Below, one piece after another: positions 1-64,000 of a stretch of 64,000 nt of DNA. Numbering within the stretch: the first letter of the stretch is position 1; each line of letters starts with the position of its first letter. The stretch comes from Anaerolineaceae bacterium UBA4781. Its GTDB lineage: Bacteria; Chloroflexota; Anaerolineae; Anaerolineales; Anaerolineaceae. Both the position numbers and the translations under genes were made by a program. The DNA is taken from positions 18 through 64,017 of the forward strand of contig DHHD01000106.1 in the NCBI GenBank assembly GCA_002403105.1, read 5' to 3'. The notes below the pieces were generated by a model. It was not told the origin of the DNA and ran no database searches. It saw nothing but the letters and a program-made list of their open reading frames with translations.

Positions 1-66
1 TCTATCACAGTATTTGACGCTCCTCCTTTTCAAAGTTACAATCATATTTTCTGAAAGGAATAGAGT

Positions 67-288
67 ATGCCAATCTATGAATATATCTGTCTGAATTGTA
101 GAACAACCTTCGATCAAATCAGGCCTTTTTCGCAAGCAGATCAATCGATCGCTTGCCCCAAATGTGCTCAAATGAATATGAAAAGGAAACTTTCAACATG
201 TTTTTCACATAATGAATCAGGAGAGAGTTCCCATTCATCCCATTCGTGTGGTTCCTGCAGCGGCGGATCCTGTTCCGGTTGTCATTAA
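67..288 (+). CDS. FmdB-family zinc-ribbon protein with Cys/Ser/Gly/His-rich tail
   Basis: N-terminal 'MPIYEYICLNC ... CPKC' pair of CxxC knuckles typical of the FmdB zinc-ribbon family; tail 'SHSCGSCSGGSCSGCH'. Confidence 0.7.
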   Translation: MPIYEYICLNCRTTFDQIRPFSQADQSIACPKCAQMNMKRKLSTCFSHNESGESSHSSHSCGSCSGGSCSGCH

Positions 289-303
289 AGAAATGAGGGA
301 AAT

Positions 304-1116
304 ATGAAGATTTTTAAAAATAAAAAAGTATTGATCACTGGCGGTTCTAGTGGAATTGGCCTTGCGTTGGCTGAAAAATTAGTAGCAGCAGGTGCTAACC
401 TCTGGATCCTCGCCAGACGAGAAAAGCTGCTGGATGAAACTGTCTCTCAACTTTCTTTGAAAAAAGTATCCAGTGACCAAATAATTGGAAAGATTAAAGC
501 AGATGTTTCTAATTATTCTGATTTGAAATCCGCATTAGGTGAAGTATTCAATGAAAATAATATTCCTGATCTGTTGATCAATTCAGCAGGAGTAGTACAT
601 CCAGGGGAATTTCTTAAAATGGAACCAGAAGACTTCCAAGCAGATATCGATATTGATTATTTGGGCACTGTATATACAACCAGGATCATTGCACCATTAA
701 TGGTGCGAAACAGATCCGGGCATATTGTTAATATCAGTTCACTTGCAGGAATTGTTCCTATTTATGGTTATTCGGCATACTCTCCAGCAAAAAGCGCCAT
801 CAGTATTTTTTCAAGTATTTTAAAAACTGAGCTAACCCCTTATAATATACATGTTTCGGTGGTTTATCCTTCTGACACTACTACCCCGCAATTGGATTTC
901 GATAATGCTCATAAACCAGCAATAACCAAGGAAATTACAAAAGGCGGTGGTTTGCAGTCAGCCGATCAAGTTGCAGAAATAATTCTCAAAGGTATCCAAA
1001 AAAATAAATTCACCATCATTCCGACCTTTATTGCAAAAGTTTTAAAGCCTTTTTCTACGATTGTTGGACAAGTTTTTCATATTTTTGCAGTTTCAGAATT
1101 CAAAAAGGAAAAATAG
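304..1116 (+). CDS. Short-chain dehydrogenase/reductase (SDR)
   Basis: 'TGGSSGIGLA' dinucleotide-binding motif and 'YSPAKSA' (YxxxK) catalytic motif; substrate not assignable. Confidence 0.85.
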   Translation: MKIFKNKKVLITGGSSGIGLALAEKLVAAGANLWILARREKLLDETVSQLSLKKVSSDQIIGKIKADVSNYSDLKSALGEVFNENNIPDLLINSAGVVHPGEFLKMEPEDFQADIDIDYLGTVYTTRIIAPLMVRNRSGHIVNISSLAGIVPIYGYSAYSPAKSAISIFSSILKTELTPYNIHVSVVYPSDTTTPQLDFDNAHKPAITKEITKGGGLQSADQVAEIILKGIQKNKFTIIPTFIAKVLKPFSTIVGQVFHIFAVSEFKKEK

Positions 1117-1221
1117 TTTTTGTAATTATCGGTTTCAAGAATACCGAGCTTATTCTTAACTCCAAGTCATTTGCAGTGTTATACTGGGCTTGAATTTATT
1201 TCCATTTTAATTGAGGTGAAA

Positions 1222-2145
1222 ATGAAAAAAGATTTCCTGGCAGTTTCTGATTATTCCGCTGATGAATTGAATGATCTCATTGATCTTGCTATTGATCTAA
1301 AAACTGAATATTTCAAGCACGGTAATCCTCCTCTTTTGAAGGGAAAAGTTCTGGGAATGATCTTCAATAAACCCAGCTTGCGAACACGCATCAGTTTTGA
1401 TATGGCCATGCGTCATCTGGGCGGTGATGCGTTATTCATCTCTCCCAATGAGATCGGGCTTGGAAAAAGGGAATCCATTGCAGATATCGCGCGAGTGCTC
1501 TCAGGTTACGTTCAGGGGATCATGGCAAGAGTGTTCGAGCATGACCATGTATTGGAATTGGCAAAATGGTCTGCTGTGCCTGTGATTAACGGCCTTAGCG
1601 ATTATAACCATCCCTGCCAGGCAATGGCTGATATCCTTACAATAAAAGAAAATTATGGGAAGCTGCAGGGCTTGAATGTAACATTCATTGGGGACGGCAA
1701 TAACGTTGCAGTCTCTTTGATGCACATCTGTGCTAAATTGGGTTTAAATTTCGCGATCGCCAATCCTGAAGGATATGATATTTCTGAAAAAGCTGTTGAA
1801 TTGGCACACAAGTTTACTACTACTTCTAAGAGCCAGATCAAATTTTATCGCGACCCGCATGAAGCAGTAATTGGAGCGGATGTCATTTACACGGATACCT
1901 GGACTAGTATGGGTCAGGAAGAAGAAACACAAAAAAGAGAGAAGGTATTCCCACCCTACCAAGTCAATCAAAAGCTTCTGTCAGAAGCCAATCCAGAGGT
2001 GATCGTTTTACACTGCTTGCCAGCTCACCGCGGACAGGAAATTACAGATGTAGTGGCAGATGGTCCTCACTCTCGCCTCTTCCCCCAAGCACATAACCGC
2101 CTGCATGCCCAAAAAGCGATCGTACTTCAATTAATGCAAGGATGA
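1222..2145 (+). CDS. argF: Ornithine carbamoyltransferase
   Basis: 'SLRTRISF', 'HPCQAMAD', 'HCLPAHRGQE' motifs. ATG at 1222 is preceded by GAGGTG; the track start (TTG 1171) looks like an upstream extension. Confidence 0.9.
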   Translation: MKKDFLAVSDYSADELNDLIDLAIDLKTEYFKHGNPPLLKGKVLGMIFNKPSLRTRISFDMAMRHLGGDALFISPNEIGLGKRESIADIARVLSGYVQGIMARVFEHDHVLELAKWSAVPVINGLSDYNHPCQAMADILTIKENYGKLQGLNVTFIGDGNNVAVSLMHICAKLGLNFAIANPEGYDISEKAVELAHKFTTTSKSQIKFYRDPHEAVIGADVIYTDTWTSMGQEEETQKREKVFPPYQVNQKLLSEANPEVIVLHCLPAHRGQEITDVVADGPHSRLFPQAHNRLHAQKAIVLQLMQG

Positions 2146-2148
2146 ACC

Positions 2149-3348
2149 ATGATGAAAACTGCTGATTATATTAATCTCTCTGAACAATATGGCGCTCATA
2201 ACTATAAGCCACTGGATGTCGTTATTTCCAAGGGCGAAGGTGTCTGGGTATATGATGTGGAAGGGAATAAATATCTTGATTGTTTGAGTGCTTATTCCGC
2301 TCTCAACCAGGGGCATGTCCACCCTACCATTCTGAAAGCCCTCATCGAACAGGCGGAAAAATTGACCTTGACTTCACGGGCTTTTCGCAATGATCAATTA
2401 CCTCTCTTTTACAAAGAGCTTGCAGATCTAACTGGTTATGAAATGGTACTTCCTATGAACAGTGGCGCGGAAGCAGTAGAAACTGCATTAAAGATCGCCA
2501 GAAAATGGGCTTATGCTGTAAAGAAAATCCCAAGAAGTAAAGCAGAGATCATTGTTGCAGATGGAAATTTCCATGGAAGAACGATCTCGATCATTTCTTT
2601 TTCTTCGGAAGCCTTTTATAAGGATGATTTTGGGCCTCACACACCCGGGTTCATCTCTGTTCCTTATGGTGATATTGATTCTCTCAAGGCTGCCATCACA
2701 CCTAATACAGCTGCCATTATGATCGAACCAATTCAAGGAGAAGGCGGTGTCATCATTCCTCCCTCGGGATATTTGAAAGCGGTTCGAGCAACATGTGACA
2801 AAAACAATGTTCTGTTCATTGCCGATGAAATTCAAACCGGCTTGGGTAGAACCGGTAAGTTATTCGCTTGTGACCATGAAAATGTCCGTCCGGATTTGAT
2901 GGTGCTTGGTAAAGCCTTAGGCGGTGGTTTTTATCCAGTTTCAGCGGTATTATCCAACCGGGAAGTACTAGGATTATTTCAGCCCGGTGAGCATGGTTCT
3001 ACATTTGGTGGAAACCCTCTAGCAGCTGCCGTCGCACGGGCATCCCTCAAAGTCATTATTGATGAACATCTCATCGAAAATGCTGCTCAACTGGGCGATT
3101 ATTTCCGCGATCAGCTTGCCGAAATTCCCAGCAAGCATATCAAAGAAGTAAGAGGAAAAGGTTTATTGATCGGGGTAGAATTAAAACCAGAAGCAGGTGG
3201 CGCAAGAAAGTATTGCGAGAAATTGCAGGAATCCGGGATCCTTGCCAAAGAAACGCATGAATCTATCATTCGTTTTGCACCGCCCTTGATCATCGATCAA
3301 CAAACTATTGATTGGGCACTAGATAAAATTCGTCCTGTTTTATTGTGA
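2149..3348 (+). CDS. rocD: Ornithine aminotransferase (class III PLP aminotransferase)
   Basis: Near full-length resemblance to RocD-type OAT ('YGAHNYKPL', '[11 protein letters not shown]', 'LTSRAF.NDQL', '[14 protein letters not shown]'). Confidence 0.85.
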
Positions 3349-3355
3349 GAATCCA

Positions 3356-4843
3356 ATGGTATCTTTTACTAACGTAACAAGTAATCGCCGTACAAAAATT
3401 GTTGCAACACTTGGGCCAAGCAGCAATACAGCAATTATTCTGGAAGAACTCATTAAAAGTGGTTTGGATGTTGCCCGCTTAAATTTTTCACACGGTACTC
3501 ACGAAAGCCATAGAGCATTGATCCAACTCATCCGCCAGACTGCTGAGAAACTTAATGAAACAATTGCCATTCTACAGGATCTGCAGGGCCCAAAGTTACG
3601 CGTAGGAGATTTACCCTCAGGTTCCATTCAACTAAAAGCCGGCCAAATAATACGTTTTGTCTGCATCGAAACAGAGGGGGGTGCTCATCCAGTAGAGAGT
3701 ATCGCAACCATCCCTCTGGATATCCCTGATGTATTCTCATCGTTAGCAGTTGGAAATCGTGTATTACTTGATGATGGTAAATTAGAAATGGAGATCATCG
3801 AAGTCGGGAATGATGAAGCCATGGCAAAAGTAACTTTGGGGGGGGAGCTGAAATCGAATAAAGGGGTAAATCTACCCGGTATCAGTTTGGATATCCCGGG
3901 TTTTACTGAGAAAGACCGCGAAGATCTTATTTTTGGATTATCGCAAGGTGTTGATGCGATTGCAATTTCATTTGTTCGTGACGCACAGGATGTGCAGTAT
4001 GTCCGCGATGCAATCCGTTCAATTGATCCCGAACAGCAAAATATTCCCATCATTGCTAAATTGGAACTGCCTGAGGCGATCAAAAATCTTGCATCGATCA
4101 TAGCCTGTGCAGATGGAGTAATGGTTGCACGGGGTGATCTGGCGGTTGAAACTTCTGCAGCGGCAGTTCCGATTATTCAAAAAGAAATTATCGAAATGGC
4201 AAATCGCAAAGCCAAACTTGTCATCACGGCTACCCAAATGTTGGACTCCATGATCCACAATCCCCGACCTACCCGAGCCGAAGCCTCTGATGTAGCCAAT
4301 GCCATTCTTGATGGAACGGATGCCGTCATGCTTTCTGGAGAAACCGCCAGCGGTGAGTATCCTATTGAGAGCGTACGAATGATGAATTCCATTATTCTTG
4401 AAGCAGAGAAGAACATGCATCGCTGGGGTAAATTCGCACCCTTCAAACAAATTAATAATGAGGATGATGCAATGGCGCTTTCATTGGCAGCGCGTGAATT
4501 GGCCAATGAACGAAATGTCTCCGCAGTTGCTGTCTTTACACAAAGTGGGCGTTCTGCAGTTCTCCAATCTAAAGCACGTCCTAACGTTCCTATTCTGGCA
4601 TTCACTCCAAATAAAAGGACATATCAACGTCTGAGTCTATATTGGGGTGTCATCCCATTCTTGGTTCCATTCTCCAGTACATTAAAAGACATGATCACTC
4701 ATGTAGAAGAAACAATGTTCAAATGTACAGATATCAAAGAAGGCCAGAAGGTTATTATTGTTTCCGGTTTTCCGATCGGAGCGATGCGTTCAACCAATCT
4801 TGCGCTGCTGCACACAATTGGCAGTATTCAAAACATCGATTGA
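3356..4843 (+). CDS. pyk: Pyruvate kinase
   Basis: 'RRTKIVATLGPS', 'ARLNFSHG', 'MVARGDLAVE' motifs. Confidence 0.9.
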   Translation: MVSFTNVTSNRRTKIVATLGPSSNTAIILEELIKSGLDVARLNFSHGTHESHRALIQLIRQTAEKLNETIAILQDLQGPKLRVGDLPSGSIQLKAGQIIRFVCIETEGGAHPVESIATIPLDIPDVFSSLAVGNRVLLDDGKLEMEIIEVGNDEAMAKVTLGGELKSNKGVNLPGISLDIPGFTEKDREDLIFGLSQGVDAIAISFVRDAQDVQYVRDAIRSIDPEQQNIPIIAKLELPEAIKNLASIIACADGVMVARGDLAVETSAAAVPIIQKEIIEMANRKAKLVITATQMLDSMIHNPRPTRAEASDVANAILDGTDAVMLSGETASGEYPIESVRMMNSIILEAEKNMHRWGKFAPFKQINNEDDAMALSLAARELANERNVSAVAVFTQSGRSAVLQSKARPNVPILAFTPNKRTYQRLSLYWGVIPFLVPFSSTLKDMITHVEETMFKCTDIKEGQKVIIVSGFPIGAMRSTNLALLHTIGSIQNID

Positions 4844-4848
4844 CGTAT

Positions 4849-5889
4849 CTAAATAAATTTACTGTTAATTTTCTCTAAAGCATCCTGTGAAGGTCTTATC
4901 TTTTCAACGGGTAACCGGTTCAATGGTGTTTTTCCCAGGTCATACATATCCAGCATATTCACGGCATCTGGGTTGACATAGATCAATCCTGTGATTAACC
5001 ATTTGTTTTTTATGGCATCTGATAAAACTCGCAGTGCTTCTTTGCGGTTGGTTGGATCATATTCTTTGTCAACTTTCTTCAGCACAATTGTTGACCCGTC
5101 ATGTAATGCTACTTCTCGCAATTCACCATGGCTAAAATCTTCCACAGTGATCTCGTCTCGTGAAGGGACAAATTCAACTTCATGCAGTGGATCTTCATGC
5201 CCTTTACCCCAAGAATAAGAATGTAGGGCATTTTCCTTGTTATTAAAAGTAACGCAAGGGCTGATGATATCAATGACAGCGGTTCCTTCATGGCTTAATG
5301 CTGCTTTTATGATCTCTTTGACCTGTTTGGGATCGCCCGCAAAGGATCTGGCAACAAAAGTGGCATTGGCAGCCAGTGCTTCCAATGCAATATCCACCGG
5401 TAGATACACGTTTTGACCCTGTTTCTTTAAAGAGAGTCCATAATCTGCAGTTGCTGAGAACTGCCCTTTGGTCAATCCGTATACACCATTGTTTTCGACA
5501 ATATATACCAGCGGCATGTTTCTCCGCACGAGATGTTTAAATTGTCCTAATCCAATGTTTGCCGTATCACCATCCCCACTGATACCTAACCCCTTGAGAG
5601 TAACATTAGCGAATAATGCACCAGTTGCCATGGATGGCATTCTGCCATGCAATCCATTGAATCCAAATGAGTTCTTCAGAAAATAAGTAGGACTTTTGCT
5701 GGAACATCCAATTCCACTAAATTTAACAACCTGTTCTGGTTTTAGGTTCAATTCGTAGCAGGCAGAAATGATCATATTGGAAATGCTGTTATGCCCACAT
5801 CCTTTGCACAATGTGCTTGGTTCGCCAATATAGTCATTGCGTGTTAACCCTGCTGTATTCGTTTTTTCTAAATTATTCGTAGTATTCAT
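4849..5889 (-). CDS. 2-oxoacid:ferredoxin oxidoreductase, beta (TPP-binding) subunit
   Basis: 'CKGCGHNS' and 'GDGDTANIG' TPP-site motifs. ATG at 5889 overlaps the upstream stop as ATGA and is preceded by AGGAGAAGG; the track start 5955 is an extension into the alpha gene. Confidence 0.85.
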   Translation of the reverse strand: MNTTNNLEKTNTAGLTRNDYIGEPSTLCKGCGHNSISNMIISACYELNLKPEQVVKFSGIGCSSKSPTYFLKNSFGFNGLHGRMPSMATGALFANVTLKGLGISGDGDTANIGLGQFKHLVRRNMPLVYIVENNGVYGLTKGQFSATADYGLSLKKQGQNVYLPVDIALEALAANATFVARSFAGDPKQVKEIIKAALSHEGTAVIDIISPCVTFNNKENALHSYSWGKGHEDPLHEVEFVPSRDEITVEDFSHGELREVALHDGSTIVLKKVDKEYDPTNRKEALRVLSDAIKNKWLITGLIYVNPDAVNMLDMYDLGKTPLNRLPVEKIRPSQDALEKINSKFI

Positions 5890-7685
5890 GCCTTCTCCTG
5901 ATCGTTGAAACATCCGACGATCCATTTTGCTGTCAAAGAAAGTCCATCTAAACAAGCGATCTTTCGAATCTTGTCAGCATATATTGGAAAATTCATCATG
6001 AGTATTTGTGCCATTTGCCCATCACGGTTCGCTTCGATTACATAAATACGTTCATGGTTCTTAATAAATTCTTTCAGTTCGTCTTGAAAAGGTATCGAGC
6101 GGATGCGTAGATAATCTACTTTTTTTCCTGCTTCTTTCAGATTATCACATGCTTCTTCAGTTCCATAGTGAGAAGACCCGTAGGATAAGAATCCAACAGC
6201 ACCGTGATTCTCTCTTTCCAATATAGGATTGGGGTCAATTTCAAGTGATTTTTGAAATTTCTTTTTGATTCTGTCATGTTCGTTCTTCCAGGTTTCCGGG
6301 TCTTCCGTATAATTCGCGAATTCGTCATGCCCCGTTCCTCGAGCAAAATATGCAGCTTTTGAATGGGTATTCCCAGGCAATGTTCGATACGTAATACCGT
6401 CACCATCTACGTCAGAATATCTGCCCCATTTCCTTTCAGTTTTTCTTAATATCTTTTCAATATCCTCTTCCCATAAGATCTTCCCTCGTTGAATGGGAGT
6501 TTTAGGATAGATAAATTTTGGTGTCATCCAATTATTCATCCCCAAATCCAAATCGCTTAACACGATCACCGGAGTTTGAATCTGTTCAGCAATATCTAAA
6601 GCTCTCCAACCGAATTCAAAGCATTCCTGAACACTGCCGGGCAGAAGAATTATATAATCTGTATCTCCATGACTCAAGAAATAAGAGAAAGTTAGATCAC
6701 CTTGTGAAGTCCGTGTTGGTAAGCCCGTGCTCGGGCCAACACGCTGAACATCCCAAATTACCACAGGCACTTCACTCTGATATGCCAGTCCGATATATTC
6801 GGCCATTAAGCATAAACCAGGGCCGGATGTTGAAGTCATCGAACGCAGCCCTGCCCATCCCGCACCAATTGTCATCCCAATGGCTGCCAGTTCGTCTTCA
6901 GCTTGAACAATCACACAGGTTGTCTTTCCTGTTTCAGGATCATTTCTCAATTGGGGATTATATTCATTTAAACATTCCGCCAACTCGGTAGCAGGCGTTA
7001 TAGGATACCAGGCAGAAAATTGTAATCCGCCAAATAATGCCCCGAGTGCTGCTGCTTGGTTACCATCCGTGACAATAAAATTTTCAGTTAAATTGCGTTT
7101 TTCCAATTTATAAGTGCAGGTATTTTTAGATACCTGTGTCACAGTGTCATGCGCAGCTTGCACAACATCCATATTCGGTTTGACTGCTTTGTTACTATTA
7201 TTAAAATGTTGATTTAATGTTTCTTCAATTAACGGCAATTCGATTTCGATAAGAGCTGACAACACCCCTACATAAACCATGTTCATTAGGTAAACATTCA
7301 AATTGGCTGGCGATTCTGTTTTTTCCAGTACTTCCTGTATGGGTAATTGCAGTACCTGGAATTGGTGAGAAATAGAATCCGGTATCGGTTGATCAGATAA
7401 TATTAATCCCCCTTTTTTTGTTTTTTCAATATCATCCAGCAGAACTGCCTTGTTCAGGTTTATTAGAATATCAAATTCATCTACTCTTGCTAAATGCTTT
7501 TTCTCACTTACTCGCAATGAATACCAGGTAGGAAGTCCCTGAATATTGGATGGAAAAATATTTCGAGATGAAATAGGAATTCCCATCTTGAAGATCGCCT
7601 TCATTAATGCATTATTTGCTGTTGCACTTCCCGACCCATTAACGGTACTGACCAATATTGAGAATTCATTTATTGTTTTTTGCAT
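5886..7685 (-). CDS. 2-oxoacid:ferredoxin oxidoreductase, fused gamma-alpha subunit
   Basis: N-terminal POR-gamma-like segment followed by an alpha-type domain; adjacent and translationally coupled to the beta subunit. Confidence 0.85.
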   Translation of the reverse strand: MQKTINEFSILVSTVNGSGSATANNALMKAIFKMGIPISSRNIFPSNIQGLPTWYSLRVSEKKHLARVDEFDILINLNKAVLLDDIEKTKKGGLILSDQPIPDSISHQFQVLQLPIQEVLEKTESPANLNVYLMNMVYVGVLSALIEIELPLIEETLNQHFNNSNKAVKPNMDVVQAAHDTVTQVSKNTCTYKLEKRNLTENFIVTDGNQAAALGALFGGLQFSAWYPITPATELAECLNEYNPQLRNDPETGKTTCVIVQAEDELAAIGMTIGAGWAGLRSMTSTSGPGLCLMAEYIGLAYQSEVPVVIWDVQRVGPSTGLPTRTSQGDLTFSYFLSHGDTDYIILLPGSVQECFEFGWRALDIAEQIQTPVIVLSDLDLGMNNWMTPKFIYPKTPIQRGKILWEEDIEKILRKTERKWGRYSDVDGDGITYRTLPGNTHSKAAYFARGTGHDEFANYTEDPETWKNEHDRIKKKFQKSLEIDPNPILERENHGAVGFLSYGSSHYGTEEACDNLKEAGKKVDYLRIRSIPFQDELKEFIKNHERIYVIEANRDGQMAQILMMNFPIYADKIRKIACLDGLSLTAKWIVGCFNDQEKA

Positions 7686-7696
7686 GGTTTCCCTTT

Positions 7697-8365
7697 TTAC
7701 CGCTTATACAATAATTTTATGTGCTCATTGAGAAGGAGCAGCCCTTTTTGGTAATCTTTTCCTTTTATGGCTTCTACAATGCTGTTGTGGTACTCCCAAA
7801 CTTTATCCTGATAATTAAGATCAGTATATAAGTTCAATCCGACAGCTTCATACAAGGTCCAATAGGTATTTAGAATACCTACTACATACAAGTTATCCAA
7901 TTTTTTGTAAATGCTCAAATGCAATTCTTTATGTTCTCGATGTGGTATTCGTATTGGATTTCCATGCAATTTTGCATTGGCATTTATGACATATTGTTCC
8001 AATTGTTCAATGTCAGCTTGTTCCAATCTTTCCACTGCTGTGATAAACCAGGCCTGTTCAATTCGATCACGCAGATCGGAAAACTGATAAAAATATTTCA
8101 TATCGATGGCTGCAGCAATGATGGATGTTTGTCGTAATCCGGTAGAAATATCGATCTCTCGGATATGTAATCCATGTCGTGGTCGCGCATCCAACAATCC
8201 CAACATTTTCAGAGCTTCAATTTGTTCGCGCAGAGTTGGAACGCTCATTTCCAACTCTGCGCTCAGTTCTTGAATTGGCGGAAGATCATCTCTTCCTGCT
8301 TTTATTCTTTGGGTGATGTAATGGAGAAGCTTACTTTGGTTGTCACTGAAATATTGTTCAAGCAT
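7697..8365 (-). CDS. GntR/FadR-family transcriptional regulator
   Basis: N-terminal winged HTH ('IQELSAELEMSVPTLREQIEALKMLGLL') plus helical FCD-like C-terminus; 11 nt upstream of the oxidoreductase genes. Confidence 0.8.
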   Translation of the reverse strand: MLEQYFSDNQSKLLHYITQRIKAGRDDLPPIQELSAELEMSVPTLREQIEALKMLGLLDARPRHGLHIREIDISTGLRQTSIIAAAIDMKYFYQFSDLRDRIEQAWFITAVERLEQADIEQLEQYVINANAKLHGNPIRIPHREHKELHLSIYKKLDNLYVVGILNTYWTLYEAVGLNLYTDLNYQDKVWEYHNSIVEAIKGKDYQKGLLLLNEHIKLLYKR

Positions 8366-8468
8366 AATTGCTCTTATTAATCTGTTTAATCAGTTCTTTA
8401 AGCATAAAACAATCCACCTATAATTCAATATCTTTTTGGTTAAAGGTGATATTTGGTTGTTTTTTATG

Positions 8469-9266
8469 TTATTTTCGTATTACGAGTCGATGGAATTCTT
8501 CAAAATATTTCTTTTTCCCAAAGATTACTTTCCCCCGGTTTTTCATTCTGTCTTTGAATACCTCAGAATTTCCAATTTGAGATTTGTGTTTTAAGAGCGC
8601 TGCGATCTTTGTTTCCCATTGCATGGTGACATCCACAACAATATTGGCTTCCAGTGGTAAAGAAAGCCATAATTCCTGTATATGATGGCTGTTAAAACCT
8701 TCATCTAATAATTCGGGGTAAAAATCATCGTTCTGTACTGCTGGGAAAATTGCTTCTACAACTGCTAATCCAGCAGCTCGATGGTCAGGATGGTTGATCG
8801 ATTCGCCATGAATAAAGAAATTGCTGGGATCACACGAAACAACAATATCTGGCTGTTCTTTGCGCATTACTTGAACCAATTCTTTACGTAAACTCAAAGT
8901 AGCTTCCAAAAATCCATCCGGATGATTCATGAATAAGACTTTTTGGGCACCGATCGCGAAAGCAGCTTCTTTTTGTTCTTTTTCTCTGATTTCTTTGATG
9001 TAATCGATGTCAGAGAATTCAGTATTTGTTCCTTTTTCGCCATGTGTGAGCAAACAATATGTAATTTGATGTCCTTCGCCAGCCCATTTTGCCAGAGTTG
9101 CACCACAAAAAAATTCAGGATCATCCGGATGTGCCAGAATCACCAGAATTTTCTTTTGATCATCCCAGGTTCTTGAATCAGTGAACGTTGTTTTTGTGGT
9201 TTGAAGTATTTTGCTCATTGTTTTGTGCTGGTTTATTTCGTTGTTGTGGATTTTCAGGTAATCCAT
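8469..9266 (-). CDS. PIG-L/LmbE-family deacetylase
   Basis: 'ILAHPDDPEF' and 'HPDH' metal-site motifs. Start uncertain (ATG 9266 or ATG 9218); both overlap the 3' end of the upstream gene. Confidence 0.75.
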   Translation of the reverse strand: MDYLKIHNNEINQHKTMSKILQTTKTTFTDSRTWDDQKKILVILAHPDDPEFFCGATLAKWAGEGHQITYCLLTHGEKGTNTEFSDIDYIKEIREKEQKEAAFAIGAQKVLFMNHPDGFLEATLSLRKELVQVMRKEQPDIVVSCDPSNFFIHGESINHPDHRAAGLAVVEAIFPAVQNDDFYPELLDEGFNSHHIQELWLSLPLEANIVVDVTMQWETKIAALLKHKSQIGNSEVFKDRMKNRGKVIFGKKKYFEEFHRLVIRK

Positions 9267-10110
9267 TCAATACTTCAATCTCTTCGATTGGAAATTCTTT
9301 GACCCCAATTTCAGGCAAACTTACCAGGACAGTTTTCCTCAAAGGATAAACATCTCTGATACGCCCCTCCCCTTTTGGGGTCATAACGCGTTTATTCTTC
9401 TTCGGCATACCCTTCATTGAATCACGATACAGGCAATACTCATAATTCAAGCAGCAGCGTAATCTCTCGCACATTCCAGTAATATCAGTTGGCGTAAGTG
9501 AAATACCTTGTGTTTTTGCCATCCTGATCGAGATCGAATCAAAATCAGTTAGAAACCTCGCGCAGCAGCGAATTTCTAATCCACATGCGCCCATTCCACC
9601 AAAGTATTTTGCAGCATCGCGTGGTCCAATTTTGTGAAAGTTGATCTTATGTTTTGGAAAATCCTTTTTTAGTGAATCTTGCATTCTTTTAAAATTGGTG
9701 ATCTTATCATCTTCACTGGTATAGTGAAATGTAATACAGTTTCCATCGAAACTGATTTCCGTGTAGATGAATTTCATGCCTTCTACGTTCAATTCGCGAA
9801 TACATTTGGCTATCCGCATATTCGCTTCTTGTTCGTTTTCTTCAATTTCCACACGTTTTTTTAAATCTGATTCTGTAGCTTTCCGTTCAATTTTCTTGAC
9901 CTTATCCAATTCGAGTGTAGATATATCTTCGATTACAACAACAATTTCTCCCAGCTGCCAACCGCGAGTGGTCTGCACTACCACAAAATCACCTAATTTA
10001 ACATCCTCAAATGCCGTAGCATCGAAATTATAGCTTTTGCTGATCTTTGAAAAACGAACACCAACTATTACTGGTTTTCGCTGTTCTTGAATAGATTCTT
10101 GATCTGTCAT
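9178..10110 (-). CDS. PSP1-domain protein (YaaT/RicT-like)
   Basis: N-terminal 'VGVRFSKISKSYNFDA' and Cys-rich PSP1 C-terminal region ('GACGLEIRCCARF', 'CERLRCCLNYE'). Confidence 0.8.
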   Translation of the reverse strand: MTDQESIQEQRKPVIVGVRFSKISKSYNFDATAFEDVKLGDFVVVQTTRGWQLGEIVVVIEDISTLELDKVKKIERKATESDLKKRVEIEENEQEANMRIAKCIRELNVEGMKFIYTEISFDGNCITFHYTSEDDKITNFKRMQDSLKKDFPKHKINFHKIGPRDAAKYFGGMGACGLEIRCCARFLTDFDSISIRMAKTQGISLTPTDITGMCERLRCCLNYEYCLYRDSMKGMPKKNKRVMTPKGEGRIRDVYPLRKTVLVSLPEIGVKEFPIEEIEVLNGLPENPQQRNKPAQNNEQNTSNHKNNVH

Positions 10111-10118
10111 GATTGGAG

Positions 10119-11168
10119 TTATTCCTGTACAACCAATTGTGAAATCTTACCAGCAATGGAGCAGGCCAGTTCATTCAATATTTTTGCAGCCGCTGAGTTG
10201 GGGTCGGAGATCACAATAGGTCTTCCATTATCCCCTCCTTCGCGAACCGCAGGGTTTAATGGTATTTGCCCAAGAAGTGGAATTCCTGTTCTTTCAGCTA
10301 AAGCTTTTCCTCCTCCGTTGCCAAAGATTTCCATCTTTGTTCCATTTTCCAATTCTAAAAAGCTCATATTTTCAATAATTCCAAGTACAGGGATATTCAG
10401 TTTATTGAACATTTCTAACCCTCGTGCAGCATCATCCACTGAAACTTTTTGTGGAAGAGTAATGATCAAACCGCCAGTTAGACTTAAGTTTTGCGCTACG
10501 CTTAGTTGAACATCGCCTGTGCCTGGTGGAAGATCGATAATGAGATAATCCAGATCACCCCAATTGACATCAACCAGGAATTGGCGAATGGTAGAGTGAA
10601 GCAAGGGTCCTCTCCAGATAAGTGGCTGTCCCTCTTGCACCAATAATCCGATTGAAATAATTTTTACTCCATACGCTTCAGCAGGGATGATTTTTTTATC
10701 TTTTACTGGAGGTAGTTCCGTTATTCCCATCATCCGGGGAACATTAGGCCCATAGATATCCGCATCCAATAGACCAACTGTCGCCCCAGTCTGCGCAAGT
10801 GCCACAGCTAAATTCACCGCAACCGTTGTCTTTCCAACCCCACCCTTCCCTGAAGCAACAGCAATGGAATTTTTTATCGGGAGTACGATCGAATCTTCAT
10901 TTTGTTTTTGATGGGTCGCTACATTCGCCGCCATATTTATAGTGACCGATTTTACTCCTTTAATTCCCATGACCGCATCATGGGCAGCTTTTTGCAGGTA
11001 ATTTTTTAAAGGGCAGGCTGGTGTTGTGAGAACCAGGGTCAGGGTTACTTCATCTCCTTGTATTCTGATATCCTGGATCATATTTAAACTAACTAGGTCC
11101 TTCTTTAATTCTGGGTCCATCACTCTACTGAGTGCAGTGAGTATATCTTTTTCAGTAATTGGTACCAT
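10119..11168 (-). CDS. mrp: Mrp/NBP35-family Fe-S cluster carrier ATPase
   Basis: Deviant Walker A 'ASGKGGVGKTT'; N-terminal DUF59-like segment. Confidence 0.9.
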   Translation of the reverse strand: MVPITEKDILTALSRVMDPELKKDLVSLNMIQDIRIQGDEVTLTLVLTTPACPLKNYLQKAAHDAVMGIKGVKSVTINMAANVATHQKQNEDSIVLPIKNSIAVASGKGGVGKTTVAVNLAVALAQTGATVGLLDADIYGPNVPRMMGITELPPVKDKKIIPAEAYGVKIISIGLLVQEGQPLIWRGPLLHSTIRQFLVDVNWGDLDYLIIDLPPGTGDVQLSVAQNLSLTGGLIITLPQKVSVDDAARGLEMFNKLNIPVLGIIENMSFLELENGTKMEIFGNGGGKALAERTGIPLLGQIPLNPAVREGGDNGRPIVISDPNSAAAKILNELACSIAGKISQLVVQE

Positions 11169-11296
11169 TATTTTTCCTGTAAACTTGTTTTGTACTGGTT
11201 ATTGTAACATAAGGGAATCTCAAATAATTTATTGTAATTATCTTCTTTCGTATTTCTGATAGAATCAAAAAGATATTGTTTATTTAGGAGCACATC

Positions 11297-11848
11297 ATGA
11301 CAAAAAAAGTATTTGTCGGTTATTCCACATGGTCTGGATCTACACATGAAGTTGCTGATGCCATAGCCATCCATCTCAAAAAATGTGGTTTTGAAGTTGA
11401 AGTTTTTAACTTTAAAAATGTAAAAATCCTTTCTAATTATGATGCTTTCATTTTAGGTACCTCCATCCACGCAAGCCACCCAAGTGGAGCATTTATAAAT
11501 TTCATAAAGAAGAACTATACAATCCTTTCAAAAAAACAAACCGCTCTCTTTGTTGTTTGTGCAAATATGTTTGAGGATACTCCTGAGAATCGTTCTGAAA
11601 CACTTACCTGGCTTCAAGATTCATTAAAGGATATCCCGGCGATCTCATTTCTCGATATAGGATTATTTGGTGGTGCAGTGATAACGAGCGGTCCTGATTA
11701 CGAAAAATTAAATCCTTTTGTGAAGCTTATTATTAAATCAATGAAAAAAACAATCGTTGAAAAATTAGAGCACGAAGATTTTCGCGATTGGGAAAAGATA
11801 ACACTCTGGTCTGAAGAAATTGCCAGGAAAATAGAAGGGGCTGTCTAA
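11297..11848 (+). CDS. Flavodoxin-domain protein
   Basis: 'VGYSTWSGSTHEVA' flavodoxin-like phosphate-binding N-terminus; about 180 aa. Confidence 0.65.
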   Translation: MTKKVFVGYSTWSGSTHEVADAIAIHLKKCGFEVEVFNFKNVKILSNYDAFILGTSIHASHPSGAFINFIKKNYTILSKKQTALFVVCANMFEDTPENRSETLTWLQDSLKDIPAISFLDIGLFGGAVITSGPDYEKLNPFVKLIIKSMKKTIVEKLEHEDFRDWEKITLWSEEIARKIEGAV

Positions 11849-11868
11849 AAAGTAGACTTCCCCTTTTT
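11837..11868 (+). terminator. Intrinsic terminator after the flavodoxin gene
   Basis: GGGGCTGTCTA-AAAAG-TAGACTTCCCC hairpin followed by TTTTT; overlaps the stop codon. Confidence 0.7.
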
Positions 11869-11999
11869 CATCTCCCACTAAATGCCAAACTTTGCATGCT
11901 GGAGGGTCTGTTCGCCCCACGGCAGGGCATTTATTATAGATTTTCTCCCACAATTGCTTGTCAAAAAAGAAAAATCCAGACTTTTGGGACAGCCCCTTC

Positions 12000-13841
12000 T
12001 TATTCTACCGTTACAGATTTAGCCAGATTCCTCGGTTGATCCACATCCAATCCACGCAGAGCAGCGATATGATAAGCCAGCATTTGTAAAGGGAGCGAGG
12101 TAAAGACAGGTGTCAACAACCATGGGGTTTCAGGTATCCATAGCACATAATCACCTAAAACTTTTGCGTTTTCATCGCCATCTGTTGCTACTAAAATTAG
12201 AATGCCGCCACGTGCCTTGGCTTGTTCCACTTGACTTAACATTTTTTCATACCATTTATCTTTCGGCATGATGGCTAAAACTGGCATTTCTTTATCGATC
12301 AATGCGATAGGGCCATGTTTCATCTCTCCAGCCGGATACGCTTCAGCATGGATATATGAAATTTCTTTCAGCTTTAGAGCACCTTCATATGCAATCGGCA
12401 TATTGATCCCCCGACCAAGATATAAAATATTTCGAATATCTTTGAGCTGTTCTGCAACTTCTTTCACTGTCTCTTCTCGCTTTAAACATTCTCCAGCAAG
12501 TTCTGGAACGATTCGCAGATCATGAATATATTGGAATTTCTTTTCTTCGCTGAGCGTGCCCCTTAAATCAGCCAGGTAGATTGCAAACATATACAGATCA
12601 ACCAGGGGAGCTGTAAATGCCTTTGTAGATGCCACGCCAATCTCAGGACCCACCTGCATGGAAATGTATCCGTCAGCTACTCGCATGGCTTGCGATCCGA
12701 TCGCGTTAACGATCGAAAGAACCATTGCACCTTTTTTATGCGCTTCATCCATCGCAGCCAGTGTATCGGCAGTTTCGCCCGATTGGCTGATGCTTATTAC
12801 ACAAGTTTTATTATCGACAATCGGATCTCGATATCGGAATTCGGAAGCAATATCCACTTCCACTGGAATTTTGCAAATCTCCTCGATCATGGTTTTTCCA
12901 ACCAATCCTGCATGATAGGCGGTACCGCAGGCAGTGATGACGATCTTTTGAATTGCTTTGGCTTTTTCAGGCGTTAGATTAAGATTCATTAAATTGATCT
13001 GATTCTTCTCAAAATCTACTCTTCCAGAGAGTGTATCTGTTAAAGAACGTACCTGTTCATGGATTTCTTTTTGCATAAAATGACGGTAGTTTCCTTTTTC
13101 AGCAGCAATGGGATCCCAAGCGATCGTATCGATCTTGGTGTTAATCTCCACTCCATCCAGAGTTTTGATATGTACATCATTTTTTGTTACGATCGCCATT
13201 TGATGAGATTCTAGAAAGCTCATCTTTCGGGTATATTCCATCAGTGCCGGGATATCCGATGCGATAAAATTCTCCCTTTCGCCATATCCAATCACAACTC
13301 CACCTGCATTCCCAATGCGTGCCGCAATGATCTTATCAGGCTCCAAACTGGAAATAACCACAATCCCATGTGCACCTTTGATTCGCAGTAAGCTCTTACG
13401 AACTGCTTCCTCAAGGGTTTCAGAGGTGGTAAGGTTGCGTTCGATTAAATAAACAATTGTCTCAGTATCCGTTTCGGACTGGAATTTAGCACCCTCGGCT
13501 TCCAATTCTTCTTTTAGTTCCAGGTAATTCTCCACAATACCGTTGTGCACGATCACTACTTTTCCGGTTTCCCCAATATGTGGATGGGCATTCTTTTCAC
13601 TAGGGGCGCCATGCGTTGCCCATCGTGTATGACCGATCCCAATACTTCCGCTTAATGGTTTTTCTTTTACCAATATTTCCAGATTGTTGAGCTTGCCGAC
13701 ATCTCGCCGTAATTCGATATGCCCATCTTCGATCACAGCAATTCCGGCAGAATCATACCCTCGATATTCTAGTTTTTTTAGCCCCCCCAAGATAATAGGC
13801 GTAGCATTCTTATCACCGATATAGCCAACAATACCACACAT
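12000..13841 (-). CDS. glmS: Glutamine--fructose-6-phosphate aminotransferase
   Basis: 'MCGIVGY' N-terminal nucleophile Cys, C-terminal 'AKSVTVE'. ATG at 13841 is preceded by GGAGG; the track start 13853 adds 4 codons. Confidence 0.95.
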   Translation of the reverse strand: MCGIVGYIGDKNATPIILGGLKKLEYRGYDSAGIAVIEDGHIELRRDVGKLNNLEILVKEKPLSGSIGIGHTRWATHGAPSEKNAHPHIGETGKVVIVHNGIVENYLELKEELEAEGAKFQSETDTETIVYLIERNLTTSETLEEAVRKSLLRIKGAHGIVVISSLEPDKIIAARIGNAGGVVIGYGERENFIASDIPALMEYTRKMSFLESHQMAIVTKNDVHIKTLDGVEINTKIDTIAWDPIAAEKGNYRHFMQKEIHEQVRSLTDTLSGRVDFEKNQINLMNLNLTPEKAKAIQKIVITACGTAYHAGLVGKTMIEEICKIPVEVDIASEFRYRDPIVDNKTCVISISQSGETADTLAAMDEAHKKGAMVLSIVNAIGSQAMRVADGYISMQVGPEIGVASTKAFTAPLVDLYMFAIYLADLRGTLSEEKKFQYIHDLRIVPELAGECLKREETVKEVAEQLKDIRNILYLGRGINMPIAYEGALKLKEISYIHAEAYPAGEMKHGPIALIDKEMPVLAIMPKDKWYEKMLSQVEQAKARGGILILVATDGDENAKVLGDYVLWIPETPWLLTPVFTSLPLQMLAYHIAALRGLDVDQPRNLAKSVTVE

Positions 13842-13904
13842 GTATACCTCCATGGTTTTCGGTAAGATTATGAATTAGTCAGATCTTACTGACTAAATAC
13901 TATT

Positions 13905-14055
13905 TTGGGGAAAGGGCACGGATAGTTTTTTGATTTTGTTATCCGGGAAGGCATCCGCCGAACTCTCGATTTTCTTGCACCGTTGTGCAATTAGTTCTAC
14001 CTTGCAGTAGAAAACCTTCATCCTCGTCATCCCATCCTGGATGGGATCAGGCGCT
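13905..14055 (-). ncRNA. glmS leader: glmS ribozyme
   Basis: The minus strand reads A|GCGCC ... GACGAGGAUGAAGG ... AAUCGAGAGUUCGGCGGAUGCCUUCCCGG, matching the remembered glmS ribozyme core; located directly upstream of glmS. Confidence 0.8.
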
Positions 14056-14095
14056 ATTCCTTTCCTTGGCTCTGGTCTTTCCAGAACCAAGGCGT

Positions 14096-14123
14096 ATTAT
14101 AATGCATCTTTAGGAAATTTAAA
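14096..14123 (-). promoter_or_regulatory. Putative sigma-70 promoter for the glmS leader
   Basis: Minus strand TTTAAA-16 nt-TATAAT; -10 at 14096..14101, about 40 nt upstream of the ribozyme cleavage site. Confidence 0.4.
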
Positions 14124-14127
14124 CACC

Positions 14128-14156
14128 TTGACAGGGAGTTTAAGCTTCCATAGAAT
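14128..14156 (+). promoter_or_regulatory. Sigma-70 promoter for the gcv operon
   Basis: TTGACA (14128..14133), 17-nt spacer, TAGAAT (14151..14156). Confidence 0.6.
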
Positions 14157-14175
14157 AAGTAAAAATTGAATGGGC

Positions 14176-14342
14176 GTGAGAAGAGTTCGAGTGCTTCGAC
14201 ACCGAAGGGGCAATTCTGCAAAACTTGCAGAAGAATCTCTCAGGTAAAAAGACTCACTGCCAATAAACTCTGGAGAGCATAATGGATGCACCGACGGGGC
14301 AAGCCGCTTTTGAAGGCGAATCTCTCAGGTAAAATAACAGAG
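14176..14342 (+). promoter_or_regulatory. Tandem glycine riboswitch (two aptamers)
   Basis: Aptamer 1 has P1 GTGAG/CTCAC (14176..14257) with 'CACCGAAGGGGCAA' and 'CTCTCAGGTAAAAAGAC'. Aptamer 2 has P1 CTCTG/CAGAG (14268..14342) with 'CTGGAGAG', 'GCACCGACGGGGCAA' and 'CTCTCAGGTAAAATAAC'. Confidence 0.85.
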
Positions 14343-14387
14343 ATGTACAATTTTTATGTACCTCAAAAAAATAAACAGGAGTAAAAG

Positions 14388-14777
14388 ATGTCGACCCCAA
14401 AAGATCTTAAGTTCTCAGAAACAGATGAATGGATCAAAGTAAAAGGTAATACAGCTCTCATCGGAATCACTGATTTCGCTCAAAGTCAGCTTTCCGATAT
14501 TGTATACGTAGAGTATGAGCTTGATGTAGATGACGATTTTGAAAAAGATGAGACGGTCGCAACCGTTGAATCCGTTAAAGCTGCAGCCGATATTCACGCA
14601 CCTGTTTCCGGCACTATCTTGGAAATCAATGAAGCACTCATTGATAATCCAGAGCACCTTAATGAAGATCCCTACGGAAGTTGGTTATTTAAAATCTCGA
14701 TCGAAGATCCTTCTGAAGTAGACGCACTAATGGATGCGGAAACTTACGATAGATTTTGTGAAGATCGGGGCGACTAA
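14388..14777 (+). CDS. gcvH: Glycine cleavage system H protein
   Basis: Lipoyl-lysine motif 'VESVKAAADI'; 129 aa. Confidence 0.95.
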   Translation: MSTPKDLKFSETDEWIKVKGNTALIGITDFAQSQLSDIVYVEYELDVDDDFEKDETVATVESVKAAADIHAPVSGTILEINEALIDNPEHLNEDPYGSWLFKISIEDPSEVDALMDAETYDRFCEDRGD

Positions 14778-16129
14778 TGTTCACGCCGCACACTGATGCG
14801 GAACGCAAAGAAATGTTAACAGCTCTTGGACTAAAAAGTATAGAAGAGCTGTTTTCTGACGTTCCAGGAAAATTCCGTTTTCCAGCTTTAAACTTGCCTG
14901 CAGGAATGAGCGAAATGTTCGCTCAAAATTATGTGGAAGGTTTTGCAGGAGCCAATGCCAGCACAAAGGAATTTGTCTGTTTCCTTGGAGCAGGCGTTTA
15001 CGATCACTATATACCGGCTGCTGTTGATAGCATTCTGCGTAGAGGTGAATTCTTCACCGCCTACACACCTTACCAACCAGAAATCTCACAAGGCACTTTG
15101 CAGTCCATTTTTGAATTTCAATCCTTGATCTGCAATCTTACTTCTTTAGAGGTAAGTAACGCTTCACACTATGATGGAGCAACCGCTGCGGCTGAAGCGT
15201 GTCTCATGGCTTATGCACATTTTCGTGAAAAGCGAAAAAGGATCTTACTCTCTCATGCCATTCATCCTCAATATAGAGAAGTGATCAATACGTATCTTAG
15301 TGGTGCGAGAGATATTGAGATCATTACATCTGGAAAAAATGAAGAATCCTTATCAGATCCGCGTGAAATTAATAATCTGATCGATGAGGATACAGCGCTG
15401 GTAATGGTCCAATATCCTGATTTTTTCGGTAGAGTTTTTGATCTTTCAGATCTCATCAATGAGGCTCACCAAAAAGGTGCTCTCGTTTGCATGATTGTCA
15501 ATCCAATCGCACTGGGTTTACTGAAAACACCTGGTCAAATGGGTGCGGATATCGCAGTTGGTGAAGGACAACCATTAGGAATCCCTCTTTCCTTCGGTGG
15601 TCCCTATCTTGGTTTTATTGCCGCTCGTAAAGACCTGGTGCGTAAATTATCAGGGCGCCTGGTCGGCGAAACAGTTGATGGGAATGGGAAACGCGGTTAT
15701 GTTCTCACATTAACAGCTCGTGAGCAGCATATTCGGCGCGAAAAAGCAACTTCAAATATTTGCTCCAATCAGGGATTGATGGCTCTGGCAGCCACAGTGT
15801 ATATGAGCCTGCTGGGGAAATCAGGGATGCAACAAGTAAGTAATCTCTGCTATCAAAATGCTCATTATGCGGCTCAAAAGATTTCGGAGCTTGATGGATT
15901 CAAAATCCTTACTTCAGAACCATTCTTCCATGAGATCGTTGTTCAATGTCCTATATCTATTGATCATCTTAACCATCACCTTCTTGAAGAAGGTATCCTG
16001 GGCGGTTATGCTCTTGAACATGAATTTCCCGATTTGAAAGATTGCATGCTGCTGGCATTTACTGAAAAAACAAACAAAGAGATCATTGATGTTCTTTGTG
16101 AAATCATGAAGGAGAGCAACCATGGCTGA
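14777..16129 (+). CDS. gcvPA: Glycine dehydrogenase (decarboxylating) subunit 1
   Basis: Typical GcvPA N-terminus 'FTPHTDAERKEML..LG'; TAATG overlap with gcvH. Confidence 0.95.
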   Translation: MFTPHTDAERKEMLTALGLKSIEELFSDVPGKFRFPALNLPAGMSEMFAQNYVEGFAGANASTKEFVCFLGAGVYDHYIPAAVDSILRRGEFFTAYTPYQPEISQGTLQSIFEFQSLICNLTSLEVSNASHYDGATAAAEACLMAYAHFREKRKRILLSHAIHPQYREVINTYLSGARDIEIITSGKNEESLSDPREINNLIDEDTALVMVQYPDFFGRVFDLSDLINEAHQKGALVCMIVNPIALGLLKTPGQMGADIAVGEGQPLGIPLSFGGPYLGFIAARKDLVRKLSGRLVGETVDGNGKRGYVLTLTAREQHIRREKATSNICSNQGLMALAATVYMSLLGKSGMQQVSNLCYQNAHYAAQKISELDGFKILTSEPFFHEIVVQCPISIDHLNHHLLEEGILGGYALEHEFPDLKDCMLLAFTEKTNKEIIDVLCEIMKESNHG

Positions 16130-17585
16130 ACCGACCATTTATGAGATCTCCTCACCCGGCAGAACAGGATTCCAATTCCACCAACCGGATGTTCCAGTTG
16201 CACAACTACCTGCTGAATTAAAACGAAATGACCTACCTTTCCCGGAAGTATCGGAAGTGGATGTCATCCGTCATTTCACCCGACTATCGCAGTTGAATTA
16301 CGGTATTGATCTAGGTTTCTATCCGCTGGGATCCTGCACGATGAAATACAATCCACGCATTAATGAAGAGATGGCTCGCCTTTCTGGATTTGCAATGGCC
16401 CATCCCCTTCAACCCATTGAAACCGTACAGGGCAACCTGGCATTGATCTATCAACTGCAAGAATGGTTGAAAGAGATCAGCGGTTTTTCTGGTATCACGC
16501 TGCAGCCAGCCGCTGGGGCACAGGGTGAATTTGTGGGTGGTTTGATCATGCGCGCCTACCATCTCAGTCGCAATGATCTGAAGAGAACCAAGATCCTGGT
16601 TCCAGATTCCGCACATGGCACAAATCCCGCCACTTCTTCCATGAGCGGTTTCGAAGTGGTGAATATTCCTTCTGATAGTCGCGGCAATATTGACCTGGAA
16701 AAGTTAAAAGAAATTTGCGATGATTGCGTTGCCGGGCTCATGCTCACCAATCCCAACACGCTAGGCTTATTTGAAGAACACCTTCAGGAAGTTATTGCCA
16801 TCATCCATGAAAAAGGTGGATTGGTTTATGGTGATGGTGCTAATTTCAATGCTCTGCTTGGAATCATCAAACCCGGCGAGGTCGGATTTGATATCATGCA
16901 CTTTAACCTCCACAAGACTTTTTCCACACCTCATGGTGGTGGAGGCCCTGGTTCCGGTCCGGTTGCGGTTGCCGCTCATCTTGTCGACTTCTTACCTGCT
17001 CCTGTGGTGGGAATCGTTGAAGAAGGTGATGATGAAACACCTCCACTGTATGGCTTTATCACTCCTTCCAAGAGCATTGGAAGAATGAAATCTTTCTATG
17101 GGCACTTTGGCGTTTTGGTGAGAGCATTTACGTATATTGCCATGCATGGTGCGAATGGATTAAGAAACATATCAGAAAATGCAGTTCTCAACGCCAATTA
17201 TTTAAAAAAGCTGCTTGGCAATGCTTATACAGTTCCTTACGATCGAGCTTGCATGCACGAATTTGTTGCAGAGGGTTTTTGGGATGATGCTCCTGGCATC
17301 CACGCATTGGATGTCGCGAAGAGGATGATGGATTATGGTATCCATCCACCAACCAATTATTTTCCATTGATCGTTAAAGAAGCCTTGATGATCGAACCTA
17401 CGGAAACCGAATCAAAACAAGAAATTGAGCACTTTGCAGAGATTATGAAGACGATCGCGCATGAAGCACATACAGAACCTGAATTACTGCATACTGCCCC
17501 TCATCACACACCCATTGGAAGATTGGATGAAGTGAAAGCAGCCAAAGATCTGGTTTTGTGCTGCTGGATTCCGCCAGAAGAATAA
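16122..17585 (+). CDS. gcvPB: Glycine dehydrogenase (decarboxylating) subunit 2
   Basis: PLP-lysine region 'NLHKTFSTPHGGGGPG'; 8-nt overlap with gcvPA. Confidence 0.95.
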   Translation: MAEPTIYEISSPGRTGFQFHQPDVPVAQLPAELKRNDLPFPEVSEVDVIRHFTRLSQLNYGIDLGFYPLGSCTMKYNPRINEEMARLSGFAMAHPLQPIETVQGNLALIYQLQEWLKEISGFSGITLQPAAGAQGEFVGGLIMRAYHLSRNDLKRTKILVPDSAHGTNPATSSMSGFEVVNIPSDSRGNIDLEKLKEICDDCVAGLMLTNPNTLGLFEEHLQEVIAIIHEKGGLVYGDGANFNALLGIIKPGEVGFDIMHFNLHKTFSTPHGGGGPGSGPVAVAAHLVDFLPAPVVGIVEEGDDETPPLYGFITPSKSIGRMKSFYGHFGVLVRAFTYIAMHGANGLRNISENAVLNANYLKKLLGNAYTVPYDRACMHEFVAEGFWDDAPGIHALDVAKRMMDYGIHPPTNYFPLIVKEALMIEPTETESKQEIEHFAEIMKTIAHEAHTEPELLHTAPHHTPIGRLDEVKAAKDLVLCCWIPPEE

Positions 17586-17590
17586 ATCGT

Positions 17591-17612
17591 AACCGCCCTC
17601 TCGGGCGGTTTT
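17591..17612. terminator. Bidirectional intrinsic terminator between gcvPB and alaS
   Basis: AACCGCCC-TCTC-GGGCGGTT hairpin followed by TTTC; sits between convergent stops. Confidence 0.7.
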
Positions 17613-17613
17613 C

Positions 17614-20343
17614 TTATTTTAATTTCTCTTTTACAAACTCTCTAGCTTTTAGCAGAGCATCCTCTATCTTGGAAGCATCCTTTCCACCGGCTTGAGCCAT
17701 ATCCGGTCTGCCACCACCACGACCACCCGCTACTTCTGCTGCGACATTGACCACATCACCGGCTTTGACCCCTTTTTCAATCACGCTTGCAGTAACGATA
17801 GCGATCAAAGCTGGTTCGTTTTTTTCATTGATCGCTGAAAAAACAGCCACCCCATCTTTATATTCACTACGGAACCGGTCAGCCAGTTCTCGTAAGATGG
17901 CAGATTCAGCGTTTCCGATTGCTAAAGTTAGAATATGCACACCATTCACGACTTCAATATTCTTTTTCGCTTCATCATATTTTATGAATGCAGTTTTCTT
18001 TTGCAGATCACGGTTCTCTTTTTCGAGTTGCTTTTCATGCTCAAGAATGTTTTCTACTTTGCTTTCGATCTGATCAATATTCACCTGCAATTTACCGGCA
18101 GTATTTTCCAGTTGCTCAAAGCGTTTCTTGACGAGAATTTGCGCTTCCCTTCCTGTTACCGCTTCAATTCTACGAATTCCAGCAGCCACACTCCCTTCGC
18201 TGATTATGATGAAAGTTCCAATTTCTCCGGTTTCATCCACATGAGTTCCACCGCATAATTCATACGAAGTAACTTCATCATCTCCGATGACGATGGTCCG
18301 AACTCGTTCTCCATATTTTTCTCCAAATAATGCCATCGCGCCTTCTTTTATGGCTTGCTGGAGATCCTTTTCTGTTTTGTGCAAAGGCTTGTTATCCAGG
18401 ATCGCTTGATTCACAAAATCTTCTACCTTCTTAATTTCATCTTTGGTCAAAGCATCCGGATATGTAAAATCAAAACGTAACCGGTCTGGAGCGACCAGAG
18501 AACCTGCCTGCCGTACCTGTATGCCGAGGATTTTTCGTAATGCAGCTTGCAGTAGATGTGTCGCTGTATGATTGCGCATGATATCCTGCCGGCGTTTGGA
18601 ATCGATTGCAATGACCGCCAAATCACCAGTATGGGGATTTCCTTTGATCACTTTGCCAACATGCACGATCAATCCGGTAGTTGGTTTTCTTACATCTTCA
18701 ATGCGGATTTCCCATTTTCCATCTATTGCAGCGATCTTTCCTTGATCCGCTACCTGCCCACCGGATTGGATATAAAAATTTGTTTTTTCGATGATGACTT
18801 CAACGCTATCTCCTTCTACAACCGAATCCACCAATTTACCATCTTTGATGAATGCTGCGATCGGTTGATCGAAGTTGACAGCATTATAGGGATCATATTC
18901 AACCCCATCTTTTGGGAGCTTATTGGTACTGTTCAGTTTTTTAAGGAATTCGGCATATAAATCCGCATCTTCGCCGCCCAAAGGACCAAACTCTTTTCCG
19001 GCACCTGATTCCACACGATGCTGCTTCATAGCATTCAGATATGCTTGTTCATCCACGGAATATCCCTCTTCTCCAGCAATATCCCTTGTGATCTCAAAAG
19101 GCAGCCCATGGGTGGTATACAATTCAAAAGCTGCTTCCCCAGAGATTATTTTCGATTTCTTATTTTCTTCCATTAGCTGGCTCAAATAGGTTAAACCAGT
19201 ATCGAGTGTCTTCTTGAAACGCTGTTCCTCGCGTGTAAGATTATCCAAAATGGTAGCTTTATTCTTTACCAAATCAGGGTAGGCATCACCATAGATACAG
19301 ATCACTTCGAGTGCCACTTTTGCCAGGAAAGGTTCGTGCAGGTTCAATTTTGTCCCAAACCGGGCAGCTCTCCGAATGATCATGCGGCAAATGTAATTTC
19401 TTCCAATATTTCCTGGTACAACACCATCACTGATCAAAAATGAAGCTGCTCTGGCATGATCAGCAATAACACGATAGGGTGTCATGTTTTTCTCGCGTTC
19501 CTCTACGCTCTCTCCGGTTAGTTTCAAAACGACATCCATCAAAGGCAGTAATATGTCTGTTTTATAATTGGAATCTACATTTTGAAGTACGGAAACAATC
19601 CGCTCAAATCCCATGCCTGTATCTACGTGTTTCTTGGGTAATGGAGAAAGTTCTTTAGAATTGATGCGATTGTATTGAATGAAAACAAGATTCCATAATT
19701 CAAGGAAGCGTGCGCAATCTCCATTCACACTGCAAACATGATGAGGGTCATCCTTTTTATTACAGAATTGGGTTCCCCTATCAATATGAATTTCACTGCA
19801 AGGTCCACACGGTCCTACATCTGCCATTTCCCAAAAATTTTGTTTTCTCCCAAACTGCAGAATATGAGAAGATTCCAAACCGGGTTGCTTTTTCCATGCT
19901 TCTGCAGCTTCATCATCTGCAGGGATCTCCCCCAGTTCATCTTTGAAACAGGTAACCCATAATTTGCTTTTATCAATTTTCCATACTTCAGTCAGCAGTT
20001 CCCATGCCCAGGCGATCGCCTCATTTTTATAATAATCTCCGAAAGACCAGTTCCCCAGCATTTCAAAGAAAGTATGGTGAGAATCATCCCGCCCTACATC
20101 TTCCAGATCATTGTGTTTACCGGCTACACGCATGCATTTTTGTGAATTGACGGCTCTTGTATAAGCACGTTTGTCCAATCCTAAAAAAACATCCTTGAAT
20201 TGCACCATACCTGCATTTGTGAAAAGCAGGGTCTGATCTCCTCCCGGTACCAGCGAGGAAGAAGGTACAAAAGTATGTCCTTTCTTTTCAAAGAATTCAA
20301 TAAAGGTCTTGCGGATTGTATTGCCATCGGGTTTATTTTGCAT
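17614..20343 (-). CDS. alaS: Alanine--tRNA ligase
   Basis: 'FTNAGMVQFK', 'HHTFFEMLGNWSFGDY', editing-domain 'HTATHLL' and 'CGGTH'. Confidence 0.95.
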   Translation of the reverse strand: MQNKPDGNTIRKTFIEFFEKKGHTFVPSSSLVPGGDQTLLFTNAGMVQFKDVFLGLDKRAYTRAVNSQKCMRVAGKHNDLEDVGRDDSHHTFFEMLGNWSFGDYYKNEAIAWAWELLTEVWKIDKSKLWVTCFKDELGEIPADDEAAEAWKKQPGLESSHILQFGRKQNFWEMADVGPCGPCSEIHIDRGTQFCNKKDDPHHVCSVNGDCARFLELWNLVFIQYNRINSKELSPLPKKHVDTGMGFERIVSVLQNVDSNYKTDILLPLMDVVLKLTGESVEEREKNMTPYRVIADHARAASFLISDGVVPGNIGRNYICRMIIRRAARFGTKLNLHEPFLAKVALEVICIYGDAYPDLVKNKATILDNLTREEQRFKKTLDTGLTYLSQLMEENKKSKIISGEAAFELYTTHGLPFEITRDIAGEEGYSVDEQAYLNAMKQHRVESGAGKEFGPLGGEDADLYAEFLKKLNSTNKLPKDGVEYDPYNAVNFDQPIAAFIKDGKLVDSVVEGDSVEVIIEKTNFYIQSGGQVADQGKIAAIDGKWEIRIEDVRKPTTGLIVHVGKVIKGNPHTGDLAVIAIDSKRRQDIMRNHTATHLLQAALRKILGIQVRQAGSLVAPDRLRFDFTYPDALTKDEIKKVEDFVNQAILDNKPLHKTEKDLQQAIKEGAMALFGEKYGERVRTIVIGDDEVTSYELCGGTHVDETGEIGTFIIISEGSVAAGIRRIEAVTGREAQILVKKRFEQLENTAGKLQVNIDQIESKVENILEHEKQLEKENRDLQKKTAFIKYDEAKKNIEVVNGVHILTLAIGNAESAILRELADRFRSEYKDGVAVFSAINEKNEPALIAIVTASVIEKGVKAGDVVNVAAEVAGGRGGGRPDMAQAGGKDASKIEDALLKAREFVKEKLK

Positions 20344-20380
20344 ACGGGTTCCTTAAATACATCCAATCATAATTTTCTTG

Positions 20381-20409
20381 ATTATAAATGAGGAAAACTG
20401 ACATTTCAA
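20381..20409 (-). promoter_or_regulatory. Putative sigma-70 promoter for alaS
   Basis: Minus strand TTGAAA (20409..20404), 17-nt spacer, TATAAT (20386..20381). Confidence 0.5.
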
Positions 20410-20426
20410 TTCGAATACGTGGATTG

Positions 20427-22844
20427 CTATTTGGAAACAGAGAATTTGATCATTTTTCCATGGTCGTCCAGAGTAACCCGGGTATATTGTTTGAGCGTTT
20501 TATTATGGATCTGGAAACTTCTCTTGTATGTAAGAAATACACGTCCAGCTGTCTGATTCTGCATGGTAACTGCCCCTTTTGCGTCCCTTACCATGTTGAT
20601 CACTTTCATCTGTTTCTCACGAATACTCAAATCTGCACTTTCTATTCCGGGTAAGTATTCTTTTACAACTTCTTTTATATTCATAAGAATTTCAGATGAT
20701 ATTTTTGGAACTGCTACTGCATCCAGGTCCTGATCTCGAATAACTTGATAAGGATCCAGTACTTTTTCATCATCCTGAATTAAATGGTCTTCAGCTTGAG
20801 ATTCACTGTAATAGAGTGGATCACCATACAGCACAAATGACAGGAGTGTTTTTTGGTCTTCCCCATCTAAATAACCTTGCCTTCGCAGAATCGATTTAAC
20901 CAAATTCAATTTTGCCCTGATAAAAGCATCACCGACAGAATAGCTTCTCTCGATCAGATTCCAGAAAAGATACGCGAATTGGTCGGCTCCGATTAAGGGC
21001 GGGTAAACTGAACCATAAGCAATGCAGGTGGAACCGACAAACGCATGGCAGCCGGAGGTAAGAAATCGCAAACTGATGGCATCTTCGTTTATTTTTCCAA
21101 TAACATAGGCGCCGTAACATGCTTCCGAAAGTACGATGGTTGGATTCGTCGCCTGTGGGTCGATCAAACTGGGCTGTATGGCTACGGGGTAATCAGGAGT
21201 GGAATCGGTGTTCGAAATATCCTTTTGACCGTACCAGTTTGGTGAATCATCCAATCCATGTAGATTGAAATACGCATATTCAGCATCTTTTATATTGAGC
21301 ACGTCGAGATTATTGATATTATAAGGTGGAGAGACTCTAAGAAAATTAGCTTTCCCAATTGGTCGAAAAGCAGAAATGGATGATCTCTGCCAGATTGCTG
21401 TGGAATATCCATAATTATTATTTTTCTCAGTGATTTCCTGAAAAAGGTTTGCTACGGAATCCCATACTTTCAATGAATCGGAAACTTTTTCAACAAAAGT
21501 TTTCTTTTTATTAATTTTCTGATGCCATTGGATCGCGTCGCGCAATTGTTTTAACAACAAACTCGGATCATTACCCTTTTCATCTGGGAATCTTCCTACA
21601 GCCCATTCCGGAACAAAATAATTGCTGTCATCGCTCGCATATGGATTGTCGGATAAGACTTCACTATCAGAGTCATCGGTTGGGTTTGGTAAATGATGGA
21701 ATGGAACAATATCATCTCCACCGATGATCAACACTGCTCCAATTTTTTTGTCATGCTCATGCAAATAAGTCGAAAGATCATGCAGTGCTAATTTTACTTG
21801 CCATGGATCATTACTTTCAATTGCAGTAAGTCCGTATTGCAGCATCGTATTCTTGTCATCTGGTAAAAAGCTAAATGCGCTCCAATTTTTTTGCAGGTCA
21901 ATGGCAGCCGCGAGTTCCTGCATGCGCGCAAGAATCACTGTAAAAGTGTTTGCCCCATATTTTTTCTCGATCCCGCACCGTGTTGTAAGAATGACATAGA
22001 CGGGTTTTGCAAAAATACCTTTCGGCTGTGGTTCCAGGGGTTCTTCAACTCTGCGGGGTGTGGTTTTCTTTTGTTTTGCTTCTTGAGGTTCTTTCAAAAT
22101 CAGAGCAGAAATGACACTGTTTTCTTCCTTTTCGATTAAAAAACCGTTGCAATCTGGCCAAAGATGAGCATATTCGTGATTCGCTCCCCAGATTGCAGTT
22201 GCAACCAAACCAAGATGATCATTGTAGACTGCTTCGCGGATGATGTTGATCGCTTCAACATCCGAACCAAATTTAAACAAAGCATCAGCATAGATCAACA
22301 TAAAGTAAACACACTGTTTCCACTTTCCATGATATAGCTTGGCAAACTGTAGCGTGGAATAATCATCTTTCGCTTCAAGGATGATTCGCAAATGGTAGAT
22401 CGCAAATAAGACATTCTCAGGAAATTCTTGAAGAAGATCCAGAACTATTTTTTCTACATTTCCTGATTCTCCTTTTGATATAGCAAGCTTCACCTGGTTC
22501 AGACGATTTGCCCATTCGTGTTGGCTGGCCTGGGATGCTTTCCCTTGAAAAAAGGATAGAAATTCATAATAAAATTCGCGTTCTTCTTCATCTTTACTGT
22601 TTTTGTAAAGAGCTTCATAAGCACTTTCATATTCCGGATTAACTGCGATGATATTTTTTAACTTTTCTTTCCCCGCTTCTAATTCTCCCTGTTCAATGAG
22701 CGAACGTCCATACAGACAACTGATCTCAAGGTCACCAGGAAAGGTAGTATTCCAATCTTTCAGGCATTCTATGAACACGCTTCGTTCTTCTGTGGTGGAA
22801 GCTGTCAATTCCCATTGAAGAAGGTCTTTCCTGGTAATCCTCAT
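20427..22844 (-). CDS. Helical-repeat (TPR-like) protein with C25/clan-CD cysteine-peptidase-like domain, no signal peptide
   Basis: 'VLIIGGDDIVP ... SDNPYASDD ... VGRFP' followed by 'YFNLHG' (His529-Gly) and 'LSEACYG' (Cys576), in the order and spacing of gingipain-type C25 peptidases. Motif-level call only. Confidence 0.6.
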   Translation of the reverse strand: MRITRKDLLQWELTASTTEERSVFIECLKDWNTTFPGDLEISCLYGRSLIEQGELEAGKEKLKNIIAVNPEYESAYEALYKNSKDEEEREFYYEFLSFFQGKASQASQHEWANRLNQVKLAISKGESGNVEKIVLDLLQEFPENVLFAIYHLRIILEAKDDYSTLQFAKLYHGKWKQCVYFMLIYADALFKFGSDVEAINIIREAVYNDHLGLVATAIWGANHEYAHLWPDCNGFLIEKEENSVISALILKEPQEAKQKKTTPRRVEEPLEPQPKGIFAKPVYVILTTRCGIEKKYGANTFTVILARMQELAAAIDLQKNWSAFSFLPDDKNTMLQYGLTAIESNDPWQVKLALHDLSTYLHEHDKKIGAVLIIGGDDIVPFHHLPNPTDDSDSEVLSDNPYASDDSNYFVPEWAVGRFPDEKGNDPSLLLKQLRDAIQWHQKINKKKTFVEKVSDSLKVWDSVANLFQEITEKNNNYGYSTAIWQRSSISAFRPIGKANFLRVSPPYNINNLDVLNIKDAEYAYFNLHGLDDSPNWYGQKDISNTDSTPDYPVAIQPSLIDPQATNPTIVLSEACYGAYVIGKINEDAISLRFLTSGCHAFVGSTCIAYGSVYPPLIGADQFAYLFWNLIERSYSVGDAFIRAKLNLVKSILRRQGYLDGEDQKTLLSFVLYGDPLYYSESQAEDHLIQDDEKVLDPYQVIRDQDLDAVAVPKISSEILMNIKEVVKEYLPGIESADLSIREKQMKVINMVRDAKGAVTMQNQTAGRVFLTYKRSFQIHNKTLKQYTRVTLDDHGKMIKFSVSK

Positions 22845-22859
22845 GAATCAAATTGGTCC

Positions 22860-25800
22860 TTATCTCTTCTCAAAAATACGATTTGCCAGAATAATACCCA
22901 GCTTTTCACGTAAATCATCATCCGTTGGATTCAAGGCCGCTGCTTTCCGTAGATAGGTTTCAGCTTTTTCTGAATCACCTAGTTGATTATATACTTTGGA
23001 TGCCTTTTCATATATTAAATAATGTTCTTTGCAGTTATCGATGGCAGCTTTAATAATAGCTTCTGCCCGGTGTCCCTCACGCCGGTTGATAAGTGTTTCT
23101 GTTAATTCCAAATATGCTTCCATTTCATGTGAGTTCTGTTTAATGGCTTTATCCAAGTGGAATACTGCATTATCCAAATTCCCTTTTTTTATCGATAAAA
23201 TACCGATCATTTTATGGATTTCTGACTGATCATCATCCATCTGAATTGATTTTTCATAAACCTGGAGTGGGTCATCCTGATTACCGGCTTCATAAAGCAG
23301 CCGAGCATAGCGATTGAGTAACTCTTTATCTGGATTTTCTGATTTTTCTAAATATCCTTCAAGAAAATCAATCGCACGTTTCTTCCCACGAACTTTTTCC
23401 AGATAGGCAGCTTTTTCAAGAATCAATTGGTCATTTACGATATTTGAATCCAGCGCTTTTTCGATGATTTCCAACCCGAACTCGTCATTCTCTTGCAAAG
23501 ATTTAATTTTTGCCAATTCGATGATGACTTCTGGTGATTTTGGATCGATCCGATAGGCATCACGAATTAACTCCATCGCTTTTGGAATGCTTCCTAACTG
23601 CTCGGCAATACGCGCTTGAATTAAGAGCAGCTCAAGATCATCCTTGAAAGATGATTTCAACATATTGATAGTACCCAATGCTTTCCTGAATTCCCCATTT
23701 TGATAATATGCATTGACTAATTTTCGAAGGATTCCATGATTACTCTCGAATAGTTCTTGGTTTTTTTCAAAGATCTCAATGACTTTTTTGTAATCTTTGA
23801 TCGAATATAGATTTTCCAAATATTCTTTTTTATTTTCTTGATTTTTTGGATCTAAAGTGACAGCCTGTTCGGAATGGGAAACCGCCTTCTGTAATTCACC
23901 TTTTTCCTCATATAAGCTTGCCAACTGGGCACACCAGGTTGATTCGTCTTTTAGAAATCCTATGGCTGTTTCGAGCGCATTAATAGCCAGATCAGTTTCT
24001 TTCTCGTATATGAATATTTTTGCAAGTCCAGCCGAGAGATATGGATTTTTCTTATTTTGAAAAAGCGCAGCATTGAACGCCGAAATGAGATCGCGATATT
24101 GTTCTTCGGGGTACAAAGCCAACGCAATGAGAGGAAGGTCATATTCTTTTTGATTGGCTTCGATGATCTTGAGAATGCTGTCATAATCTTTCATCTGGTT
24201 GCTTTGCAGTATTGCACAAACCACAGAAATAAATTCAATTTTTGTTTGCTGTATATCTTTATTTGAATAACCAGCATTCAGCAAAAATTCATGAATACCT
24301 GCATATTGGTTCTGTATATCCGTAGAGAGAAGACTTATTTGTTCAGATAGATTCAAGAATTCTGGATTTTGAAGAATAGCGGGCAGATTTCGGTTGACTC
24401 CAATGTTCTTGAAACTCCATTCTTTCAAAGCAAGTTTTAGTATCTGACTGAGGGCATTTGCTTTTAGTGCTGAAAAATATGCTGGGAAATCAAAACATTG
24501 CAGATATGTTTGAACCGCTTTTTCCCAATCCCCCATTTCAAAAGCACAATCCGCTTCCCATTTTGGGAAATTGATGAGGGAAGCCAGAATGTTTTTATCC
24601 AGGTCACTTGCGCTATTCTTAGGTTCGGATTGCTTTTCGGCCGCTTGTTCATAGATGGTTTGGGCATCAACGAAATTATTATTTTTTCGTAATAAACGAG
24701 CTTTCGCGAAAAGGATGCGCTGGTCTTCCAGCATTTCTGCTGAGAGCGTATTGATCTTTGCAGCAGCCGCAACTTCATTCCCATTTTCCAGAAGGATATT
24801 CAGGATAAAGCCAGTCAATACCCGCACTTTTTGCACATCTTGTAAGGTGTTCAAGTTCTCAAGCAATCGTACCCAATCTATCGCTCCTTGATCACCATTT
24901 TTTAACCAGGCATAAATTGCTAAATAAACACTTGTTACAACATCTTCGGTTGGAAAATCGGACAGAGAATTCATGAATCGATAATCCAATTCATCATTCT
25001 TCGCCTCCAACATTGTTGAAAGCGCCAATTTAATCCAAATATCATTCGAAGAAAATGCCTCGGTCCATTCGGAAGGGAAAATGCTGTGTACATGTTTCGG
25101 TAAATTGAAAAGTTGCTTTTCAATCGTTTGTCTGTTTTCCAATGTTTGGATAAGTTTTTGAGGTTCAGAATTTTTGCCATCAGCCAAAGCCATGATTGCT
25201 TCGCGAACAATATTCCAAACCTCAGTTTGTTGGAGAGGATCCAGACAGGAAACTGCATTCGCATAATCGCCTTGATTCCAATAGACGCAGGCTTTTAGAA
25301 TACATGTTTCCGGATCATTCTGATTTGATTTTTGAAGTTTTTGAATGATCTTGATGCTCAAATCGTGAAGATGAGATTCCTGAGCAACCTTTAGTGCAGT
25401 TTGCAGATCTTTTGCAGTAGTTTTTTCCAAAGCGATCAGGTCATTGATGATCAATTTTGTATCGTTTTGTGAACCATATTGGTTTTCAAAACGCATTCTT
25501 TCTACAAGAAAATCCGGTGAGGATTGATGGTTCTTGGCTTCATCTGAAAAATAAGAACGCACTTCTTCCGGTTTTCCTAATTTCAGCATTTGGTTGCCAT
25601 ACCAGGCTGTAATCCTTCTATCTTTTGTACAGATCAAACGAGCTTTTTTTGCAATCGCCACCGCTTCTTCACCAAGATTTTTTTCACTATACGCATCTAC
25701 CAATAAGCCATAGATGGAAAGGTTTTCGGGTTGTGCTTGAGATGCTTCATTCAACAAAGTAATCGCTGTTTCTGTCTGTCTGATCTTCAGCATGGTGCAT

Positions 25801-27965
25801 GCCAAGCCCACCTGAGCTCGCCATAGATCCTGCCGATTTTTACTCAAAGAATTTTCCAGGATCAATTCTTTGAATGCTGTAGTCGCTTTGTTCGTATCAT
25901 CCAGGAGAAACTGCACTTCTGCTTCGATTAATCCTCTCCAATAATTTTCTGCAGGTAACTTTTGGATATTATGCAAAATGGAATTAAGTTCAGAAATTTC
26001 CAGTCGTTGAGTACCAAGAGGAAAAATAGTTTTGTTGCTTTTCAAGGTAGATATGGATTCCAATACAATAAAATCCGCGTTCTCCCCTTTTTCCTCTTTT
26101 ATTAATTTTAAAGTTTCATTCGCTTGATCGTTTTCACCATTTTCCATCAGAACATCGGCGGTTATCATTCCGAGGTCTGGATTCAGTGGGAAAGAGTGAA
26201 TCGCTTTTAACGCAAGCTCATAAGCATGTTCAGTGAGTCGTTTTTGATTCAGATAGTCCACGATAGCTGCAACTGCTTCCGGATTACCATTTTCCACATC
26301 GATCTTCTCGATCAACGACAATCCACGATCTTCATCACCACAATCCAGCATTGCTAGAATTAACTGTTCATAAAAACCTTTCCGCTCCTGAAATATTTCG
26401 AGTGTTTGGTTAAGCACCTGTTCGGCATTTTCTTTTTTCTTTGTCTTGCAAAGACAATAATATAAATTGATCCAAGTTTTATAATCCGTACTTCCGGCAG
26501 AGATGGATTGTTCAAAATGATTTTGGGCTTTTTCCCACTCTTCCACATCCATATAGAGATCACCAATCTCAAATAAAGACTGTGCGTTTTCACTGAATAG
26601 ACCGGAGGGTAGACCTTCCAGCCGCTGCTTAACAGCGATTGTCTCATCTTTTTCCAGCAGTGCTTTGGATTCCACATAAAACTGGGTGAAATCTAAACTT
26701 ACTGCCTGTTTCTTGTCGACCTTATTGATTTGTTGAAGTGCAGCTTTCCATTGGTGGTTTTCGATTAGGTAATCAAATAGTTCTTTATCCAGATCTTGAT
26801 TTTTATCATCTAGAATTCTGGCAATTTTCAAATAATGGATTGAGCGGAGATGATCGCCGAGTGAATGATACAGTTCAGCGATCTGCAGTAGAAATTGACT
26901 GTCTTTTGGATTTTTGGATATTTTTTCTTCAATGCTATGTAGATATTCTTCAATGTCCTGGTAGGTCGTCTTCTTCAAAACAAGGGATTGGTTAAGATCA
27001 GGAATTCTTTTCCAATCATATTGTTGGAGTGATGCTTGAGTATGATCTGCCTGTACTTTCTGAGACTCTCTATGTGACAAGATATTCTGCTGTTTTTTTT
27101 GGACACCCTGCTTTAAGGCATCCAGTTTTTGCATCAGTTTCTCAATTTCAAAAATGGATTCTGTTTCATTCCCTTCCAGAAAATGAATGTCAGCTAAATA
27201 ATTTAATTTTTGAAGATCCGAAAGTTCTTGCTGTAAAGTACTTTGAGATTCCGATGAAATCACCTTGCTTGTTTTCTCTATCTCGCCTTGCGTCAACAAA
27301 CGAGTTAATGGGATCCGACCTTCTTTCGCAATGAACTGCAGAATTTCTATTTTTTCTTCACTATTTAAGTCGATCAGGAGATTTTTCAGGTCTTCTTCCT
27401 GAGCCGTGAGAGACACAGGATTGCAGAAAAGACCATATATGAACATTTTCTTGATTTCAAGATTTTTTGAAGCCGCTATTTCTTTGGTAATGAATTCGCT
27501 TGAATTAACAAGTCCAAGCAAACAAGCCGCCACGAGTCCTGCATTATGATTGAATTGAAAATCATGCAAGAATTCTTTTTCAAATTCGGTCCATTTTTTG
27601 GATCCCAGCATAGTAAAGAATCCTTGTGAAATTTCTGCAGCCTGAACTAGATCGATCGCATTCTCTTCTTTCAGAGCAGAATCGGGTACTTGAGAAAAAA
27701 CCTGTTCCTCATTTAACTTTTGATCTTTGATTATCTCTGAAAGATCATATTTCCAATTCTTTTCATCTTTTAAAATAAATGCAAAATAGACCGGCTTCCA
27801 ATTTTCTAAAGTTTTTAACCGGTCTATCTCTTTTTTTTCGCTCAGTTCGAGCTGAGAAAGTGCTTCAAGGACTCTTTTATCTTGCAGGAGGCAAGTAACG
27901 AGAACCTGTTTTTCTTCCTCTTGGAAATTATTCTCGATGAGCTCGAGGAATTCCGCAGGTATCAT
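22860..27965 (-). CDS. 1701-aa TPR-repeat protein
   Basis: Uninterrupted 5.1-kb ORF. Recurrent 34-residue TPR-like patterns (A/Y/L at repeat positions) through most of its length; no signal peptide and no P-loop seen. Confidence 0.8.
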   Translation of the reverse strand: MIPAEFLELIENNFQEEEKQVLVTCLLQDKRVLEALSQLELSEKKEIDRLKTLENWKPVYFAFILKDEKNWKYDLSEIIKDQKLNEEQVFSQVPDSALKEENAIDLVQAAEISQGFFTMLGSKKWTEFEKEFLHDFQFNHNAGLVAACLLGLVNSSEFITKEIAASKNLEIKKMFIYGLFCNPVSLTAQEEDLKNLLIDLNSEEKIEILQFIAKEGRIPLTRLLTQGEIEKTSKVISSESQSTLQQELSDLQKLNYLADIHFLEGNETESIFEIEKLMQKLDALKQGVQKKQQNILSHRESQKVQADHTQASLQQYDWKRIPDLNQSLVLKKTTYQDIEEYLHSIEEKISKNPKDSQFLLQIAELYHSLGDHLRSIHYLKIARILDDKNQDLDKELFDYLIENHQWKAALQQINKVDKKQAVSLDFTQFYVESKALLEKDETIAVKQRLEGLPSGLFSENAQSLFEIGDLYMDVEEWEKAQNHFEQSISAGSTDYKTWINLYYCLCKTKKKENAEQVLNQTLEIFQERKGFYEQLILAMLDCGDEDRGLSLIEKIDVENGNPEAVAAIVDYLNQKRLTEHAYELALKAIHSFPLNPDLGMITADVLMENGENDQANETLKLIKEEKGENADFIVLESISTLKSNKTIFPLGTQRLEISELNSILHNIQKLPAENYWRGLIEAEVQFLLDDTNKATTAFKELILENSLSKNRQDLWRAQVGLACTMLKIRQTETAITLLNEASQAQPENLSIYGLLVDAYSEKNLGEEAVAIAKKARLICTKDRRITAWYGNQMLKLGKPEEVRSYFSDEAKNHQSSPDFLVERMRFENQYGSQNDTKLIINDLIALEKTTAKDLQTALKVAQESHLHDLSIKIIQKLQKSNQNDPETCILKACVYWNQGDYANAVSCLDPLQQTEVWNIVREAIMALADGKNSEPQKLIQTLENRQTIEKQLFNLPKHVHSIFPSEWTEAFSSNDIWIKLALSTMLEAKNDELDYRFMNSLSDFPTEDVVTSVYLAIYAWLKNGDQGAIDWVRLLENLNTLQDVQKVRVLTGFILNILLENGNEVAAAAKINTLSAEMLEDQRILFAKARLLRKNNNFVDAQTIYEQAAEKQSEPKNSASDLDKNILASLINFPKWEADCAFEMGDWEKAVQTYLQCFDFPAYFSALKANALSQILKLALKEWSFKNIGVNRNLPAILQNPEFLNLSEQISLLSTDIQNQYAGIHEFLLNAGYSNKDIQQTKIEFISVVCAILQSNQMKDYDSILKIIEANQKEYDLPLIALALYPEEQYRDLISAFNAALFQNKKNPYLSAGLAKIFIYEKETDLAINALETAIGFLKDESTWCAQLASLYEEKGELQKAVSHSEQAVTLDPKNQENKKEYLENLYSIKDYKKVIEIFEKNQELFESNHGILRKLVNAYYQNGEFRKALGTINMLKSSFKDDLELLLIQARIAEQLGSIPKAMELIRDAYRIDPKSPEVIIELAKIKSLQENDEFGLEIIEKALDSNIVNDQLILEKAAYLEKVRGKKRAIDFLEGYLEKSENPDKELLNRYARLLYEAGNQDDPLQVYEKSIQMDDDQSEIHKMIGILSIKKGNLDNAVFHLDKAIKQNSHEMEAYLELTETLINRREGHRAEAIIKAAIDNCKEHYLIYEKASKVYNQLGDSEKAETYLRKAAALNPTDDDLREKLGIILANRIFEKR

Positions 27966-27975
27966 ATGGCCCTTT

Positions 27976-28296
27976 CTACAGGCTGGTGATCAAGTAATAA
28001 GCAACACCAAATAAAACAAATGTGATCAGAACAAGGAATACGCCAATTCCGGCTTTCGTTTTTACCATCTGATTGATCGTTTCCAACAGTGATGTGGTAT
28101 TTCCCATCATTTCTGAAACATCTTCAACGATTCCTTTTTCCATTAATTTTGCCGATTGTTCCGTAATGGAGGTAAATTCATCACTCTTTACTTTGAAAGC
28201 CAGGATGATGATTCCCACAAAGAACGTGATAACACCCATCACTGCTAAAATAAGCGCTAAGGTTAATGTAAAATCATTTGCATTTAGATTGATCAT
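27976..28296 (-). CDS. 106-aa two-TM membrane protein
   Basis: ATG at 28296 preceded by GGAG-5 nt. Two hydrophobic helices flank a charged loop; the track start 28407 runs back into the upstream gene. Confidence 0.6.
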   Translation of the reverse strand: MINLNANDFTLTLALILAVMGVITFFVGIIILAFKVKSDEFTSITEQSAKLMEKGIVEDVSEMMGNTTSLLETINQMVKTKAGIGVFLVLITFVLFGVAYYLITSL

Positions 28297-28322
28297 AATA
28301 TCTCCTTTTCTAGAGATATTGT

Positions 28323-28338
28323 TGCAATAATTATGCCA
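28323..28338 (-). promoter_or_regulatory. Sigma-54 (-24/-12) promoter
   Basis: Minus strand TGGCAT-AATTA-TTGCA, i.e. GG (28337/28336)-N10-GC (28325/28324). Lies 28 nt upstream of the ATG at 28296 and overlaps the activator stop codon. Confidence 0.7.
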
Positions 28339-29527
28339 ATTTTTCTGTAAGATCCAATGGTAAATCTGGAATATCGATCTTTTCTCCATCACAAAACAGC
28401 ATGGCACGCTCGATAGTATTGCGTAACTCCCTTATATTTCCCGGCCAAGAATACTTCATCAATACCTCCATCGCCGGTGGAGTAACATCAATGACATTCA
28501 AACCTAACCGTGGATTCAATTCTTTTATAAAGAATCCAACAAATTCTGGAATATCATTTTTCCTTTCACGCAAAGGCGGCAAATCCAGATCCACAACTTT
28601 CAAACGATAATACAGATCTTCTCTAAAAGCATTCTCTTTTATCAGTTCTTTTAGGTTTCTATTGGATGCAGCCAGTATTTGTACATCTACTTTAACCAGA
28701 TCGGTTCCTCCCACCCTGCGAAAAGCTTTTTCTTCGATAGCTCTCAATAATTTTGCTTGGATTTCAAGCGGCATCGAAGATATTTCATCCAGAAACAAGA
28801 TTCCGTCATCCGCAATCTCCATTAACCCATGTTTTCTGGTTTTTGCATCAGTATAACCACCCGGGTCATGTCCAAATAGTTCAGATTCAAGCAAAGTTGA
28901 TTGAATGGCAGCACAATTGATCGCGACAAATTGCTTGGCAGCTCGCGGTCCTGATTTATGAATAAAACGAGCCAAGATTTCTTTTCCTGTGCCAGTTTCT
29001 CCGGTGATGAGAACAGAAACCATTGCCCGGGAAGCTTTCAGCGCTTGCGCAACCACATTTTTTATCTTTTCATTAGAACCCAAAACAAAATCCACAGAAT
29101 CAAGTTGTTTTTGACGGTAGTGTTCTATTTCTCGTCGCATCTGGATAAGTTCACACGCGCGAGCAATAGAATTCTCTAATACTTTAAAATCTGTGATCGG
29201 TTTGGTCAAGAAATCATGCGCTCCATTGCGCATGGCGTCTACTGCCATTTCGATATCTCCAAAACCCGTGATCAGGATAACAGGTGGACGATTTTGCTGC
29301 TGCTGCAGTTCTTTCAAAAGGGTTTGCCCATACCCATCCGGTAGCTGAACATCCAGCAAGACAATATCCCCATTTCCAATTTTAAGTTGATTCCGTGCTT
29401 CTTCAATGGTACCAGCTTCATTAACTTCAAAGTTCTTTGATTTTAAAAATACGCTCAGGTTTTTTCTTGCATTTACTTCATCGTCAACGATCAGAACTGT
29501 GAAACTCACCTTATTCTCCTTCTGCAA
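28331..29527 (-). CDS. Sigma-54-dependent response regulator (REC + AAA+), no C-terminal HTH
   Basis: REC with 'IVLLDV' acceptor Asp; AAA+ with 'GETGTGKE', 'ESELFGH', 'GNIRELRN'. The protein ends about 28 aa after sensor II. Confidence 0.85.
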   Translation of the reverse strand: MQKENKVSFTVLIVDDEVNARKNLSVFLKSKNFEVNEAGTIEEARNQLKIGNGDIVLLDVQLPDGYGQTLLKELQQQQNRPPVILITGFGDIEMAVDAMRNGAHDFLTKPITDFKVLENSIARACELIQMRREIEHYRQKQLDSVDFVLGSNEKIKNVVAQALKASRAMVSVLITGETGTGKEILARFIHKSGPRAAKQFVAINCAAIQSTLLESELFGHDPGGYTDAKTRKHGLMEIADDGILFLDEISSMPLEIQAKLLRAIEEKAFRRVGGTDLVKVDVQILAASNRNLKELIKENAFREDLYYRLKVVDLDLPPLRERKNDIPEFVGFFIKELNPRLGLNVIDVTPPAMEVLMKYSWPGNIRELRNTIERAMLFCDGEKIDIPDLPLDLTEKLA

Positions 29528-31406
29528 TTGGCAAAGTTATATGAAAAACAGTCCCACCAGGGAAAGATTCTACGGTTATTTCTCCATTATGTGCGGCAAC
29601 GATCTCTTTAATGATCGCCAGACCCAACCCCGTTCCCTGCAAACTGAATGAAACAAAGGGTGTGAAAAGGTTTTTCAATATTTCATCAGGAATTCCTGGT
29701 CCCGTATCGGAGACATTCACCTTGAGGACTTGCTCGTCCGATTTCTCAATTTTTATCGCCAGCGTACCTCCATTTTGTTGTTTCATCGCTTCGACGGCGT
29801 TGCTGATAAGATTCGTAAACACTTGTTCCAATGATCGTAAATCTCCTGAGATCATTGGAAGTGCATCTTCACATTGGTAAACCATTTTCACATTATTCCG
29901 TACCAGTTTCGCATCCCATTTTTCTATGATGCTCTTAACCAACAAATCCAAATTGAGAGGTTTCAATTTATTTTCCAATGGTTTGGCATAGGAAAGAATT
30001 GAATTCATTAGATGATCTAATCGGACGCAATCATTCATCATGCGGGTGATCATGTCAGATTGAGTTTCATTTCCTTCTGTCATACTCTGTAAAACCTGCA
30101 ATCCCATCACCATATTATTAACAGGGTTGCGTACCTCATGTGCAAATGTTGCAACCGATTTACCCAAAGCAGCTTGATGTTCCAGTTCTTTGAGGTTTTT
30201 CTTTAATCCATCCATTTCGCGTGTGGATTTAATAAGGATCAGGAATTGAGTATCAGGATCGTTTGCATCACATGGAATCACGCGCATCTTGACAGGTTCT
30301 ATTTCCCCATCTCTTCGGCGCAAGAATACAAGATCTTCACATTGCTCAATTCTTTTCTCAAATGACTCTTGAAAGAGCATGCTGATCTTGGGATCAGTTA
30401 CCAGGTACGAATCAACAGCCAGTTTTTGAGTTTCCCATTTTGAATATCCCAACAAACGTTCCATGTTTTGATTGATTTCCAAAACATTTTTCTCATTGTC
30501 AAGATAGATCACACCCTCATCGATGGTATCAATCAAATAAGAAAGCACTTCTTGGGTTTTAGAAGTATCCTTTTGAATTTGTGCATGGATGGTTTTTTGT
30601 GCATAAAGGGAGGTTCCATACTCAAACAAATTCATAAAGTCTTCTACGATCTCTAAGAGAGAATCATCTCGGACGTATTCTTTCCAACCCGCAATGACAA
30701 TTCCCTTTTCTGCTTTGTCTGTTGTAAAACGCTGGACGATCAGAGTGTTGATCAATTGTTCTCTTGCAGAACGGTGTAAATGATTGATCGCTCGACTTCC
30801 CTGCTGCCACAGACTGTATTCTGCCAGGCTTTCCAACTCCTGGATGGAATATTCGTCGGGCAGATGAAACAGTTTTTGATTGGATAAACCAGATACTTGA
30901 AAGGTATTATCTTTCTCGACATACAAACCCAACAGATCAAAATGAAAGACTTGCTCTAATATTTCCAATCCTTTTTCACAAAAGGAGGTAAAAGTTTCTT
31001 CGCGAGTTTCAATTAAAGCAGCGAATGATGAAAGGAAAGATTTTAAAGCATCAAAATCCTGAAAGTTTCCCTGGGTTTTTTGAATGATCGAATACACTTT
31101 CCAGTGTTGTTTGTCATCCAAGAATTCTCGCACGAGTTCAATCTCTATCGGAACCCTGTTCTTTCTTAGGATTTTATAGATCACCTTTCCATTTTCCGCT
31201 CGTTCCTCAACGATCACAGAACGGAAAGGTGTCTTTATTATTTCTTGTTTTGTGAATGCAGTCATTTCAATCAAAGCACTGTTGACCAGGGCAATTTCAT
31301 CATCTTGATCCACCAGAACGCAGGGCTGTTTGAACAAATTGATTAGAGATTCAATTTCAAGGAAGGAAAGGTTCTTATTTTTAAGCAGGTCGATGAATGC
31401 TGTCAT
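29511..31406 (-). CDS. Soluble PAS-domain sensor histidine kinase
   Basis: H-box 'FAHEVRNP', N-box 'NLISNAVEA', G-boxes 'DTGPGI' and 'GTGLGLAI'; no TM helices; PAS-like N-terminal repeats. Confidence 0.85.
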   Translation of the reverse strand: MTAFIDLLKNKNLSFLEIESLINLFKQPCVLVDQDDEIALVNSALIEMTAFTKQEIIKTPFRSVIVEERAENGKVIYKILRKNRVPIEIELVREFLDDKQHWKVYSIIQKTQGNFQDFDALKSFLSSFAALIETREETFTSFCEKGLEILEQVFHFDLLGLYVEKDNTFQVSGLSNQKLFHLPDEYSIQELESLAEYSLWQQGSRAINHLHRSAREQLINTLIVQRFTTDKAEKGIVIAGWKEYVRDDSLLEIVEDFMNLFEYGTSLYAQKTIHAQIQKDTSKTQEVLSYLIDTIDEGVIYLDNEKNVLEINQNMERLLGYSKWETQKLAVDSYLVTDPKISMLFQESFEKRIEQCEDLVFLRRRDGEIEPVKMRVIPCDANDPDTQFLILIKSTREMDGLKKNLKELEHQAALGKSVATFAHEVRNPVNNMVMGLQVLQSMTEGNETQSDMITRMMNDCVRLDHLMNSILSYAKPLENKLKPLNLDLLVKSIIEKWDAKLVRNNVKMVYQCEDALPMISGDLRSLEQVFTNLISNAVEAMKQQNGGTLAIKIEKSDEQVLKVNVSDTGPGIPDEILKNLFTPFVSFSLQGTGLGLAIIKEIVAAHNGEITVESFPGGTVFHITLPIAEGE

Positions 31407-32836
31407 TTTGTCTTTTCTTTTCGTTGATAAGCCGGTAAAATACCTTCCATATCGCGGTATTTTGCAACCGTTCTGCGCGCAATGTGCATATTTTTCTTTT
31501 CCAGTTTCTTTACGATCTCCAGATCGCTCATCGGTTCTTTTTCTTTTTCGACGATTTCCTTAATTTCCGTACGTATTTGCAAACTCCGATCGAAAAATAC
31601 AGAGAGTGGATATACTTTTTTATTGGTTAATTGGATCGTTTTGCTGGAAACTGCCCTTGAAATCGTGGACTCATGAACACTAAGTTTTTTCGCGATCTCT
31701 GCCCGTGTGATCGGTTTGAGATATTTATCACCCTCACGGATATATTGTTCCTGAATTTCAACCAGAATCTGCGCCATGCGCAGGATGGTATTGGTTCTCT
31801 GCTGTAGGCATTTAATAAAAAGGGAAGCCTTTTCAAGGTCTTCCCTCATCTTCATTTTTGTCTCTTTATCGACATTTTTCAAAGCAGCATGGTAATTGCT
31901 GTTCAGAATTAAATTACTATTTGCCGGTTGAAATACCTCGATAACGATTGGATTTTGAGGATTATTCTCCAAGAAACTTAATACAATGTCTGGTGCATCG
32001 AGCTGCAATAGTTCATTTTCTTTAGGATTTCTTACATCCCCCCAGTTCGAACGTGCCGGAAAAGGATTCAAATTTTCGGTAATGAAATTTGCAATTTCTT
32101 CCACCTGTTTGATAGAAACGCCATATTGCTGTGCGATCTCCGAAAATTGTTTTTTAAGAAGAGTGTGGTAATTATTGGTAATAATATTCTCTATTAATTC
32201 CGGAATTTCCTTATTCTTCTTTAATTCATCGAGTTGAATCAGCATTGCTTCTTGAGCGTCTTTCGAACCTACACCAACCGGATCGGCATGCTGAATCATG
32301 CTTTTTACTTTTTCAACACTGGATATTGGAATGTGATAGTAACTGGCTAATTCCAGTACATCTACATCTACAAATCCGTCATCATCCAATTGTGTCAGAA
32401 TACTGGCGGCAACTAACTTCTCACGGTCATCCAACTCCATTCCAACCTGGCGCAATACATATTCGGGGAGTGTTTGTCTATCAACCGTTCCATCTTCGAA
32501 ATAATCATCACTATCACCAACCTGATCAGAGGTTGGAAATTCTCTGATGGATACAAATGTTAAATACTGAACATCTTGGTTGAGCTGGTTGTTCATGCAA
32601 TTCTTGCAGAACGATCCGAAAGAGATTTCAGTTCCGCAAATTGTGCAGTGATGAATCTCGTCAACCTCCAAGGCAGGATTTTCTGCCAGATTCTTTTGGA
32701 TTTCTTCTTCGACTTCCCCATTTCCCATATTCAACAATGTCATTGTTTGGGCTAAATGGGCCGTTGCCTGGGGTTTCGTTTCTGTTTTATATTGGGTGTT
32801 GATTTTTTGATACATTTGATTTTGAGTATAGCGCAA
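31403..32836 (-). CDS. rpoN: RNA polymerase sigma-54 factor
   Basis: RpoN box 'ARRTVAKYR', HTH 'RAEIAKKLSVHESTISRAV', region I Gln/Leu-rich N-terminus. Start is TTG at 32836 (ATG alternative at 32815). Confidence 0.9.
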   Translation of the reverse strand: MRYTQNQMYQKINTQYKTETKPQATAHLAQTMTLLNMGNGEVEEEIQKNLAENPALEVDEIHHCTICGTEISFGSFCKNCMNNQLNQDVQYLTFVSIREFPTSDQVGDSDDYFEDGTVDRQTLPEYVLRQVGMELDDREKLVAASILTQLDDDGFVDVDVLELASYYHIPISSVEKVKSMIQHADPVGVGSKDAQEAMLIQLDELKKNKEIPELIENIITNNYHTLLKKQFSEIAQQYGVSIKQVEEIANFITENLNPFPARSNWGDVRNPKENELLQLDAPDIVLSFLENNPQNPIVIEVFQPANSNLILNSNYHAALKNVDKETKMKMREDLEKASLFIKCLQQRTNTILRMAQILVEIQEQYIREGDKYLKPITRAEIAKKLSVHESTISRAVSSKTIQLTNKKVYPLSVFFDRSLQIRTEIKEIVEKEKEPMSDLEIVKKLEKKNMHIARRTVAKYRDMEGILPAYQRKEKTK

Positions 32837-32890
32837 ATGGGTTGCCTATGCAATATTCATACCAATTTAATTGATGATACAATTTTTCGC

Positions 32891-34237
32891 ATGCAGTCAG
32901 AATTGGTGATCATTGGAGGTGGTTTAGCCGGATGCGAAGCCGCATGGCAAGCAGCAAATCGCGGTATCTCTGTTATCCTCTATGAAATGCGCCCTCAGAA
33001 AATGACTGAAGCGCATAAAACAGCGTTACTGGGGGAATTGGTTTGTTCCAATTCACTGGGATCCACTCATACCACTAATGGAAGTGGGCTTCTTTTCAAT
33101 GAAATGAAGGTTTTCAATTCGCTTATTTGTATGGTTGCTGAAGAAACCGCTGTCCCTGCCGGCTCCGCGTTGGCGGTCGATCGAAACCAATTCGCAGAAA
33201 GACTCACAAATCTGCTCACCAACCATCCATTGATAAAAATTATTCATGAAGAAGTAGTTTCAATTCCACAAGAACCATGCATTATTGCCAGTGGTCCACT
33301 TACCTCCCCCGCATTCATTACAGCACTTCAAAATTTTCATGGAGAAAAGAATCTCTTCTTTTATGATGCCATCGCACCGATCGTGGAAGCAGATTCCATC
33401 GATATGCAAACCGTGTTTCTCGGCTCACGTTACGGAAAGGGTGAATCTGACGAGGGAGACTATCTCAATTGCCCTCTGGATAAAGAGACGTATGAAGCTT
33501 TTGTCGAACAATTGATCAGCGCACAGCAGATCAATTTGAAACCTTATGAGGAACAAATAACTCAAGGTGTGGATGCCGGATTTGGCCATTTTTTCGAAGG
33601 CTGCCTGCCGATCGAGATTCTAGCCCGGCGAGGGATCAATACTCTCATCTATGGTCCTCTTCGCCCGGTTGGATTGCGCAAGTCTTATAAGGGAACTCCT
33701 CCTTATGCGATCATCCAACTGCGCCAAGATGACATCAGCCAGACTACCTACAATTTGGTGGGATTTCAGACCAATCTCACATTTTCAGAACAAAAACGTG
33801 TTTTTCGCATGATCCCTGGATTACAAAATGCTGAATTCGTAAGATACGGGCAGATGCATCGCAATACATTTCTTTTTGCTCCTTCACTCATTAATCAAAA
33901 TTTACAGGCAATCCATCGTGCTGACCTATTTTTTGCCGGGCAGTTGATCGGTGTGGAAGGCTATCTTGGAAACGCAGCCACAGGTTTGGTAGCAGGCATC
34001 AACGCAGCTAATTTGTTAAAACAAAAACCATTATTGATTTTTCCAAAGGAAACGATGATTGGTGCCTTATGTTTTTATGTATCTCATGCTGAAAAAGAGA
34101 CTTTTCAACCCATGAAAGCAAATTTTGGCCTTCTTCCCCCCATCACTCCAAGGATTAGAAATAAAGGAGACCGAAAAATTGCGTACAGCAATAGATCCTT
34201 GAAAATGATTAAAGGTATCTATACGAAAGAGCCATGA
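32891..34237 (+). CDS. trmFO: Methylenetetrahydrofolate--tRNA-(uracil-5-)-methyltransferase
   Basis: 'VIIGGGLAGCEAAWQ', 'ELVCSNSLG'; ATG at 32891. The track start 32756 overlaps rpoN on the opposite strand. Confidence 0.9.
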   Translation: MQSELVIIGGGLAGCEAAWQAANRGISVILYEMRPQKMTEAHKTALLGELVCSNSLGSTHTTNGSGLLFNEMKVFNSLICMVAEETAVPAGSALAVDRNQFAERLTNLLTNHPLIKIIHEEVVSIPQEPCIIASGPLTSPAFITALQNFHGEKNLFFYDAIAPIVEADSIDMQTVFLGSRYGKGESDEGDYLNCPLDKETYEAFVEQLISAQQINLKPYEEQITQGVDAGFGHFFEGCLPIEILARRGINTLIYGPLRPVGLRKSYKGTPPYAIIQLRQDDISQTTYNLVGFQTNLTFSEQKRVFRMIPGLQNAEFVRYGQMHRNTFLFAPSLINQNLQAIHRADLFFAGQLIGVEGYLGNAATGLVAGINAANLLKQKPLLIFPKETMIGALCFYVSHAEKETFQPMKANFGLLPPITPRIRNKGDRKIAYSNRSLKMIKGIYTKEP

Positions 34238-35106
34238 TTAATAGAAGAATTTTTTTCTTTGTCCTTTTCATCCTCTTCCTTGCTACTGCTTGTACTCAAG
34301 GGAAGAATGCGAACAATTTTTCTGGAGATCAAGCTTACCAGTACCTGCAAACACTCCTCGATTTTGGACCTCGCATTCCGGGTAATACAGGGAGAGAAAA
34401 TGCAGCAGCTTATTTAAAAACCACACTCGAAGAGAATGCCTGGTCAGTCACTTTACAGGATTTTCAATTTGATGAAACACCTTTGCAAAATATCATTGCA
34501 AAGAAGGGGAATGGTGATACGTTAATCATTGTAGGCACCCATTATGATACCCGTGCTGTTTCCGATCAGGAAAACGCTGTAGAGAAACAGGATGATCCCG
34601 TACCGGGTGCTAACGATGGAGGTTCCGGTGCTGCAGTGTTATTGGAATTGAGCAGAGTTCTTGAAGTTCCGGAAAACACAGAGTTATGGTTGGTTTTCTT
34701 TGATGCAGAAGATCAGGGAAATTTAAATGGTTGGAATTGGAGCATCGGAGCAGATTATTTTGTCCACCAATTACAAGAACGCCCCTCTAAAACGCTGATC
34801 ATCGATATGATTGGTGATGAAGATCTCAATATATATCAGGAGAAGAATTCCACGCCGTCTCTTGTGACTGAAATTTGGAAGGTCGTGGAAGATCTGAAAT
34901 ACCAATCTTTCCTAATTCCTCAATTTAAGTATGCGATGATGGACGATCACCTGCCCTTTCTTAATGCAGGATATTCGACGGCTCTATTGATCGATTTTGA
35001 TTACCCTTACTGGCATACCACTGCAGATACGATAGATCATGTTTCATCAAGAAGTTTGCAGATCGTTGGTGATGTGCTTGTACAATGGCTTTCTGAACAG
35101 AACTAA
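34234..35106 (+). CDS. M28-family peptidase / glutaminyl-cyclase-like lipoprotein
   Basis: Lipobox 'LATAC'; 'GTHYDT', 'GANDGGSGAAVLLEL', 'FFDAED'; ATGA overlap with trmFO. Confidence 0.75.
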   Translation: MINRRIFFFVLFILFLATACTQGKNANNFSGDQAYQYLQTLLDFGPRIPGNTGRENAAAYLKTTLEENAWSVTLQDFQFDETPLQNIIAKKGNGDTLIIVGTHYDTRAVSDQENAVEKQDDPVPGANDGGSGAAVLLELSRVLEVPENTELWLVFFDAEDQGNLNGWNWSIGADYFVHQLQERPSKTLIIDMIGDEDLNIYQEKNSTPSLVTEIWKVVEDLKYQSFLIPQFKYAMMDDHLPFLNAGYSTALLIDFDYPYWHTTADTIDHVSSRSLQIVGDVLVQWLSEQN

Positions 35107-35155
35107 AAATAGTATCTCTGGTTAGAACAAGTGGAGATTTTTAATCAATCGTGAA

Positions 35156-35836
35156 CTAAAGGGGATATGCAATAATGAATAAACGACCCCACGAATCAAC
35201 ACTGTTTTTCTGGATACAGGTTTGTAAGGTCACATGAGGATCACCCGAATACATTTGGTAGAAAACATCCGCAGCAGAATAAGTTTCTCCAGTCACAAGA
35301 TCAGTGAAATCACTGAAAGAAGAGTTGGGAGAGAGTGCCTGATATTGATAGATTTCTTCAACTTTGTAAAAGTCAATATCACCATCTCCATATATGATCT
35401 CAATAATATTTCCATAAGTCAGATCAGAGAAATATTGCCCGGCAGCAGTATTATGTGCCAGCAAACCGATCGTATTATATTTCTTTGCCATACGGAATTG
35501 CGTAGCAACATCATCGTCTGTTGAAACATAACCTGCATTACTGGAAGGTTGTTGAACAACTTTCAATGCAAAAACGTTTGTTACATATACTCCCCTTATA
35601 CTTTCACTCTGTCCATCACTAACAGTATTCACAAACTGACTGATGGTTATTTGCTCAGGCTGAACTGCGTAATCATCATTAAAGCTTATGAATGAATTTA
35701 ATTTCACCGGAATGTTAACAGAGCCCGATCTTGTGATCGGAATTTTTATAGTAATTGCTTGATTAAAGAATAGAAAAACCGAAGTAAGCAGAATGATTTG
35801 AAGCAGTTTTTTCGTTTGTCTGGCTCTCATTCTCAA
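35156..35836 (-). CDS. Membrane-anchored protein with sortase-like His / TLxTC / Arg pattern
   Basis: N-terminal hydrophobic anchor, then 'LLAHN', 'VTLQTCI' and 'GRLFIIAYP' in sortase order. Motif-level only; ATG 35830 is an alternative to TTG 35836. Confidence 0.45.
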   Translation of the reverse strand: MRMRARQTKKLLQIILLTSVFLFFNQAITIKIPITRSGSVNIPVKLNSFISFNDDYAVQPEQITISQFVNTVSDGQSESIRGVYVTNVFALKVVQQPSSNAGYVSTDDDVATQFRMAKKYNTIGLLAHNTAAGQYFSDLTYGNIIEIIYGDGDIDFYKVEEIYQYQALSPNSSFSDFTDLVTGETYSAADVFYQMYSGDPHVTLQTCIQKNSVDSWGRLFIIAYPL

Positions 35837-35890
35837 TCCTTTTCGATAAGAGCGCTGAAAAAACTGGTATTTTATTAAATACTCTCGTTT

Positions 35891-35970
35891 TCGGTAGTCT
35901 GGCGATCATTGCATTTTTATGCTGTAGATCCATGACTTTGCGTCCCCAGTTTTCACTGAGTTTGCTCTTA
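35891..35970. repeat. Structured direct repeat, copy 1
   Basis: Aligns without gaps to 36041..36120 (offset exactly 150 nt, 64 of 80 positions identical by hand count). Confidence 0.8.
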
Positions 35971-36040
35971 TCGAACGATTCACGAACACAAAAAAACCTA
36001 TTTACACAGGTTTCTGTCTCTTTAATAAATAAAAAAGACT

Positions 36041-36120
36041 TCGGAAACCTGGCGATCATTGCGTTTTCACGCTGTAGACCCATAGTTTTGCGTCCCCGGT
36101 TTTCACCGGGTTTGCCTTTT
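36041..36120. repeat. Structured direct repeat, copy 2
   Basis: See copy 1; contains hairpins GCGT-TTTC-ACGC and CCCGG-TTTTCA-CCGGG. Confidence 0.8.
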
Positions 36121-36218
36121 CGTGTCTCGTTTTATAAATGTTCTAGTAAAATTCTATCATAAATCTACCAATTTTGAGATATAACTCACAAGAGTTTTAT
36201 TTGAGAGAAGGTCAGTTC

Positions 36219-37538
36219 ATGCCGAAGAATCAATTGTTTGATACCAACCCACCGAAAGAGAAGGCAATTCTGGTCGGTTTGGAAATTCAGGATAATAAAT
36301 CACTGCTTTCTATGGAAAGCTCTCTTGAAGAATTGTATCTCCTGGCTGATACTGCCGGAGTTGAAGTTGTCGGAGAATTAAGTCAAAAACTTGAGAGACC
36401 CAATCCATCTACCTTTATCGGATCAGGGAAAGTAACTGAATTAAAAGAACTGGTATCAGCCTTAAAGGCGGATCTGGTTATATTTGACGATGAATTGAAT
36501 GCCAGAAATTTCCGTGATCTGGAAGAACAACTTCCAGAAGGAACGAAAGTTCTCGACCGCACCGGCTTGATTCTTGATATTTTTGCACAGCATGCAAATA
36601 CCAGTGAAGGTAAATTGCAGGTTCAACTGGCGCAGAATGAATATTTATATCCCCGCCTGACCCGCGCTTGGACACATTTGGTCCGCCAGGCCGGTGGTGG
36701 GGGTGGTCGAGCTGGCAGCGTTGGTGGTGTCGGGTTACGAGGTCCTGGTGAGACGCAGCTTGAAGACGATCGTCGAAAAATCCGTTCTCAGATCAGTATG
36801 CTCAAAGACGAACTCACGAAAGTTCAAAGCCATCGCCAGCAAACACGTTATAAGAGAAAAAAATCGAATATCCCATTGGTAGCTCTTGTTGGCTATACGA
36901 ATGCAGGAAAGTCTACTCTTCTAAATCGCTTGACCAAAGCGGATGTGTTTGTGGCCAATAAACTCTTTGCTACAGTAGACCCTACCACCCGCAAACTGTG
37001 GTTGGCGGATGGAAAGCAGATTCTGATCACAGATACAGTAGGTTTTATACAAAAGCTGCCACACCAACTTATAGCAGCTTTTCGCGCTACGCTTGAGGAC
37101 ATTGTGGAAGCGGATCTCTTATTACATGTGGTGGATATTTCAAATCCTGATGCATCTGCTCAATGGCAGGCTGTCGTCCAGACTCTGGTCGAGATCCATG
37201 CCGATGATATTCCCATGCTAACAGTTTTAAATAAAGTGGATAAAGGTGTTGACGACAGCGAGTTGAACCGTAACTTCCCGCAATTTCAAAACGCAGTGCG
37301 AATTTCTGCCAAAAATGGACAAGGTATGGATGAATTACAGGCTCGCTTGAATGAATTCCTTTACGACACAATGATCGAGATCTCTGTCAAGATTCCTTAT
37401 CAACGAATGAATCTGGTGAATTTATTCCACGAATCCGGAGTCGTTCTGAAATCTACGCATGAGATAGATCATACGTTGATCCAAGGGAAAATTCCAACTC
37501 GTTTATACAAGCTTTTTGCTCCCTATAAATATGAATAA
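36219..37538 (+). CDS. hflX: GTPase HflX
   Basis: 'GYTNAGKSTLLN' (G1), 'DTVGF' (G3), 'NKVD' (G4), HflX N-domain 'LDIFAQHA'; ATG 36219 preceded by GAGAGAAGG. Confidence 0.9.
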   Translation: MPKNQLFDTNPPKEKAILVGLEIQDNKSLLSMESSLEELYLLADTAGVEVVGELSQKLERPNPSTFIGSGKVTELKELVSALKADLVIFDDELNARNFRDLEEQLPEGTKVLDRTGLILDIFAQHANTSEGKLQVQLAQNEYLYPRLTRAWTHLVRQAGGGGGRAGSVGGVGLRGPGETQLEDDRRKIRSQISMLKDELTKVQSHRQQTRYKRKKSNIPLVALVGYTNAGKSTLLNRLTKADVFVANKLFATVDPTTRKLWLADGKQILITDTVGFIQKLPHQLIAAFRATLEDIVEADLLLHVVDISNPDASAQWQAVVQTLVEIHADDIPMLTVLNKVDKGVDDSELNRNFPQFQNAVRISAKNGQGMDELQARLNEFLYDTMIEISVKIPYQRMNLVNLFHESGVVLKSTHEIDHTLIQGKIPTRLYKLFAPYKYE

Positions 37539-37540
37539 AA

Positions 37541-37567
37541 AAAAGCGCTGAACAGTTCAGCGCTTTG
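37541..37567. terminator. Bidirectional intrinsic terminator between hflX and rpmF
   Basis: A-tract, AGCGCTG-AACAGTT-CAGCGCT hairpin, TTT. Confidence 0.7.
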
Positions 37568-37585
37568 ATTGGTAGTTAAAAAGGT

Positions 37586-37771
37586 TTAGTCGTTTTCGAC
37601 TTTTACGATTTCGCGTCCTTTATAAAAACCACAACTTGGGCAAACAGTGTGTGGCAATCGCATTTCTCCGCAATTACTGCACTTAACTAAATTCTTTACT
37701 TTCAATGCATCATGCGCTCTGCGACGATCTCTGCGCCCTTTTGACAGCTTCCGCTTTGGAAGAGGAGTCAT
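37586..37771 (-). CDS. rpmF: 50S ribosomal protein L32
   Basis: 'PKRKLSKGRRDRRRAH' and zinc knuckles 'CSNCG ... CPSCG'. Confidence 0.9.
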   Translation of the reverse strand: MTPLPKRKLSKGRRDRRRAHDALKVKNLVKCSNCGEMRLPHTVCPSCGFYKGREIVKVEND

Positions 37772-37956
37772 TTTATACCTCCATTAATAAACATAAAAAC
37801 GACCCATTATTATAAGCATAAGCATCAATTTAAGTCAAGAAATTTTTTCGTTGATTTTTCAACAGCCTGATGACAAATTGAGGTTCTATTAAGAAGGTCA
37901 ACCTTTTATCCCCATAAAAAATCGATTATAAACATGTATAGCGGAGAAAATAATTT

Positions 37957-38985
37957 ATGAGAAATGAAGTTGTATTGATCACGGGTGCAAATGGCGAAAT
38001 TGGTCATGGTCTCATCAAAGCCCTTGCAGAGCGAAAAGAAACGCGGGTTGTCGCTTTGGATTTGAAGCCTTTGGACGAAAGCTTGATCCCATTTTGCGAT
38101 CGCTTCGTTCAAGGAGATATCCTCGACTCGACGCTGCTGGGCAGGTTGATGGCTGAATATGATATTACAACCATATATCACCTGGCCTCTCTCCTCTCCA
38201 CAAAAGCAGAATATAATCCCGAAACTGCCCACAAGATCAACGTGGAAGGTACACTGAATCTACTGCGCATGGGCGTGGAACTGTCTACCTGGCAGGGGAA
38301 TTCTGTTAAATTCATCTATCCCAGTTCCATTGCGGTATACGGATTGCCTGACCTTGAGACCAAACACAGGGAAGGTAAATTAAAAGAGTGGATGTGGTGT
38401 ACCCCCATCACCATGTATGGTTGCAATAAACTATATTGTGAAAATCTCGGGCAATACTATACAACTCATTATCGCCAACTGGCAAAAGATCGAGGAAAAT
38501 ATTCCATTGATTTTCGCTGTATTCGTTTCCCGGGGCTGATCTCAGCCGATACCATTCCAACCGGGGGAACCAGTGATTATGGCCCCGAAATGCTGCACTC
38601 CGCAGCCAAAGGGGAACATTATGCTTGTTTTGTACGTCCTGACACACGTATTCCATTCATGGCGATGCCAGATGCCATTAAATCACTGCTCATGCTTGAA
38701 AATGCACCCTGCGATTCTTTAACACGCTCAGTCTATAACGTCACCAGTTATTCCCCCACCGCAAAAGAAATTTATGAAATGGTTAAAAGCGCTTGTCCTT
38801 CTGCAAATATCACTTTTGATGTAAACCCTCCCCGCCAGGCAATAGTAGATAGTTGGCCTGAAGATTGTGATGATTCTGCTGCCCGCAATGATTGGGGTTG
38901 GTACCCTGACTTTGATATGCAGCGCTCTTTCGATGAATATTTACTACCTTCTATTAAACTACTCTATGGATCAATAAGCAAATAA
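37957..38985 (+). CDS. NAD-dependent epimerase/dehydratase family protein (possibly SDR-type L-threonine 3-dehydrogenase)
   Basis: 'ITGANGEIGHGL' Rossmann motif, 'YGCNKLYCE' (YxxxK); specific function uncertain. Confidence 0.7.
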   Translation: MRNEVVLITGANGEIGHGLIKALAERKETRVVALDLKPLDESLIPFCDRFVQGDILDSTLLGRLMAEYDITTIYHLASLLSTKAEYNPETAHKINVEGTLNLLRMGVELSTWQGNSVKFIYPSSIAVYGLPDLETKHREGKLKEWMWCTPITMYGCNKLYCENLGQYYTTHYRQLAKDRGKYSIDFRCIRFPGLISADTIPTGGTSDYGPEMLHSAAKGEHYACFVRPDTRIPFMAMPDAIKSLLMLENAPCDSLTRSVYNVTSYSPTAKEIYEMVKSACPSANITFDVNPPRQAIVDSWPEDCDDSAARNDWGWYPDFDMQRSFDEYLLPSIKLLYGSISK

Positions 38986-40329
38986 AAATACCAGGTCATT
39001 AACATTAGTACCGCTTGGACCTGTTCTTATCAATCCACCTACTTTATCAAAATAAGAATAGGCATCATTATTTTCCAGATATTTTTTTATATCCAAACCC
39101 ATTTTTCTGCCTGCTTCTAGACTATTTCCGTCTGCGATCGCTCCTGCAGCATCAGTCGGTCCATCTTCGCCATCCGTTGCGATAGAAAGAATGCATCCCC
39201 GTTCTAGACCCTCAATCTCTTTGGCGGCAGAAAGAACTAACTCTTGATTTCGCCCGCCCTTTCCATTTCCATGCATTGTAACGGTTGTTTCACCACCATA
39301 AATCCAACAGCTTTTCTCTTGATTCAATTCTATTCTCTTTTTTAATTCCATCCCCAATCTTGATCCAACCTCACGTGCTTCCCCTTGTAGAGTTTTGGTA
39401 ATGATTTCTGTTTGGAAGCCCATGCCTTGGGCGGTATTTTTCGCTGCATTGGCGGCGATTCGATTATTCCCAATTAAAATATTATCTACAATCTGTACAT
39501 GTCTGTTATTGGATACTTTTTGATCGTTTTGAATAATTTCAGTTTCAAGGAAACGGAGAACCGATTCAGGTAATTTTGAATAAAGGTGATATTTCTCGAT
39601 CACCTGCAAAGCATCTTGCTTTGTTGAAGGGGTAAGTACAGTTGGACCGGATGCAATCACATCCAATGCATCACCAACCACATCAGAAAGGATCAGCGAT
39701 ATGATGCGTGCCGGGTACAGCAGTTTGGTTAATCCTCCGCCTTTGATCTGGTCCAGTTGTTTTCGGATAGTATTGATCTCTTGGATGGTCGCTCCGCAAT
39801 CGAGCAGTAGTTTTGTCATCTGCTGATAGTCAATCAGACTGATTTCTGGATATGGTAAAACCGCCAGGGAAGAACCACCCCCAGAAATAAGAGAGATCAC
39901 TACATCCCCTTCTTTTAATTCCCCCATCCTTTTTATTGCATTTTCCGCTGCGCTTCGACTTCTTTCAGCAGGAATTGGATGATCTCCTTCGAAGGTGATA
40001 ATACTTGGTAAAAGCAGTCTTTCTAGGTCCGGTGAGGTATGTTTGGTAATGATCACACCATTGGTTATATTCTCATTGAGCACTTTTTTCAGACCGACAG
40101 CCATTTTCTGAGATGCCTTCCCTAATCCCCATGCAAACATTCGGTTATTTGAAGAAAGGGGGATGTTTACATCTGCAATTTTGACAGTGGATTTATAGAA
40201 CCGAACAGCATTCATTACTGCATTCACCGGATCAACACTGTCAAAAACAGAGCCTAAGATTGTTTTAATTTCATCTGCGATCGGTATTTTTCTAAGATAT
40301 GCCGCATTGAATTGAAGTTGTGTATACAT
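38971..40329 (-). CDS. Glycerate 2-kinase (DUF4147/MOFRL family)
   Basis: 'GGETTVTMHGNGKGGRNQE' and C-terminal MOFRL-like 'TDGEDGPTDAAGA'. Confidence 0.8.
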   Translation of the reverse strand: MYTQLQFNAAYLRKIPIADEIKTILGSVFDSVDPVNAVMNAVRFYKSTVKIADVNIPLSSNNRMFAWGLGKASQKMAVGLKKVLNENITNGVIITKHTSPDLERLLLPSIITFEGDHPIPAERSRSAAENAIKRMGELKEGDVVISLISGGGSSLAVLPYPEISLIDYQQMTKLLLDCGATIQEINTIRKQLDQIKGGGLTKLLYPARIISLILSDVVGDALDVIASGPTVLTPSTKQDALQVIEKYHLYSKLPESVLRFLETEIIQNDQKVSNNRHVQIVDNILIGNNRIAANAAKNTAQGMGFQTEIITKTLQGEAREVGSRLGMELKKRIELNQEKSCWIYGGETTVTMHGNGKGGRNQELVLSAAKEIEGLERGCILSIATDGEDGPTDAAGAIADGNSLEAGRKMGLDIKKYLENNDAYSYFDKVGGLIRTGPSGTNVNDLVFLFAY

Positions 40330-40461
40330 AATGATATTCTAATCACAAAAGTTACATTATCGTCACTGCAGATTTTGAACAAAGAGTGTAAAATTGTATT
40401 TTGTGTCCGGATTTATCTGGAAGACTATCAAAAACTATCAAGTTATTCAGGAGGTTTTACT

Positions 40462-42573
40462 GTGGACCTTAAAGTGATGAATGCCTTGCTCACACCCAAG
40501 GCGGTTGCAATCATTGGTGCATCCGCAACACCGGGCAAGATCGGGCATACTGTCGTAAAGAATTTGATTGAAAGTAAATATGAAGGCAAAATTTATCCTG
40601 TAAATCCGAAAGCTGATGATATTCTTGGTTTCAAATGCTATCATTCGGTTTCCGAAATTCCTGGTGAGGTGGATGCAGCAATTATCACTGTACCGGCAAA
40701 GATTGTGTTGGATTCCATCAAAGAATGTGGAGAAAAAGGGATCAAAGGTGCCATTATCATCACCTCTGGTTTTAGCGAAGTTGGTGAAAAAGCTCTGGAA
40801 GAAGAGCTGGTTAAAACTGCCAATTCGTATGGAATTCGGGTTTTAGGTCCCAACATTGTTGGTGTCCTCTCTAATTCAGATAAATTCAATGGTTCATTCG
40901 CTCCCTTCCTCCCACTAAATGGAAGCAGTTCCTTAGTTTCTCAAAGTGGTGCGCTATTAATCGGTATTGATGCAGCAACCTTCTTGCGCGGTGTCGGTTT
41001 TGATAAATTGATCTCGATTGGCAATATGTCAGATGTTGATTTCGCCGATACCATTGAATGGCTTGATCAGGATGAGAAGACAAAATGCATTTCTCTGTAT
41101 ATCGAAGGTTTCAAACAGGGACGTAAGGTTATTGAAGCTGCTCAAAAGGCGAAAAAACCGATCATCGGTTTGAAATCGGGTATTTCTGCTCATGGTGCAG
41201 CCGCAGCCGCTTCTCATACCGGTTCTTTAGCTGGCGCATCCAAGATTTACGATGCAGCTTTCAAACAAGCAGGTATCATCTGGGCAGATAATTTAAATAA
41301 TCTTTTTGATCGAACCCTCGCATTATCTTTGCAACCACCGATGAAGGGAGAAAATTTGCTGGTTCTCACCAATGGTGGTGGTGTAGGTGTACTTGCTACG
41401 GATGCCGCAGAAAAATATGGCGTTCCAATGAAATTTGCCCCTGAAGATGTACAGGCAGAATTAAAAAAACACATGCCTGAATTCGGATCTGCAAAGAATC
41501 CGGTTGATCTAACCGGTATGGCTGGAACAGAATGGTATAGCGAAACAGTGAAATATTCCATTCAACATCCCTGGGTTGATGGCTTGGTTGTCTTATATTG
41601 TGAAACAGCCATGACAAATCCTTTGGAGATCGCTCAAGGTATTCATAAAGCTGTTAAAGATTCGGGGATCACAGATAAACCGATAACAGTATCGTATGTT
41701 GGTGGCGAAAAATCAGAAAAAGCCATGCGCTGGTTGGTTGAAAATGGTATTCCCGCTTATGGTGCACCAGATCTGGCGATCAATGCATTGGCAGCATTAC
41801 GAGAATATGCTCTGAATAAAGAAAACAATCACGGGGATGCTGTTGAAACCAAAGACTTTGATAAGAAAAAAGCGCTGGAAGTTATTCAGAAAGCTCGCCA
41901 GGATGGGCGCAACGCTCTCACTGAAATTGAAGCCAAACAGGTCTTTGAAGCTTATCAGATGCCAGTAACCCATTCAAAAGTCTCCAAATCAGAAGATGAT
42001 GCTGTGAGGCTTGCAAAAGAAATTGGCTATCCGCTCGTACTGAAGATCGTTTCACCCCAAATTCTACACAAATCAGATGCGGGTGGAGTGAAAGTCAATA
42101 TCAAAGATGAAGCTGGCGTGCGCAGCGCATATAACCAGATACTGCAAAATGCAAAAGCATACAACGCTGCTGCTGAAATTCATGGAGTCCTTGTGCAGGA
42201 AATGGCGCCCATGGGAACTGAAGTTATTTTAGGTTCTGTCAATGATGCCACTTTTGGCCCAACCGTGATGTTTGGATTGGGAGGCATTTTTGTAGAAGTT
42301 TTGAAAGATGTTACTTTCCGTGTTGCACCTTTCTCTAAAAAACAAGCTCTTGAAATGATGTCCGAGATCAAAGGAGCTCCCATTTTACGTGGTGTTCGTG
42401 GAGAATTACCGCGAGATGTAGATGCGTTAGCAGATACCATTTGTAAATATGCATATATGGTTCTTGACCTGGTAGATGAAGTCAGTGAATCCGATGCAAA
42501 TCCTGTGCTTGTCTACGAACAAGGCAAAGGATTGAAAGTTGCTGATGCCCGTATGATCTTGAAAAAGAAATAA
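40462..42573 (+). CDS. ADP-forming acetyl-CoA synthetase (fused alpha-beta, CoA-binding + ATP-grasp)
   Basis: 'AIIGASATPGKIGH', 'ASHTGSLAG', C-terminal ATP-grasp. GTG 40462 lies 7 nt after AGGAGG; the track start 40312 is an extension. Confidence 0.8.
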   Translation: MDLKVMNALLTPKAVAIIGASATPGKIGHTVVKNLIESKYEGKIYPVNPKADDILGFKCYHSVSEIPGEVDAAIITVPAKIVLDSIKECGEKGIKGAIIITSGFSEVGEKALEEELVKTANSYGIRVLGPNIVGVLSNSDKFNGSFAPFLPLNGSSSLVSQSGALLIGIDAATFLRGVGFDKLISIGNMSDVDFADTIEWLDQDEKTKCISLYIEGFKQGRKVIEAAQKAKKPIIGLKSGISAHGAAAAASHTGSLAGASKIYDAAFKQAGIIWADNLNNLFDRTLALSLQPPMKGENLLVLTNGGGVGVLATDAAEKYGVPMKFAPEDVQAELKKHMPEFGSAKNPVDLTGMAGTEWYSETVKYSIQHPWVDGLVVLYCETAMTNPLEIAQGIHKAVKDSGITDKPITVSYVGGEKSEKAMRWLVENGIPAYGAPDLAINALAALREYALNKENNHGDAVETKDFDKKKALEVIQKARQDGRNALTEIEAKQVFEAYQMPVTHSKVSKSEDDAVRLAKEIGYPLVLKIVSPQILHKSDAGGVKVNIKDEAGVRSAYNQILQNAKAYNAAAEIHGVLVQEMAPMGTEVILGSVNDATFGPTVMFGLGGIFVEVLKDVTFRVAPFSKKQALEMMSEIKGAPILRGVRGELPRDVDALADTICKYAYMVLDLVDEVSESDANPVLVYEQGKGLKVADARMILKKK

Positions 42574-42586
42574 CTTGTTTTACATC

Positions 42587-42626
42587 AAAAGAGGCTGTTT
42601 TTTTTACGAACCAGCCTCTTTTTTCA
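42587..42626 (+). terminator. Intrinsic terminator after the acetyl-CoA synthetase gene
   Basis: AAAAGAGGCTG / CAGCCTCTTTT 11-bp stem, 14-nt loop, T-tract; overlaps the 3' end of the convergent ORF. Confidence 0.55.
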
Positions 42627-43047
42627 TTCTTTCCCATTTTTTCCATGCCCCTTCCCACGGATTTTGCACTTGCAAGCGCTGATAAGGGGAGAAATCTTTA
42701 CAAATTTCTTTCATCGTCTCACAATCAGTCAAGCACGCTTTCCAATCTTGGGTTTTTATCTTTTTTGCCATTAAATTAATCATTGGATCGACCCATTTCC
42801 ATTCAGCGCGAAATTGATCAGCTTTTACCCAGTATCCCCGTTTTTCCCAGGGTTGAATGGTATTCTGAATAGATTTTTGTATCTCTAATAATGTCAGATA
42901 AATGAAGATACAAATATCTTTCGATTCTTCATTCACTGTTTTAGTTTTTTCCAGTGCAACCAAAGCTGTTGAAATAAAACGCAGATACGAGCTGCGCTGG
43001 TTTGAATAATTATTCCGGTTTATTACAGGAGCCATGGTCTTCCTCAT
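42604..43047 (-). CDS. Hypothetical Trp-rich protein (147 aa)
   Basis: Clean ORF with an upstream TATAAT (43070..43075, minus); no recognisable motifs. Confidence 0.5.
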   Translation of the reverse strand: MRKTMAPVINRNNYSNQRSSYLRFISTALVALEKTKTVNEESKDICIFIYLTLLEIQKSIQNTIQPWEKRGYWVKADQFRAEWKWVDPMINLMAKKIKTQDWKACLTDCETMKEICKDFSPYQRLQVQNPWEGAWKKWERMKKEAGS

Positions 43048-43082
43048 TTATTAACAAAATAGAAGAAGGATTATACTCTGCA

Positions 43083-43111
43083 TTGACGCGTTTTCATCAA
43101 TCGCATATAAT
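43083..43111 (+). promoter_or_regulatory. Sigma-70 promoter for tRNA-Leu/tig/clpP
   Basis: TTGACG (43083..43088), 17-nt spacer, TATAAT (43106..43111); the tRNA starts 12 nt downstream. Confidence 0.65.
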
Positions 43112-43123
43112 TTCTTGGCTATT

Positions 43124-43205
43124 GGGGAAGTGCTGGAATTGGCAGACAGGCATGACTTAGGATCATGTGCCGCAAGGCGTGAGGGTTCAAGTCCCTCCTT
43201 CCCCA
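43124..43205 (+). tRNA. tRNA-Leu (anticodon UAG), type II with long variable arm
   Basis: Acceptor GGGGAAG/CTTCCCC, D stem CTG/CAG, anticodon stem CATGA/TCATG with loop CTTAGGA. Variable arm TGCCGCAAGGCGT, T arm GAGGG-TTCAAGT-CCCTC; CCA not encoded. Confidence 0.9.
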
Positions 43206-43241
43206 CAGGCAAATTTTATTGGAGAGCAAGGACATCATATC

Positions 43242-44726
43242 TTGAAATTCGAAAAGAAACTTCTAAAAGATCATCAAGTTCAATTGACTGTCAATTTTGA
43301 CCAGGAAACATTCGAGCATTTTAGAAATCAAGCTGCTCGCTCCATTTCCTCAAAATCAAAAGTTCCGGGATTCCGCCCCGGTAAAGCCCCAATGGATGTG
43401 GTAAAAAGAATCTACGGGGAAGATTATTTAAACGAGGAAGCACTGGGATTGTTGGTAAATGAGAAATATCCACTGTTGCTGGATGAAGCCAAGATCAAAC
43501 CGGCAGCCGCTGGAAAGCTTGAAAAAGTTGAAAAACTGAATCCCCCTGAGCTTATTTTTACTGTCCCTTTAGAGCCGCTTATTGAATTGGGAAAGTATCA
43601 AGAAATTCAGAAAAAATTTGAATTACCAACAATTGATGAAAAAGATATCACTGAAGTAATTCACAATCTACAGCTCAATTACGCTACTGCTGAAAAAGTA
43701 GAACGAGAAGCAAAAAACGGTGACTTGGTTAATTTCAAACTCACGGCAATTGTGAGCAATCCAGAAGAAGGCGAATCGGCTGAGCTGTTAAAAGATTCCC
43801 CCTATCAAATGGTCATCGGTGAAAAACAACGAGAAGAATTTCCTTATGAAGGTTTCGACAAGGAATTGATTGGTTTAAAAACTGGTGATAAAAAAGAGCT
43901 TGCCCATAAATATCCCAAGAATTCTACTTTTGAGAAATTACAGAGTAAAGAGGTTAATTTCTCCATTGAAACTCTGGATATAAAAGAAATGAAATTACCA
44001 GAAGTAACCGATGATTTTGCTAAGAGCATTAGCGGTCTGGATAATCTTGAAATGCTGAAAACATCCATCGAAAACCAGCTGGCGTACACTAAAAATGCTG
44101 ATTACGAAGAAAAGTACTATAACGAATTGATCGATGAGATCATTGAGAAATCAAAACTTTCCTATCCTCCAATTCTCCTAGAAGATGAGATCGAGCATGT
44201 TCTACATGATTTTGAACACAATCTTTCTCACCAAAACATGGATCTGGAAACGTTCTTGAAATTGAATAAAATGGAAAAACCAGATTTCATCGAAAAAGAG
44301 ATCAAACCGGTCGCAAAACGGCAACTTGAACATTCTTTGGTACTTGAACAAATCTCCGAAGAAGAGAAAATTGAATTGAAACAAGAAGACCTTGAAAAGG
44401 TTTATCGCCAAACCATGTATGAGTATCAGACTCGTGATGATTTCAATAAGATCAAAAGAGAATTATCTCCTAAAAAACTTTCTAACTCTATCCTCATGCA
44501 AGCTGCTTCTCGTTTAATGAACCGACAGGTACTGGATCGTATTAAACAACTGGCGAATGGTGAAGTCACTGATAAAAAAGAGGAAGAAGCAAAAGAAAAA
44601 GAAGTCAAAGAGAAAGAAGTAAAAGAGAAAACAGTCAAGAAACAAGAAGAACCTGAGAATCAGGCAAAAGAAAAGAAGCCTGCTAAAGCACAAAGTTCTC
44701 AGAAGAAAGAGGTAAAAAAAGAATGA
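43242..44726 (+). CDS. tig: Trigger factor
   Basis: '[16 protein letters not shown]' N-terminus, ribosome-binding 'GFRPGKAP'. TTG 43242 is the first plausible start outside the tRNA; the track start lies inside the tRNA. Confidence 0.85.
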
Positions 44727-45328
44727 ACAATCGTGATTTTTCCGATGTTATCCCGATGGTGATCGAATCATCCAGCCGGGGAGAACGTGCCTATGATATT
44801 TTTTCGCTCCTCTTGCGGGAACGGATTGTGTTTGTTGGATCAGCGATCAATGACCAGATCGCTAATGTAATTGTGGCTCAACTGCTGTATCTGAATCGCG
44901 AAGACTCAGAAAAAGAGATCCATATGTACATCAACTCTCCCGGAGGGCAGATTTATTCCGGTCTGGCGATCTATGACACCATGAAAATGATCCCCAATTC
45001 CATCAGTACGGTGGCAGTGGGTGTAACTGCTTCCTTCGGGACCGTCCTGTTAGCTGCAGGAACAAAAGGAAAACGCTATGCACTACCGCACGCAACTATC
45101 CATATGCATCAACCTCTGGGTGGCGCTGAAGGGCAAGCTTCGGATATCGAGATCCAGGCAAAAGAAATTCTGCGCTTGAAAGCTCGCCTCAATGAAATTC
45201 TCTCCACCTCAACGAATCAATCGATCGAGGTTATTGAGAAAGATACAGAACGCGATCTGTATCTAAGTGCTGAGCAAGCAGTTGAATACGGTCTGGTTGA
45301 TAAAGTTCTCATCCCACCGCAGCAGTAG
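44723..45328 (+). CDS. clpP: ATP-dependent Clp protease proteolytic subunit
   Basis: '[15 protein letters not shown]', Ser/His sites 'TASFG' and 'MHQP'; ATGA overlap with tig. Confidence 0.95.
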
Positions 45329-45361
45329 ATTTAATATTTTCTAACCCAGATGAAGTACAAT

Positions 45362-45397
45362 AATGCCGGATGCCCTATCAGGTATTCGGCATTTTTT
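45362..45397 (+). terminator. Intrinsic terminator after clpP
   Basis: AATGCCG ... CGGCATT stem followed by TTTT. Confidence 0.7.
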
Positions 45398-45413
45398 ATT
45401 GGAGAAGAAAGAC

Positions 45414-46193
45414 ATGGATTTCATTCAAAATACTATTAAAGCAGTAATTCTGGATATGGATGGCGTCTTATGGAAAAGCAATGAACCGCTTTGTAATCTC
45501 AATGAGCTTTTCCATAGATTTGAAACCAATAATTTGCAGTTTTTATTTGCGACAAATAATGCTCTTCGCACCGTACCCCAATATATAGAGAAATTTAACT
45601 CACTTGGTGTTAAGGTCACAGAAGAACAGATCCTCACCTCATCCATTGCCACTGGCTACTTGCTTGCCAAAGATTTCCCTGAGGGTGGTCCGGTGTATAT
45701 CATGGGGGCATCAGCTTTGCAAACCACTCTGCTTGAATACAACTTCCCTTTTACAGAAGATCATCCCATCGCAGTAGTTGGAGGGTTAGATCCTGATATT
45801 TCTTATGATCGGCTGAAAAAAGCATCCCTGTTCATCCAATCTGGCATTCCTTTTTATTTTACGAATTCTGATGCCACCTATCCCACGCCCGAAGGATTCT
45901 ATCCAGGAGCAGGTACTTTCTTAGCTGCTCTTGAGACAGCTTCAGGCGTAAAAGCAAAAATCGCTGGTAAGCCGCAGCCATTCCTTTTTGAAGCTTGTTT
46001 AAAACGATTGGGTACCTCACCGACTGAAACACTGACGATTGGAGATCGCCTGGAAACCGATATTCTTGGCGGCTTTAGAGCCGGTTGTAAAACAGCACTT
46101 GTGCTTTCAGGGGTTTCTACCCGGCAAGATCTTTTGAGTTGGAATCCAAAACCTGATTTTGTCTTTAATGATCTGATGCAGTTATTTGAGTGA
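45414..46193 (+). CDS. HAD-IIA family hydrolase (NagD-like)
   Basis: 'ILDMDGVLW', 'TNN', 'GDRLETDI'; ATG 45414 preceded by GGAGAAG. Confidence 0.8.
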   Translation: MDFIQNTIKAVILDMDGVLWKSNEPLCNLNELFHRFETNNLQFLFATNNALRTVPQYIEKFNSLGVKVTEEQILTSSIATGYLLAKDFPEGGPVYIMGASALQTTLLEYNFPFTEDHPIAVVGGLDPDISYDRLKKASLFIQSGIPFYFTNSDATYPTPEGFYPGAGTFLAALETASGVKAKIAGKPQPFLFEACLKRLGTSPTETLTIGDRLETDILGGFRAGCKTALVLSGVSTRQDLLSWNPKPDFVFNDLMQLFE

Positions 46194-46211
46194 GATTGAA
46201 CGGAATACTTT

Positions 46212-47243
46212 ATGGAATGTATTCTTGATCTTGATAAGGAAAAACTACGAACATATTTCCATTCTATCGGACAGCCTGATTTTCGATGCGATCAAGTCTG
46301 GCATGGATTGTATGTTTCTTATTTTGATACCTGGGATACCTTCACAGTTCTTCCTCTGGAATTGCGCCAGCAGCTCTCACAGGATTTTATCATTTCACCT
46401 CTCAAAGAGATTGATTGTATTCAATCACCAGATGCATTTACAAAAAAAGTTCTTTTTCAACTCCCCGGTGGGAATCCTGTTGAATCTGTTTTGATGCATT
46501 ACGATGAGAGAATTTCCATTTGCATATCAAGCCAATCCGGCTGCTCTATTGGATGTAAATTCTGCGCGACTGGTAAATTGGGTTGGAAGCAAGATCTTTC
46601 CAGCGGTGAGATTGTTGCGCAGGTCCTTTATTTTGCAAAAGAGCTAAATAAGGATCAGCAAAAGATCACCAATATCGTTATCATGGGTATGGGAGAACCA
46701 TTTCTCAATTACGAACAAGTGAAAAATGCAATCTTTAAAATCAATGATCATGATGGATTGAATATTGGTTCCAGGCATATCACTGTTTCAACCATTGGGG
46801 TTCCCCGGCAGATCATTCAATTTGCACATGATTTTCCCCAGATTAATTTAGCTGTCAGCCTGCATGCTCCAACCAATAAACAGCGAAATACTATAATTCC
46901 GATTAATAAAAAATACCCCATCCAAGACATCCTATCAGCAGCAAAAGACTACATCCACATGACGAACCGGCGTGTTACTTTCGAGTATGTGATGATCGCA
47001 GGTTTCAACGATAACATTGAGGATGCAAACCAGCTTGGGAAACTTTTGCAAGGTTTGCTTTGTCATGTTAACTTGATCCCTCTCAATTCCACAGAGCATT
47101 TTGCAAAAAATCCGCCTGCTCATAACAAAATTGAAAGCTTTCGAAGAATTCTTAATGATCATCATATCCCAGCCACCATTCGCTTCAGTAAAGGCACACA
47201 GATTCGCGCCGGGTGCGGACAACTGGCAGGGAAACTATCTTGA
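46212..47243 (+). CDS. rlmN: 23S rRNA/tRNA adenine-C2 methyltransferase (radical SAM)
   Basis: 'FRCDQVW', radical-SAM 'CSIGCKFCATG', 'GMGEP'. Confidence 0.9.
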   Translation: MECILDLDKEKLRTYFHSIGQPDFRCDQVWHGLYVSYFDTWDTFTVLPLELRQQLSQDFIISPLKEIDCIQSPDAFTKKVLFQLPGGNPVESVLMHYDERISICISSQSGCSIGCKFCATGKLGWKQDLSSGEIVAQVLYFAKELNKDQQKITNIVIMGMGEPFLNYEQVKNAIFKINDHDGLNIGSRHITVSTIGVPRQIIQFAHDFPQINLAVSLHAPTNKQRNTIIPINKKYPIQDILSAAKDYIHMTNRRVTFEYVMIAGFNDNIEDANQLGKLLQGLLCHVNLIPLNSTEHFAKNPPAHNKIESFRRILNDHHIPATIRFSKGTQIRAGCGQLAGKLS

Positions 47244-47300
47244 ATTATCATTTCCGCATATAATATTGATTCATTACTTTCAATTTTTCAGGAGATTATT

Positions 47301-48390
47301 GTGCAAGATTTGTTAGATCGAGCGAATAGTTGTTTATCAAAATTACTTACTCTTAAGGAGCATCTTTGACTGGGATGCGAAAAAAGAACAATTAGCTAGA
47401 CTTTCCAGGGAATCTGAAACATCCAATTTTTGGGATAACACCAACCGCGCACGTCAGACAATGAAGACGATTTCTAATCTGAATGACGAGATCGGGTCAT
47501 GGGAAGATCTCTTTCAACAAACTCAAGCTCTTCATGATTTGGTAGCTTTGGATGATGAGTCACTTCGCGCTGAACTGGAAAATGAAATTCAGAAAATTGA
47601 AAAACAGATAACCATTCTTGAATTTGATACCCTTCTATCAGGTCCTTATGACAAAGGGAATGCCATCCTTTCGATTAATGCCGGTGCGGGTGGAACGGAT
47701 GCCCAGGATTGGGCTGCTATGTTGGAACGCATGTACCTGCGTTGGGCGGAAAAATCAGGTTTTCAAACAGAGATAATCCATCTTACCGAAGGTGAAGAAG
47801 CTGGGATTAAGAGCATTACGATCTCGATCTCTGGAAAATATGCCTATGGCTATTTGCGGGCTGAAAAAGGAGTCCATCGTCTGGTGCGTCTCTCCCCTTT
47901 TGATGCCGCTCACCGCCGCCATACTTCTTTCGTTCAGGTTGAAGTTTTACCGGAAGTTACTTCCGAGGATCCAGAAGTAATGCTTAATCCTGATGATCTC
48001 GAAATTGATGTATTCAAATCAGCTGGCGCAGGTGGACAAAATGTTCAAAAGAACGCTACTGCTATACGCATTACGCATAAACCCACAGGTATTGTAGTAA
48101 CTTGCCAAAATGAACGCTCACAACTTCAAAATAAAGAAAACGCCCTCAAAGTATTACGTGGCCGCCTTTATCAAATAAAACTGGAAGAGCAAGAAAAACA
48201 AATTTCCACTCTAAAGGGTGAATTTCTGAAGATCGAATGGGGTAGTCAGATCCGTTCTTATGTACTACATCCCTATCAGATGGTAAAAGATCATCGCACT
48301 GACTATGAAGAAAGGAATACCCAAGCTGTGCTGGATGGGGAGATTGATGGATTCATACAATCGTATTTGAAGTCAGTTAAAAAGCCCTGA
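47301..48390 (+). CDS. prfB: Peptide chain release factor 2, requires programmed +1 frameshift at 47367
   Basis: Frame 0 runs GTG 47301 (RBS AGGAG) to CTT TGA (47364..47369). The +1 frame from GAC 47368 is continuous with the track ORF 47461..48390; 'SPF' ('RLSPFD') and 'GGQ' motifs present. Confidence 0.9.
47355..47370 (+). other. prfB frameshift site
   Basis: AAGGAG-CAT-CTT-TGA-C: internal SD-like element, 3-nt spacer, slippery CTT and in-frame TGA followed by C. Confidence 0.85.
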
Positions 48391-48410
48391 TTATTATCAG
48401 GGCTTTTTTT
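48379..48410. terminator. Bidirectional intrinsic terminator between prfB and pfkA
   Basis: AGCCCTGAT-TATT-ATCAGGGCT flanked by an A-tract and a T-tract. Confidence 0.75.
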
Positions 48411-48413
48411 GTA

Positions 48414-49382
48414 TTAATCAAGGACACGTGCAAGTTCAAAGAGGTCCATATCAATAGGTTTGGTTTTCCCTACCACTTCTTTTAGGGGAGTAGTTTTTAA
48501 TGCATTATTCACCCACCCTACCAGAACCCCATATTCTCCTCTTGCCAAACAATCAACAGCTCCAGCACCCAGGCGGCTTCCTAAAATACGATCTTGCGCG
48601 CTGGGAGAACCGCCCCGTTGAACATGACCGAGTATGGTAACTCGTAGAGCAAATCCAATCTCTTCATTGTGTTCTTCAAAATAATTAGCTAGTCTTGTGG
48701 CATTATATTTTGCGCCTTCTGCAACAACCACGATGGCATGCGATTTACCGCGCTCATACGCTTTTGCTAAAACATCTACAATTTCTTGCGGATCAACATC
48801 AACTTCCGGTAAAATAACAGTCTCCGCACCACCAGCGATGGATGCCATTAGTGCCAAGTAGCCACATTTTCGTCCCATCACTTCCAATAAGAAAGCACGT
48901 TGATGCGATGAACCGGTTACCTTCAGACGGTCAATCGCTTCAAGAGCAATATTTAAAGCAGTATCAACACCAATGGTAGTATCAGAACCCACCAGATCGT
49001 TATCGATGGTTGAGGCAACCCCTACTACTGGGAAACCCATTTCAGAAAAATAATAAGAACCGGTTTGTGATCCATTTCCACCGATCACCACCAAACCTTC
49101 AATTCCATTCCCATTCAGAGCACGCAAGGCTTTCATTCTGCCTGATTCCGTTTTAAATTCCTCACAACGTGCACTCCCCAAAACAGTTCCGCCTTTTTGG
49201 ATGATCCCACCCACATCACGTGGACCCATTGGAATCAGTTTTCCTTCGATCAATCCGGAATATCCCAGAGGTACCCCATATACCTCAAATCCTTTTTGTG
49301 TTCCTGTTCTTACAACAGCTCTGATAGCTGCATTCATTCCAGGGGCATCTCCACCACTTGTTAAAACAGCGATTTTTTTCAT
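48414..49382 (-). CDS. pfkA: ATP-dependent 6-phosphofructokinase
   Basis: 'IAVLTSGGDAPGMNAA', 'TIDNDL'; ATG 49382 preceded by GGAG. Confidence 0.9.
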   Translation of the reverse strand: MKKIAVLTSGGDAPGMNAAIRAVVRTGTQKGFEVYGVPLGYSGLIEGKLIPMGPRDVGGIIQKGGTVLGSARCEEFKTESGRMKALRALNGNGIEGLVVIGGNGSQTGSYYFSEMGFPVVGVASTIDNDLVGSDTTIGVDTALNIALEAIDRLKVTGSSHQRAFLLEVMGRKCGYLALMASIAGGAETVILPEVDVDPQEIVDVLAKAYERGKSHAIVVVAEGAKYNATRLANYFEEHNEEIGFALRVTILGHVQRGGSPSAQDRILGSRLGAGAVDCLARGEYGVLVGWVNNALKTTPLKEVVGKTKPIDMDLFELARVLD

Positions 49383-49520
49383 ATTCAACTCCAGATTCAA
49401 AAATCAATGAATTCTAACATAGTCATATCATTTTCTAGGTAGTTTTGTGACCTTATTAACTGGTAATTTCATTGTTGTTCTGGTTCAATTGTTTCTTATA
49501 ATATCACTCAAAATAAACAT

Positions 49521-51650
49521 ATGAAAATGACAGAAAAAAACAACCGAATTCAAGCTCATCCAATTCTTACGGTTAACCGTGGAAAGAAGATTCATTTTAC
49601 ATGGGCTGATCAACCTTGTGAGGGTTTTGAAAACGAGACGATTGCATCAGCTCTAATCGCAAACGGGTTCCATATCTTCCAGCACCACCATAAAGACCAT
49701 TCCCCTCAAGGGTTATATTGTGCAAACGGGCAGTGTTCACAATGCCTGGTTTTGGTGAACGGGTACCCACAAAAAGCATGCATGGAACCCATTCACGAGG
49801 GACTGCAAATACAACCTTTGGATGGTTACTATACCCTGCCAGCCAATGTTCCCAATGTTGTTTATTTTCCTATCATTCACAAACAAATCAAAGTAATGAT
49901 CATTGGTGCCGGTCCTGCAGGCCTCTCTGCAGCTATCGAATTAGGGAAACAGGGAATTAAAACACTTCTTGTAGATGATAAGAACCAACCCGGTGGAAAA
50001 CTGGTGCTTCAGACTCACCGTTTCTTTGGCTCAAAGGAATTTGTATACGCGGGTACACGTGGAATCGATATTGCGAAAAATCTTTCCAACGAGCTGGGTC
50101 AAAATCCATCTGTCGAAACATGGTTGAACTCCCCGGCAGTGGCCGTTTTCAGTGACCATAAAGTAGGAGTACTGAAAGACAATCAACAGTATGCTCTCAT
50201 CGAACCTGAAATTCTTATTATTGCCACTGGGGCTCGTGAAAAATCACTGCGCTTTCCGGGAAATACACTGCCCGGGATCTTTGGCGCAGGTGCTTTTCAA
50301 ACCCTGCTTAACCGTGATCTGGTTATTCCTGGTCAGACCTTTTTTATCGTGGGAGGAGGAAATGTCGGGTTGATCGCCGCCTACCACGCGCTTCAAGCAG
50401 GTATTCAAATTGCCGGCTTGGCAGAGATCTTACCCCAATGCGGTGGGTATAAGGTCCATCTGGATAAAATCAAACGCCTGAGTGTACCTATCTATACTTC
50501 TCACACCATTCTGCAAGCGCATGGAACAGAACATGTAAATTTAGTTACCATTGCGAAGGTGAATGACAGTTTTCGGCCAATTCCCAGTTCTAAAAAGACT
50601 ATTGCCTGTGATGGTGTATTAATCGCAGCAGGATTGAATCCTGTGAATGAATTCCTGTATCAGGCACAGGAATTCGGTTTTCAGGTATTTGCTGCCGGTG
50701 ACGCAGAAGAGATCGCTGAAGCTTCAGCAGCTATCATATCGGGTAGAATCACTGCCAAAAAAGTTCTGTCTAAAATTCTAAATACACAATTTTTTAATGA
50801 TGAAATTGAAGATTTACTAAAATTCAAGCAGGTTCTATCCTCCAAACCTGGAGAAACTCTGAAATCGAAACCATCACTCACACCTGCAGGTGTTAAACCG
50901 ATCTTCCACTGTGTGCAAGAGATACCGTGTAATCCCTGCTCAGGTCTCTGTGCCCAGCATCTGATTCAAATCCCAATGAATAATATTCTTTCAATTCCTG
51001 ATTTTATTGATCCGGATGGGAAATGTACTGGCTGCGCTCAGTGTGTTATTGGTTGTCCTGGTTTAGCCATTACATTGGTTGACTACCGTAAGGATGCGCG
51101 CTTTCCGATTGTAACTCTACCCTGTGAGCTTACTGTAAACAAAGATGCGATCATTGGTCGATCTTTCCCCGTAACAGACTTTGAAGGGCGAGTGATTGGT
51201 ATTGCAGAAGTCATTCATGTAATACAATCTGCCAAAATGGATCATACCTCTTTAATAAAACTAATCGCTCCGGTTGAAATTGCAGAAAAAATCGCAGGTA
51301 TTCAATTCGAAAAGAGGATCGCAAGTTTCAGTGAAAATACAGTGCAGGATGAAATAAAATCCCAAACCATGCTTTGCCGCTGTGAAAGAGTCTCAGAACA
51401 AGAAATCCGCGATCTCATCCAGCACGGTGTTCATGATCTCAACCTTATTAAAGCCATTACCCGAGCCGGAATGGGAGCTTGTGGAGGAAAAACTTGCGAA
51501 TCTTTAATATTGCAGATTATGCGCGAAGAAGGTGTTTCTCAAGCAGAGGTCATCCCACTTTCAAAAAGACCGCTTGCCATGGAAATAACTTTAAAAACAT
51601 TCATTGAAACGGATACAGTATTAGGCAAAACAGAAAATCATGATTCATGA
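49521..51650 (+). CDS. Multidomain oxidoreductase subunit: 2Fe-2S + FAD/NAD(P)-binding + 4Fe-4S + BFD-like 2Fe-2S
   Basis: N-terminal 'CANGQCSQC', 'MIIGAGPAGLSAA', 'CTGCAQCVIGCP', 'CRCE ... CGGKTC'. Resembles fused HcnA/HcnB, opine oxidase A or archaeal proline dehydrogenase alpha. Confidence 0.7.
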   Translation: MKMTEKNNRIQAHPILTVNRGKKIHFTWADQPCEGFENETIASALIANGFHIFQHHHKDHSPQGLYCANGQCSQCLVLVNGYPQKACMEPIHEGLQIQPLDGYYTLPANVPNVVYFPIIHKQIKVMIIGAGPAGLSAAIELGKQGIKTLLVDDKNQPGGKLVLQTHRFFGSKEFVYAGTRGIDIAKNLSNELGQNPSVETWLNSPAVAVFSDHKVGVLKDNQQYALIEPEILIIATGAREKSLRFPGNTLPGIFGAGAFQTLLNRDLVIPGQTFFIVGGGNVGLIAAYHALQAGIQIAGLAEILPQCGGYKVHLDKIKRLSVPIYTSHTILQAHGTEHVNLVTIAKVNDSFRPIPSSKKTIACDGVLIAAGLNPVNEFLYQAQEFGFQVFAAGDAEEIAEASAAIISGRITAKKVLSKILNTQFFNDEIEDLLKFKQVLSSKPGETLKSKPSLTPAGVKPIFHCVQEIPCNPCSGLCAQHLIQIPMNNILSIPDFIDPDGKCTGCAQCVIGCPGLAITLVDYRKDARFPIVTLPCELTVNKDAIIGRSFPVTDFEGRVIGIAEVIHVIQSAKMDHTSLIKLIAPVEIAEKIAGIQFEKRIASFSENTVQDEIKSQTMLCRCERVSEQEIRDLIQHGVHDLNLIKAITRAGMGACGGKTCESLILQIMREEGVSQAEVIPLSKRPLAMEITLKTFIETDTVLGKTENHDS

Positions 51651-52797
51651 AAATTTTGATACGATCATTATTGGTGCGGGTTCAGTAGGCGTCCCGACTG
51701 CTTTCTTTCTAGCAAAAGCTGGTTTGAAAGTGCTCGTTTTAGATAATAGACCCAGTATTGGGCAAGCATCCAATAAAGCTGCCATTGGAGGAATTCGAGC
51801 AACTCATTCCGACCCATCGAAAGCATGGCTATGCCAGCGCAGTCTGCAAATCTTCTCCACCTGGAAAGAATTGTATGGTGATGAAATTGAATGGAAAAAA
51901 GGCGGGTATGTTTATGCTGTTTATCGTAAAGAAGAAGAGTCAAGCTTAAAAGCGCTTCTGGCTCTACAAAAATCCTGGAAAATGAATATTGATTGGTTGG
52001 ATGCAAAAGCACTACTTGAGGTGATCCCTGATCTGAATGCAGAAGGTCTTTTAGGTGGTACTTATTCTCCAGATGATGGAAATGCCTCCCCTCTCCTTTC
52101 CTTATTTGCCTTTTACAAACATGCTCTCGCTCATCATGCAAAATTCCATTTCAATGAAGCAGTAATAGAATTTACAAAACAAAATGGGAAGCTCACTGGT
52201 ATTCAGACCACGAAGGGTTATTATTCCTCGGATATTATTATTAATGCCGCAGGTGCCTGGGCGGGTGAACTGGGAAAATTGGCGGGAATACCGATTCCGA
52301 TCAATCCTGAATCACATGAAGCCGGCATTACTGAACCCGTTCAACCCTTTATGGAACCGATGATCGTAGATATTCGACCCATGGGAATTACATCGAATTT
52401 CTACTTTTATCAGCATGCCACCGGACAGATCTTATTTTGCTTTTCACCGGAACCGCCTATTCAAGGTTTCAATACCAGAGTAACCTCCGATTTCCTTCCT
52501 ACTGCTGCTCAACGGTTGCTCGACCTCATCCCGAGATTACAGAATATCCGCGTTCGTAGAGCCTGGCGCGGTCTATATCCCATGACTCCGGATGGATCTC
52601 CATTTCTGGGTCCCGTTTTAGATACACCGGGCATGCTCCTGGCAGCCGGAATGTGTGGTCAAGGTTTCATGTTAGGACCAGGAGTCGGAGAATTACTGGC
52701 AAACGTTGTAACCGGATGTTCAAGTGAAGCGCAACAAGAAATTCTTCAAAACCTTTCCCTTTCCAGGTCCATTTCTCGTGTAGAGATGTTAAAATAA
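51640..52797 (+). CDS. FAD-dependent oxidoreductase (DAO family; HcnC / sarcosine-oxidase-beta-like)
   Basis: 'IIIGAGSVGVPTAFFLAKAGLKVLVLD'; 11-nt overlap with the upstream gene. Confidence 0.8.
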   Translation: MIHENFDTIIIGAGSVGVPTAFFLAKAGLKVLVLDNRPSIGQASNKAAIGGIRATHSDPSKAWLCQRSLQIFSTWKELYGDEIEWKKGGYVYAVYRKEEESSLKALLALQKSWKMNIDWLDAKALLEVIPDLNAEGLLGGTYSPDDGNASPLLSLFAFYKHALAHHAKFHFNEAVIEFTKQNGKLTGIQTTKGYYSSDIIINAAGAWAGELGKLAGIPIPINPESHEAGITEPVQPFMEPMIVDIRPMGITSNFYFYQHATGQILFCFSPEPPIQGFNTRVTSDFLPTAAQRLLDLIPRLQNIRVRRAWRGLYPMTPDGSPFLGPVLDTPGMLLAAGMCGQGFMLGPGVGELLANVVTGCSSEAQQEILQNLSLSRSISRVEMLK

Positions 52798-52826
52798 TCC
52801 AATATTAATTGAATAAAGGATTTTTG

Positions 52827-53927
52827 ATGGAACAAGATACTGTATTTGTACCTGTTAACAAACTTTATGATTTCATGCTCTCTGTGTTTATAAAAGCTGG
52901 CGTTCCAGAGGAAGACGCAAAAATCTGTTCGGATGTGCTAATTAAATCTGACCTGCGTGGTATTGAATCGCATGGCATTGGACGTTTACGCATGTATTAT
53001 GACCGCTTGAAAAGTGGTTTGATCGAGAAAAAAGCGAATCTTACAATCGTACGGGAATCACCCACCACAGCAGTGGTCGATGGCAACCATGGTTTGGGAA
53101 TGGTGGTTGCTTTTAAATCCATGCAGTTGGCAATTATTAAAGCCAAAGAATTAGGAATGGGTGCCGTAGCCGTCCGAAATTCGACTCATTTTGGGATCGA
53201 TGGATATTACCCGCTCATGGCCATTCAGGAGAACATGATCGGTATGAGCTTTACTAATGCACGCCCATGCGTTTCTCCTACTCATGGAACCCAACCCATC
53301 TTGGGCACGAATCCCATCAGCTTTGGAGCACCTACTGATGAAGAATGTCCATTTTTGTATGACGGTGCAACCTCGATCACACAGCGTGGTAAGATCGAAG
53401 TACTGGCACGCGCTGAAAAACCAGTTCCATCTGGATGGGTTATTGACCAAAATAATGACCCAATGACTGATGCGGATAAAATTTTACAGCAGATATTGCT
53501 TGATAATGCAGCGTTGCTTCCTCTGGGTGGAACGAGCGAAATAACCGGTGGGCATAAAGGGTACTGTCTTTCCACCATCGTTGAAATACTCTCTTCCGCG
53601 TTACAGAGTGGAGCATTTTTATTCCAGCTTTCGGGTTTGGATGAAAACAATGATCCCACTCGTTTTCGCGTAGGTCATTTCTTTATGGTGATGAATATTG
53701 AAAACTTCCTCCCAATTAATGAATTCAAGAAAAATATTGGGGATCTTCTGCGTTCACTTCGTTCTACTCGCACAGTTCCCGGTGAAGATCGTATTTATAC
53801 TGCCGGAGAGAAAGAATTTGAAATGGAGAAAATTATTGTTCAACAGGGGGTAGCAGTAAATGCAAACTTGCGTAAAGATATTCTTTATCTGCAGCAAGAA
53901 TTAGGATTAACCAACTCACTTTTATAA
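52827..53927 (+). CDS. Ldh_2 (malate/L-lactate dehydrogenase type 2) family oxidoreductase
   Basis: 'GIESHGIGRL', 'STHFG'; ATG 52827 preceded by AAAGGA. Confidence 0.75.
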   Translation: MEQDTVFVPVNKLYDFMLSVFIKAGVPEEDAKICSDVLIKSDLRGIESHGIGRLRMYYDRLKSGLIEKKANLTIVRESPTTAVVDGNHGLGMVVAFKSMQLAIIKAKELGMGAVAVRNSTHFGIDGYYPLMAIQENMIGMSFTNARPCVSPTHGTQPILGTNPISFGAPTDEECPFLYDGATSITQRGKIEVLARAEKPVPSGWVIDQNNDPMTDADKILQQILLDNAALLPLGGTSEITGGHKGYCLSTIVEILSSALQSGAFLFQLSGLDENNDPTRFRVGHFFMVMNIENFLPINEFKKNIGDLLRSLRSTRTVPGEDRIYTAGEKEFEMEKIIVQQGVAVNANLRKDILYLQQELGLTNSLL

Positions 53928-53929
53928 TA

Positions 53930-54595
53930 ATGATGAAAATTAAAGGGCTTGTTTTTGATTTTGATGGTTTGATCCTTGATACAGAAACCGGTGAAGTGAA
54001 GATCTGGGAAAAAATCTTGCAGCAATTTGGGCTCGTTCTCCCTATGGATCAATATTTACAATATGTGGGGCATGCAACTGATAATCAATTTGTACAAAAC
54101 ATTTTACACGATCTAGGATTAACCGACGCTCAAATACAATCTGCTCTTATTGAATATGAGAATCTATTTTCTACTTCAGATTTTTTCAAAACTCCTCGCG
54201 AGGGGATTCGTGAGTTCATTCAATCCGGAAAAGGCAACGGTTTCAATCTTGGGATTGCATCGAATTCTTATTCGGACTGGGTTATCGGGCATTTGCAAAA
54301 TTTAGATCTGGAACAGTTCTTTAATCCGATCTGCACCCGTGAAGCTGTCTCAAATTCAAAACCTGATCCTGAATTATATAATCTTGTTCTTAGGAAATGG
54401 AATTTTTTACCACAAGAAGTCCTTGCCTTTGAAGATTCCCCCAATGGCATTTTAGCCGCAAAAAATGCGGGGATATTTTGTATTGCGGTTCCAAATCCGC
54501 TCACAGCGAATATGGATAACAGCGCTGCAGATCTATTATTTAATTCATTTACTGAGATGGATCTCCATCAAATAACACATGGTTTAAAGAAATAG
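53930..54595 (+). CDS. HAD-IA family hydrolase (beta-phosphoglucomutase-like)
   Basis: 'VFDFDGLILDTE', 'SNS', 'FEDSPNGILAAKNAG'. Confidence 0.8.
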   Translation: MMKIKGLVFDFDGLILDTETGEVKIWEKILQQFGLVLPMDQYLQYVGHATDNQFVQNILHDLGLTDAQIQSALIEYENLFSTSDFFKTPREGIREFIQSGKGNGFNLGIASNSYSDWVIGHLQNLDLEQFFNPICTREAVSNSKPDPELYNLVLRKWNFLPQEVLAFEDSPNGILAAKNAGIFCIAVPNPLTANMDNSAADLLFNSFTEMDLHQITHGLKK

Positions 54596-54661
54596 CCAAT
54601 TTATTTGGTTGAATTCTGAAATTGAAGATTATACTTAGGCGTAATCACTCAACAATTTTCT

Positions 54662-56893
54662 ATGGAAATCGATACTCTTCTTTCAAAATTACCAGAATCG
54701 TATACGGTTGTAGACCGTGATCTTATCCTTCGCGCCTTTAAATTCGCAGAAAAAGCACATGAAGGGCAAAAACGCCTTTCAGGTGAACCCTACATCACTC
54801 ACTGTCTGGCAGTCGCAGAGATCTTAATCGACCTGCAGGTTCCCCCCGAAATGATCGCTGCTAGTCTATTGCACGATACGGTTGAAGATACTTCAGTAAC
54901 TTTAGAAGAATTGGAGAATAAATTCAGCGCGGAAATCGCCAAATTAGTAGATGGAGTTACAAAATTAACAAATCTTCCACGGGTTTCTAGGGCAGATCAA
55001 GTTGCAAAGAAAAAAGAAAATAAATTAGAAGTTCCAGTCGAAGAAGTGGAGGAAGACGAAGATAATCCTGCCTCAAAATTAGCACGCAACAGACGGCATG
55101 AATTAGCCAATGAAACACTGCGAAAAATGCTTCTCGCAATGGGAGATGATATTCGGGTAGTCGTTATTAAATTGGCTGACCGGCTGCATAATATGCGAAC
55201 TCTAAGCTACATGCCCGAAAAGAAACGGTATAGTATCGCAAAAGAGACTCTCGATATCTTTGCACCGCTTGCCAATAGATTAGGGATCTGGCAGCTTAAG
55301 TGGGAGTTGGAAGATTTGTCATTGCGCTATATGAAACCGGATATGTATAAAGAAATTGCTCAGAAGTTATCCGACCGCCGGAAAGACCGCGAAACAGAAA
55401 TCGAGCACATCATTAATGAGCTGAATGCATTGATGAAAAAGGGGAAGATCGACGCAGAGATCACCGGTCGACCAAAACACATTTATTCAATTTACAGGAA
55501 AATGGTTGATAAAGGCATGCCTTTTGAAAATGTGCGTGATCTGCGCGGAGTGCGCCTCATCGTACCCGATATCCCATCCTGTTACGCAGCTCTTGGATTA
55601 ATTCACACTAATTGGCGCCCCATCCCAAATGAATTCGATGATTATATTGCCGCACCTAAAGATAATTTTTACCGTTCTTTGCACACAGCAGTTCTCTATT
55701 CCGATGGAAAAACACTTGAAGTGCAAATTCGTACCCCTGAAATGAACCAAAATGCGGAATTCGGTATCGCTGCACATTGGCTTTACAAAGAGAAAAAACC
55801 CCTCACTGATACATACCAGCAGCGTATCAATTGGTTGCGAAAGCTGATGGATTGGAAGCAAGATGTAGATGACGCACAGGAATTTGTGGATGGAATGAAA
55901 AGTGATGTCTTTGAAGACCGCGTGTATGTTTTTACCCCTCGCGGAGATATTATTGACCTTCCACGCGGTTCCACTCCCATTGATTTCGCATATCATGTCC
56001 ATACTGAAATTGGAAACCGCTGCCGGGGTGCCAAAGTGAATGGAAAATTAGTCCCTCTTGATTATCACTTGCAAACTGGTGATCAACTTGTAATTCTTAC
56101 AGCGAAACATGGTGGCCCTTCACGAGATTGGTTAAACATTAATCTTGGGTTGGTAAAAACCCAGCGCGCGCGCTCCAAGATCAGGCAATGGTTCAAAATT
56201 CAAGATAGAGAGCAAAATTTCAATCAGGGACGGAACATTCTGGATAAGGAATTTCACCGGTTGGGGTTGGAAAATGTAAATGTTGAAAATTTGGCACATT
56301 CTCTTGACCTCAAAAATGAAGAGGAATTATATATTTCACTTGGTTGCGGTGATTTATCCATCCGAAAACTAGTCAACAAATTGGATGATGTTGACAAAGC
56401 ATCGGAAGAACCTATCTTCCAGGTACATACACCGGTTGCAGAAAGAGAAGGACTTGACACAGTTAATGTTCTTGGGTTAAAAGGCATCCTCACCCATTTT
56501 GCTCGCTGCTGCAGCCCTGCTCCGGGGGATGCAATCACCGGGTATATCACTCGCGGGCGCGGAGTCACTATTCATCGTCAAGATTGCCCCAACATGCTTT
56601 CTGTCAAGGATCACGAGAGAATTATTAAAGTTAATTGGGGAGAGGCACATCGTACTTTTCCTGTGGATGTACAGATAAAAGCTTATGATCGTCAGGGATT
56701 AATGAACGATATTTCAACCATTATAAGTAATGAAGGTATCAATCTGCGAGATATCAAAATTAATCTCGCGAACAATTTAGCAGTCATCAATTTAATTCTG
56801 GATATAACTGATATCACTCAACTCAGCCGCGTACTGACGCGTATTGAATCCCTTCCAAATATCATGGAAGCATTTCGTTTTCGCCCGGGTTAA
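54662..56893 (+). CDS. rel: Bifunctional (p)ppGpp synthetase/hydrolase (RelA/SpoT homologue)
   Basis: HD domain 'HDTVEDT', synthetase 'YRSLHT', TGS and C-terminal ACT regions. Confidence 0.9.
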   Translation: MEIDTLLSKLPESYTVVDRDLILRAFKFAEKAHEGQKRLSGEPYITHCLAVAEILIDLQVPPEMIAASLLHDTVEDTSVTLEELENKFSAEIAKLVDGVTKLTNLPRVSRADQVAKKKENKLEVPVEEVEEDEDNPASKLARNRRHELANETLRKMLLAMGDDIRVVVIKLADRLHNMRTLSYMPEKKRYSIAKETLDIFAPLANRLGIWQLKWELEDLSLRYMKPDMYKEIAQKLSDRRKDRETEIEHIINELNALMKKGKIDAEITGRPKHIYSIYRKMVDKGMPFENVRDLRGVRLIVPDIPSCYAALGLIHTNWRPIPNEFDDYIAAPKDNFYRSLHTAVLYSDGKTLEVQIRTPEMNQNAEFGIAAHWLYKEKKPLTDTYQQRINWLRKLMDWKQDVDDAQEFVDGMKSDVFEDRVYVFTPRGDIIDLPRGSTPIDFAYHVHTEIGNRCRGAKVNGKLVPLDYHLQTGDQLVILTAKHGGPSRDWLNINLGLVKTQRARSKIRQWFKIQDREQNFNQGRNILDKEFHRLGLENVNVENLAHSLDLKNEEELYISLGCGDLSIRKLVNKLDDVDKASEEPIFQVHTPVAEREGLDTVNVLGLKGILTHFARCCSPAPGDAITGYITRGRGVTIHRQDCPNMLSVKDHERIIKVNWGEAHRTFPVDVQIKAYDRQGLMNDISTIISNEGINLRDIKINLANNLAVINLILDITDITQLSRVLTRIESLPNIMEAFRFRPG

Positions 56894-56898
56894 AAATA

Positions 56899-56930
56899 AA
56901 CGAACGGGATGGCAATTCATCCCGTTCGTT
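56899..56930. terminator. Bidirectional intrinsic terminator between rel and the ECF operon
   Basis: AACGAACGGGATG-GCAATT-CATCCCGTTCGTT 13-bp stem with A/T-rich flanks. Confidence 0.75.
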
Positions 56931-56963
56931 CTTCGTTCCGAAAGCCTTCATGTACAGATTTGT

Positions 56964-57443
56964 TTACTTGTTTATTTGTAATTCCATGATCGCGTAAACC
57001 CAACGATTAGCAGGGGTTGAGGGTGCGACCAAGCGAATGGGTCCTTTATCAGTTTCAATTTCTGCGATCCAATCATCGCCATCTTTCAATGCAATGATCG
57101 CGCCTGTAAGTTCTTCTTTGGTGATTTCGATGGAATATCCATCCGACGCAATGGCTGTGATAGAAACATAATCAGCAGCAGCCCCGGCTTTGGTTAGAAT
57201 TTCATCTAATGATACTCCTGACCATGAAGTGATCACGTCATCACCGGTTGTTTTTTCCATCAGAATATCATTTAATTCAATTTGATCCATGGCTGCCAGA
57301 TCGGCAAAGGATAATTCTAATGGTGTTGTCACTTCTCCAGATATTTTTAACGTCCAATCCACATCTGGAGCTTTCGGACCACAACCCACCAGGAAAGCCG
57401 CTAATAAAACAATAGTAAGAAGTGCAGTATTTTTCTTTGTCAT
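56964..57443 (-). CDS. Lipoprotein made of one sulfite-oxidase-fold ('Oxidored_molyb')-like domain
   Basis: Lipobox 'LVGC'; 'SWSGVSLDEIL', 'ASDGYS', 'GPIRLVAPS', 'NRWVYAI'. No cysteine after the lipobox, no twin-arginine. Confidence 0.6.
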   Translation of the reverse strand: MTKKNTALLTIVLLAAFLVGCGPKAPDVDWTLKISGEVTTPLELSFADLAAMDQIELNDILMEKTTGDDVITSWSGVSLDEILTKAGAAADYVSITAIASDGYSIEITKEELTGAIIALKDGDDWIAEIETDKGPIRLVAPSTPANRWVYAIMELQINK

Positions 57444-57477
57444 TTTTTTCTCCTTTTAATTTTGGCTTTCGAACTAC

Positions 57478-58614
57478 CTATTTTTGATACAGGATGATAT
57501 AGATTCCCATATCATCCAAACGAAGATTTCCATGAGTTCCCAGTGAAGAATCTCCTACAATTGAATGCATCCCATGATCAGGGAAGAGAACTATCAGGGT
57601 TTTTTCTGGAAGCTGCTCAATGAGCTGCCCTACCATTCTATCCACTTCGCTAACCTTTTCATTCCATTCCAGGGAATATGGTCCATATGTATGCCCTGCA
57701 TCGTCAATACCATGAAAGTGGATCATTATCAGATCCGGTATCCCTTCTGCAATTGCCTTCTGTGCATTCTCAAAAACATTATCATCGGTTGATCCATCAC
57801 CATTTCGATCACCGGATAAAATTATTTCCGCATTGGGATAGTTAAAAGGCGTGCTGCTTCCTTCAACTATGGTCATATGCTTTCCTGAATCAACAACCGC
57901 ATCGATAATACTGGGGACGGTGAGATCCCGAATGCCGGGAGCCCATACGCCATTCTCTCTCGAATCAAGCCCCGAAAGAAGTGCTGCTGTTGATGTGCTT
58001 GTTTTTGGTGGATAAATGGTATATGCCGGGTAAAGTTCTCCTATGATCGATAAATTTGGTATGAACCCCTCCTCTTCTGCTGTTTGATATCCTTCATAAC
58101 CGAAACCATCCAGAAAGATCCAAACTACATGTTCCATGGAACCGGATGGAATAGAAAATCCAGATTCTTTTTCACCAAAGGGAATGCTCAATGCTTCAGA
58201 TGTTAATGCAGCGATATCGGTTATGGAATGCTTCTCAAATTTCGCATCCCCACCCGTCCGCAGGATGATCTTATCGACCAGATACTCTTCATCATCGACC
58301 TCCAGGCTGCTGACATTGCGCCAAAAAGTAGAATCAGCGATATCTTTCCATTGGAAAGTAGTTTTCGTATCACCTTGCAAGATATCCATTTCTTCAACTA
58401 CTTTTACATCGTATTGATAAAAAAGATATTCCAGTAGAAGGTCATAATCTTTTTCATCATCCACATTAACCATTTCTTCAATTTTTTGATAGTCTGTTTT
58501 TGTAATGTTGTTCTCCTGCCCATCGATCGAAACGATGAGATCACTGCTGGCTTTCGAGCATGCGCATAATCCTGCAAATGTAAGAATGAGAACAATATTG
58601 ATGAATCGCTTCAT
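57478..58614 (-). CDS. Lipoprotein of the nucleotide pyrophosphatase/phosphodiesterase (AlkP superfamily) type
   Basis: Lipobox 'LCAC'; 'IFLDGFG', 'YPPKTSTSTAALLSG', 'HGIDDAGHTYGP', 'FPDHGMH'. Confidence 0.7.
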   Translation of the reverse strand: MKRFINIVLILTFAGLCACSKASSDLIVSIDGQENNITKTDYQKIEEMVNVDDEKDYDLLLEYLFYQYDVKVVEEMDILQGDTKTTFQWKDIADSTFWRNVSSLEVDDEEYLVDKIILRTGGDAKFEKHSITDIAALTSEALSIPFGEKESGFSIPSGSMEHVVWIFLDGFGYEGYQTAEEEGFIPNLSIIGELYPAYTIYPPKTSTSTAALLSGLDSRENGVWAPGIRDLTVPSIIDAVVDSGKHMTIVEGSSTPFNYPNAEIILSGDRNGDGSTDDNVFENAQKAIAEGIPDLIMIHFHGIDDAGHTYGPYSLEWNEKVSEVDRMVGQLIEQLPEKTLIVLFPDHGMHSIVGDSSLGTHGNLRLDDMGIYIILYQK

Positions 58615-58616
58615 GG

Positions 58617-59546
58617 TTATTTCCCTTCAATTTTTATAATATCGAACACCCAATCACTTCGACCTTGGCCCGGAATGATCAACACAACAGAGGTGTTTTG
58701 TTTGGTTAGAATTCCATCTTTGATCTCTTCCACAGGTAGGATGATTGTCGAACCATCTTGCAGAGTGAATGTTACATTTTCATAGTTTTCCAATTGCAGC
58801 AAATCGGTCACGGCTGCCCCTTCCACTCTGCTTGAAGTGATCGCCTCACGTGTCAAACCATCCTCTTCACTGCGAAACATTACTTTCGCTTCTTCGACAG
58901 TGATAGAAGTTGTCTTACTCAGCAGCAATCTTCCAATGGATGTTTGTTCATCACCTATTTGGAGAGGTTTCTCTTCACTGATGATAATGATCCGAGCAAT
59001 TCCTTTTGCCCAGGTTGAAACATGCAGGTCATCCGACGCGAAACGAATTCCATCTTCATAGGGGAGAAACATGGCATTTCCAGTAACATCACTCTTATTG
59101 ATCTTCACAAATTCCCCATCCCGGGTATACAGGGTGATGCTTTCGTAGTCAGTGATCTCCCATTTTGCAAGAAATTCATCAACGGTGATAAACGTGTTTG
59201 GAAGATCTGAATAACTATTGAAGAAATGATTCCATGGAATAAAGGTTACTTCTGCCACATCACCGGTAAGTTCTATCATGTTATAAAATGATAATTCGGG
59301 TAGCTCAACGGATCCATGCTCATCATGACAGGTGCTACAAGTGTGAAATTCCTCTTTTGTCTCGTGGCATTCCGCGCACTCGTGCATGGTGGTAGTTTCT
59401 TCCCACAAAGTATCAAAAGTATATTCGGTTAGCACTCTAACCGGTAGCTGTTTAACAGAGAGCATAAAAATGAGAGCAACCAAGGCAGCCACGCTGATGA
59501 AGATGCCAATAATTCTTAAAGTCTTTTTTGTCTTGGGCGATTTCAT
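58617..59546 (-). CDS. N-terminally anchored di-haem c-type cytochrome with repeated extracytoplasmic domains
   Basis: TM anchor, 'CAECH' and 'CSTCH' (59325..59378), then 'DYESITLYTRDGEF ... STWAKGIARIII'. ATG 59546 overlaps the ecfT stop as ATGA (alternative ATG 59561). Confidence 0.6.
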   Translation of the reverse strand: MKSPKTKKTLRIIGIFISVAALVALIFMLSVKQLPVRVLTEYTFDTLWEETTTMHECAECHETKEEFHTCSTCHDEHGSVELPELSFYNMIELTGDVAEVTFIPWNHFFNSYSDLPNTFITVDEFLAKWEITDYESITLYTRDGEFVKINKSDVTGNAMFLPYEDGIRFASDDLHVSTWAKGIARIIIISEEKPLQIGDEQTSIGRLLLSKTTSITVEEAKVMFRSEEDGLTREAITSSRVEGAAVTDLLQLENYENVTFTLQDGSTIILPVEEIKDGILTKQNTSVVLIIPGQGRSDWVFDIIKIEGK

Positions 59547-60313
59547 ACAAATCCTTTCCATTTCAAATAATAAAAGAAAAGCACAAACAGGAATGCGATC
59601 CCCAGGATAATTCCATCACGAAATGTAAAATGAAGGGGATTTTGATAGGTTCTAGTTGCATATCTGCCAAAGCTTCGACTTTCCATGGAGATGGCCAATT
59701 TATTAATCCGATTAATGAGAGAGTAGAGAACAGCCCCGATGTAGATATTCATGTGCAGGATCATTTCACCCGGTTTTCGAAAGTCGTAACGTACACCGCG
59801 CAACCTCTGGGAAAAATTGACGCGTTCACCATCGATCGATAAAATCGGCACCAACCGCATGGAAGTAACGATCATGAATGCATAACGATATGGAACCCCC
59901 ATTTGCATAAAGGCAAATGCAAAATCGGAAGGAGATGTTGTAAGAATAAAAAGATAACTGCATAAAATGATCACAAGGAATCGAATGGAGATCAGTACTG
60001 CTCTTTGAATTCCAATATTCGTGATCGATAAACCAAAAATATTAGTCAGTTCACTTCCCTGCTTTACAAAAGTACATTGTATGATCCCGATCATCAGCGC
60101 AGTTAAAAAGGTCGTACGCATTCCAAAATACGCAAAGGGATTTCGGCAAACTGTCAAAAAGCCAAAAACCAGCACAATAAACAAAAAGAACATCAAGATA
60201 GGTGAATCAATAAAAAATATCGAAACACTGAGCCCCAACAATAAACTAAATTTAGTGAATGGGTGCAGGGCATGCAGCATTGTATTGGCCGGAGAATAGG
60301 CGATTTTTTTCAT
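59543..60313 (-). CDS. ecfT: ECF transporter transmembrane (T) component
   Basis: Polytopic CbiQ-like protein with 'SQRLRGV'; ATG 60313 overlaps the ecfA stop as ATGA. Confidence 0.8.
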   Translation of the reverse strand: MKKIAYSPANTMLHALHPFTKFSLLLGLSVSIFFIDSPILMFFLFIVLVFGFLTVCRNPFAYFGMRTTFLTALMIGIIQCTFVKQGSELTNIFGLSITNIGIQRAVLISIRFLVIILCSYLFILTTSPSDFAFAFMQMGVPYRYAFMIVTSMRLVPILSIDGERVNFSQRLRGVRYDFRKPGEMILHMNIYIGAVLYSLINRINKLAISMESRSFGRYATRTYQNPLHFTFRDGIILGIAFLFVLFFYYLKWKGFV

Positions 60314-61782
60314 AACCCCGAATCCTTCTCCGGAAGATATTCCCCGTACCCATTCACCTGCCACCAAATGACCGCTTCCTGCAAAGGCAGGCAGAAACGC
60401 ATTTTGCCATCCTCTAGAAAGAGTATGCGATCTGCCATTCGTTTCATCAATGCCGGGTCATGGATAGCCGTAATGATGGTCATTCCGTTTTCCCTAAGAA
60501 ATTTTAATTTTCCTAGAATGTAATCCATTTGATATACATCCTGCCCAATAAAGATTTCATCTAAAAGTAAAAGTGAAGGTGAAAACACCAACGCTGAGAT
60601 AAGATTTAATCTTTTCTTTTCTCCATAGCTCAATTGGTGCGGATTAGCATTTAATTTATGGATCAGTCCGTAGTGGTCAAACAGTTCCTGTGCTTTTTCT
60701 TTGTGAAAAGCATCATCCATGTGAAAGTTTTTTAAACCATAGGTAACTTCATCCTGCACGGTATTCATAAAGATCTGATCATCCGCATTCTGAAAAACCA
60801 AACCTATTTGAGGTGCTGTTAATTGCTCTACCCTCTCTCCATTGAAATTCATTTGCCCCTGCTGGGTGTGTACCATTCCCGTAATGGTTTTAAAGAACGT
60901 GGTCTTTCCAGAACCGTTGGCACCCATTAAAGCCAGGATTTCACCATGTTGTATCTCAAGTTCTTCAATTTCTAATCGAAAACCATTTCCGTTTTCGTAT
61001 GACCAGTCATGAATGGAAAGAATGAGTTCGGTATTGTTGTTTTTTTCTCCTGGATGTAAAAATTTTGTTTTTAAATGGACCTTATAGAATGGTGATTCTT
61101 CAATTGCTCCATCAAAAATAATTTTTCCATTTTCAATGTGAATACAACGATTGAAGAGATCTTCGAAAAAATGTACTTTATGTTCGATGATGATCACGGT
61201 TAAATTCATCGATTTTTGTAAATTTTTAAGCACCTCAAAGATCGCATGAGTTGATTCCAGGTCAAGATTGGAGGTAGGTTCATCTAAAATCAAAATGGAT
61301 GGCTGCAGGGCAAGGATGGAAGCAATTGCCACCTTTTGTTTTTCTCCTCCCGACAATTCAAAGAGCTGACGCGAGTATAAAGACTCTGCTCCTGTGATCT
61401 TCAAAGCATCGGCAATCCGTTTTTTTATCTCGTCCGGATCAGTACATTTATTCTCCAGACCAAAAGCGAGTTCATCCGCAACATTCAATGCGCAAAATTG
61501 ATCATCTGCATTCTGCTGGACAAATCCAATTGCATCCGAAATCCAATAGAGCGGTGTTTTTTCAATGGCTTGCTCATCAATACGCACATGCCCTTGATAA
61601 ACGCCCATTTGCTGATGGTAGAGAATTCCTGCAATCGCGTATGCCAGGGTAGTCTTTCCACTGCCCGAACATCCGCTGATCAAGATCCATTCTCCTCCAG
61701 CAATTTGCATATTAATATCATCTAGAATGAGTTTTTCTTTTTCTTTGTACCGATAGGTGAGATGCGCGATTTCTATATCCAT
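60310..61782 (-). CDS. ecfA: ECF transporter ATPase, tandem ABC domains (EcfA-EcfA' fusion)
   Basis: Two Walker A sites ('GCSGSGKTT', 'GANGSGKTT'), two signatures ('LSGGEKQ', 'LSYGEKK'), two Walker B sites ('ILILDEP', 'LLLLDE'). Confidence 0.85.
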   Translation of the reverse strand: MDIEIAHLTYRYKEKEKLILDDINMQIAGGEWILISGCSGSGKTTLAYAIAGILYHQQMGVYQGHVRIDEQAIEKTPLYWISDAIGFVQQNADDQFCALNVADELAFGLENKCTDPDEIKKRIADALKITGAESLYSRQLFELSGGEKQKVAIASILALQPSILILDEPTSNLDLESTHAIFEVLKNLQKSMNLTVIIIEHKVHFFEDLFNRCIHIENGKIIFDGAIEESPFYKVHLKTKFLHPGEKNNNTELILSIHDWSYENGNGFRLEIEELEIQHGEILALMGANGSGKTTFFKTITGMVHTQQGQMNFNGERVEQLTAPQIGLVFQNADDQIFMNTVQDEVTYGLKNFHMDDAFHKEKAQELFDHYGLIHKLNANPHQLSYGEKKRLNLISALVFSPSLLLLDEIFIGQDVYQMDYILGKLKFLRENGMTIITAIHDPALMKRMADRILFLEDGKMRFCLPLQEAVIWWQVNGYGEYLPEKDSGL

Positions 61783-61787
61783 CTTGA

Positions 61788-63143
61788 TTACTGTAAATCA
61801 ATTCGTTCAATATTCTCTAAAAATACTTCTCCCTGGATCGTTCCAACCAGATATTTCATTTCGTAACCGGTAATATTGACAAAAATGCGAATGGAATCGT
61901 CTTTTTGAATGCTTGCAAGGTCAAAATCAAATTCGCTGTCTGCACTTGAAAATTTCATTATTGAGAATGAAATAGCAGTATCGACTGTCGTAAGCACTTT
62001 ATTGACAGCCACTCCCTGCAGTTTCTTCGATCCTTCTTCTAATGCAAAGTGAACGCTATCCATTTCAAACTGCCAATCTTGTGAATGGAATTCCGCCACC
62101 TGCTGTTCACCATAATAAATAGGAATTGGCATGCTTTGAATAACACTCATTTCTGCAACGCCCCGAATCCAGGCTTTACTGTTCTCAGCGCCGACCACAC
62201 TGTAGCTGGCATCCGATCCTTCTCCATCAACAACCAGGATGAGATCCGGATTGGTATTCACTTCATCCATGGTGATAAAGTAGCTGTACCCATCCGTTGC
62301 CGTAACCAATATCAGGTCTGCACCCTTACCAGGAATGGCTGTTTCAAGGATTTGCTTGAGCGGGTAACCTGTATACGTTCCTGCTTTACCCTGTAGATTG
62401 GATTCAACAGTAATTTTTTCTATAACCGTGTTTTTTACATCAAAACTTTGTTCGGCTGCTACATTCCCTGAAATTGAGACTGTTCCTTCACCCTTCGAAA
62501 TCTGTACATATACATAAGCAGAAACTGTACAGATCAGGATTGCCAGTAAAACAGAACCAATTTTGAACCATTTTGCTCTGCCTTTTTCAGGTTCCGGTGC
62601 AATGACTCCACTTTTTGCAAGATTTTTTAGCACCAGTTGGCTCAATATACCACCGAAAATAACTCCTGAAAGAAGTGCTACTCCAGCCACCGCGAGCAGG
62701 CTCCAAAAAGCCAGACTATCCGCAGGGACGGAAGCGAAGATCTGGAACACAAACACATTCGACATGGCAGCTAAAGCGCCAGCGAGGAGATTTTTTATGT
62801 ATTTGCTGATAACAGGCAGGTAAAAAACCAGTTCGACGATCAAACCAGCCACCACATCCACGATCAGTACCAAAACACCATGCGTGTTTCCACTCAATAA
62901 CTCCACAACCCCCTTCAAAATACCTGTTAATACTGCAGTTCCGGGTTTGTTTACGATCCCGACAGCCAGCAGGATCCATAAAATATGAATTCCGGCTGCC
63001 CACTGGGTCGTCCCGGCAAATCCAAGCAAAGATTGAAAAAAATCACCGACCATGTTGAGATAGGTACTTGCCAATCCCCCGATTGCAGAAAAACCAGCGA
63101 TGAAGAGTAAGTCTTTGGTGCTGAAATAATAGCTCTTTTTCAT
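61788..63143 (-). CDS. ECF S-component-like membrane domain fused through a 7th TM to two extracytoplasmic domains
   Basis: Six hydrophobic helices in the first 200 aa or so, a 7th TM ('WFKIGSVLLAILICTVSAYVYV'), then 'YTGYPLKQIL ... ATDGYSY ... KAWIRGVAEMSVI'. ATG 63143 lies 6 nt after GGAG. Confidence 0.6.
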   Translation of the reverse strand: MKKSYYFSTKDLLFIAGFSAIGGLASTYLNMVGDFFQSLLGFAGTTQWAAGIHILWILLAVGIVNKPGTAVLTGILKGVVELLSGNTHGVLVLIVDVVAGLIVELVFYLPVISKYIKNLLAGALAAMSNVFVFQIFASVPADSLAFWSLLAVAGVALLSGVIFGGILSQLVLKNLAKSGVIAPEPEKGRAKWFKIGSVLLAILICTVSAYVYVQISKGEGTVSISGNVAAEQSFDVKNTVIEKITVESNLQGKAGTYTGYPLKQILETAIPGKGADLILVTATDGYSYFITMDEVNTNPDLILVVDGEGSDASYSVVGAENSKAWIRGVAEMSVIQSMPIPIYYGEQQVAEFHSQDWQFEMDSVHFALEEGSKKLQGVAVNKVLTTVDTAISFSIMKFSSADSEFDFDLASIQKDDSIRIFVNITGYEMKYLVGTIQGEVFLENIERIDLQ

Positions 63144-63158
63144 GGTCTTCTCCATAAT

Positions 63159-63182
63159 AAAAAACGCCTGTGGAAAGGCGTT
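63159..63182 (-). terminator. Leader intrinsic terminator (attenuator) in front of the ECF operon
   Basis: Minus strand AACGCCU-UUCCAC-AGGCGUU followed by UUUU, ending just upstream of the RBS. Confidence 0.7.
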
Positions 63183-63327
63183 GGTTAATAAGGACAATTC
63201 ATTCAATTATCCTTTTTACATCTCCTTTCCAAAGAGGGAGGCGTTCGTGTTTCCACTTACACCCTAGCGGTCTCAAAACCATAACATTCATCGTCGTAGA
63301 TTAAGAGACTCGAAGATGCACTCTTTG
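63183..63327 (-). promoter_or_regulatory. Candidate riboswitch aptamer / structured leader, class unassigned
   Basis: Closing helix CAAAGAG (63327..63321) / CUCUUUG (63236..63230), internal helices, a 10-bp hairpin at 63190..63214, and an antiterminator option against the terminator. Confidence 0.5.
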
Positions 63328-63330
63328 AGC

Positions 63331-63339
63331 ATTGTATCA
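63331..63339 (-). promoter_or_regulatory. Putative extended -10 promoter of the ECF operon leader
   Basis: Minus strand TGATACAAT (TGnTAnnnT); no good -35. Confidence 0.4.
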
Positions 63340-63395
63340 TAGAATTCTTTTACAACTGATCGTCAGTATAAAAAAACAGGAAAAGAAGTAATAAA

Positions 63396-64000
63396 ATGAA
63401 ACCTTGTCCAAATGAGTTCGTTTATCAGGTTAATCCTTCCCAATTCGACTTCCATTCCATGATGGAGGAAAATCCCCGCGCTAAAAAAACGAACAGGGGA
63501 AATTTTTCCATTGAAACGCAGGTTACTGCTCGTTCGAGTGAATCTACTTTCTTTGTTTGCAATGAACCTATCGGAGGAAAACCCTCCATCAATCGCGCTG
63601 AGTACGAAAAAATGGCTGTCTTGCAGGATGAGTACATTTCCAAACAGGAGATGGTACTGGTAGAAGGATATATCGGCCCAGATCCTGATTTTCGCGTCTC
63701 CTGTAGATTGATCGTGGAACGTACCCACGCCAACATAGCTGCCATGCAGCAGCAGCTATATTTCCCCACAGATGAGCATTTTCAAGCCAAATTCACCATC
63801 CTTATGACCCCCAACCTGCCTGCGATCGGATATCCCAACCAGCGCTTGATCGCCGTTGATCTGGATAATTGGACAACACGTGTGTTTGGATCCGACTATT
63901 TCGGGGAATCGAAAAAAGGCGGTTTGCGCATGTGGAATCACTGGATTTATCAGCAAGGTGGCTTGGCACTGCACGCTGGCTGCAAGGTATTCCCGGAATT
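63396..64000 (+). CDS. pckA: Phosphoenolpyruvate carboxykinase (ATP)-like protein, 3'-truncated by the window edge
   Basis: My own translation gives '...LVEGYIGPDPDFRVSCRLIVE ... GSDYFGESKKGGLRMWN ... LALHAGCKV', parallel to the PckA 'GGTWYGGEMKKG ... MHCSAN' region. The ORF is open to position 64000, so it is missing from the track; start uncertain. Confidence 0.7.
   Translation, partial: MKPCPNEFVYQVNPSQFDFHSMMEENPRAKKTNRGNFSIETQVTARSSESTFFVCNEPIGGKPSINRAEYEKMAVLQDEYISKQEMVLVEGYIGPDPDFRVSCRLIVERTHANIAAMQQQLYFPTDEHFQAKFTILMTPNLPAIGYPNQRLIAVDLDNWTTRVFGSDYFGESKKGGLRMWNHWIYQQGGLALHAGCKVFPE

Follow-up and report, generated by a model that had tools for sequence, protein, structure and literature searches.

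Sigma-54 systems built from a histidine kinase and an activator without a DNA-binding domain are already known in several bacteria. In the FlgS-FlgR-sigma-54 system of Helicobacter pylori and Campylobacter, a soluble histidine kinase is paired with a REC-AAA+ activator of this kind, as in the locus described here, but these genes and rpoN do not share an operon, the targets are flagellar, and no sigma-54 site on rpoN is known to us there. The CtcB-CtcC pair of Chlamydia, a two-component pair whose activator also lacks a DNA-binding domain, is not linked physically to rpoN and is not accompanied by a TPR/C25 module; CtcC targets are late-stage membrane and secretion genes. FlgR activates the sigma-54 holoenzyme without an enhancer and has a small regulon, CtcB-CtcC drives a developmental sigma-54 regulon, and FleT is a further activator without a DNA-binding domain (PMC3162934). 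Activation in the Hk2-Rrp2-RpoN-RpoS pathway of Borrelia burgdorferi is enhancer-independent, with rpoS as the known direct target (PMC3037356). This pathway resembles the present locus in having a single kinase/activator pair and sigma-54, but Rrp2 keeps an HTH, the target is a sigma factor, and there is neither a cassette nor an autoregulatory compound promoter.

The closest described proteases are the gingipains and PorU (family C25, clan CD), which share with the 805-aa protein reported here the fold, the ordered His-Gly...Ala-Cys dyad and a subsequent Ig-like beta-sandwich. Those enzymes are exported by Bacteroidota or displayed on their surface; they have signal peptides and T9SS domains, and characterised family members carry a pro-domain or a C-terminal T9SS domain, whereas the 805-aa protein is cytoplasmic and begins with a TPR region. 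TPR-CHAT (Csx29) and separase likewise fuse helical repeats to an intracellular caspase-like cysteine protease, a likeness of architecture only; there is no sequence or structure match to CHAT or separase and no CRISPR context, and activation of the C25 operon would be transcriptional, through sigma-54, in contrast to activation by RNA or through securin.

Here, we describe a sigma-54 cassette in a 64,000-nucleotide stretch of DNA from Anaerolineaceae bacterium UBA4781, referred to as the window. We regard it as a clade-wide, self-contained sigma-54 module of Anaerolineae (Chloroflexota) with a proposed circuit, effector complex and link to cell division, a reading to which we assign a probability of about 60%. 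No published description of such a sigma-54-wired cassette was found in the literature searched.

Gene order and regulatory proteins

On the minus strand of the window, rpoN, a PAS histidine kinase gene, an activator gene, a promoter and the genes for a two-TM (2-TM), a TPR and a C25-like protein follow one another in this order (Table 1). An earlier note, made from the sequence of this DNA alone, had proposed these six reading frames, and an ORF check of the window returned the same coordinates, together with the ATGA overlap of rpoN and the kinase gene and, by calculation from the coordinates, the intergenic gaps of 34, 10 and 15 nt. The 17-nt overlap that it gave for the kinase and activator genes exists between the called ORFs, but is probably an artefact of ORF calling because the activator more likely starts at GTG 29509, which leaves a 1-nt gap; this start is preceded by an AAGGAG Shine-Dalgarno sequence and yields 392 aa, matching the orthologues (387-400 aa). 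The proposed rpoN start at TTG 32836 gives way to ATG 32815 as the most likely one, since the 84%-identical orthologue of locus L001 has an in-frame stop upstream. At the other end, the alaS promoter TTGAAA-17-TATAAT is present as claimed. Of the 51 loci whose sequence continues for 1.5 kb or more past the C25 gene, 39 have alaS directly downstream and 12 do not. Among the relatives retrieved, both the flanks (trmFO and alaS) and the gene order are kept, and the neighbours are housekeeping genes.

Table 1. Features of the cassette and its boundary in the window (positions counted from the first letter)
Feature	Position	Strand	Remarks
Sigma-70-type promoter of alaS	20381..20409	-	11/12 matches; marks unit boundary
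805-aa cytoplasmic TPR + gingipain-like (C25) protein	20427..22844	-	no TM segment
1701-aa cytoplasmic TPR protein	22860..27965	-	matches TPR families only
106-aa protein with two TM helices	27976..28296	-	orthologues in nearly all loci
Predicted sigma-54 promoter TGGCATAATTATTGCA	28323..28338	-	exact TGGCAT-N5-TTGCA; overlaps activator stop codon
REC + AAA+ sigma-54 activator	28331..29509	-	~392 aa from GTG 29509; ORF reaches TTG 29527
Soluble PAS histidine kinase	29511..31406	-	631 aa; PAS, HisKA, HATPase_c; no TM segment
rpoN	31403..32815	-	470 aa from ATG 32815; Pfam Sigma54_AID, CBD, DBD
Sigma-70-type promoter TTGCAT-17-TATACT	32825..32853	-	-35 hexamer overlaps sigma-54 -12 element
Second sigma-54-type -24/-12 element TGGTATGAATATTGCA	32849..32864	-	just upstream of rpoN

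The three Pfam domains of the rpoN product all score over their cut-offs, and the RpoN box ARRTVAKYR that had been recognised earlier is in place. Against the NCBIfam equivalog TIGR02395 the protein reaches 267.2 bits, just under the cut-off of 277.35, probably on account of a Cys4 insert: a CxxC-N9-CxxC segment follows region I, and its four cysteines do not vary in alignment A2. The description of the kinase as a soluble PAS protein agrees with its domain matches and the lack of a TM segment. The activator contains Response_reg, Sigma54_activat and AAA_lid domains, the AAA+ domain matching PF00158 at 3e-65 and carrying the Walker motifs GETGTGKE and LFLDEI, while its GAFTGA loop, the element that contacts sigma-54, reads GGYTDA with the Thr kept; most orthologues have GAFTGA, GSFTGA or GAFTSA. 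Neither HTH_8 nor another DNA-binding domain was detected in it, as in group Ic of the bacterial enhancer-binding proteins, the AAA lid ending at residue 396 of 398. The absence of a DNA-binding domain had been noticed in the window and extends to all 45 complete orthologues measured, 43 of which are 387-400 aa long and two of which are shorter ORF calls (255 and 296 aa). Orthology with FlgR was considered and rejected, as the protein scores 313 bits against the FlgR model, whose cut-off is 750. No other activator is encoded in the 64-kb window.

The C25 gene occurs in at least 559 species of Anaerolineae. A gene-neighbourhood search, which had been suggested as a check, found the TPR and C25 genes of relatives together with rpoN: the activator lies directly upstream, in the synteny rpoN-kinase-activator-2TM-TPR-C25, in 44 of 54 informative genome loci and in 50 of 50 informative rpoN-centred metagenome loci. 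The proposal that sigma factor, kinase, activator, promoter and operon form one physical unit thus holds across Anaerolineae.

Predicted sigma-54 promoters of the cassette

As a sigma-54 promoter we counted GG-N10-GC within TGGCAY-N5-TTGCW where it precedes a gene and recurs at orthologous loci; the -24/-12 elements described below are promoters by prediction from sequence, at which transcription would be expected to begin about 12 nt past the GC and to depend on rpoN and the activator. TGGCATAATTATTGCA precedes the 2-TM gene, with its end 26 nt before the start codon; in relatives the 15-nt TGG-N9-TGC core begins 40-63 nt ahead of the ATG of that gene. TGGCATAATTATTGCA is the best PWM match in the window (27.6), and the PWM scan found no other credible sigma-54 site there. 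One exact motif match per 64 kb is not significant alone; the significance of the element comes from its position and its conservation in relatives. At the 2-TM promoter position a PWM score of at least 15 is found in 103 of 107 loci, compared with 0 of 1580 shuffled windows; the -24/-12 promoter assigned by the earlier note to the 34-nt gap is both an exact match and conserved. The promoter is kept even in nine genomes without rpoN, kinase and activator genes or an ftsZ block upstream of the operon (L040, L045, L048, L049, L058, L062, L068, L069 and L071).

The second element, TGGTATGAATATTGCA, is absent from the earlier note. At the corresponding position, 74 of 79 rpoN-centred relatives have a site with a PWM score of at least 15 (0 of 1580 shuffled windows); this 21-nt PWM site ends 14-59 nt, mostly 25-50, ahead of the aligned ATG of rpoN. 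The copy in the window is a weaker variant, TGGTAT, with T for C after GG and a low PWM score, and the scores are likewise low in L080 and L081, the relatives nearest to it. A -10-like hexamer with at least five of six consensus bases lies 16-18 nt past TTGCAN in 68 of the 74 relatives, in 62 of them as TATACT, as against only 11 of 103 in the same sigma-70 test at the 2-TM promoter. A predicted compound sigma-54/sigma-70 promoter with the form TTGCAN-17-TATACT is therefore conserved before rpoN. Given the sigma-54 site upstream of rpoN, the cassette would regulate itself, in a manner proposed below.

Putative effector proteins

Two TM segments are predicted in the 106-aa protein, as had been claimed, and its conserved loop KGI[AV]EDV..GN would face the cytoplasm, judging from the flanking Lys residues. 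The TPR-only character of the 1701-aa protein is likewise upheld, TPR families being its sole Pfam matches, and neither a TM segment nor a signal peptide is predicted in it. Its orthologues in relatives have 1700-2000 aa and are always encoded between the 2-TM and C25 genes. In many relatives the TPR stop codon overlaps the C25 start as ATGA, which suggests translational coupling.

The 805-aa protein consists of a TPR-like region (1-220), a gingipain-like (C25) region (~280-680) and a beta-sandwich (738-804), with a TPR-like helical domain in place of any hydrophobic N-terminus. It had been described as a helical-repeat protein with a peptidase-like dyad, and the dyad, the family and the fold are supported, although the protein has no profile match of its own: Pfam and NCBIfam searches gave none, and PF01364 did not match even at E up to 1. 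PF01364 is matched by 23 of 32 relatives, among them the 78%-identical orthologue P0004, which reaches 44.3 bits, above the cut-off of 23, along profile positions 45-370 of 374. The dyad, H529-G530 / A575-C576, is invariant in the 32 aligned relatives, which are 30-78% identical to the 805-aa protein. With an AlphaFold model of moderate confidence (pLDDT 73.6; low for residues 530-545 beside the catalytic His), the best Foldseek matches in the PDB were Kgp structures 4rbm and 6i9a (E 9e-8, probability 1.00), with a target-normalised TM of 0.47 and ~9% identity in the structural alignment, in line with the caspase-hemoglobinase fold of the gingipain catalytic domain. Membership of the C25/gingipain-like family is thus supported by family matches, structure and the invariant dyad. 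The family comprises 406 clusters at 50% identity (E up to 1e-30); the best 150 of these are mostly 800-1040 aa long with the match at the C-terminus, and about ten of the 150 entries are shorter and apparently truncated.

Proposed division link and circuit, and alternatives

The earlier note regarded the 2-TM operon as the only visible target and the whole as a dedicated scaffold/protease system, a view that the relatives do not sustain, since sigma-54 sites also stand before rpoN, x444 and ftsZ. In sister lineages, the cassette also contains x444, a gene not yet characterised, as well as ftsZ and three small genes; ftsZ is found there in L077, L132, L135, L155, L158, L160, L161, L163, L164, L167 and L170. 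Sigma-54 sites precede x444 and ftsZ both within the cassette and at separate loci, and where the x444-ftsZ block lies elsewhere in the genome it has its own sigma-54 promoters in four of four cases. The site before ftsZ is kept at synonymous positions: GGC, xTT and GCA are each present in 13 of 13 loci, against backgrounds of 0.32, 0.20 and 0.18, respectively. The ftsZ-containing operon of L077 encodes, besides, a membrane protein whose sequence NILVIGVDD, noticed by eye, is LCP-like; the protein has no Pfam match. Sigma-54 here appears to run a small regulon, larger than one operon and tied to cell division. Because x444, ftsZ and the small genes cluster with the operon there, and x444 and ftsZ have sigma-54 promoters before them, we propose a regulon for division or septation; ftsZ and x444 are absent from the 64-kb window, so for the genome of the window such a role would be an extrapolation from other lineages.

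In the circuit that we infer, rpoN, kinase and activator would be transcribed at a basal level from the sigma-70 promoter. An intracellular cue sensed by the cytoplasmic PAS kinase would lead to phosphorylation of the REC domain of the activator, which, having no DNA-binding domain, would work on the sigma-54 holoenzyme from solution in the manner of FlgR and CtcC. Two promoters would then be opened, one before the 2TM-TPR-C25 operon and one before rpoN, where it overlaps the sigma-70 promoter. With the signal off, sigma-54 holoenzyme on the rpoN promoter would block basal transcription; with the signal on, this promoter would give positive feedback. The three effector products would most likely assemble into a cytoplasmic complex tethered to the membrane. 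In it, the 2-TM protein would be the anchor and the giant TPR protein the scaffold, and the clan-CD cysteine peptidase with its TPR fusion would cleave cytoplasmic or divisome-associated substrates. In these filamentous bacteria, the regulon would control cell division or septation.

Alternatively, this could be an ordinary, general sigma-54 regulon in which rpoN by chance adjoins one of several kinase/activator pairs and one of many target operons, with further activators and promoters scattered through the genome. The promoters of relatives at x444 and ftsZ, which make the regulon larger than one operon, fit this possibility, but we consider it unlikely: in every relative of rpoN that was sampled, the genes that come next encode the same kinase and DNA-binding-less activator, and rpoN has a sigma-54 site on its own promoter. 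In about 1.4 Mb of genome-set loci, ten matches with a PWM score of at least 17 fell outside the 2-TM promoter position, and none of them outside the module; two are upstream of rpoN, two are cassette promoters (L077 and L079), five are at the TPR 3' end and the tenth is inside the TPR gene of L050. In isolated x444-ftsZ loci and ftsZ-containing relatives, nearly all matches with a score of at least 12 are at rpoN, x444, ftsZ and 2-TM, except for one weak intragenic match in L167. The window's lack of another activator or credible site also speaks against a general regulon, as does the inability of a DNA-binding-less activator to discriminate promoters through enhancers; FlgR, CtcC and FleT act on small regulons.

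The effectors could also be read differently. An inducible anti-phage or programmed-cell-death system, switched on by stress and composed of a TPR sensor or scaffold and a caspase-like protease, would be analogous to TPR-CHAT (Csx29) or to the orthocaspase conflict systems of multicellular bacteria. It would be in keeping with the pairing, in filamentous bacteria, of TPR repeats and a protease of clan-CD-like type, and with a weak PADLOC '2TM effector' match of the 2-TM protein (E 0.0059). It seems very improbable, and the stress or phage-defence role raised earlier is not favoured, as the TPR, C25 and kinase proteins have no PADLOC matches, the locus is presumably single-copy and vertically conserved, and gene order and housekeeping flanks are the same among the relatives retrieved, unlike patchy defence islands. 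The cluster is moreover shared with ftsZ in sister lineages, where co-transcription is predicted. Identity with the TPR-CHAT protease of type III-E CRISPR is not supported: no CHAT match was obtained, the best Foldseek match being a gingipain rather than CHAT or separase, and the cassette neighbourhood contains no CRISPR genes. There is also a small chance that the C25-like domain is non-degradative, either a processing or transpeptidase-type enzyme or a non-catalytic binder, and that the TPR proteins assemble an envelope or septal structure. PorU is a sortase-like member of C25, and the LCP-like protein of L077 would fit such a structure; conversely, the invariance of the dyad in 32 of 32 relatives argues for catalysis, and the 805-aa protein lacks both a signal peptide and a TM segment, which puts the envelope substrates of PorU-type enzymes out of its reach.

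If the module that we propose is taken to its furthest consequence, sigma-54, one cytoplasmic PAS kinase and one enhancer-independent activator may act as a master switch of cell division in Anaerolineae, a tentative idea that we would not yet call probable. The targets of the switch would be ftsZ and the genes for a TPR scaffold, anchored in the membrane and associated with the divisome, and its caspase-like protease; the switch would gate septation or fragmentation of the filament by an intracellular signal via a self-amplifying sigma-54 loop. If this is true, cell division would be wired to sigma-54 in a way that we have not found described for any bacterium.

Gene content, gene order and the C25-like protein

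Six co-directional open reading frames on the minus strand make up the cassette, each located where the earlier note had placed it. In Pfam searches, rpoN encodes Sigma54_AID, CBD and DBD domains together with the ARRTVAKYR box, the 631-aa kinase contains PAS, HisKA and HATPase_c domains and has no transmembrane (TM) segment in a 19-residue hydropathy scan, and the activator consists of Response_reg, Sigma54_activat and AAA_lid domains. Because the activator ends with the AAA lid, it has no helix-turn-helix. Residues 6-39 and 77-106 of the 106-aa protein are TM segments, and TPR families are the sole Pfam matches of the 1701-aa protein. The ATGA overlap of rpoN and the kinase gene and the TTGAAA-17-TATAAT promoter of alaS are also present as claimed, but the proposed 17-nt overlap of kinase and activator is not retained: the activator start is most likely GTG 29509, with AAGGAG in front, which yields 392 aa (orthologues, 387-400 aa) and most likely a 1-nt gap. 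For rpoN, ATG 32815 is the most likely start, given that a stop codon lies upstream of this point in an orthologue with 84% identity.

Two features of the regulatory proteins stand apart. The activator carries GGYTDA in place of the sigma-54-contacting GAFTGA loop; orthologous activators mostly retain GAFTGA, GSFTGA or GAFTSA. Between region I and the core-binding domain, sigma-54 has a zinc-ribbon-like CxxC-N9-CxxC insert, whose four cysteines are invariant among four RpoN orthologues with identity down to 47% and whose motif is also visible in two further loci of relatives, L004 and L059. No published description of such an insert in sigma-54 was found; in H. pylori, RpoN is stabilised by a separate zinc-ribbon protein, FlgZ (PMC3372290).

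The gene order rpoN-kinase-activator-2TM-TPR-C25 recurs in relatives searched by tblastn with the window proteins. A scan of species-representative genomes found the C25-like protein encoded in at least 559 species, and the 79 loci kept from the genome scan all belong to Anaerolineae or other Chloroflexota, the cultured Longilinea arvoryzae among them. The gene immediately preceding the 2-TM gene is that of the activator in 44 of 54 informative genome loci, and alaS directly follows the C25 gene in 39 of 50 or 39 of 51 loci with enough sequence (12 loci are listed without alaS). In all 80 rpoN-centred metagenome loci (41-86% identity), a divergent trmFO is followed by rpoN, kinase and activator, and the 2-TM gene comes directly after the activator in 45 of 52. 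The neighbourhood search therefore bears out the view of the cassette as one physical unit. The TPR stop and C25 start frequently overlap as ATGA in relatives, which fits a stoichiometric complex.

The earlier description of the 805-aa protein as clan-CD peptidase-like holds for its family and its fold, but the window protein itself has no Pfam or NCBIfam match, so the assignment to C25 needed family members and structure. A homologue search returned 357 relatives, and all those labelled by taxon are Anaerolineae or other Chloroflexota metagenome-assembled genomes. Pfam Peptidase_C25 is matched by 23 of 32 aligned relatives (30-78% identical to the window protein; best E-value 1e-16), including P0004, a 78%-identical orthologue, with 44.3 bits against a cut-off of 23; its residues 346-676 cover nearly the whole profile. 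H529-G530 and E574-A575-C576 are invariant in this alignment, and H529-G530 with A575-C576 is the predicted ordered His-Gly/Ala-Cys dyad of clan CD. In the AlphaFold2 model (pLDDT 73.6), residues 1-220 form a TPR-like N-terminal domain, which is joined by an alpha/beta domain and, at residues 738-804, a C-terminal beta-sandwich. Gingipain K (4rbm and 6i9a) heads the Foldseek matches of this model in the PDB with E about 1e-7, and CHAT proteases and separase are absent from the top matches; the full-length profile, searched against PDB sequences, found TPR proteins only. A search with the C-terminal 529 residues yields 406 clusters for the family (50% identity, E up to 1e-30). Most of the best 150 are proteins of 800-1040 aa matched at their C-terminus, and about ten are shorter and apparently truncated. 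Since the protein has neither signal peptide nor TM segment, it is predicted to be cytoplasmic, unlike characterised C25 enzymes.

Predicted sigma-54 promoters of the cassette

Upstream of the 2-TM gene, the predicted -24/-12 motif TGGCATAATTATTGCA was found exactly as claimed; it overlaps the activator stop and is followed by an AAGGAG Shine-Dalgarno sequence and the 2-TM ATG. In relatives, the 15-nt TGG-N9-TGC core starts 40-63 nt upstream of the ATG, and 103 of 107 loci score 15 or more with the sigma-54 promoter weight matrix (PWM), which was derived from sites chosen by regular expression, so that its fixed positions are circular and reliance is placed on position, shuffles and independent -10 hexamer and codon tests. 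The promoter is retained in nine loci without the upstream rpoN, kinase and activator genes or an ftsZ block (L040, L045, L048, L049, L058, L062, L068, L069 and L071), which indicates that the regulatory link outlives the physical link. Paired sigma-54-type elements, about 80 nt apart, precede the 2-TM gene in L040, L045, L062 and L069.

A second sigma-54-type site, TGGTATGAATATTGCA, overlooked by the earlier reader, lies just upstream of rpoN. TGGCAY-N5-TTGCA precedes rpoN in 74 of 79 rpoN-centred relatives, with 14-59 nt (mostly 25-50) between the last base of the 21-nt PWM site and the aligned position of the rpoN ATG, and none of 1580 shuffled windows reached the score of these sites. A -10 hexamer follows TTGCAN by 16-18 nt in 68 of the 74, with the sequence TATACT in 62; the same test at the 2-TM promoter gave background level (11/103). 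This spacing implies that the -12 element of sigma-54 serves at the same time as the -35 hexamer of sigma-70, and rpoN is predicted to have a conserved compound sigma-70/sigma-54 promoter. Both holoenzymes would be in competition for one stretch of DNA: with the signal off, a closed sigma-54 complex would occlude basal rpoN transcription, and phosphorylation of the activator would produce positive feedback on rpoN.

In the window, the rpoN ATG follows the TATACT -10 after only 9 nt and a Shine-Dalgarno sequence is absent, so the sigma-70 rpoN transcript is predicted to be leaderless or nearly so in a subclade including L080 and L081; in most relatives, rpoN is preceded by a Shine-Dalgarno sequence of the GGAGG type. 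Two staggered sigma-54-type elements occur upstream of rpoN about 16 nt apart in L087, L115, L117, L122 and L159, and about 29 nt apart in L156.

The two cassette sites are the only credible sigma-54 sites in the 64-kb window; a third PWM match is antisense inside a gene and not credible as a promoter. In many relatives, the TPR C-terminal peptide LGA[IVL][ILV]ALNLVH is encoded by CTTGGCGCGATTCTTGCA, a sigma-54 consensus match just upstream of the C25 gene that may act as an internal promoter. It was rejected as part of the window's cassette, which carries CTGGGTATTATTCTGGCA instead.

The x444-ftsZ block and other features

In several Anaerolineales lineages, the activator and 2-TM genes are separated by a block that comprises the uncharacterised gene x444 (a 444-aa family), ftsZ and, after ftsZ, genes for two small proteins and for a membrane protein (about 250 aa). 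FtsZ of the block has Tubulin and FtsZ_C domains; x444, the small proteins and the membrane protein have no Pfam match, and the x444 profile has no PDB match either. With an E limit of 0.001, the x444 family (about 445 aa) counts 1634 members, and x444 is immediately upstream of ftsZ at all 15 Anaerolineales loci examined. One block-bearing cassette, L160, comes from a complete genome (CP070785.1). The 120 matches listed for each of the FtsZ and x444 searches are taken up by Anaerolineales lineages and do not extend to ftsZ of the window's own, Pelolinea-like lineage. Neither ftsZ, x444 nor a second activator occurs within the 64-kb window.

Cassette loci with the block have sigma-54 sites before rpoN, before x444 and inside the x444 3' end, about 40-90 nt before the ftsZ ATG. 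At this last site the encoded peptide varies among 13 loci (DGTSIAT, DGTVLAT, DGINVAS, AGMRIAS and others), yet in 13/13 glycine is GGC, the Ile/Leu/Val codon ends in TT and alanine is GCA, against backgrounds of 0.32, 0.20 and 0.18; fixed codons under a varying peptide argue for a genuine DNA-level signal. Stand-alone blocks (L165, L166, L168 and L169), in which rpoN and the TPR/C25 genes are absent within 10 kb, have exactly two PWM matches each in 21 kb, at the same two positions (x444 and ftsZ).

Elsewhere in the window, a 226-aa ORF that has no Pfam match is preceded by two c-di-GMP-I riboswitch aptamers in tandem (85 and 82 bits). By eye, the N-terminus of the ORF product is hydrophobic and its sequence shows a sortase-like pattern (LLAHNTAAG ... 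TLQTC ... GR), which suggests a c-di-GMP-controlled sortase-like protein.

Coordinates of features in the window and in loci of relatives (L handles)
Feature	Sequence	Position	Strand	Remarks
Third PWM match	window	3400-3420		
glmS ribozyme ahead of glmS	window	13882-14066	-	
Glycine riboswitch ahead of gcvP genes	window	14260-14350	+	
Sigma-54 site before 2-TM gene	window	28338-28323	-	
Activator GGYTDA loop	window	28900-28920	-	
CxxC-N9-CxxC insert of rpoN	window	about 32600-32650	-	residues 57-73 of 470-aa form
TATACT -10 to rpoN ATG	window	32813-32830	-	
Sigma-54-type site before rpoN	window	32864-32849	-	
226-aa ORF	window	35156-35836	-	
Tandem c-di-GMP-I aptamers	window	35890-36126	-	
tRNA	window	43124-43205	+	
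Moco riboswitch	window	63206-63327	-	
CTTGGCGCGATTCTTGCA (LGAILA) at TPR gene 3' end	L028	9912-9932		also L039, L066, L075, L076 and many other Anaerolinea/Longilinea-type loci
x444-ftsZ block	L158	14602-18438		also L160, L161, L163, L164, L165-L170
Block inside cassette	L077, L132, L135, L155, L158, L160, L161, L163, L164, L167, L170			

Proposed mechanism, alternatives and meaning

The observed gene order, domains, two promoters and their conservation can be joined in one model. The cytoplasmic PAS kinase would sense an intracellular cue and phosphorylate the activator, which would open both promoters. The 2-TM protein, whose conserved loop probably faces the cytoplasm because Lys residues flank it, would tether both the giant TPR scaffold and the TPR-C25 peptidase to the membrane, and the peptidase would cleave cytoplasmic or divisome-associated substrates.

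The earlier note regarded the 2TM-TPR-C25 genes as the only visible target of a dedicated system. The relatives contradict this, since sigma-54 sites also occur at rpoN, x444 and ftsZ: sigma-54 in these genomes is predicted to serve at least the rpoN operon, x444, the ftsZ operon and the 2TM-TPR-C25 genes, and the sister-lineage regulon appears small, coherent and division-centred rather than one dedicated operon. Sigma-54 is usually a shared factor with many activators. A general sigma-54 regulon is fairly unlikely here, as each sampled rpoN is wired to the same activator without a DNA-binding domain (DBD-less). A defence or cell-death system is likewise unlikely, given effectors without PADLOC matches, the absence of a CHAT domain, the fixed synteny and the housekeeping neighbours glmS, gcvP, alaS, trmFO and hflX. 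A non-proteolytic role of the C25 domain is less likely, given the invariant dyad.

FlgR and CtcC activate the sigma-54 holoenzyme from solution, and the regulatory logic of FlgS-FlgR, CtcB-CtcC and Hk2-Rrp2 with sigma-54 resembles that of the cassette. Here, however, rpoN, kinase and activator share one operon under a putative compound sigma-70/sigma-54 promoter, and the targets differ. DBD-less REC-AAA+ activators such as FlgR and CtcC are a recognised class (PMC3162934). In the literature searched, neither the cassette arrangement, a sigma-54 system in Anaerolineae, sigma-54 promoters on ftsZ nor the TPR/C25 family is described.

A whole bacterial class seems to keep sigma-54 as a compact, autoregulated, single-input switch, and the cassette would then be a clean example from nature of a sigma-54 circuit that works independently of enhancers. 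Its targets are a very large set of uncharacterised protein families and, in sister lineages, include ftsZ itself; cell division in these filaments may be gated by sigma-54. Anaerobic digesters and sediments harbour filamentous Chloroflexota in abundance, and the cell biology of these bacteria is, to our knowledge, almost unexplored. If confirmed, these findings would tie sigma-54 to cell division control and place a cytoplasmic gingipain-like protease at the divisome of filamentous Chloroflexota.

Follow-up and report, generated by a model that had tools for sequence, protein, structure and literature searches.

The window, a 64,000-nucleotide stretch of DNA from Anaerolineaceae bacterium UBA4781, carries a six-gene operon that very probably encodes an ECF importer belonging to the Moco/Tuco regulon. 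A molybdopterin-type pterin is tentatively put forward as its cargo. The operon is the best candidate yet for bacterial scavenging of a Mo/W cofactor, or of its metal, from the environment. No equivalent system was described in the literature searched, which agrees with a previous remark, made from the bare sequence, that no system of such composition was known.

The operon and its ECF core

An ORF check returned the same six co-directional minus-strand genes, with the same coordinates, that a sequence-only reading of this DNA had proposed, and Pfam and TIGR profiles and motifs upheld the identity assigned to each product:

61788..63143, minus strand: S, an S-component fusion, 451 aa (Pfam PF09819, ABC_cobalt/YkoE-type, E=1e-15)
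60310..61782, minus strand: tandem EcfA-EcfA' ATPase, 490 aa (two ABC_tran domains, E=5e-55)
59543..60313, minus strand: EcfT transmembrane component, 256 aa (Pfam CbiQ, E=2.7e-23)
58617..59546, minus strand: H, a membrane-anchored di-haem c-type cytochrome, 309 aa (CAECH and CSTCH, TM anchor)
57478..58614, minus strand: N, a lipoprotein-type NPP/AlkP-superfamily phosphodiesterase, 378 aa (Pfam Phosphodiest, PF01663, E=4.8e-23)
56964..57443, minus strand: M, a 159-aa lipoprotein, minimal Cys-less SUOX/PruR-fold domain, putative soluble receptor (PF00174, E=1.1e-12)
56898..56931, minus strand: operon terminator, 14-bp stem and T-run (terminator scan and sequence)

The junctions between these genes are exactly those claimed: a 5-nt gap, two ATGA overlaps (in the first, the ATG of EcfT overlaps the stop of EcfA), a 2-nt gap and a 34-nt gap. 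The terminator had been placed at 56899..56930 and is indeed present, as a 14-bp hairpin at 56931-56898. It is common to the operon and a convergent relA/spoT gene, the two lying tail-to-tail, and RelA_SpoT is the convergent neighbor both in the window and in the related locus L002.

The start of the S gene at 63143 is preceded by GGAG 6 nt upstream, and the N-terminus agrees with the MKK.YYF of its homologues. The protein consists of a YkoE-type six-helix core (aa 1-180), a seventh TM helix (aa 191-216) and two extracytoplasmic domains, of which the first, at aa 221-335 (window 62139-62483), has the SUOX/PruR fold and the second spans aa 339-451 (window 61791-62129). The AF2 model (pLDDT 82) has seven helices and two beta domains, and in it the seventh helix would put both domains outside the cell. 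A profile search matched S to the YkoE structure 5EDL (E=1.5e-13), and Foldseek matched the model to YkoE (TMt 0.68) and to SorA, YedY and PruR (probability 1.0); PF00174 is precomputed on many S homologues. The doubt whether the S-like domain is an ECF S component at all is thus removed by the PF09819 and YkoE matches, which place the core in the YkoE family, distinct from the metal S units CbiM and NikM. The ATPase scores 324.5 bits with TIGR04520 (ECF_ATPase_1; cutoff 315). With a recognized S family, a CbiQ-type EcfT and two EcfA domains encoded in one operon, this is a group I (dedicated) ECF system.

A riboswitch predicted to act as an OFF switch

A structured leader had been noted upstream of the S gene. 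It exists, and was identified as a Moco/Tuco riboswitch followed by an expression platform:

63206..63327, minus strand: Moco/Tuco riboswitch aptamer (RF01055) without the P3 stem (Rfam 67.1 bits, E=5.6e-14)
63157..63182, minus strand: expression platform, an intrinsic terminator hairpin (AACGCCU...AGGCGUU) and U-tract (terminator scan)

The aptamer lies above the RF01055 gathering score of 36 bits and has the conserved core; the Rfam alignment shows P3, model positions 60-72, to be deleted. Of 80 related loci, 65 have a homologous aptamer ahead of the S gene, and the 14 related loci tested with Rfam scored 57-79 bits. Both sides change in 17 of the 26 pairs, and 93% of the cells in the alignment are paired, against <49% in slid controls. 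Most relatives also have P3-less aptamers, while P3 is present in L014, L016, L022, L024, L034 and L036. Presence of P3 has been associated with the Moco class and its absence with a proposed Tuco class, a published correlation rather than a measured ligand (Regulski 2008).

The CCUUUCC of the platform has an alternative partner in the GGAAAGG of the aptamer (the P5/P1 3' strand). In ViennaRNA predictions, a free aptamer 3' strand pairs as GGAAAGG:CCUUUCC at the expense of the terminator (-27.4 kcal/mol), while sequestration of the aptamer lets the terminator hairpin form; L002 and L037 have an equal terminator/antiterminator design in ViennaRNA. As modeled, the platform would act as an OFF switch: binding of the cofactor would end transcription. 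In E. limosum, operons with P3-less, terminator-type riboswitches go up under W limitation (PMC11725836). Import is favored by this OFF logic, in which the aptamer GGAAAGG competes with the terminator, and it is from the riboswitch logic alone that we infer the probable direction of transport.

The SUOX/PruR-type domain of M, S and H

The smallest product, M, scores above the gathering score of Oxidored_molyb (PF00174), and its PDB profile matches are SorA (2e-5), YedY (2e-3) and PruR (4e-3). Its AF2 model (pLDDT 86) matched SoxC, SorA, YedY and PruR in Foldseek, each with probability 1.0, and the PruR structures 7KOM, 7KOS and 7RKB with TMt 0.67-0.72, so that the fold is about equally near PruR and the SUOX enzymes. 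The domain is thus related to the SUOX fold in both M and S domain 1, by PF00174 and by Foldseek.

Lys64 of M aligns with Cys102 of YedY, the Mo-binding Cys of the enzymes, and stands in a conserved K-S-x-G-E-D hairpin. D101-G-Y103, R137 and N146-R-W148 are invariant in the M family, and S domain 1 has D-G-Y286 and W325. The signals are of the Sec or lipoprotein type, as had been read from the sequence, and a Tat motif is not typical of the M, N and H families. M has the lipobox LVGC, the Cys of which is the only one in the protein, and the mature form is Cys-free, again as previously claimed. M thus has the fold of the SUOX molybdoenzymes and neither their Mo-ligating Cys nor Tat export, and we agree that a classical Tat-exported molybdoenzyme is unlikely. 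M and S domain 1 are not counted among the catalytic members of the SUOX family, since the Cys ligand and the Tat signal are missing, as is the dimerization domain in M.

How far is the domain shared? Four proteins had been proposed to carry it. In profile-profile comparisons (hhalign) with signal peptides removed, M matched S domain 1 with 98% probability, the C-terminal domain of H with 96%, the first domain of H with 77% and S domain 2 with 69%. The proposal thus stands for M, S and H, but not for N, the N-terminal domain of which reached only 1.7%, no match; an earlier score of 86% for N came from aligned signal peptides. Tandem arrays of 2-10 copies of the M-type fold are also seen in surface proteins of very large size.

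The NPP enzyme and the di-haem cytochrome

The best PDB relatives of N are ENPP7 and Xanthomonas NPP. Its NPP core is short and follows a novel N-terminal domain of ~140 aa, to which no fold was assigned; 780 full-length homologues were counted. The metal-ligand and Thr nucleophile motifs (LD..GY, YP..T, HFHGIDD.GH..GP and DHGMH) are kept in 48 homologues, and N is predicted from them to be catalytically intact.

H begins with basic residues and then has a hydrophobic helix (an N-in TM anchor), and its CXXCH motifs are predicted to be extracytoplasmic. Across 54 homologues, conservation of the motif C..CH.....H.C..CHD.HG is at least 90%, and 49 of them have two CXXCH. The two SUOX-like domains of H (about aa 90-200 and 240-309) are degenerate, and the DGY tyrosine is absent from them in the alignment of H homologues.

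Conservation and genomic neighbors

In 41 of 50 related Anaerolineae loci the genes follow one another in the order S-A-T-H-N-M, and H and N are co-conserved with the transporter genes, which answers the doubt whether the genes belong together. Dozens of diverged genomes share this architecture and gene order, which is more than chance.

The neighbors in relatives point to Mo/W metabolism. In L017 and L019, tupBCA lies within the riboswitch-controlled ECF operon, and six other distinct loci have it next to the operon; tupB and tupC as neighbors were counted in 7-8 loci. TupA-like proteins (NF041772, E=1e-66, TTTS motif) carry the M-type fold as a fusion, in one or two copies. There are no TupA, TupB or TupC genes in the window, and no tup genes within 10 kb of the operon in the window's own clade. 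The genes moaA and moaC adjoin the operon in L014, L017, L019 and L029, so these carriers should be able to make cPMP and would not be obligate salvagers.

What is transported?

Most likely, the operon encodes a cofactor-repressed uptake system whose transporter is a dedicated group I ECF module of the YkoEDC kind. A connection with the Moco/Tuco cofactor is favored by the identity of the riboswitch and by conservation across the family. Riboswitches for TPP, FMN, THF, preQ1 and B12 control ECF/ABC transporters that salvage the respective ligand or its precursor (PMC3766115), and by analogy the cargo would be the cofactor or a precursor of it. An organic cargo is favored because YkoE, the solved member of the family in which the S core falls, binds thiamine. 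Since every characterized member of the SUOX/PruR fold binds a pterin, Moco or (PruR) monapterin/neopterin (PMC11194511), the presence of this fold in M and S domain 1 argues for a pterin. The DGY tyrosine and C-terminal NRW tryptophan of M resemble the N-x-Y/W pterin sandwich of PruR, a likeness of motifs rather than of aligned residues. A dinucleotide cofactor is favored over an oxyanion, since an extracytoplasmic pyrophosphatase, as N is predicted to be, fits only the former; salvage of NAD and of FAD is likewise preceded by extracellular pyrophosphatases. Where tupBCA shares or adjoins the operon, tungstate has its own transporter, which favors pterin rather than metal as the ECF cargo. 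Control by P3-less aptamers in most loci and by P3-containing ones in six favors a cargo that Moco and Tuco share.

An ECF system for pterin- or molybdopterin-type cofactors had been one of two options raised from the sequence. It gains from the riboswitch, the OFF platform, the YkoE core and the PruR-like M, but loses the shared domain in N, and its cargo stays a candidate. In such a system, low intracellular Tuco or Moco would leave the aptamer open, the antiterminator would form and the operon would be transcribed. Outside the cell, N would cleave an MGD/MCD-type dinucleotide cofactor, shed by other anaerobes, to a mononucleotide-free pterin. The pterin, with or without metal, would be captured by M, passed to S domain 1 and loaded into the YkoE-like pocket, and import would be powered by EcfT and EcfAA'. 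H may keep the bound pterin/dithiolene reduced, or alter the metal redox state for release; this is the weakest step. Relatives with tupBCA in the operon would take up the metal as tungstate via TupABC, the binding protein of which has an M-type fold.

Some observations count against a pterin cargo. Moco and MPT are highly unstable when free, although less so under the anoxic conditions in which Anaerolineae live; H has no explained role; and the tandem repeats in surface proteins look more like a general binding module. Others lend themselves to the main rival, which we consider rather unlikely, namely that the ECF transporter imports the metal, as high-affinity tungstate/molybdate or another W/Mo species (thio- or complexed). 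The Cys-less SUOX-like domains would then have been re-used as oxyanion receptors feeding S and, in relatives, TupA. The Lys hairpin K-S-x-G-E-D could equally bind an oxyanion, and conserved residues (Lys64, Ser65, Glu68, Asp69, Arg137 and Arg147) surround the Mo-ligand position. The TupA-like fusions tie the M-type fold to tungstate handling; tupB and tupC are neighbors in relatives; riboswitch-OFF control is typical of tungstate transporters; the carriers with moaA and moaC would make their own pterin; and with tup missing from the 10 kb around the operon in the window's clade, the ECF system could be the sole W/Mo route there. On the other hand, the S core belongs to a family with organic substrates, not to CbiM/NikM, and to our knowledge there is no ECF transporter for oxyanions. 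A metal importer would leave no obvious job for a conserved, motif-intact NPP phosphodiesterase, tupBCA and ECF in one operon would be redundant, and the characterized members of the fold all bind pterins.

The other option raised from the sequence, outward delivery, is improbable. The ECF module would export Moco or Tuco to Sec-exported apo-domains (M, S domain 1 and H), which with the di-haem cytochrome would form an extracytoplasmic, SorAB-like W/Mo-pterin oxidoreductase, paralleling flavin export in Listeria. SUOX-fold domains exported by Sec or as lipoproteins cannot gain their cofactor in the cytoplasm, and their combination with a c-type cytochrome recalls SorAB, SorA being the best sequence and fold match; Moco-class riboswitches also precede genes of cofactor-using enzymes, such as the aldehyde oxidoreductase of L021. 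However, ligand-induced termination fits export poorly, since the exporter would be made only when there is little cofactor to export (PMC11725836). The Mo/W-ligating Cys is missing in all copies (it is Lys in M), the H domains lack the DGY tyrosine, N would have no role, a flavin-transferase-like maturation factor is absent, and tupBCA and moaAC as neighbors suggest acquisition or biosynthesis. A pterin system unrelated to Moco, in which a PruR-like M serves uptake of, or signaling by, a folate-branch pterin (monapterin/neopterin-type) and the riboswitch merely couples it to cofactor status, is very improbable: M has the size and fold of PruR, which is among its sequence-profile and fold matches, but not its hallmarks (no P-W at the Cys position, no dcpA-type diguanylate cyclase partner), and the riboswitch, tupBCA and moaAC all indicate Mo/W cofactor metabolism.

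Relation to known systems

The proposed importer of a molybdopterin-type cofactor resembles, in its transporter core, YkoEDC, the B. subtilis group I ECF system for HMP/thiamine with a TPP riboswitch. Both have an S component of the PF09819 family, a fused double ATPase and a CbiQ-type T in a single operon under a riboswitch for the end-product cofactor. The operon in the window differs in its Moco/Tuco riboswitch, in the seventh helix and two extracytoplasmic domains of S, and in having the extra extracytoplasmic M, N and H and no YkoF-like protein.

M is like the periplasmic PruR of Agrobacterium, Vibrio and Klebsiella (PDB 7KOS, 7KOU, 7RKB, 7KP2) in being a small, secreted, truncated SUOX fold without the Mo-binding Cys. 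Its Tyr and Trp motifs may correspond in position to those of PruR. PruR, however, has Pro-Trp at the Cys position (PMC11194511), where M has the Lys of its M-x-K-S-x-G-E-D hairpin (M-E-K-S). PruR also pairs with the diguanylate cyclase DcpA and signals, while M belongs to a transporter operon of a monoderm Chloroflexota bacterium; no DcpA-type diguanylate cyclase/phosphodiesterase partner was found at the locus, where the neighbors are ECF, NPP and cytochrome genes. SorAB, SoxCD and YedY/MsrP are the best sequence and fold matches of M and S domain 1, and also have the fold and a c-type cytochrome encoded in the same operon, but here there is no Cys ligand, no Tat signal and no dimerization domain in M, and export is by the lipoprotein/Sec route.

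TupABC under P3-less (Tuco) riboswitches occupies the same regulatory niche as the ECF operon, and some relatives have tupBCA within the ECF operon and a TupA joined to the M-type fold. It is a binding-protein-dependent ABC transporter, whereas the window has an ECF transporter, no tup genes, and an NPP enzyme and cytochrome in the operon. Listeria reportedly exports flavin through an ECF module (RibU, FmnA/EetB) for extracellular electron transfer, and there too the module is said to be genetically tied to extracytoplasmic cofactor-binding redox proteins; here, in contrast, regulation argues for import, there is no flavin transferase, and the cofactor is of another class. Finally, surface enzymes that trim dinucleotides are encoded with a vitamin transporter or act upstream of one, examples being NadN/e(P4) with PnuC, and FAD pyrophosphatases with RibU. 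The operon likewise encodes a surface phosphodiesterase, predicted from its NPP motifs to be intact, together with a transporter, but N differs in the shortness of its NPP core and in its novel N-terminal domain.

An ECF operon in the molybdenum/tungsten-cofactor regulon

The dedicated ECF transporter belongs to the Mo/W-cofactor regulon. The structured leader that the sequence-only reading had noticed in front of its genes proved to be a Moco/Tuco riboswitch (RF01055; E=5.6e-14, scoring 67.1 bits where the gathering score is 36), and the elements are laid out as follows:

63206-63327, minus strand: Moco/Tuco riboswitch aptamer
63182-63163 plus U-run, minus strand: leader terminator hairpin, between the aptamer and the start codon
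56964-63143, minus strand: six ORFs of the ECF operon, encoding S (S-component fusion), A (tandem EcfA), T (EcfT), H (di-haem cytochrome), N (NPP/AlkP lipoprotein) and M (159-aa lipoprotein)

The gene junctions are those originally described, with a 5-nt gap between S and A, ATGA overlaps at A/T and T/H, and gaps of 2 nt at H/N and 34 nt at N/M, and the terminator 3' of M has a 14-bp stem (56931-56898). Pfam and NCBIfam bore out the protein identities: S is ABC_cobalt (PF09819, the YkoE/COG4721 family; E=1e-15, Pfam), A a double ABC ATPase (ECF_ATPase_1, 324.5 bits versus a cutoff of 315, NCBIfam), T a CbiQ/EcfT protein (Pfam/NCBIfam), N a Phosphodiest/AlkP protein (E=5e-23, Pfam) and M an Oxidored_molyb protein that exceeds the Pfam gathering score (E=1e-12). 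H has a basic N-terminus, a single TM helix and two CXXCH motifs, within a haem motif (C..CH.....H.C..CHD.HG) that is at least 90% conserved. In the public records these proteins carry the names "ECF transporter S component", "molybdopterin-dependent oxidoreductase" and "alkaline phosphatase family protein". The base composition of the operon is the same as that of its surroundings. A horizontal-transfer island was considered and rejected: GC content and skew are ordinary, and the housekeeping neighbours relA and PEPCK recur in relatives.

Regulation by the leader

How would the leader act? In folding predictions, the conserved aptamer sequence GGAAAGG (P5/P1 3' strand), when free, pairs with the terminator sequence CCUUUCC and the terminator is lost; when the aptamer is closed, the terminator forms. 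As modelled, this is the design of an OFF switch, and the transporter is thus predicted to be repressed by the Mo/W cofactor. The window aptamer is without the P3 stem, and such P3-less aptamers correlate with tungsten-cofactor metabolism in the scheme of Regulski 2008. The OFF-switch design agrees with the response of E. limosum, in which tungsten limitation raises operons preceded by a P3-less riboswitch plus terminator (PMC11725836).

With a covariance model built from four aptamers, 65 of 80 related loci proved to have the riboswitch in front of S, and Rfam confirmed it in all 14 that were re-tested. Of the 26 base pairs, 17 are changed on both sides, and 93% of the alignment cells are paired, compared with less than 49% in slid controls. 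In ten of the 15 riboswitch-less loci, S is immediately preceded by a PadR-family gene in the same orientation (for example, L076:9366-9905), which suggests that a protein regulator has taken over from the RNA switch there.

In one subclade, the same ECF operon stands behind a P3-containing (Moco-class) aptamer, not a P3-less (Tuco-class) one, with P3 confirmed on Rfam alignments for three loci. The first gene after these aptamers encodes a 129-aa Cys-rich protein:

L014:55-207, P3-containing aptamer before the ECF operon
L016:109-264, the same
L022:3245-3395, the same
L024:1677-1831, the same
L034:9375-9524, the same
L036:3953-4102, the same
L016:316-705, 129-aa Cys-rich protein, with equivalents in L014, L022, L024, L034 and L036

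These ECF operons do not fit neatly with the published rule linking P3 status to the metal; that of L014, with its P3-containing aptamer, still has a TupA-like gene. The 129-aa protein is cytoplasmic and built of a repeat present twice, both copies having a conserved cysteine pair in the pattern LPCP...CQLG(C/L)F; searches of Pfam and NCBIfam gave only a weak DUF7645 match.

Moco-class riboswitches also occur in other contexts. One locus has two in tandem:

L021:7333-7456, minus strand: P3-less Moco-class aptamer
L021:7556-7679, minus strand: P3-less Moco-class aptamer

These precede a 913-aa MOP-type molybdopterin-dependent aldehyde oxidoreductase (L021:4416-7157, minus strand; NF045668, 1678 bits), whose operon is divergent from the ECF operon. 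Elsewhere, M-like lipoprotein genes on the opposite strand have a Moco-class riboswitch of their own (L049:16203-16321 and L080:18075-18224, both minus strand), which would place M under cofactor control independently of the transporter.

Putative extracytoplasmic receptors and accessory proteins

On the extracytoplasmic side, the transporter has putative receptors built on a pterin-binding fold; a di-haem cytochrome and an NPP enzyme also belong to its equipment. The core of S is homologous to B. subtilis YkoE (PDB 5EDL, E=1.5e-13). In the AF2 model of S (pLDDT 82), a seventh helix (aa 191-216) follows the first six, and there are two beta-rich domains, S-d1 (aa 221-335) and S-d2 (aa 339-451). 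Foldseek matched this model to YkoE (TMt 0.68) and to SorA, YedY and PruR. The M model is likewise confident (pLDDT 86) and matches the Moco domains of SoxC, SorA and YedY. PruR (134-149 aa) matches M over its whole length (TMt 0.67-0.72, probability 1.0), and was also found by a sequence-profile search with M (E=4e-3). PruR is a truncated, Cys-less SUOX fold in which pterin is held between a Tyr (N-x-Y) and a Trp (PMC11194511). In M, D-G-Y103 and N-R-W148 are invariant, and where YedY has its Mo-ligating Cys102, the alignment puts Lys64 of M, a nearly invariant residue within a conserved M-x-K-S-x-G-E-D hairpin. With Lys at the Cys position, a lipobox and no dimerisation domain, M was rejected as a classical Tat-exported SUOX enzyme, as had been anticipated from the sequence.

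Of the four proteins thought to carry the SUOX-like fold, M, S and H stood: profile-profile comparison with signal peptides removed gave 98% for S-d1, 96% for the C-terminal domain of H, 77% for its first domain and 69% for S-d2. N did not: an initial hhalign value of 86% came from aligned signal peptides, and once these were removed the N-terminal domain of N gave 1.7%. N does retain the full set of NPP motifs for the metal ligands and the nucleophile; among structures, ENPP7 and a Xanthomonas NPP are its best relatives, and its family of 780 full-length members tracks the operon.

The Cys-less M-type domain defines a wider family with 1994 cluster representatives at E<=1e-3. It often recurs 2-10 times in tandem within surface proteins of very large size that also have PKD, SLH or NEAT-like parts (for example, P0248, 1556 aa, and P0315, 2251 aa, among proteins P0174-P0322), and it overlaps the NCBIfam model "GEGP motif-containing diheme protein". 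The fusion partners in this family gave no functional clue, being nearly all tandem self-repeats, plus PKD and SLH.

Conservation and gene neighbourhood

The S fusion has 376 database relatives, with matches in 178 species-representative genomes, the best 80 of which are all Anaerolineae MAGs (e.g. Pelolinea, Brevefilum). Fifty non-redundant loci extend 5.3 kb or more beyond S on its downstream side, and in 41 of these A, T, H, N and M follow colinearly; the exceptions are frameshifted assemblies, loci in which M is encoded on the opposite strand with a riboswitch of its own, and loci that have lost N or H. In L017 and L019, a single riboswitch is followed by tupB, tupC and tupA and then by S-A-T-H-N-M, and two Oxidored_molyb domains are joined to the TupA of these loci (NF041772, E=1e-66, TTTS motif). 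Eight distinct loci have a TupA-like gene next to the operon. The subtype of the domain that is fused to TupA is nearer to S-d1 than to M; it recurs in 41 loci, where it forms either the second domain in long variants of M or a paralogue of its own of about 150 aa. Searches with E. coli MoaA-E and MoeAB found no such genes within the window, and moaA and moaC in four loci (L014, L017, L019 and L029) across about 1.3 Mb of operon flanks. L014 has an additional gene, for a 225-aa polytopic membrane protein (7165-7842), in the interval from the NPP gene to M, and a Brevefilum MAG has a cobalamin riboswitch about 2 kb downstream of the ECF operon (L083:18268-18406).

What is the cargo?

We infer, with nearly an even chance of being right, that the cargo is a molybdopterin-type pterin. 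This reading is favored because the S family takes organic substrates, the receptor fold binds pterin in every characterised member, dinucleotide cofactors suit the conserved extracellular phosphodiesterase, tungstate is already served by tupBCA in the same operon, the operon can be controlled by either riboswitch class, and the layout mirrors other riboswitch-controlled cofactor salvage systems. The operon may then be, as a tentative and slightly bolder proposal, the first prokaryotic transporter for the Mo/W pyranopterin cofactor or its metal-free pterin, an extracellular disassembly line shut by a riboswitch. The NPP enzyme would trim dinucleotide cofactors shed by neighbouring anaerobes, and PruR-like receptors would catch the pterin and pass it to the ECF pump; metal would enter via TupABC, whose binding protein has the same receptor fold, and the finished cofactor would shut the whole system off through the riboswitch.

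On the other hand, the cofactor is labile in its free form, moaA and moaC occur in some carriers, TupA carries the receptor fold as well, and an oxyanion could be bound by the hairpin at the former metal site, with its basic and acidic residues. Import of tungstate or molybdate, the main rival, is less likely than the pterin reading. Outward delivery to an extracytoplasmic enzyme is improbable, being at odds with an OFF switch and with the missing metal ligand. None of the models accounts for the di-haem cytochrome H.

Significance

Thiamine, riboflavin, folate and the precursors of queuosine and cobalamin all have known ECF salvage transporters under riboswitch control. No bacterium is known to have an uptake system for the Mo/W cofactor. 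Literature searches found no paper that connects an ECF transporter with a Moco riboswitch or describes a bacterial transporter of Moco or molybdopterin, and a 2013 survey of riboswitch regulons has no category for Moco uptake (PMC3766115). The operon is rated as a probable riboswitch-controlled ECF micronutrient importer in which the regulon, the S-unit architecture and the accessory proteins are new. C. elegans lives on dietary Moco, which raises the question of how Moco moves between cells; the operon, from at least 80 species-level Anaerolineae genomes among 178 matches, offers a concrete, clonable gene set for that question. If the pterin reading is true, Moco/Tuco would be a public good of anoxic communities, like B12 and thiamine. 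Were tungstate the cargo, it would be the first oxyanion known to travel by an ECF system, and the SUOX fold would have gained a new use. With either cargo, the public annotation of Cys-less proteins as "molybdopterin-dependent oxidoreductase" is corrected, the Moco/Tuco riboswitch regulon is enlarged, and the findings are relevant to how trace metals and cofactors limit anaerobic digesters, a setting rich in Anaerolineae.

Other elements in the window

Several further elements were recorded:

35890-35976 and 36040-36126, minus strand: two tandem c-di-GMP-I riboswitch aptamers (82 and 85 bits)
13882-14066, minus strand: glmS ribozyme (38.1 versus a gathering score of 37), upstream of a 617-aa ORF
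14260-14350, plus strand: single-aptamer glycine riboswitch, upstream of 129-, 450- and 487-aa ORFs
22860-27965, minus strand: 1701-aa protein, nearly all TPR repeats

The 226-aa ORF downstream of the c-di-GMP-I aptamers (35156-35836, minus strand) has no Pfam match. The ORFs after the glycine riboswitch are of sizes that would suit gcvH-gcvPA-gcvPB.

Follow-up and report, generated by a model that had tools for sequence, protein, structure and literature searches.

Operon and leader

The window, that is, the whole 64,000-nucleotide stretch of DNA analysed, carries on its minus strand a six-gene operon preceded by an RNA leader (Table 1). The first gene encodes an ECF S component of the YkoE family, which is joined via an extra membrane segment to extracytoplasmic Oxidored_molyb-like domains. 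Many homologues of this protein carry the precomputed domain pair PF00174+PF09819, and its C-terminal part resembles a lipoprotein that is under riboswitch control itself (see below). The S component has ATPase and T components of its own in the operon, which is the architecture of a group I (dedicated) ECF importer. These genes are followed by those for a membrane-anchored protein with two CxxCH motifs, a nucleotide pyrophosphatase/phosphodiesterase (NPP) lipoprotein and a small PruR-like lipoprotein, and a strong terminator closes the operon. The gene order is kept in metagenome loci at only 37–45% identity. The CxxCH protein, for which no family match was found in Pfam, stays at the same operon position in these loci, also at 37–45% identity.

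The AlphaFold2 model of the small 159-aa lipoprotein (pLDDT 83.6) was used for structure comparison. It matches YedY (1xdy, E 7e-8) and sulfite dehydrogenases, as well as PruR (7kom/7rkb) at comparable size and with a target TM-score of about 0.7, and a neopterin complex is among the matches. The single cysteine of the protein is located in the lipobox, so no cysteine is left as a Mo ligand. In many metagenome loci, the same operon ends with the gene for a paralogue of this lipoprotein, which explains why this paralogue has a riboswitch copy of its own in Pelolinea. The association of the leader with Oxidored_molyb-like gene content, drawn in an earlier note made from the DNA letters, holds on the PF00174 match, the PF00174+PF09819 homologues and the fold matches. 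Overall, the genes downstream of the motif encode Oxidored_molyb-like domains and, at some loci, Tup-type proteins, none of them being a proven cofactor gene.

The leader extends on the minus strand from an extended -10 promoter element to the ATG of the S-component gene. Both the promoter element and the RBS with its start codon had been recognised in the earlier note and are indeed present, and the -10 block is kept as GAATTCTATGATACAAT in all seven genus orthologues having an upstream flank available. Predicted from the position of the -10 element, transcription probably starts at about 63325..63322. The RBS is situated downstream of the intrinsic terminator and is left free by the switch. 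With a score of 67.1 bits for Rfam family RF01055 and a fold z-score of -4.3, the leader RNA element is far beyond chance.

Table 1. Features of the leader and the operon, listed in the direction of transcription (positions in the window).
Feature	Position	Strand	Basis
Extended -10 promoter element, TGATACAAT	63339..63331	minus	sequence reading
Match to Rfam RF01055 (Moco/Tuco RNA motif)	63327..63206	minus	Infernal, 67.1 bits, model positions 1-135, P3 deleted
Aptamer core, P1 5' strand to P1 3' strand	63318..63219	minus	alignment to Rfam consensus and covariation
P1, CAUCUUC with GGAGAUG	63318..63312 with 63225..63219	minus	Rfam consensus alignment
P2, with receptor-like UCUACG/UAUGG bulge inside	63309..63270	minus	Rfam consensus alignment
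P4, with GAAA tetraloop cap at 63253..63250	63264..63239	minus	Rfam consensus alignment
P5, CC with GG	63238..63237 with 63230..63229	minus	Rfam consensus alignment
Switching sequence, UGGAAAGG	63231..63224	minus	complementary to CCUUUCCA, 63178..63171
Spacer hairpin, 10 bp, inside the antiterminator loop	63214..63190	minus	folding
Intrinsic terminator, AACGCCU-UUCCAC-AGGCGUU and U-run	63182..63159	minus	terminator scan
RBS GGAG and ATG of the first gene	63152..63149 and 63143..63141	minus	sequence reading
ECF S component (YkoE family, PF09819) with Oxidored_molyb-like domains, 451 aa	61788..63143	minus	PF09819, E 9e-16
Tandem (fused) ECF ATPase, 490 aa	60310..61782	minus	two ABC_tran domains; TIGR04520, 324 bits
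ECF T component (CbiQ family), 274 aa	59543..60367	minus	PF02361, E 2.7e-23
Membrane-anchored protein with two CxxCH motifs, 314 aa	58617..59561	minus	translation; no Pfam family
NPP (nucleotide pyrophosphatase/phosphodiesterase, alkaline-phosphatase superfamily) lipoprotein, 378 aa	57478..58614	minus	PF01663, E 4.8e-23; lipobox
Small PruR-like lipoprotein, sulfite-oxidase/PruR pterin-binding fold, 159 aa	56964..57443	minus	PF00174, E 1.1e-12
Strong operon-closing terminator, 14-bp stem	56931..56898	minus	terminator scan

Aptamer class, conservation and distribution

The earlier note had left the class of the leader unassigned, with a low-confidence guess at the Moco/Tuco motif. The guess was right. 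The comparison with Rfam that the note had proposed, performed with Infernal on the whole window, assigned the leader to RF01055 with a full-length, not truncated, match whose score is nearly twice the gathering score of 36 (E 5.6e-14). None of the other Rfam families, T-box included, exceeded its threshold in the leader. No TPP element was found there in the Rfam scan, in agreement with the lack of TPP hallmarks remarked on earlier. Matches to PyrR, PreQ1 and msiK were sub-threshold and were discarded as chance hits.

All of the conserved junction blocks of the family are present (CCGAG, CUA..UAUGG, AGGG, GGAAAC, GCCUCCC and UGGAAAGG), the P4 loop block GGAAAC being invariant in 16 of 16 leaders. 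The tetraloop receptor in P2 is only near-canonical in the window copy (UCUACG versus CCUAAG), whereas the canonical CCUAAG/UAUGG receptor occurs in the paralogous copy of the genome and in most metagenome copies. The alignment to the Rfam consensus contains a clean deletion of 13 positions exactly where the P3 stem would stand. This stem is optional in the family: RNAs that have it form the 'Moco' subtype and those without it the proposed 'Tuco' subtype (PMC2408646). The missing P3 thus places the RNA in the P3-lacking subtype, still within RF01055. The RNA itself is an ordinary new member of the family, P3-lacking and built on a terminator platform.

The consensus alignment also revised the helices read earlier. 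The GUCUC/GAGAC helix is real and forms the base of P2, while the GUGU/ACAC helix with its 8-nt loop turned out to be a mis-registered P4, whose loop is GAAA. The closing helix CAAAGAG (63327..63321)/CUCUUUG (63236..63230) was rejected, since its 3' strand varies among the orthologues with no compensating changes, and the conserved P1 (CAUCUUC/GGAGAUG) was put in its place. Moreover, the CAAAGAG strand probably coincides with the transcription start or precedes it.

The S-component gene was found in all seven other Pelolinea genomes and in one genome of another Anaerolineaceae genus, and the RF01055 motif is located upstream of the fused S gene at each of these eight orthologous loci. The paralogous lipoprotein loci in the relatives carry the motif as well, and in the window genome a second P3-lacking copy precedes a paralogous lipoprotein gene of 145 aa. 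Exactly two copies, at the S-gene and the lipoprotein loci, were present in each of the five genus genomes scanned whole.

The alignment and covariation check suggested in the earlier note was made on 13 leaders aligned with MAFFT, i.e., independently of the covariance model, and returned a conserved structure: 91% of the cells were paired, compared with 37–53% with slid partners. Compensatory double changes were observed in 13 of the 35 pairs, concentrated in P2 and P4, and no shuffle reached the observed score. A covariance model built from 16 leaders was used on metagenome loci. The motif was present in 63 of 80 loci encoding homologues of the fused S component at 37–79% identity, always on the strand of the gene and, in 59 of the 63, at a distance of 61–191 nt upstream. 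In the resulting 63-leader alignment, which is model-fitted, 92% of the cells were paired versus 37–45% with slid partners, and 20 pairs had double changes. No motif was detected at the remaining 17 loci, four of which have less than 100 nt of upstream sequence and 12 of which have ample upstream sequence and are genuinely without it. The P3 stem is absent in 60 of the 63 metagenome leaders, and the P3-containing version was found at loci L050, L075 and L092.

The distribution of the system across the phylum is patchy. Among 400 evenly drawn genomes of the phylum, searched with a 44%-identical homologue as the query, only the window's own genome gave a match at E ≤ 1e-30, and a single-protein search of genome contigs retrieved only six close relatives.

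Terminator and alternative fold

The intrinsic terminator read earlier from the sequence was confirmed by the terminator scan. It consists of a 7-bp stem with four G-C pairs, a loop of 6 nt and a U-run, and together with its CCUUUCC core it is kept in all eight genus leaders. The 10-bp hairpin upstream of it is exactly as described in the earlier note and recurs in the genus orthologues as a GGAUAAU...AUUAUCC spacer hairpin. The switching sequence UGGAAAGG belongs to the invariant core of the aptamer (its core is invariant as UGGAAAG in 16 of 16 leaders) and reaches two bases into the 3' strand of P1, while its complement CCUUUCCA spans the 5' arm and the loop of the terminator. The complementarity of the two, on which the earlier note had built its switch, was confirmed: they pair in the minimum free energy folds, and the pairing recurs in the orthologues.

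In the alternative fold, the UGGAAAGG/CCUUUCCA helix is accompanied by pairing of GCCU from the P4 3' strand with AGGC from the 3' arm of the terminator. The aptamer-plus-terminator fold, when enforced, has an energy of -51.1 kcal/mol and the antiterminator fold, the unconstrained minimum, -53.1 kcal/mol. The two folds are mutually exclusive, as proposed earlier for aptamer closure and antitermination, and they are nearly equal in energy, differing by 2 kcal/mol. If the transcript is ended at 63219, it adopts the Rfam aptamer, and if it is ended at 63170, the antiterminator. According to folding, the alternative helix forms in eight of eight genus leaders and in two of four lipoprotein leaders. 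In high-GC relatives, the 5' arm of the terminator pairs with the P1 3' strand GGAGAUGCGCC by the same logic. In the more remote orthologue G016, the terminator is another one, and the minimum-energy fold shows no evident antiterminator. Of 59 distinct leaders, 52 have a terminator-like hairpin behind the aptamer.

This anatomy suggests the following course of events. Transcription would start just past the extended -10 element, and the P1, P2, P4 and P5 helices of the aptamer would be complete by 63219. With a pterin cofactor in its binding site, the aptamer would hold P1 and the UGGAAAGG core locked, the hairpin 63182..63163 would form, and the RNA polymerase would stop in the U-run before reaching the RBS. 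If the cofactor is scarce, the antiterminator would form instead, UGGAAAGG pairing with CCUUUCCA, and GCCU in the 3' strand of P4 with AGGC in the 3' arm of the terminator; with the terminator blocked in this way, the six-gene operon would be transcribed. The physiological logic would be feedback control over the uptake of cofactor material. The layout is that of a standard transcriptional OFF riboswitch, its direction in vivo and its ligand dependence being read from the anatomy. The RF01055 assignment, the covariation and the frequent terminator-like hairpins all support the OFF riboswitch with a terminator platform envisaged in the earlier note, and the leader, a P3-lacking RF01055 member, very probably works as a transcription-terminating OFF switch.

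That note had itself raised the alternative of an attenuator depending on a protein or on tRNA. An attenuator of the PyrR-like or T-box-like kind, or a ligand-free constitutive terminator, could invoke a PyrR match over 63156..63238, but its 21.1 bits are far under the cut-off of 54 (E 0.92 in a 321-nt search), and T-box and the other families all remained below threshold. Moreover, the invariant blocks of the leader are those of RF01055 and are kept across loci with about 40% protein identity. These alternatives are effectively refuted.

Ligand, cargo and related systems

An important question is which molecule the riboswitch senses. Genes of the AOR (aldehyde:ferredoxin oxidoreductase) family, whose members are typically tungsten enzymes, number three in the window genome and from one to seven in the relatives. 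The lack of P3 combined with these genes favours Tuco, which by this correlation is most likely the ligand. P3-lacking RNAs make up 58 of 176 family members and track tungsten-cofactor metabolism, 17 of the 19 organisms that have them possessing Tuco-related genes (Regulski et al., 2008, PMC2408646). The rule linking P3 with Tuco is correlation only, and deletion of P3 from the E. coli RNA simply abolished regulation; in vitro ligand binding has been shown for no member of the RF01055 family (PMC2408646). The ligand is labile to oxygen.

It is unlikely that the same RNA and mechanism respond to something other than Tuco, be it Moco, the two metal forms alike, or a pterin that is imported or free of metal, such as molybdopterin. 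Pointing in this direction, the sole genetic evidence for the family concerns Mo-loaded molybdopterin in E. coli, where the signal needs MoeA and not MobA, which indicates a metal-loaded molybdopterin (PMC2408646). Furthermore, the P3 state is not strictly tied to the transporter, since both P3-lacking and P3-containing versions precede this ECF family (the latter in the operons of the three loci named above), and one PF00384 (DMSO-reductase-family) protein, a possible Mo user, is encoded in every genus genome except G000. These points are opposed by the prevalence of P3-lacking leaders at the metagenome loci, by the predominance of the AOR family among the pterin enzymes that these genomes were found to encode, and by the published co-occurrence of P3-lacking RNAs with Tuco-related genes. 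Tuco consequently stays the preferred ligand.

The cargo of the importer is a separate matter. A moa cluster (MoaA, MoaC, a MOSC-MoaB fusion, MoeA and ModA/ModB-like proteins) is encoded in five of the eight genus genomes and is located far from both riboswitch copies in G004 and G002, the two genomes where both were located. In comparison, MoaA, MoaC and MoeA were not found in G005 (96% complete, three contigs) and G003 (95% complete), nor were MoaC and MoeA in G016 (other genus, 92% complete), and all three genomes keep from one to seven intact AOR genes together with the riboswitch-controlled operon. No Mo/W oxyanion transporter was found in G005; its PBP_like_2 proteins, considered as TupA candidates, are the PstS proteins of pstSCAB phosphate transporters. 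MoaE was detected in none of the six genomes searched for it (G000 and G002–G005 of the genus, the closed one included, and G016); as a divergent MPT synthase is possible, this result counts neither for nor against salvage. MoaC, MoaE and MoeA were not found in the window genome either, the assembly of which is only 80% complete. In addition, the moa cluster is present in G007, the closest relative of this genome. The window genome is therefore no basis for claiming cofactor auxotrophy of its organism, and G005, G003 and G016 were used for the salvage argument instead.

In these three genomes metal would be useless without the pterin, which favours the uptake of ready-made cofactor. Retention of AOR without moaA, moaC, moeA or a Mo/W oxyanion transporter in some Pelolinea speaks for cofactor salvage, although it is no proof. 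Salvage of cofactor or pterin by the ECF operon may be put at roughly even chances. A fuller version is offered more tentatively, as falling a little short of even: the riboswitch might sense an imported ready-made W (or Mo) pterin cofactor and feedback-limit an ECF salvage system consisting of PruR-like surface receptors, a phosphodiesterase trimming dinucleotide forms and a YkoE-type S component. With the riboswitch left as described, the ECF system might instead import the metal, as tungstate, molybdate or a complexed form, and represent a new route within the mod/tup-type regulon. We consider this somewhat unlikely. In its favour, modABC and tupABC belong to known Moco regulons, and at locus L056 the same riboswitch is followed by a Tup-type permease and ATPase, a TupA-type protein fused to two Oxidored_molyb-like domains and then the ECF operon. 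The same TupA-type fusion, which ties this fold to tungstate handling, occurs at L121, and Tup-like genes adjoin the operon at L075. Moreover, the five genus genomes with the moa cluster keep the ECF operon nevertheless. On the other hand, metal import does not explain why the genomes lacking MoeA and MoaC (G005, G003 and G016, the first two also without a true MoaA) keep both AOR genes and the operon, and a second metal importer would be redundant where Tup genes share the operon. The S component belongs to the YkoE family of carriers for organic heterocycles, the receptor fold matches the PruR pterin binders, and no function in the uptake of oxyanions suggests itself for a nucleotide pyrophosphatase. 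Salvage of the cofactor or its pterin is therefore preferred here over metal import.

The class of this riboswitch is known, while its regulon, an ECF importer, is not described in the literature searched. Within the incomplete coverage of that search, no paper was found linking a Moco riboswitch to an ECF transporter, and no bacterial uptake or salvage transporter for Moco or Tuco was found described. The published gene associations of the family are moa, mod/tup and cofactor-using enzymes, with no ECF transporter named (PMC2408646; 2013 regulon survey, PMC3766115). The riboswitch flags, in a cofactor-specific way, an uncharacterised ECF importer with receptors of a pterin-binding fold, in an operon kept by bacteria that have tungsten enzymes, several species of which are without the cofactor-making pathway. 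If salvage is true, the operon would provide the first uptake route for Moco or Tuco in prokaryotes and, in species such as G005, the sole cofactor supply for the AOR enzymes. It would also be a natural example of this riboswitch having to sense a compound taken up from outside. The pairing of riboswitch and ECF transporter thus provides a testable handle on both cofactor uptake and the riboswitch ligand.

The Moco riboswitch of the E. coli moaA leader (PMC2408646) shares with the window RNA P1, P2 with its tetraloop receptor, the GAAA loop of P4, P5 and the junction blocks, and it likewise represses when the cofactor is plentiful, as proposed here. It differs in having P3 and in acting on translation through a ribosome-binding site hidden in P1, whereas the window RNA is without P3, has an intrinsic terminator and controls an importer instead of moa biosynthesis genes. 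Closer are the P3-lacking 'Tuco' variants described from Clostridia and Syntrophomonas wolfei, which similarly possess terminator platforms and occur in hosts with tungsten-enzyme genes. The host of the window RNA, in comparison, belongs to the Chloroflexota (Anaerolineae, Pelolinea). In S. wolfei, two of the copies lie in front of 'sulphite oxidase' genes (Regulski et al., 2008, PMC2408646), the products of which probably belong to the same small Oxidored_molyb-like family as the window lipoprotein. PruR of Agrobacterium, Vibrio and Klebsiella (7kom, 7kos, 7rkb; PMC11194511) has the same small sulfite-oxidase-type fold as the 159-aa model. In Proteobacteria, PruR signals to a c-di-GMP enzyme (PMC11194511), unlike the PruR-like fold of the window, which is either joined to a transporter or encoded alongside one, downstream of a cofactor riboswitch.

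In function, the nearest counterpart is the pairing of the TPP riboswitch and the ykoEDC importers for thiamine/HMP, in which, by the same logic, a coenzyme riboswitch shuts off a PF09819 ECF importer. The window system has another aptamer class, its S component carries extra extracytoplasmic pterin-fold domains, and its operon adds the phosphodiesterase, the CxxCH protein and the lipoprotein. The architecture is that of YkoEDC, with another regulon and presumably another substrate. The arrangement of a TPP riboswitch before a true YkoE-like gene is still present in relatives of the same order (L018 and L021).

Riboswitches upstream of the S component genes

Riboswitch regulation of the fused S gene, which encodes the YkoE family (PF09819) ECF S component with Oxidored_molyb-like extracytoplasmic domains, is common but not universal, since at Rfam's threshold the Moco RNA was absent from 12 metagenome loci that carry this gene with ample upstream sequence (L049, L063, L086-L088, L107, L108, L110-L112, L116 and L117). 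Three homologous ECF operons (L050, L075 and L092) are preceded by the P3-containing, Moco-type version; in L050 and L075, an unassigned reading frame separates the S gene from its riboswitch, that of L075 having 178 aa and no Pfam family. Unfused YkoE-like S components in other families of the same order lie downstream of TPP riboswitches, as is classical for S components of this type.

The window's own genome has a second P3-lacking Moco/Tuco riboswitch with its own terminator, upstream of a monocistronic gene for a 145-aa lipoprotein. The latter, which matches no Pfam family, is paralogous to the S component's outer domain, with 28% identity over 100 aa. Its gene is the last one of the ECF operon in many of the metagenome operons.

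Coordinates of RNA elements and genes
Feature	Position	Strand	Bits
TPP riboswitch, unfused YkoE-like S component	L018:511-621
TPP riboswitch, unfused YkoE-like S component	L021:3403-3516
P3-containing riboswitch	L050:6391-6538
P3-containing riboswitch	L075:6391-6540
P3-containing riboswitch	L092:6745-6918
Second P3-lacking riboswitch	G000 contig C79:8283-8403 (L001:1501-1621)	+	69.5
Lipoprotein gene	L001:1736-2173
Tup-type permease and ATPase genes, TupA-type fusion	L056:3417-6874
TupA-type fusion	L121:13533-15062
Tup-like genes beside the ECF operon	L075:14129-15495
Cofactor cluster	L123 (G004:C1:1149500-1163500)
c-di-GMP-I aptamer	window 35890-35976	-	81.8
c-di-GMP-I aptamer	window 36040-36126	-	85.3
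glmS ribozyme	window 13882-14066	-	38.1 (barely above threshold, 37)
Glycine riboswitch	window 14260-14350	+	55.9

Tungstate-type transport and cofactor biosynthesis genes

The cluster under riboswitch control in some of the metagenome relatives includes Tup-type ABC permease and ATPase genes, together with a TupA-type (PBP_like_2) binding protein of 562 aa fused to two Oxidored_molyb-like domains. This fusion connects the pterin-type fold with tungstate handling. MOSC-MoaB, MoaA, MoaC, MoeA and ModB/ModA-like genes form one cluster in a closed Pelolinea genome (G004). MoaE (PF02391) was not found in this or five other whole genomes (G000, G002, G003, G005 and, from another genus of the family, G016); the MPT synthase of these six is either divergent or missing.

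Other RNA elements in the window

The window also holds a tandem pair of c-di-GMP-I riboswitch aptamers, and a glmS ribozyme arranged divergently to a single-aptamer glycine riboswitch.
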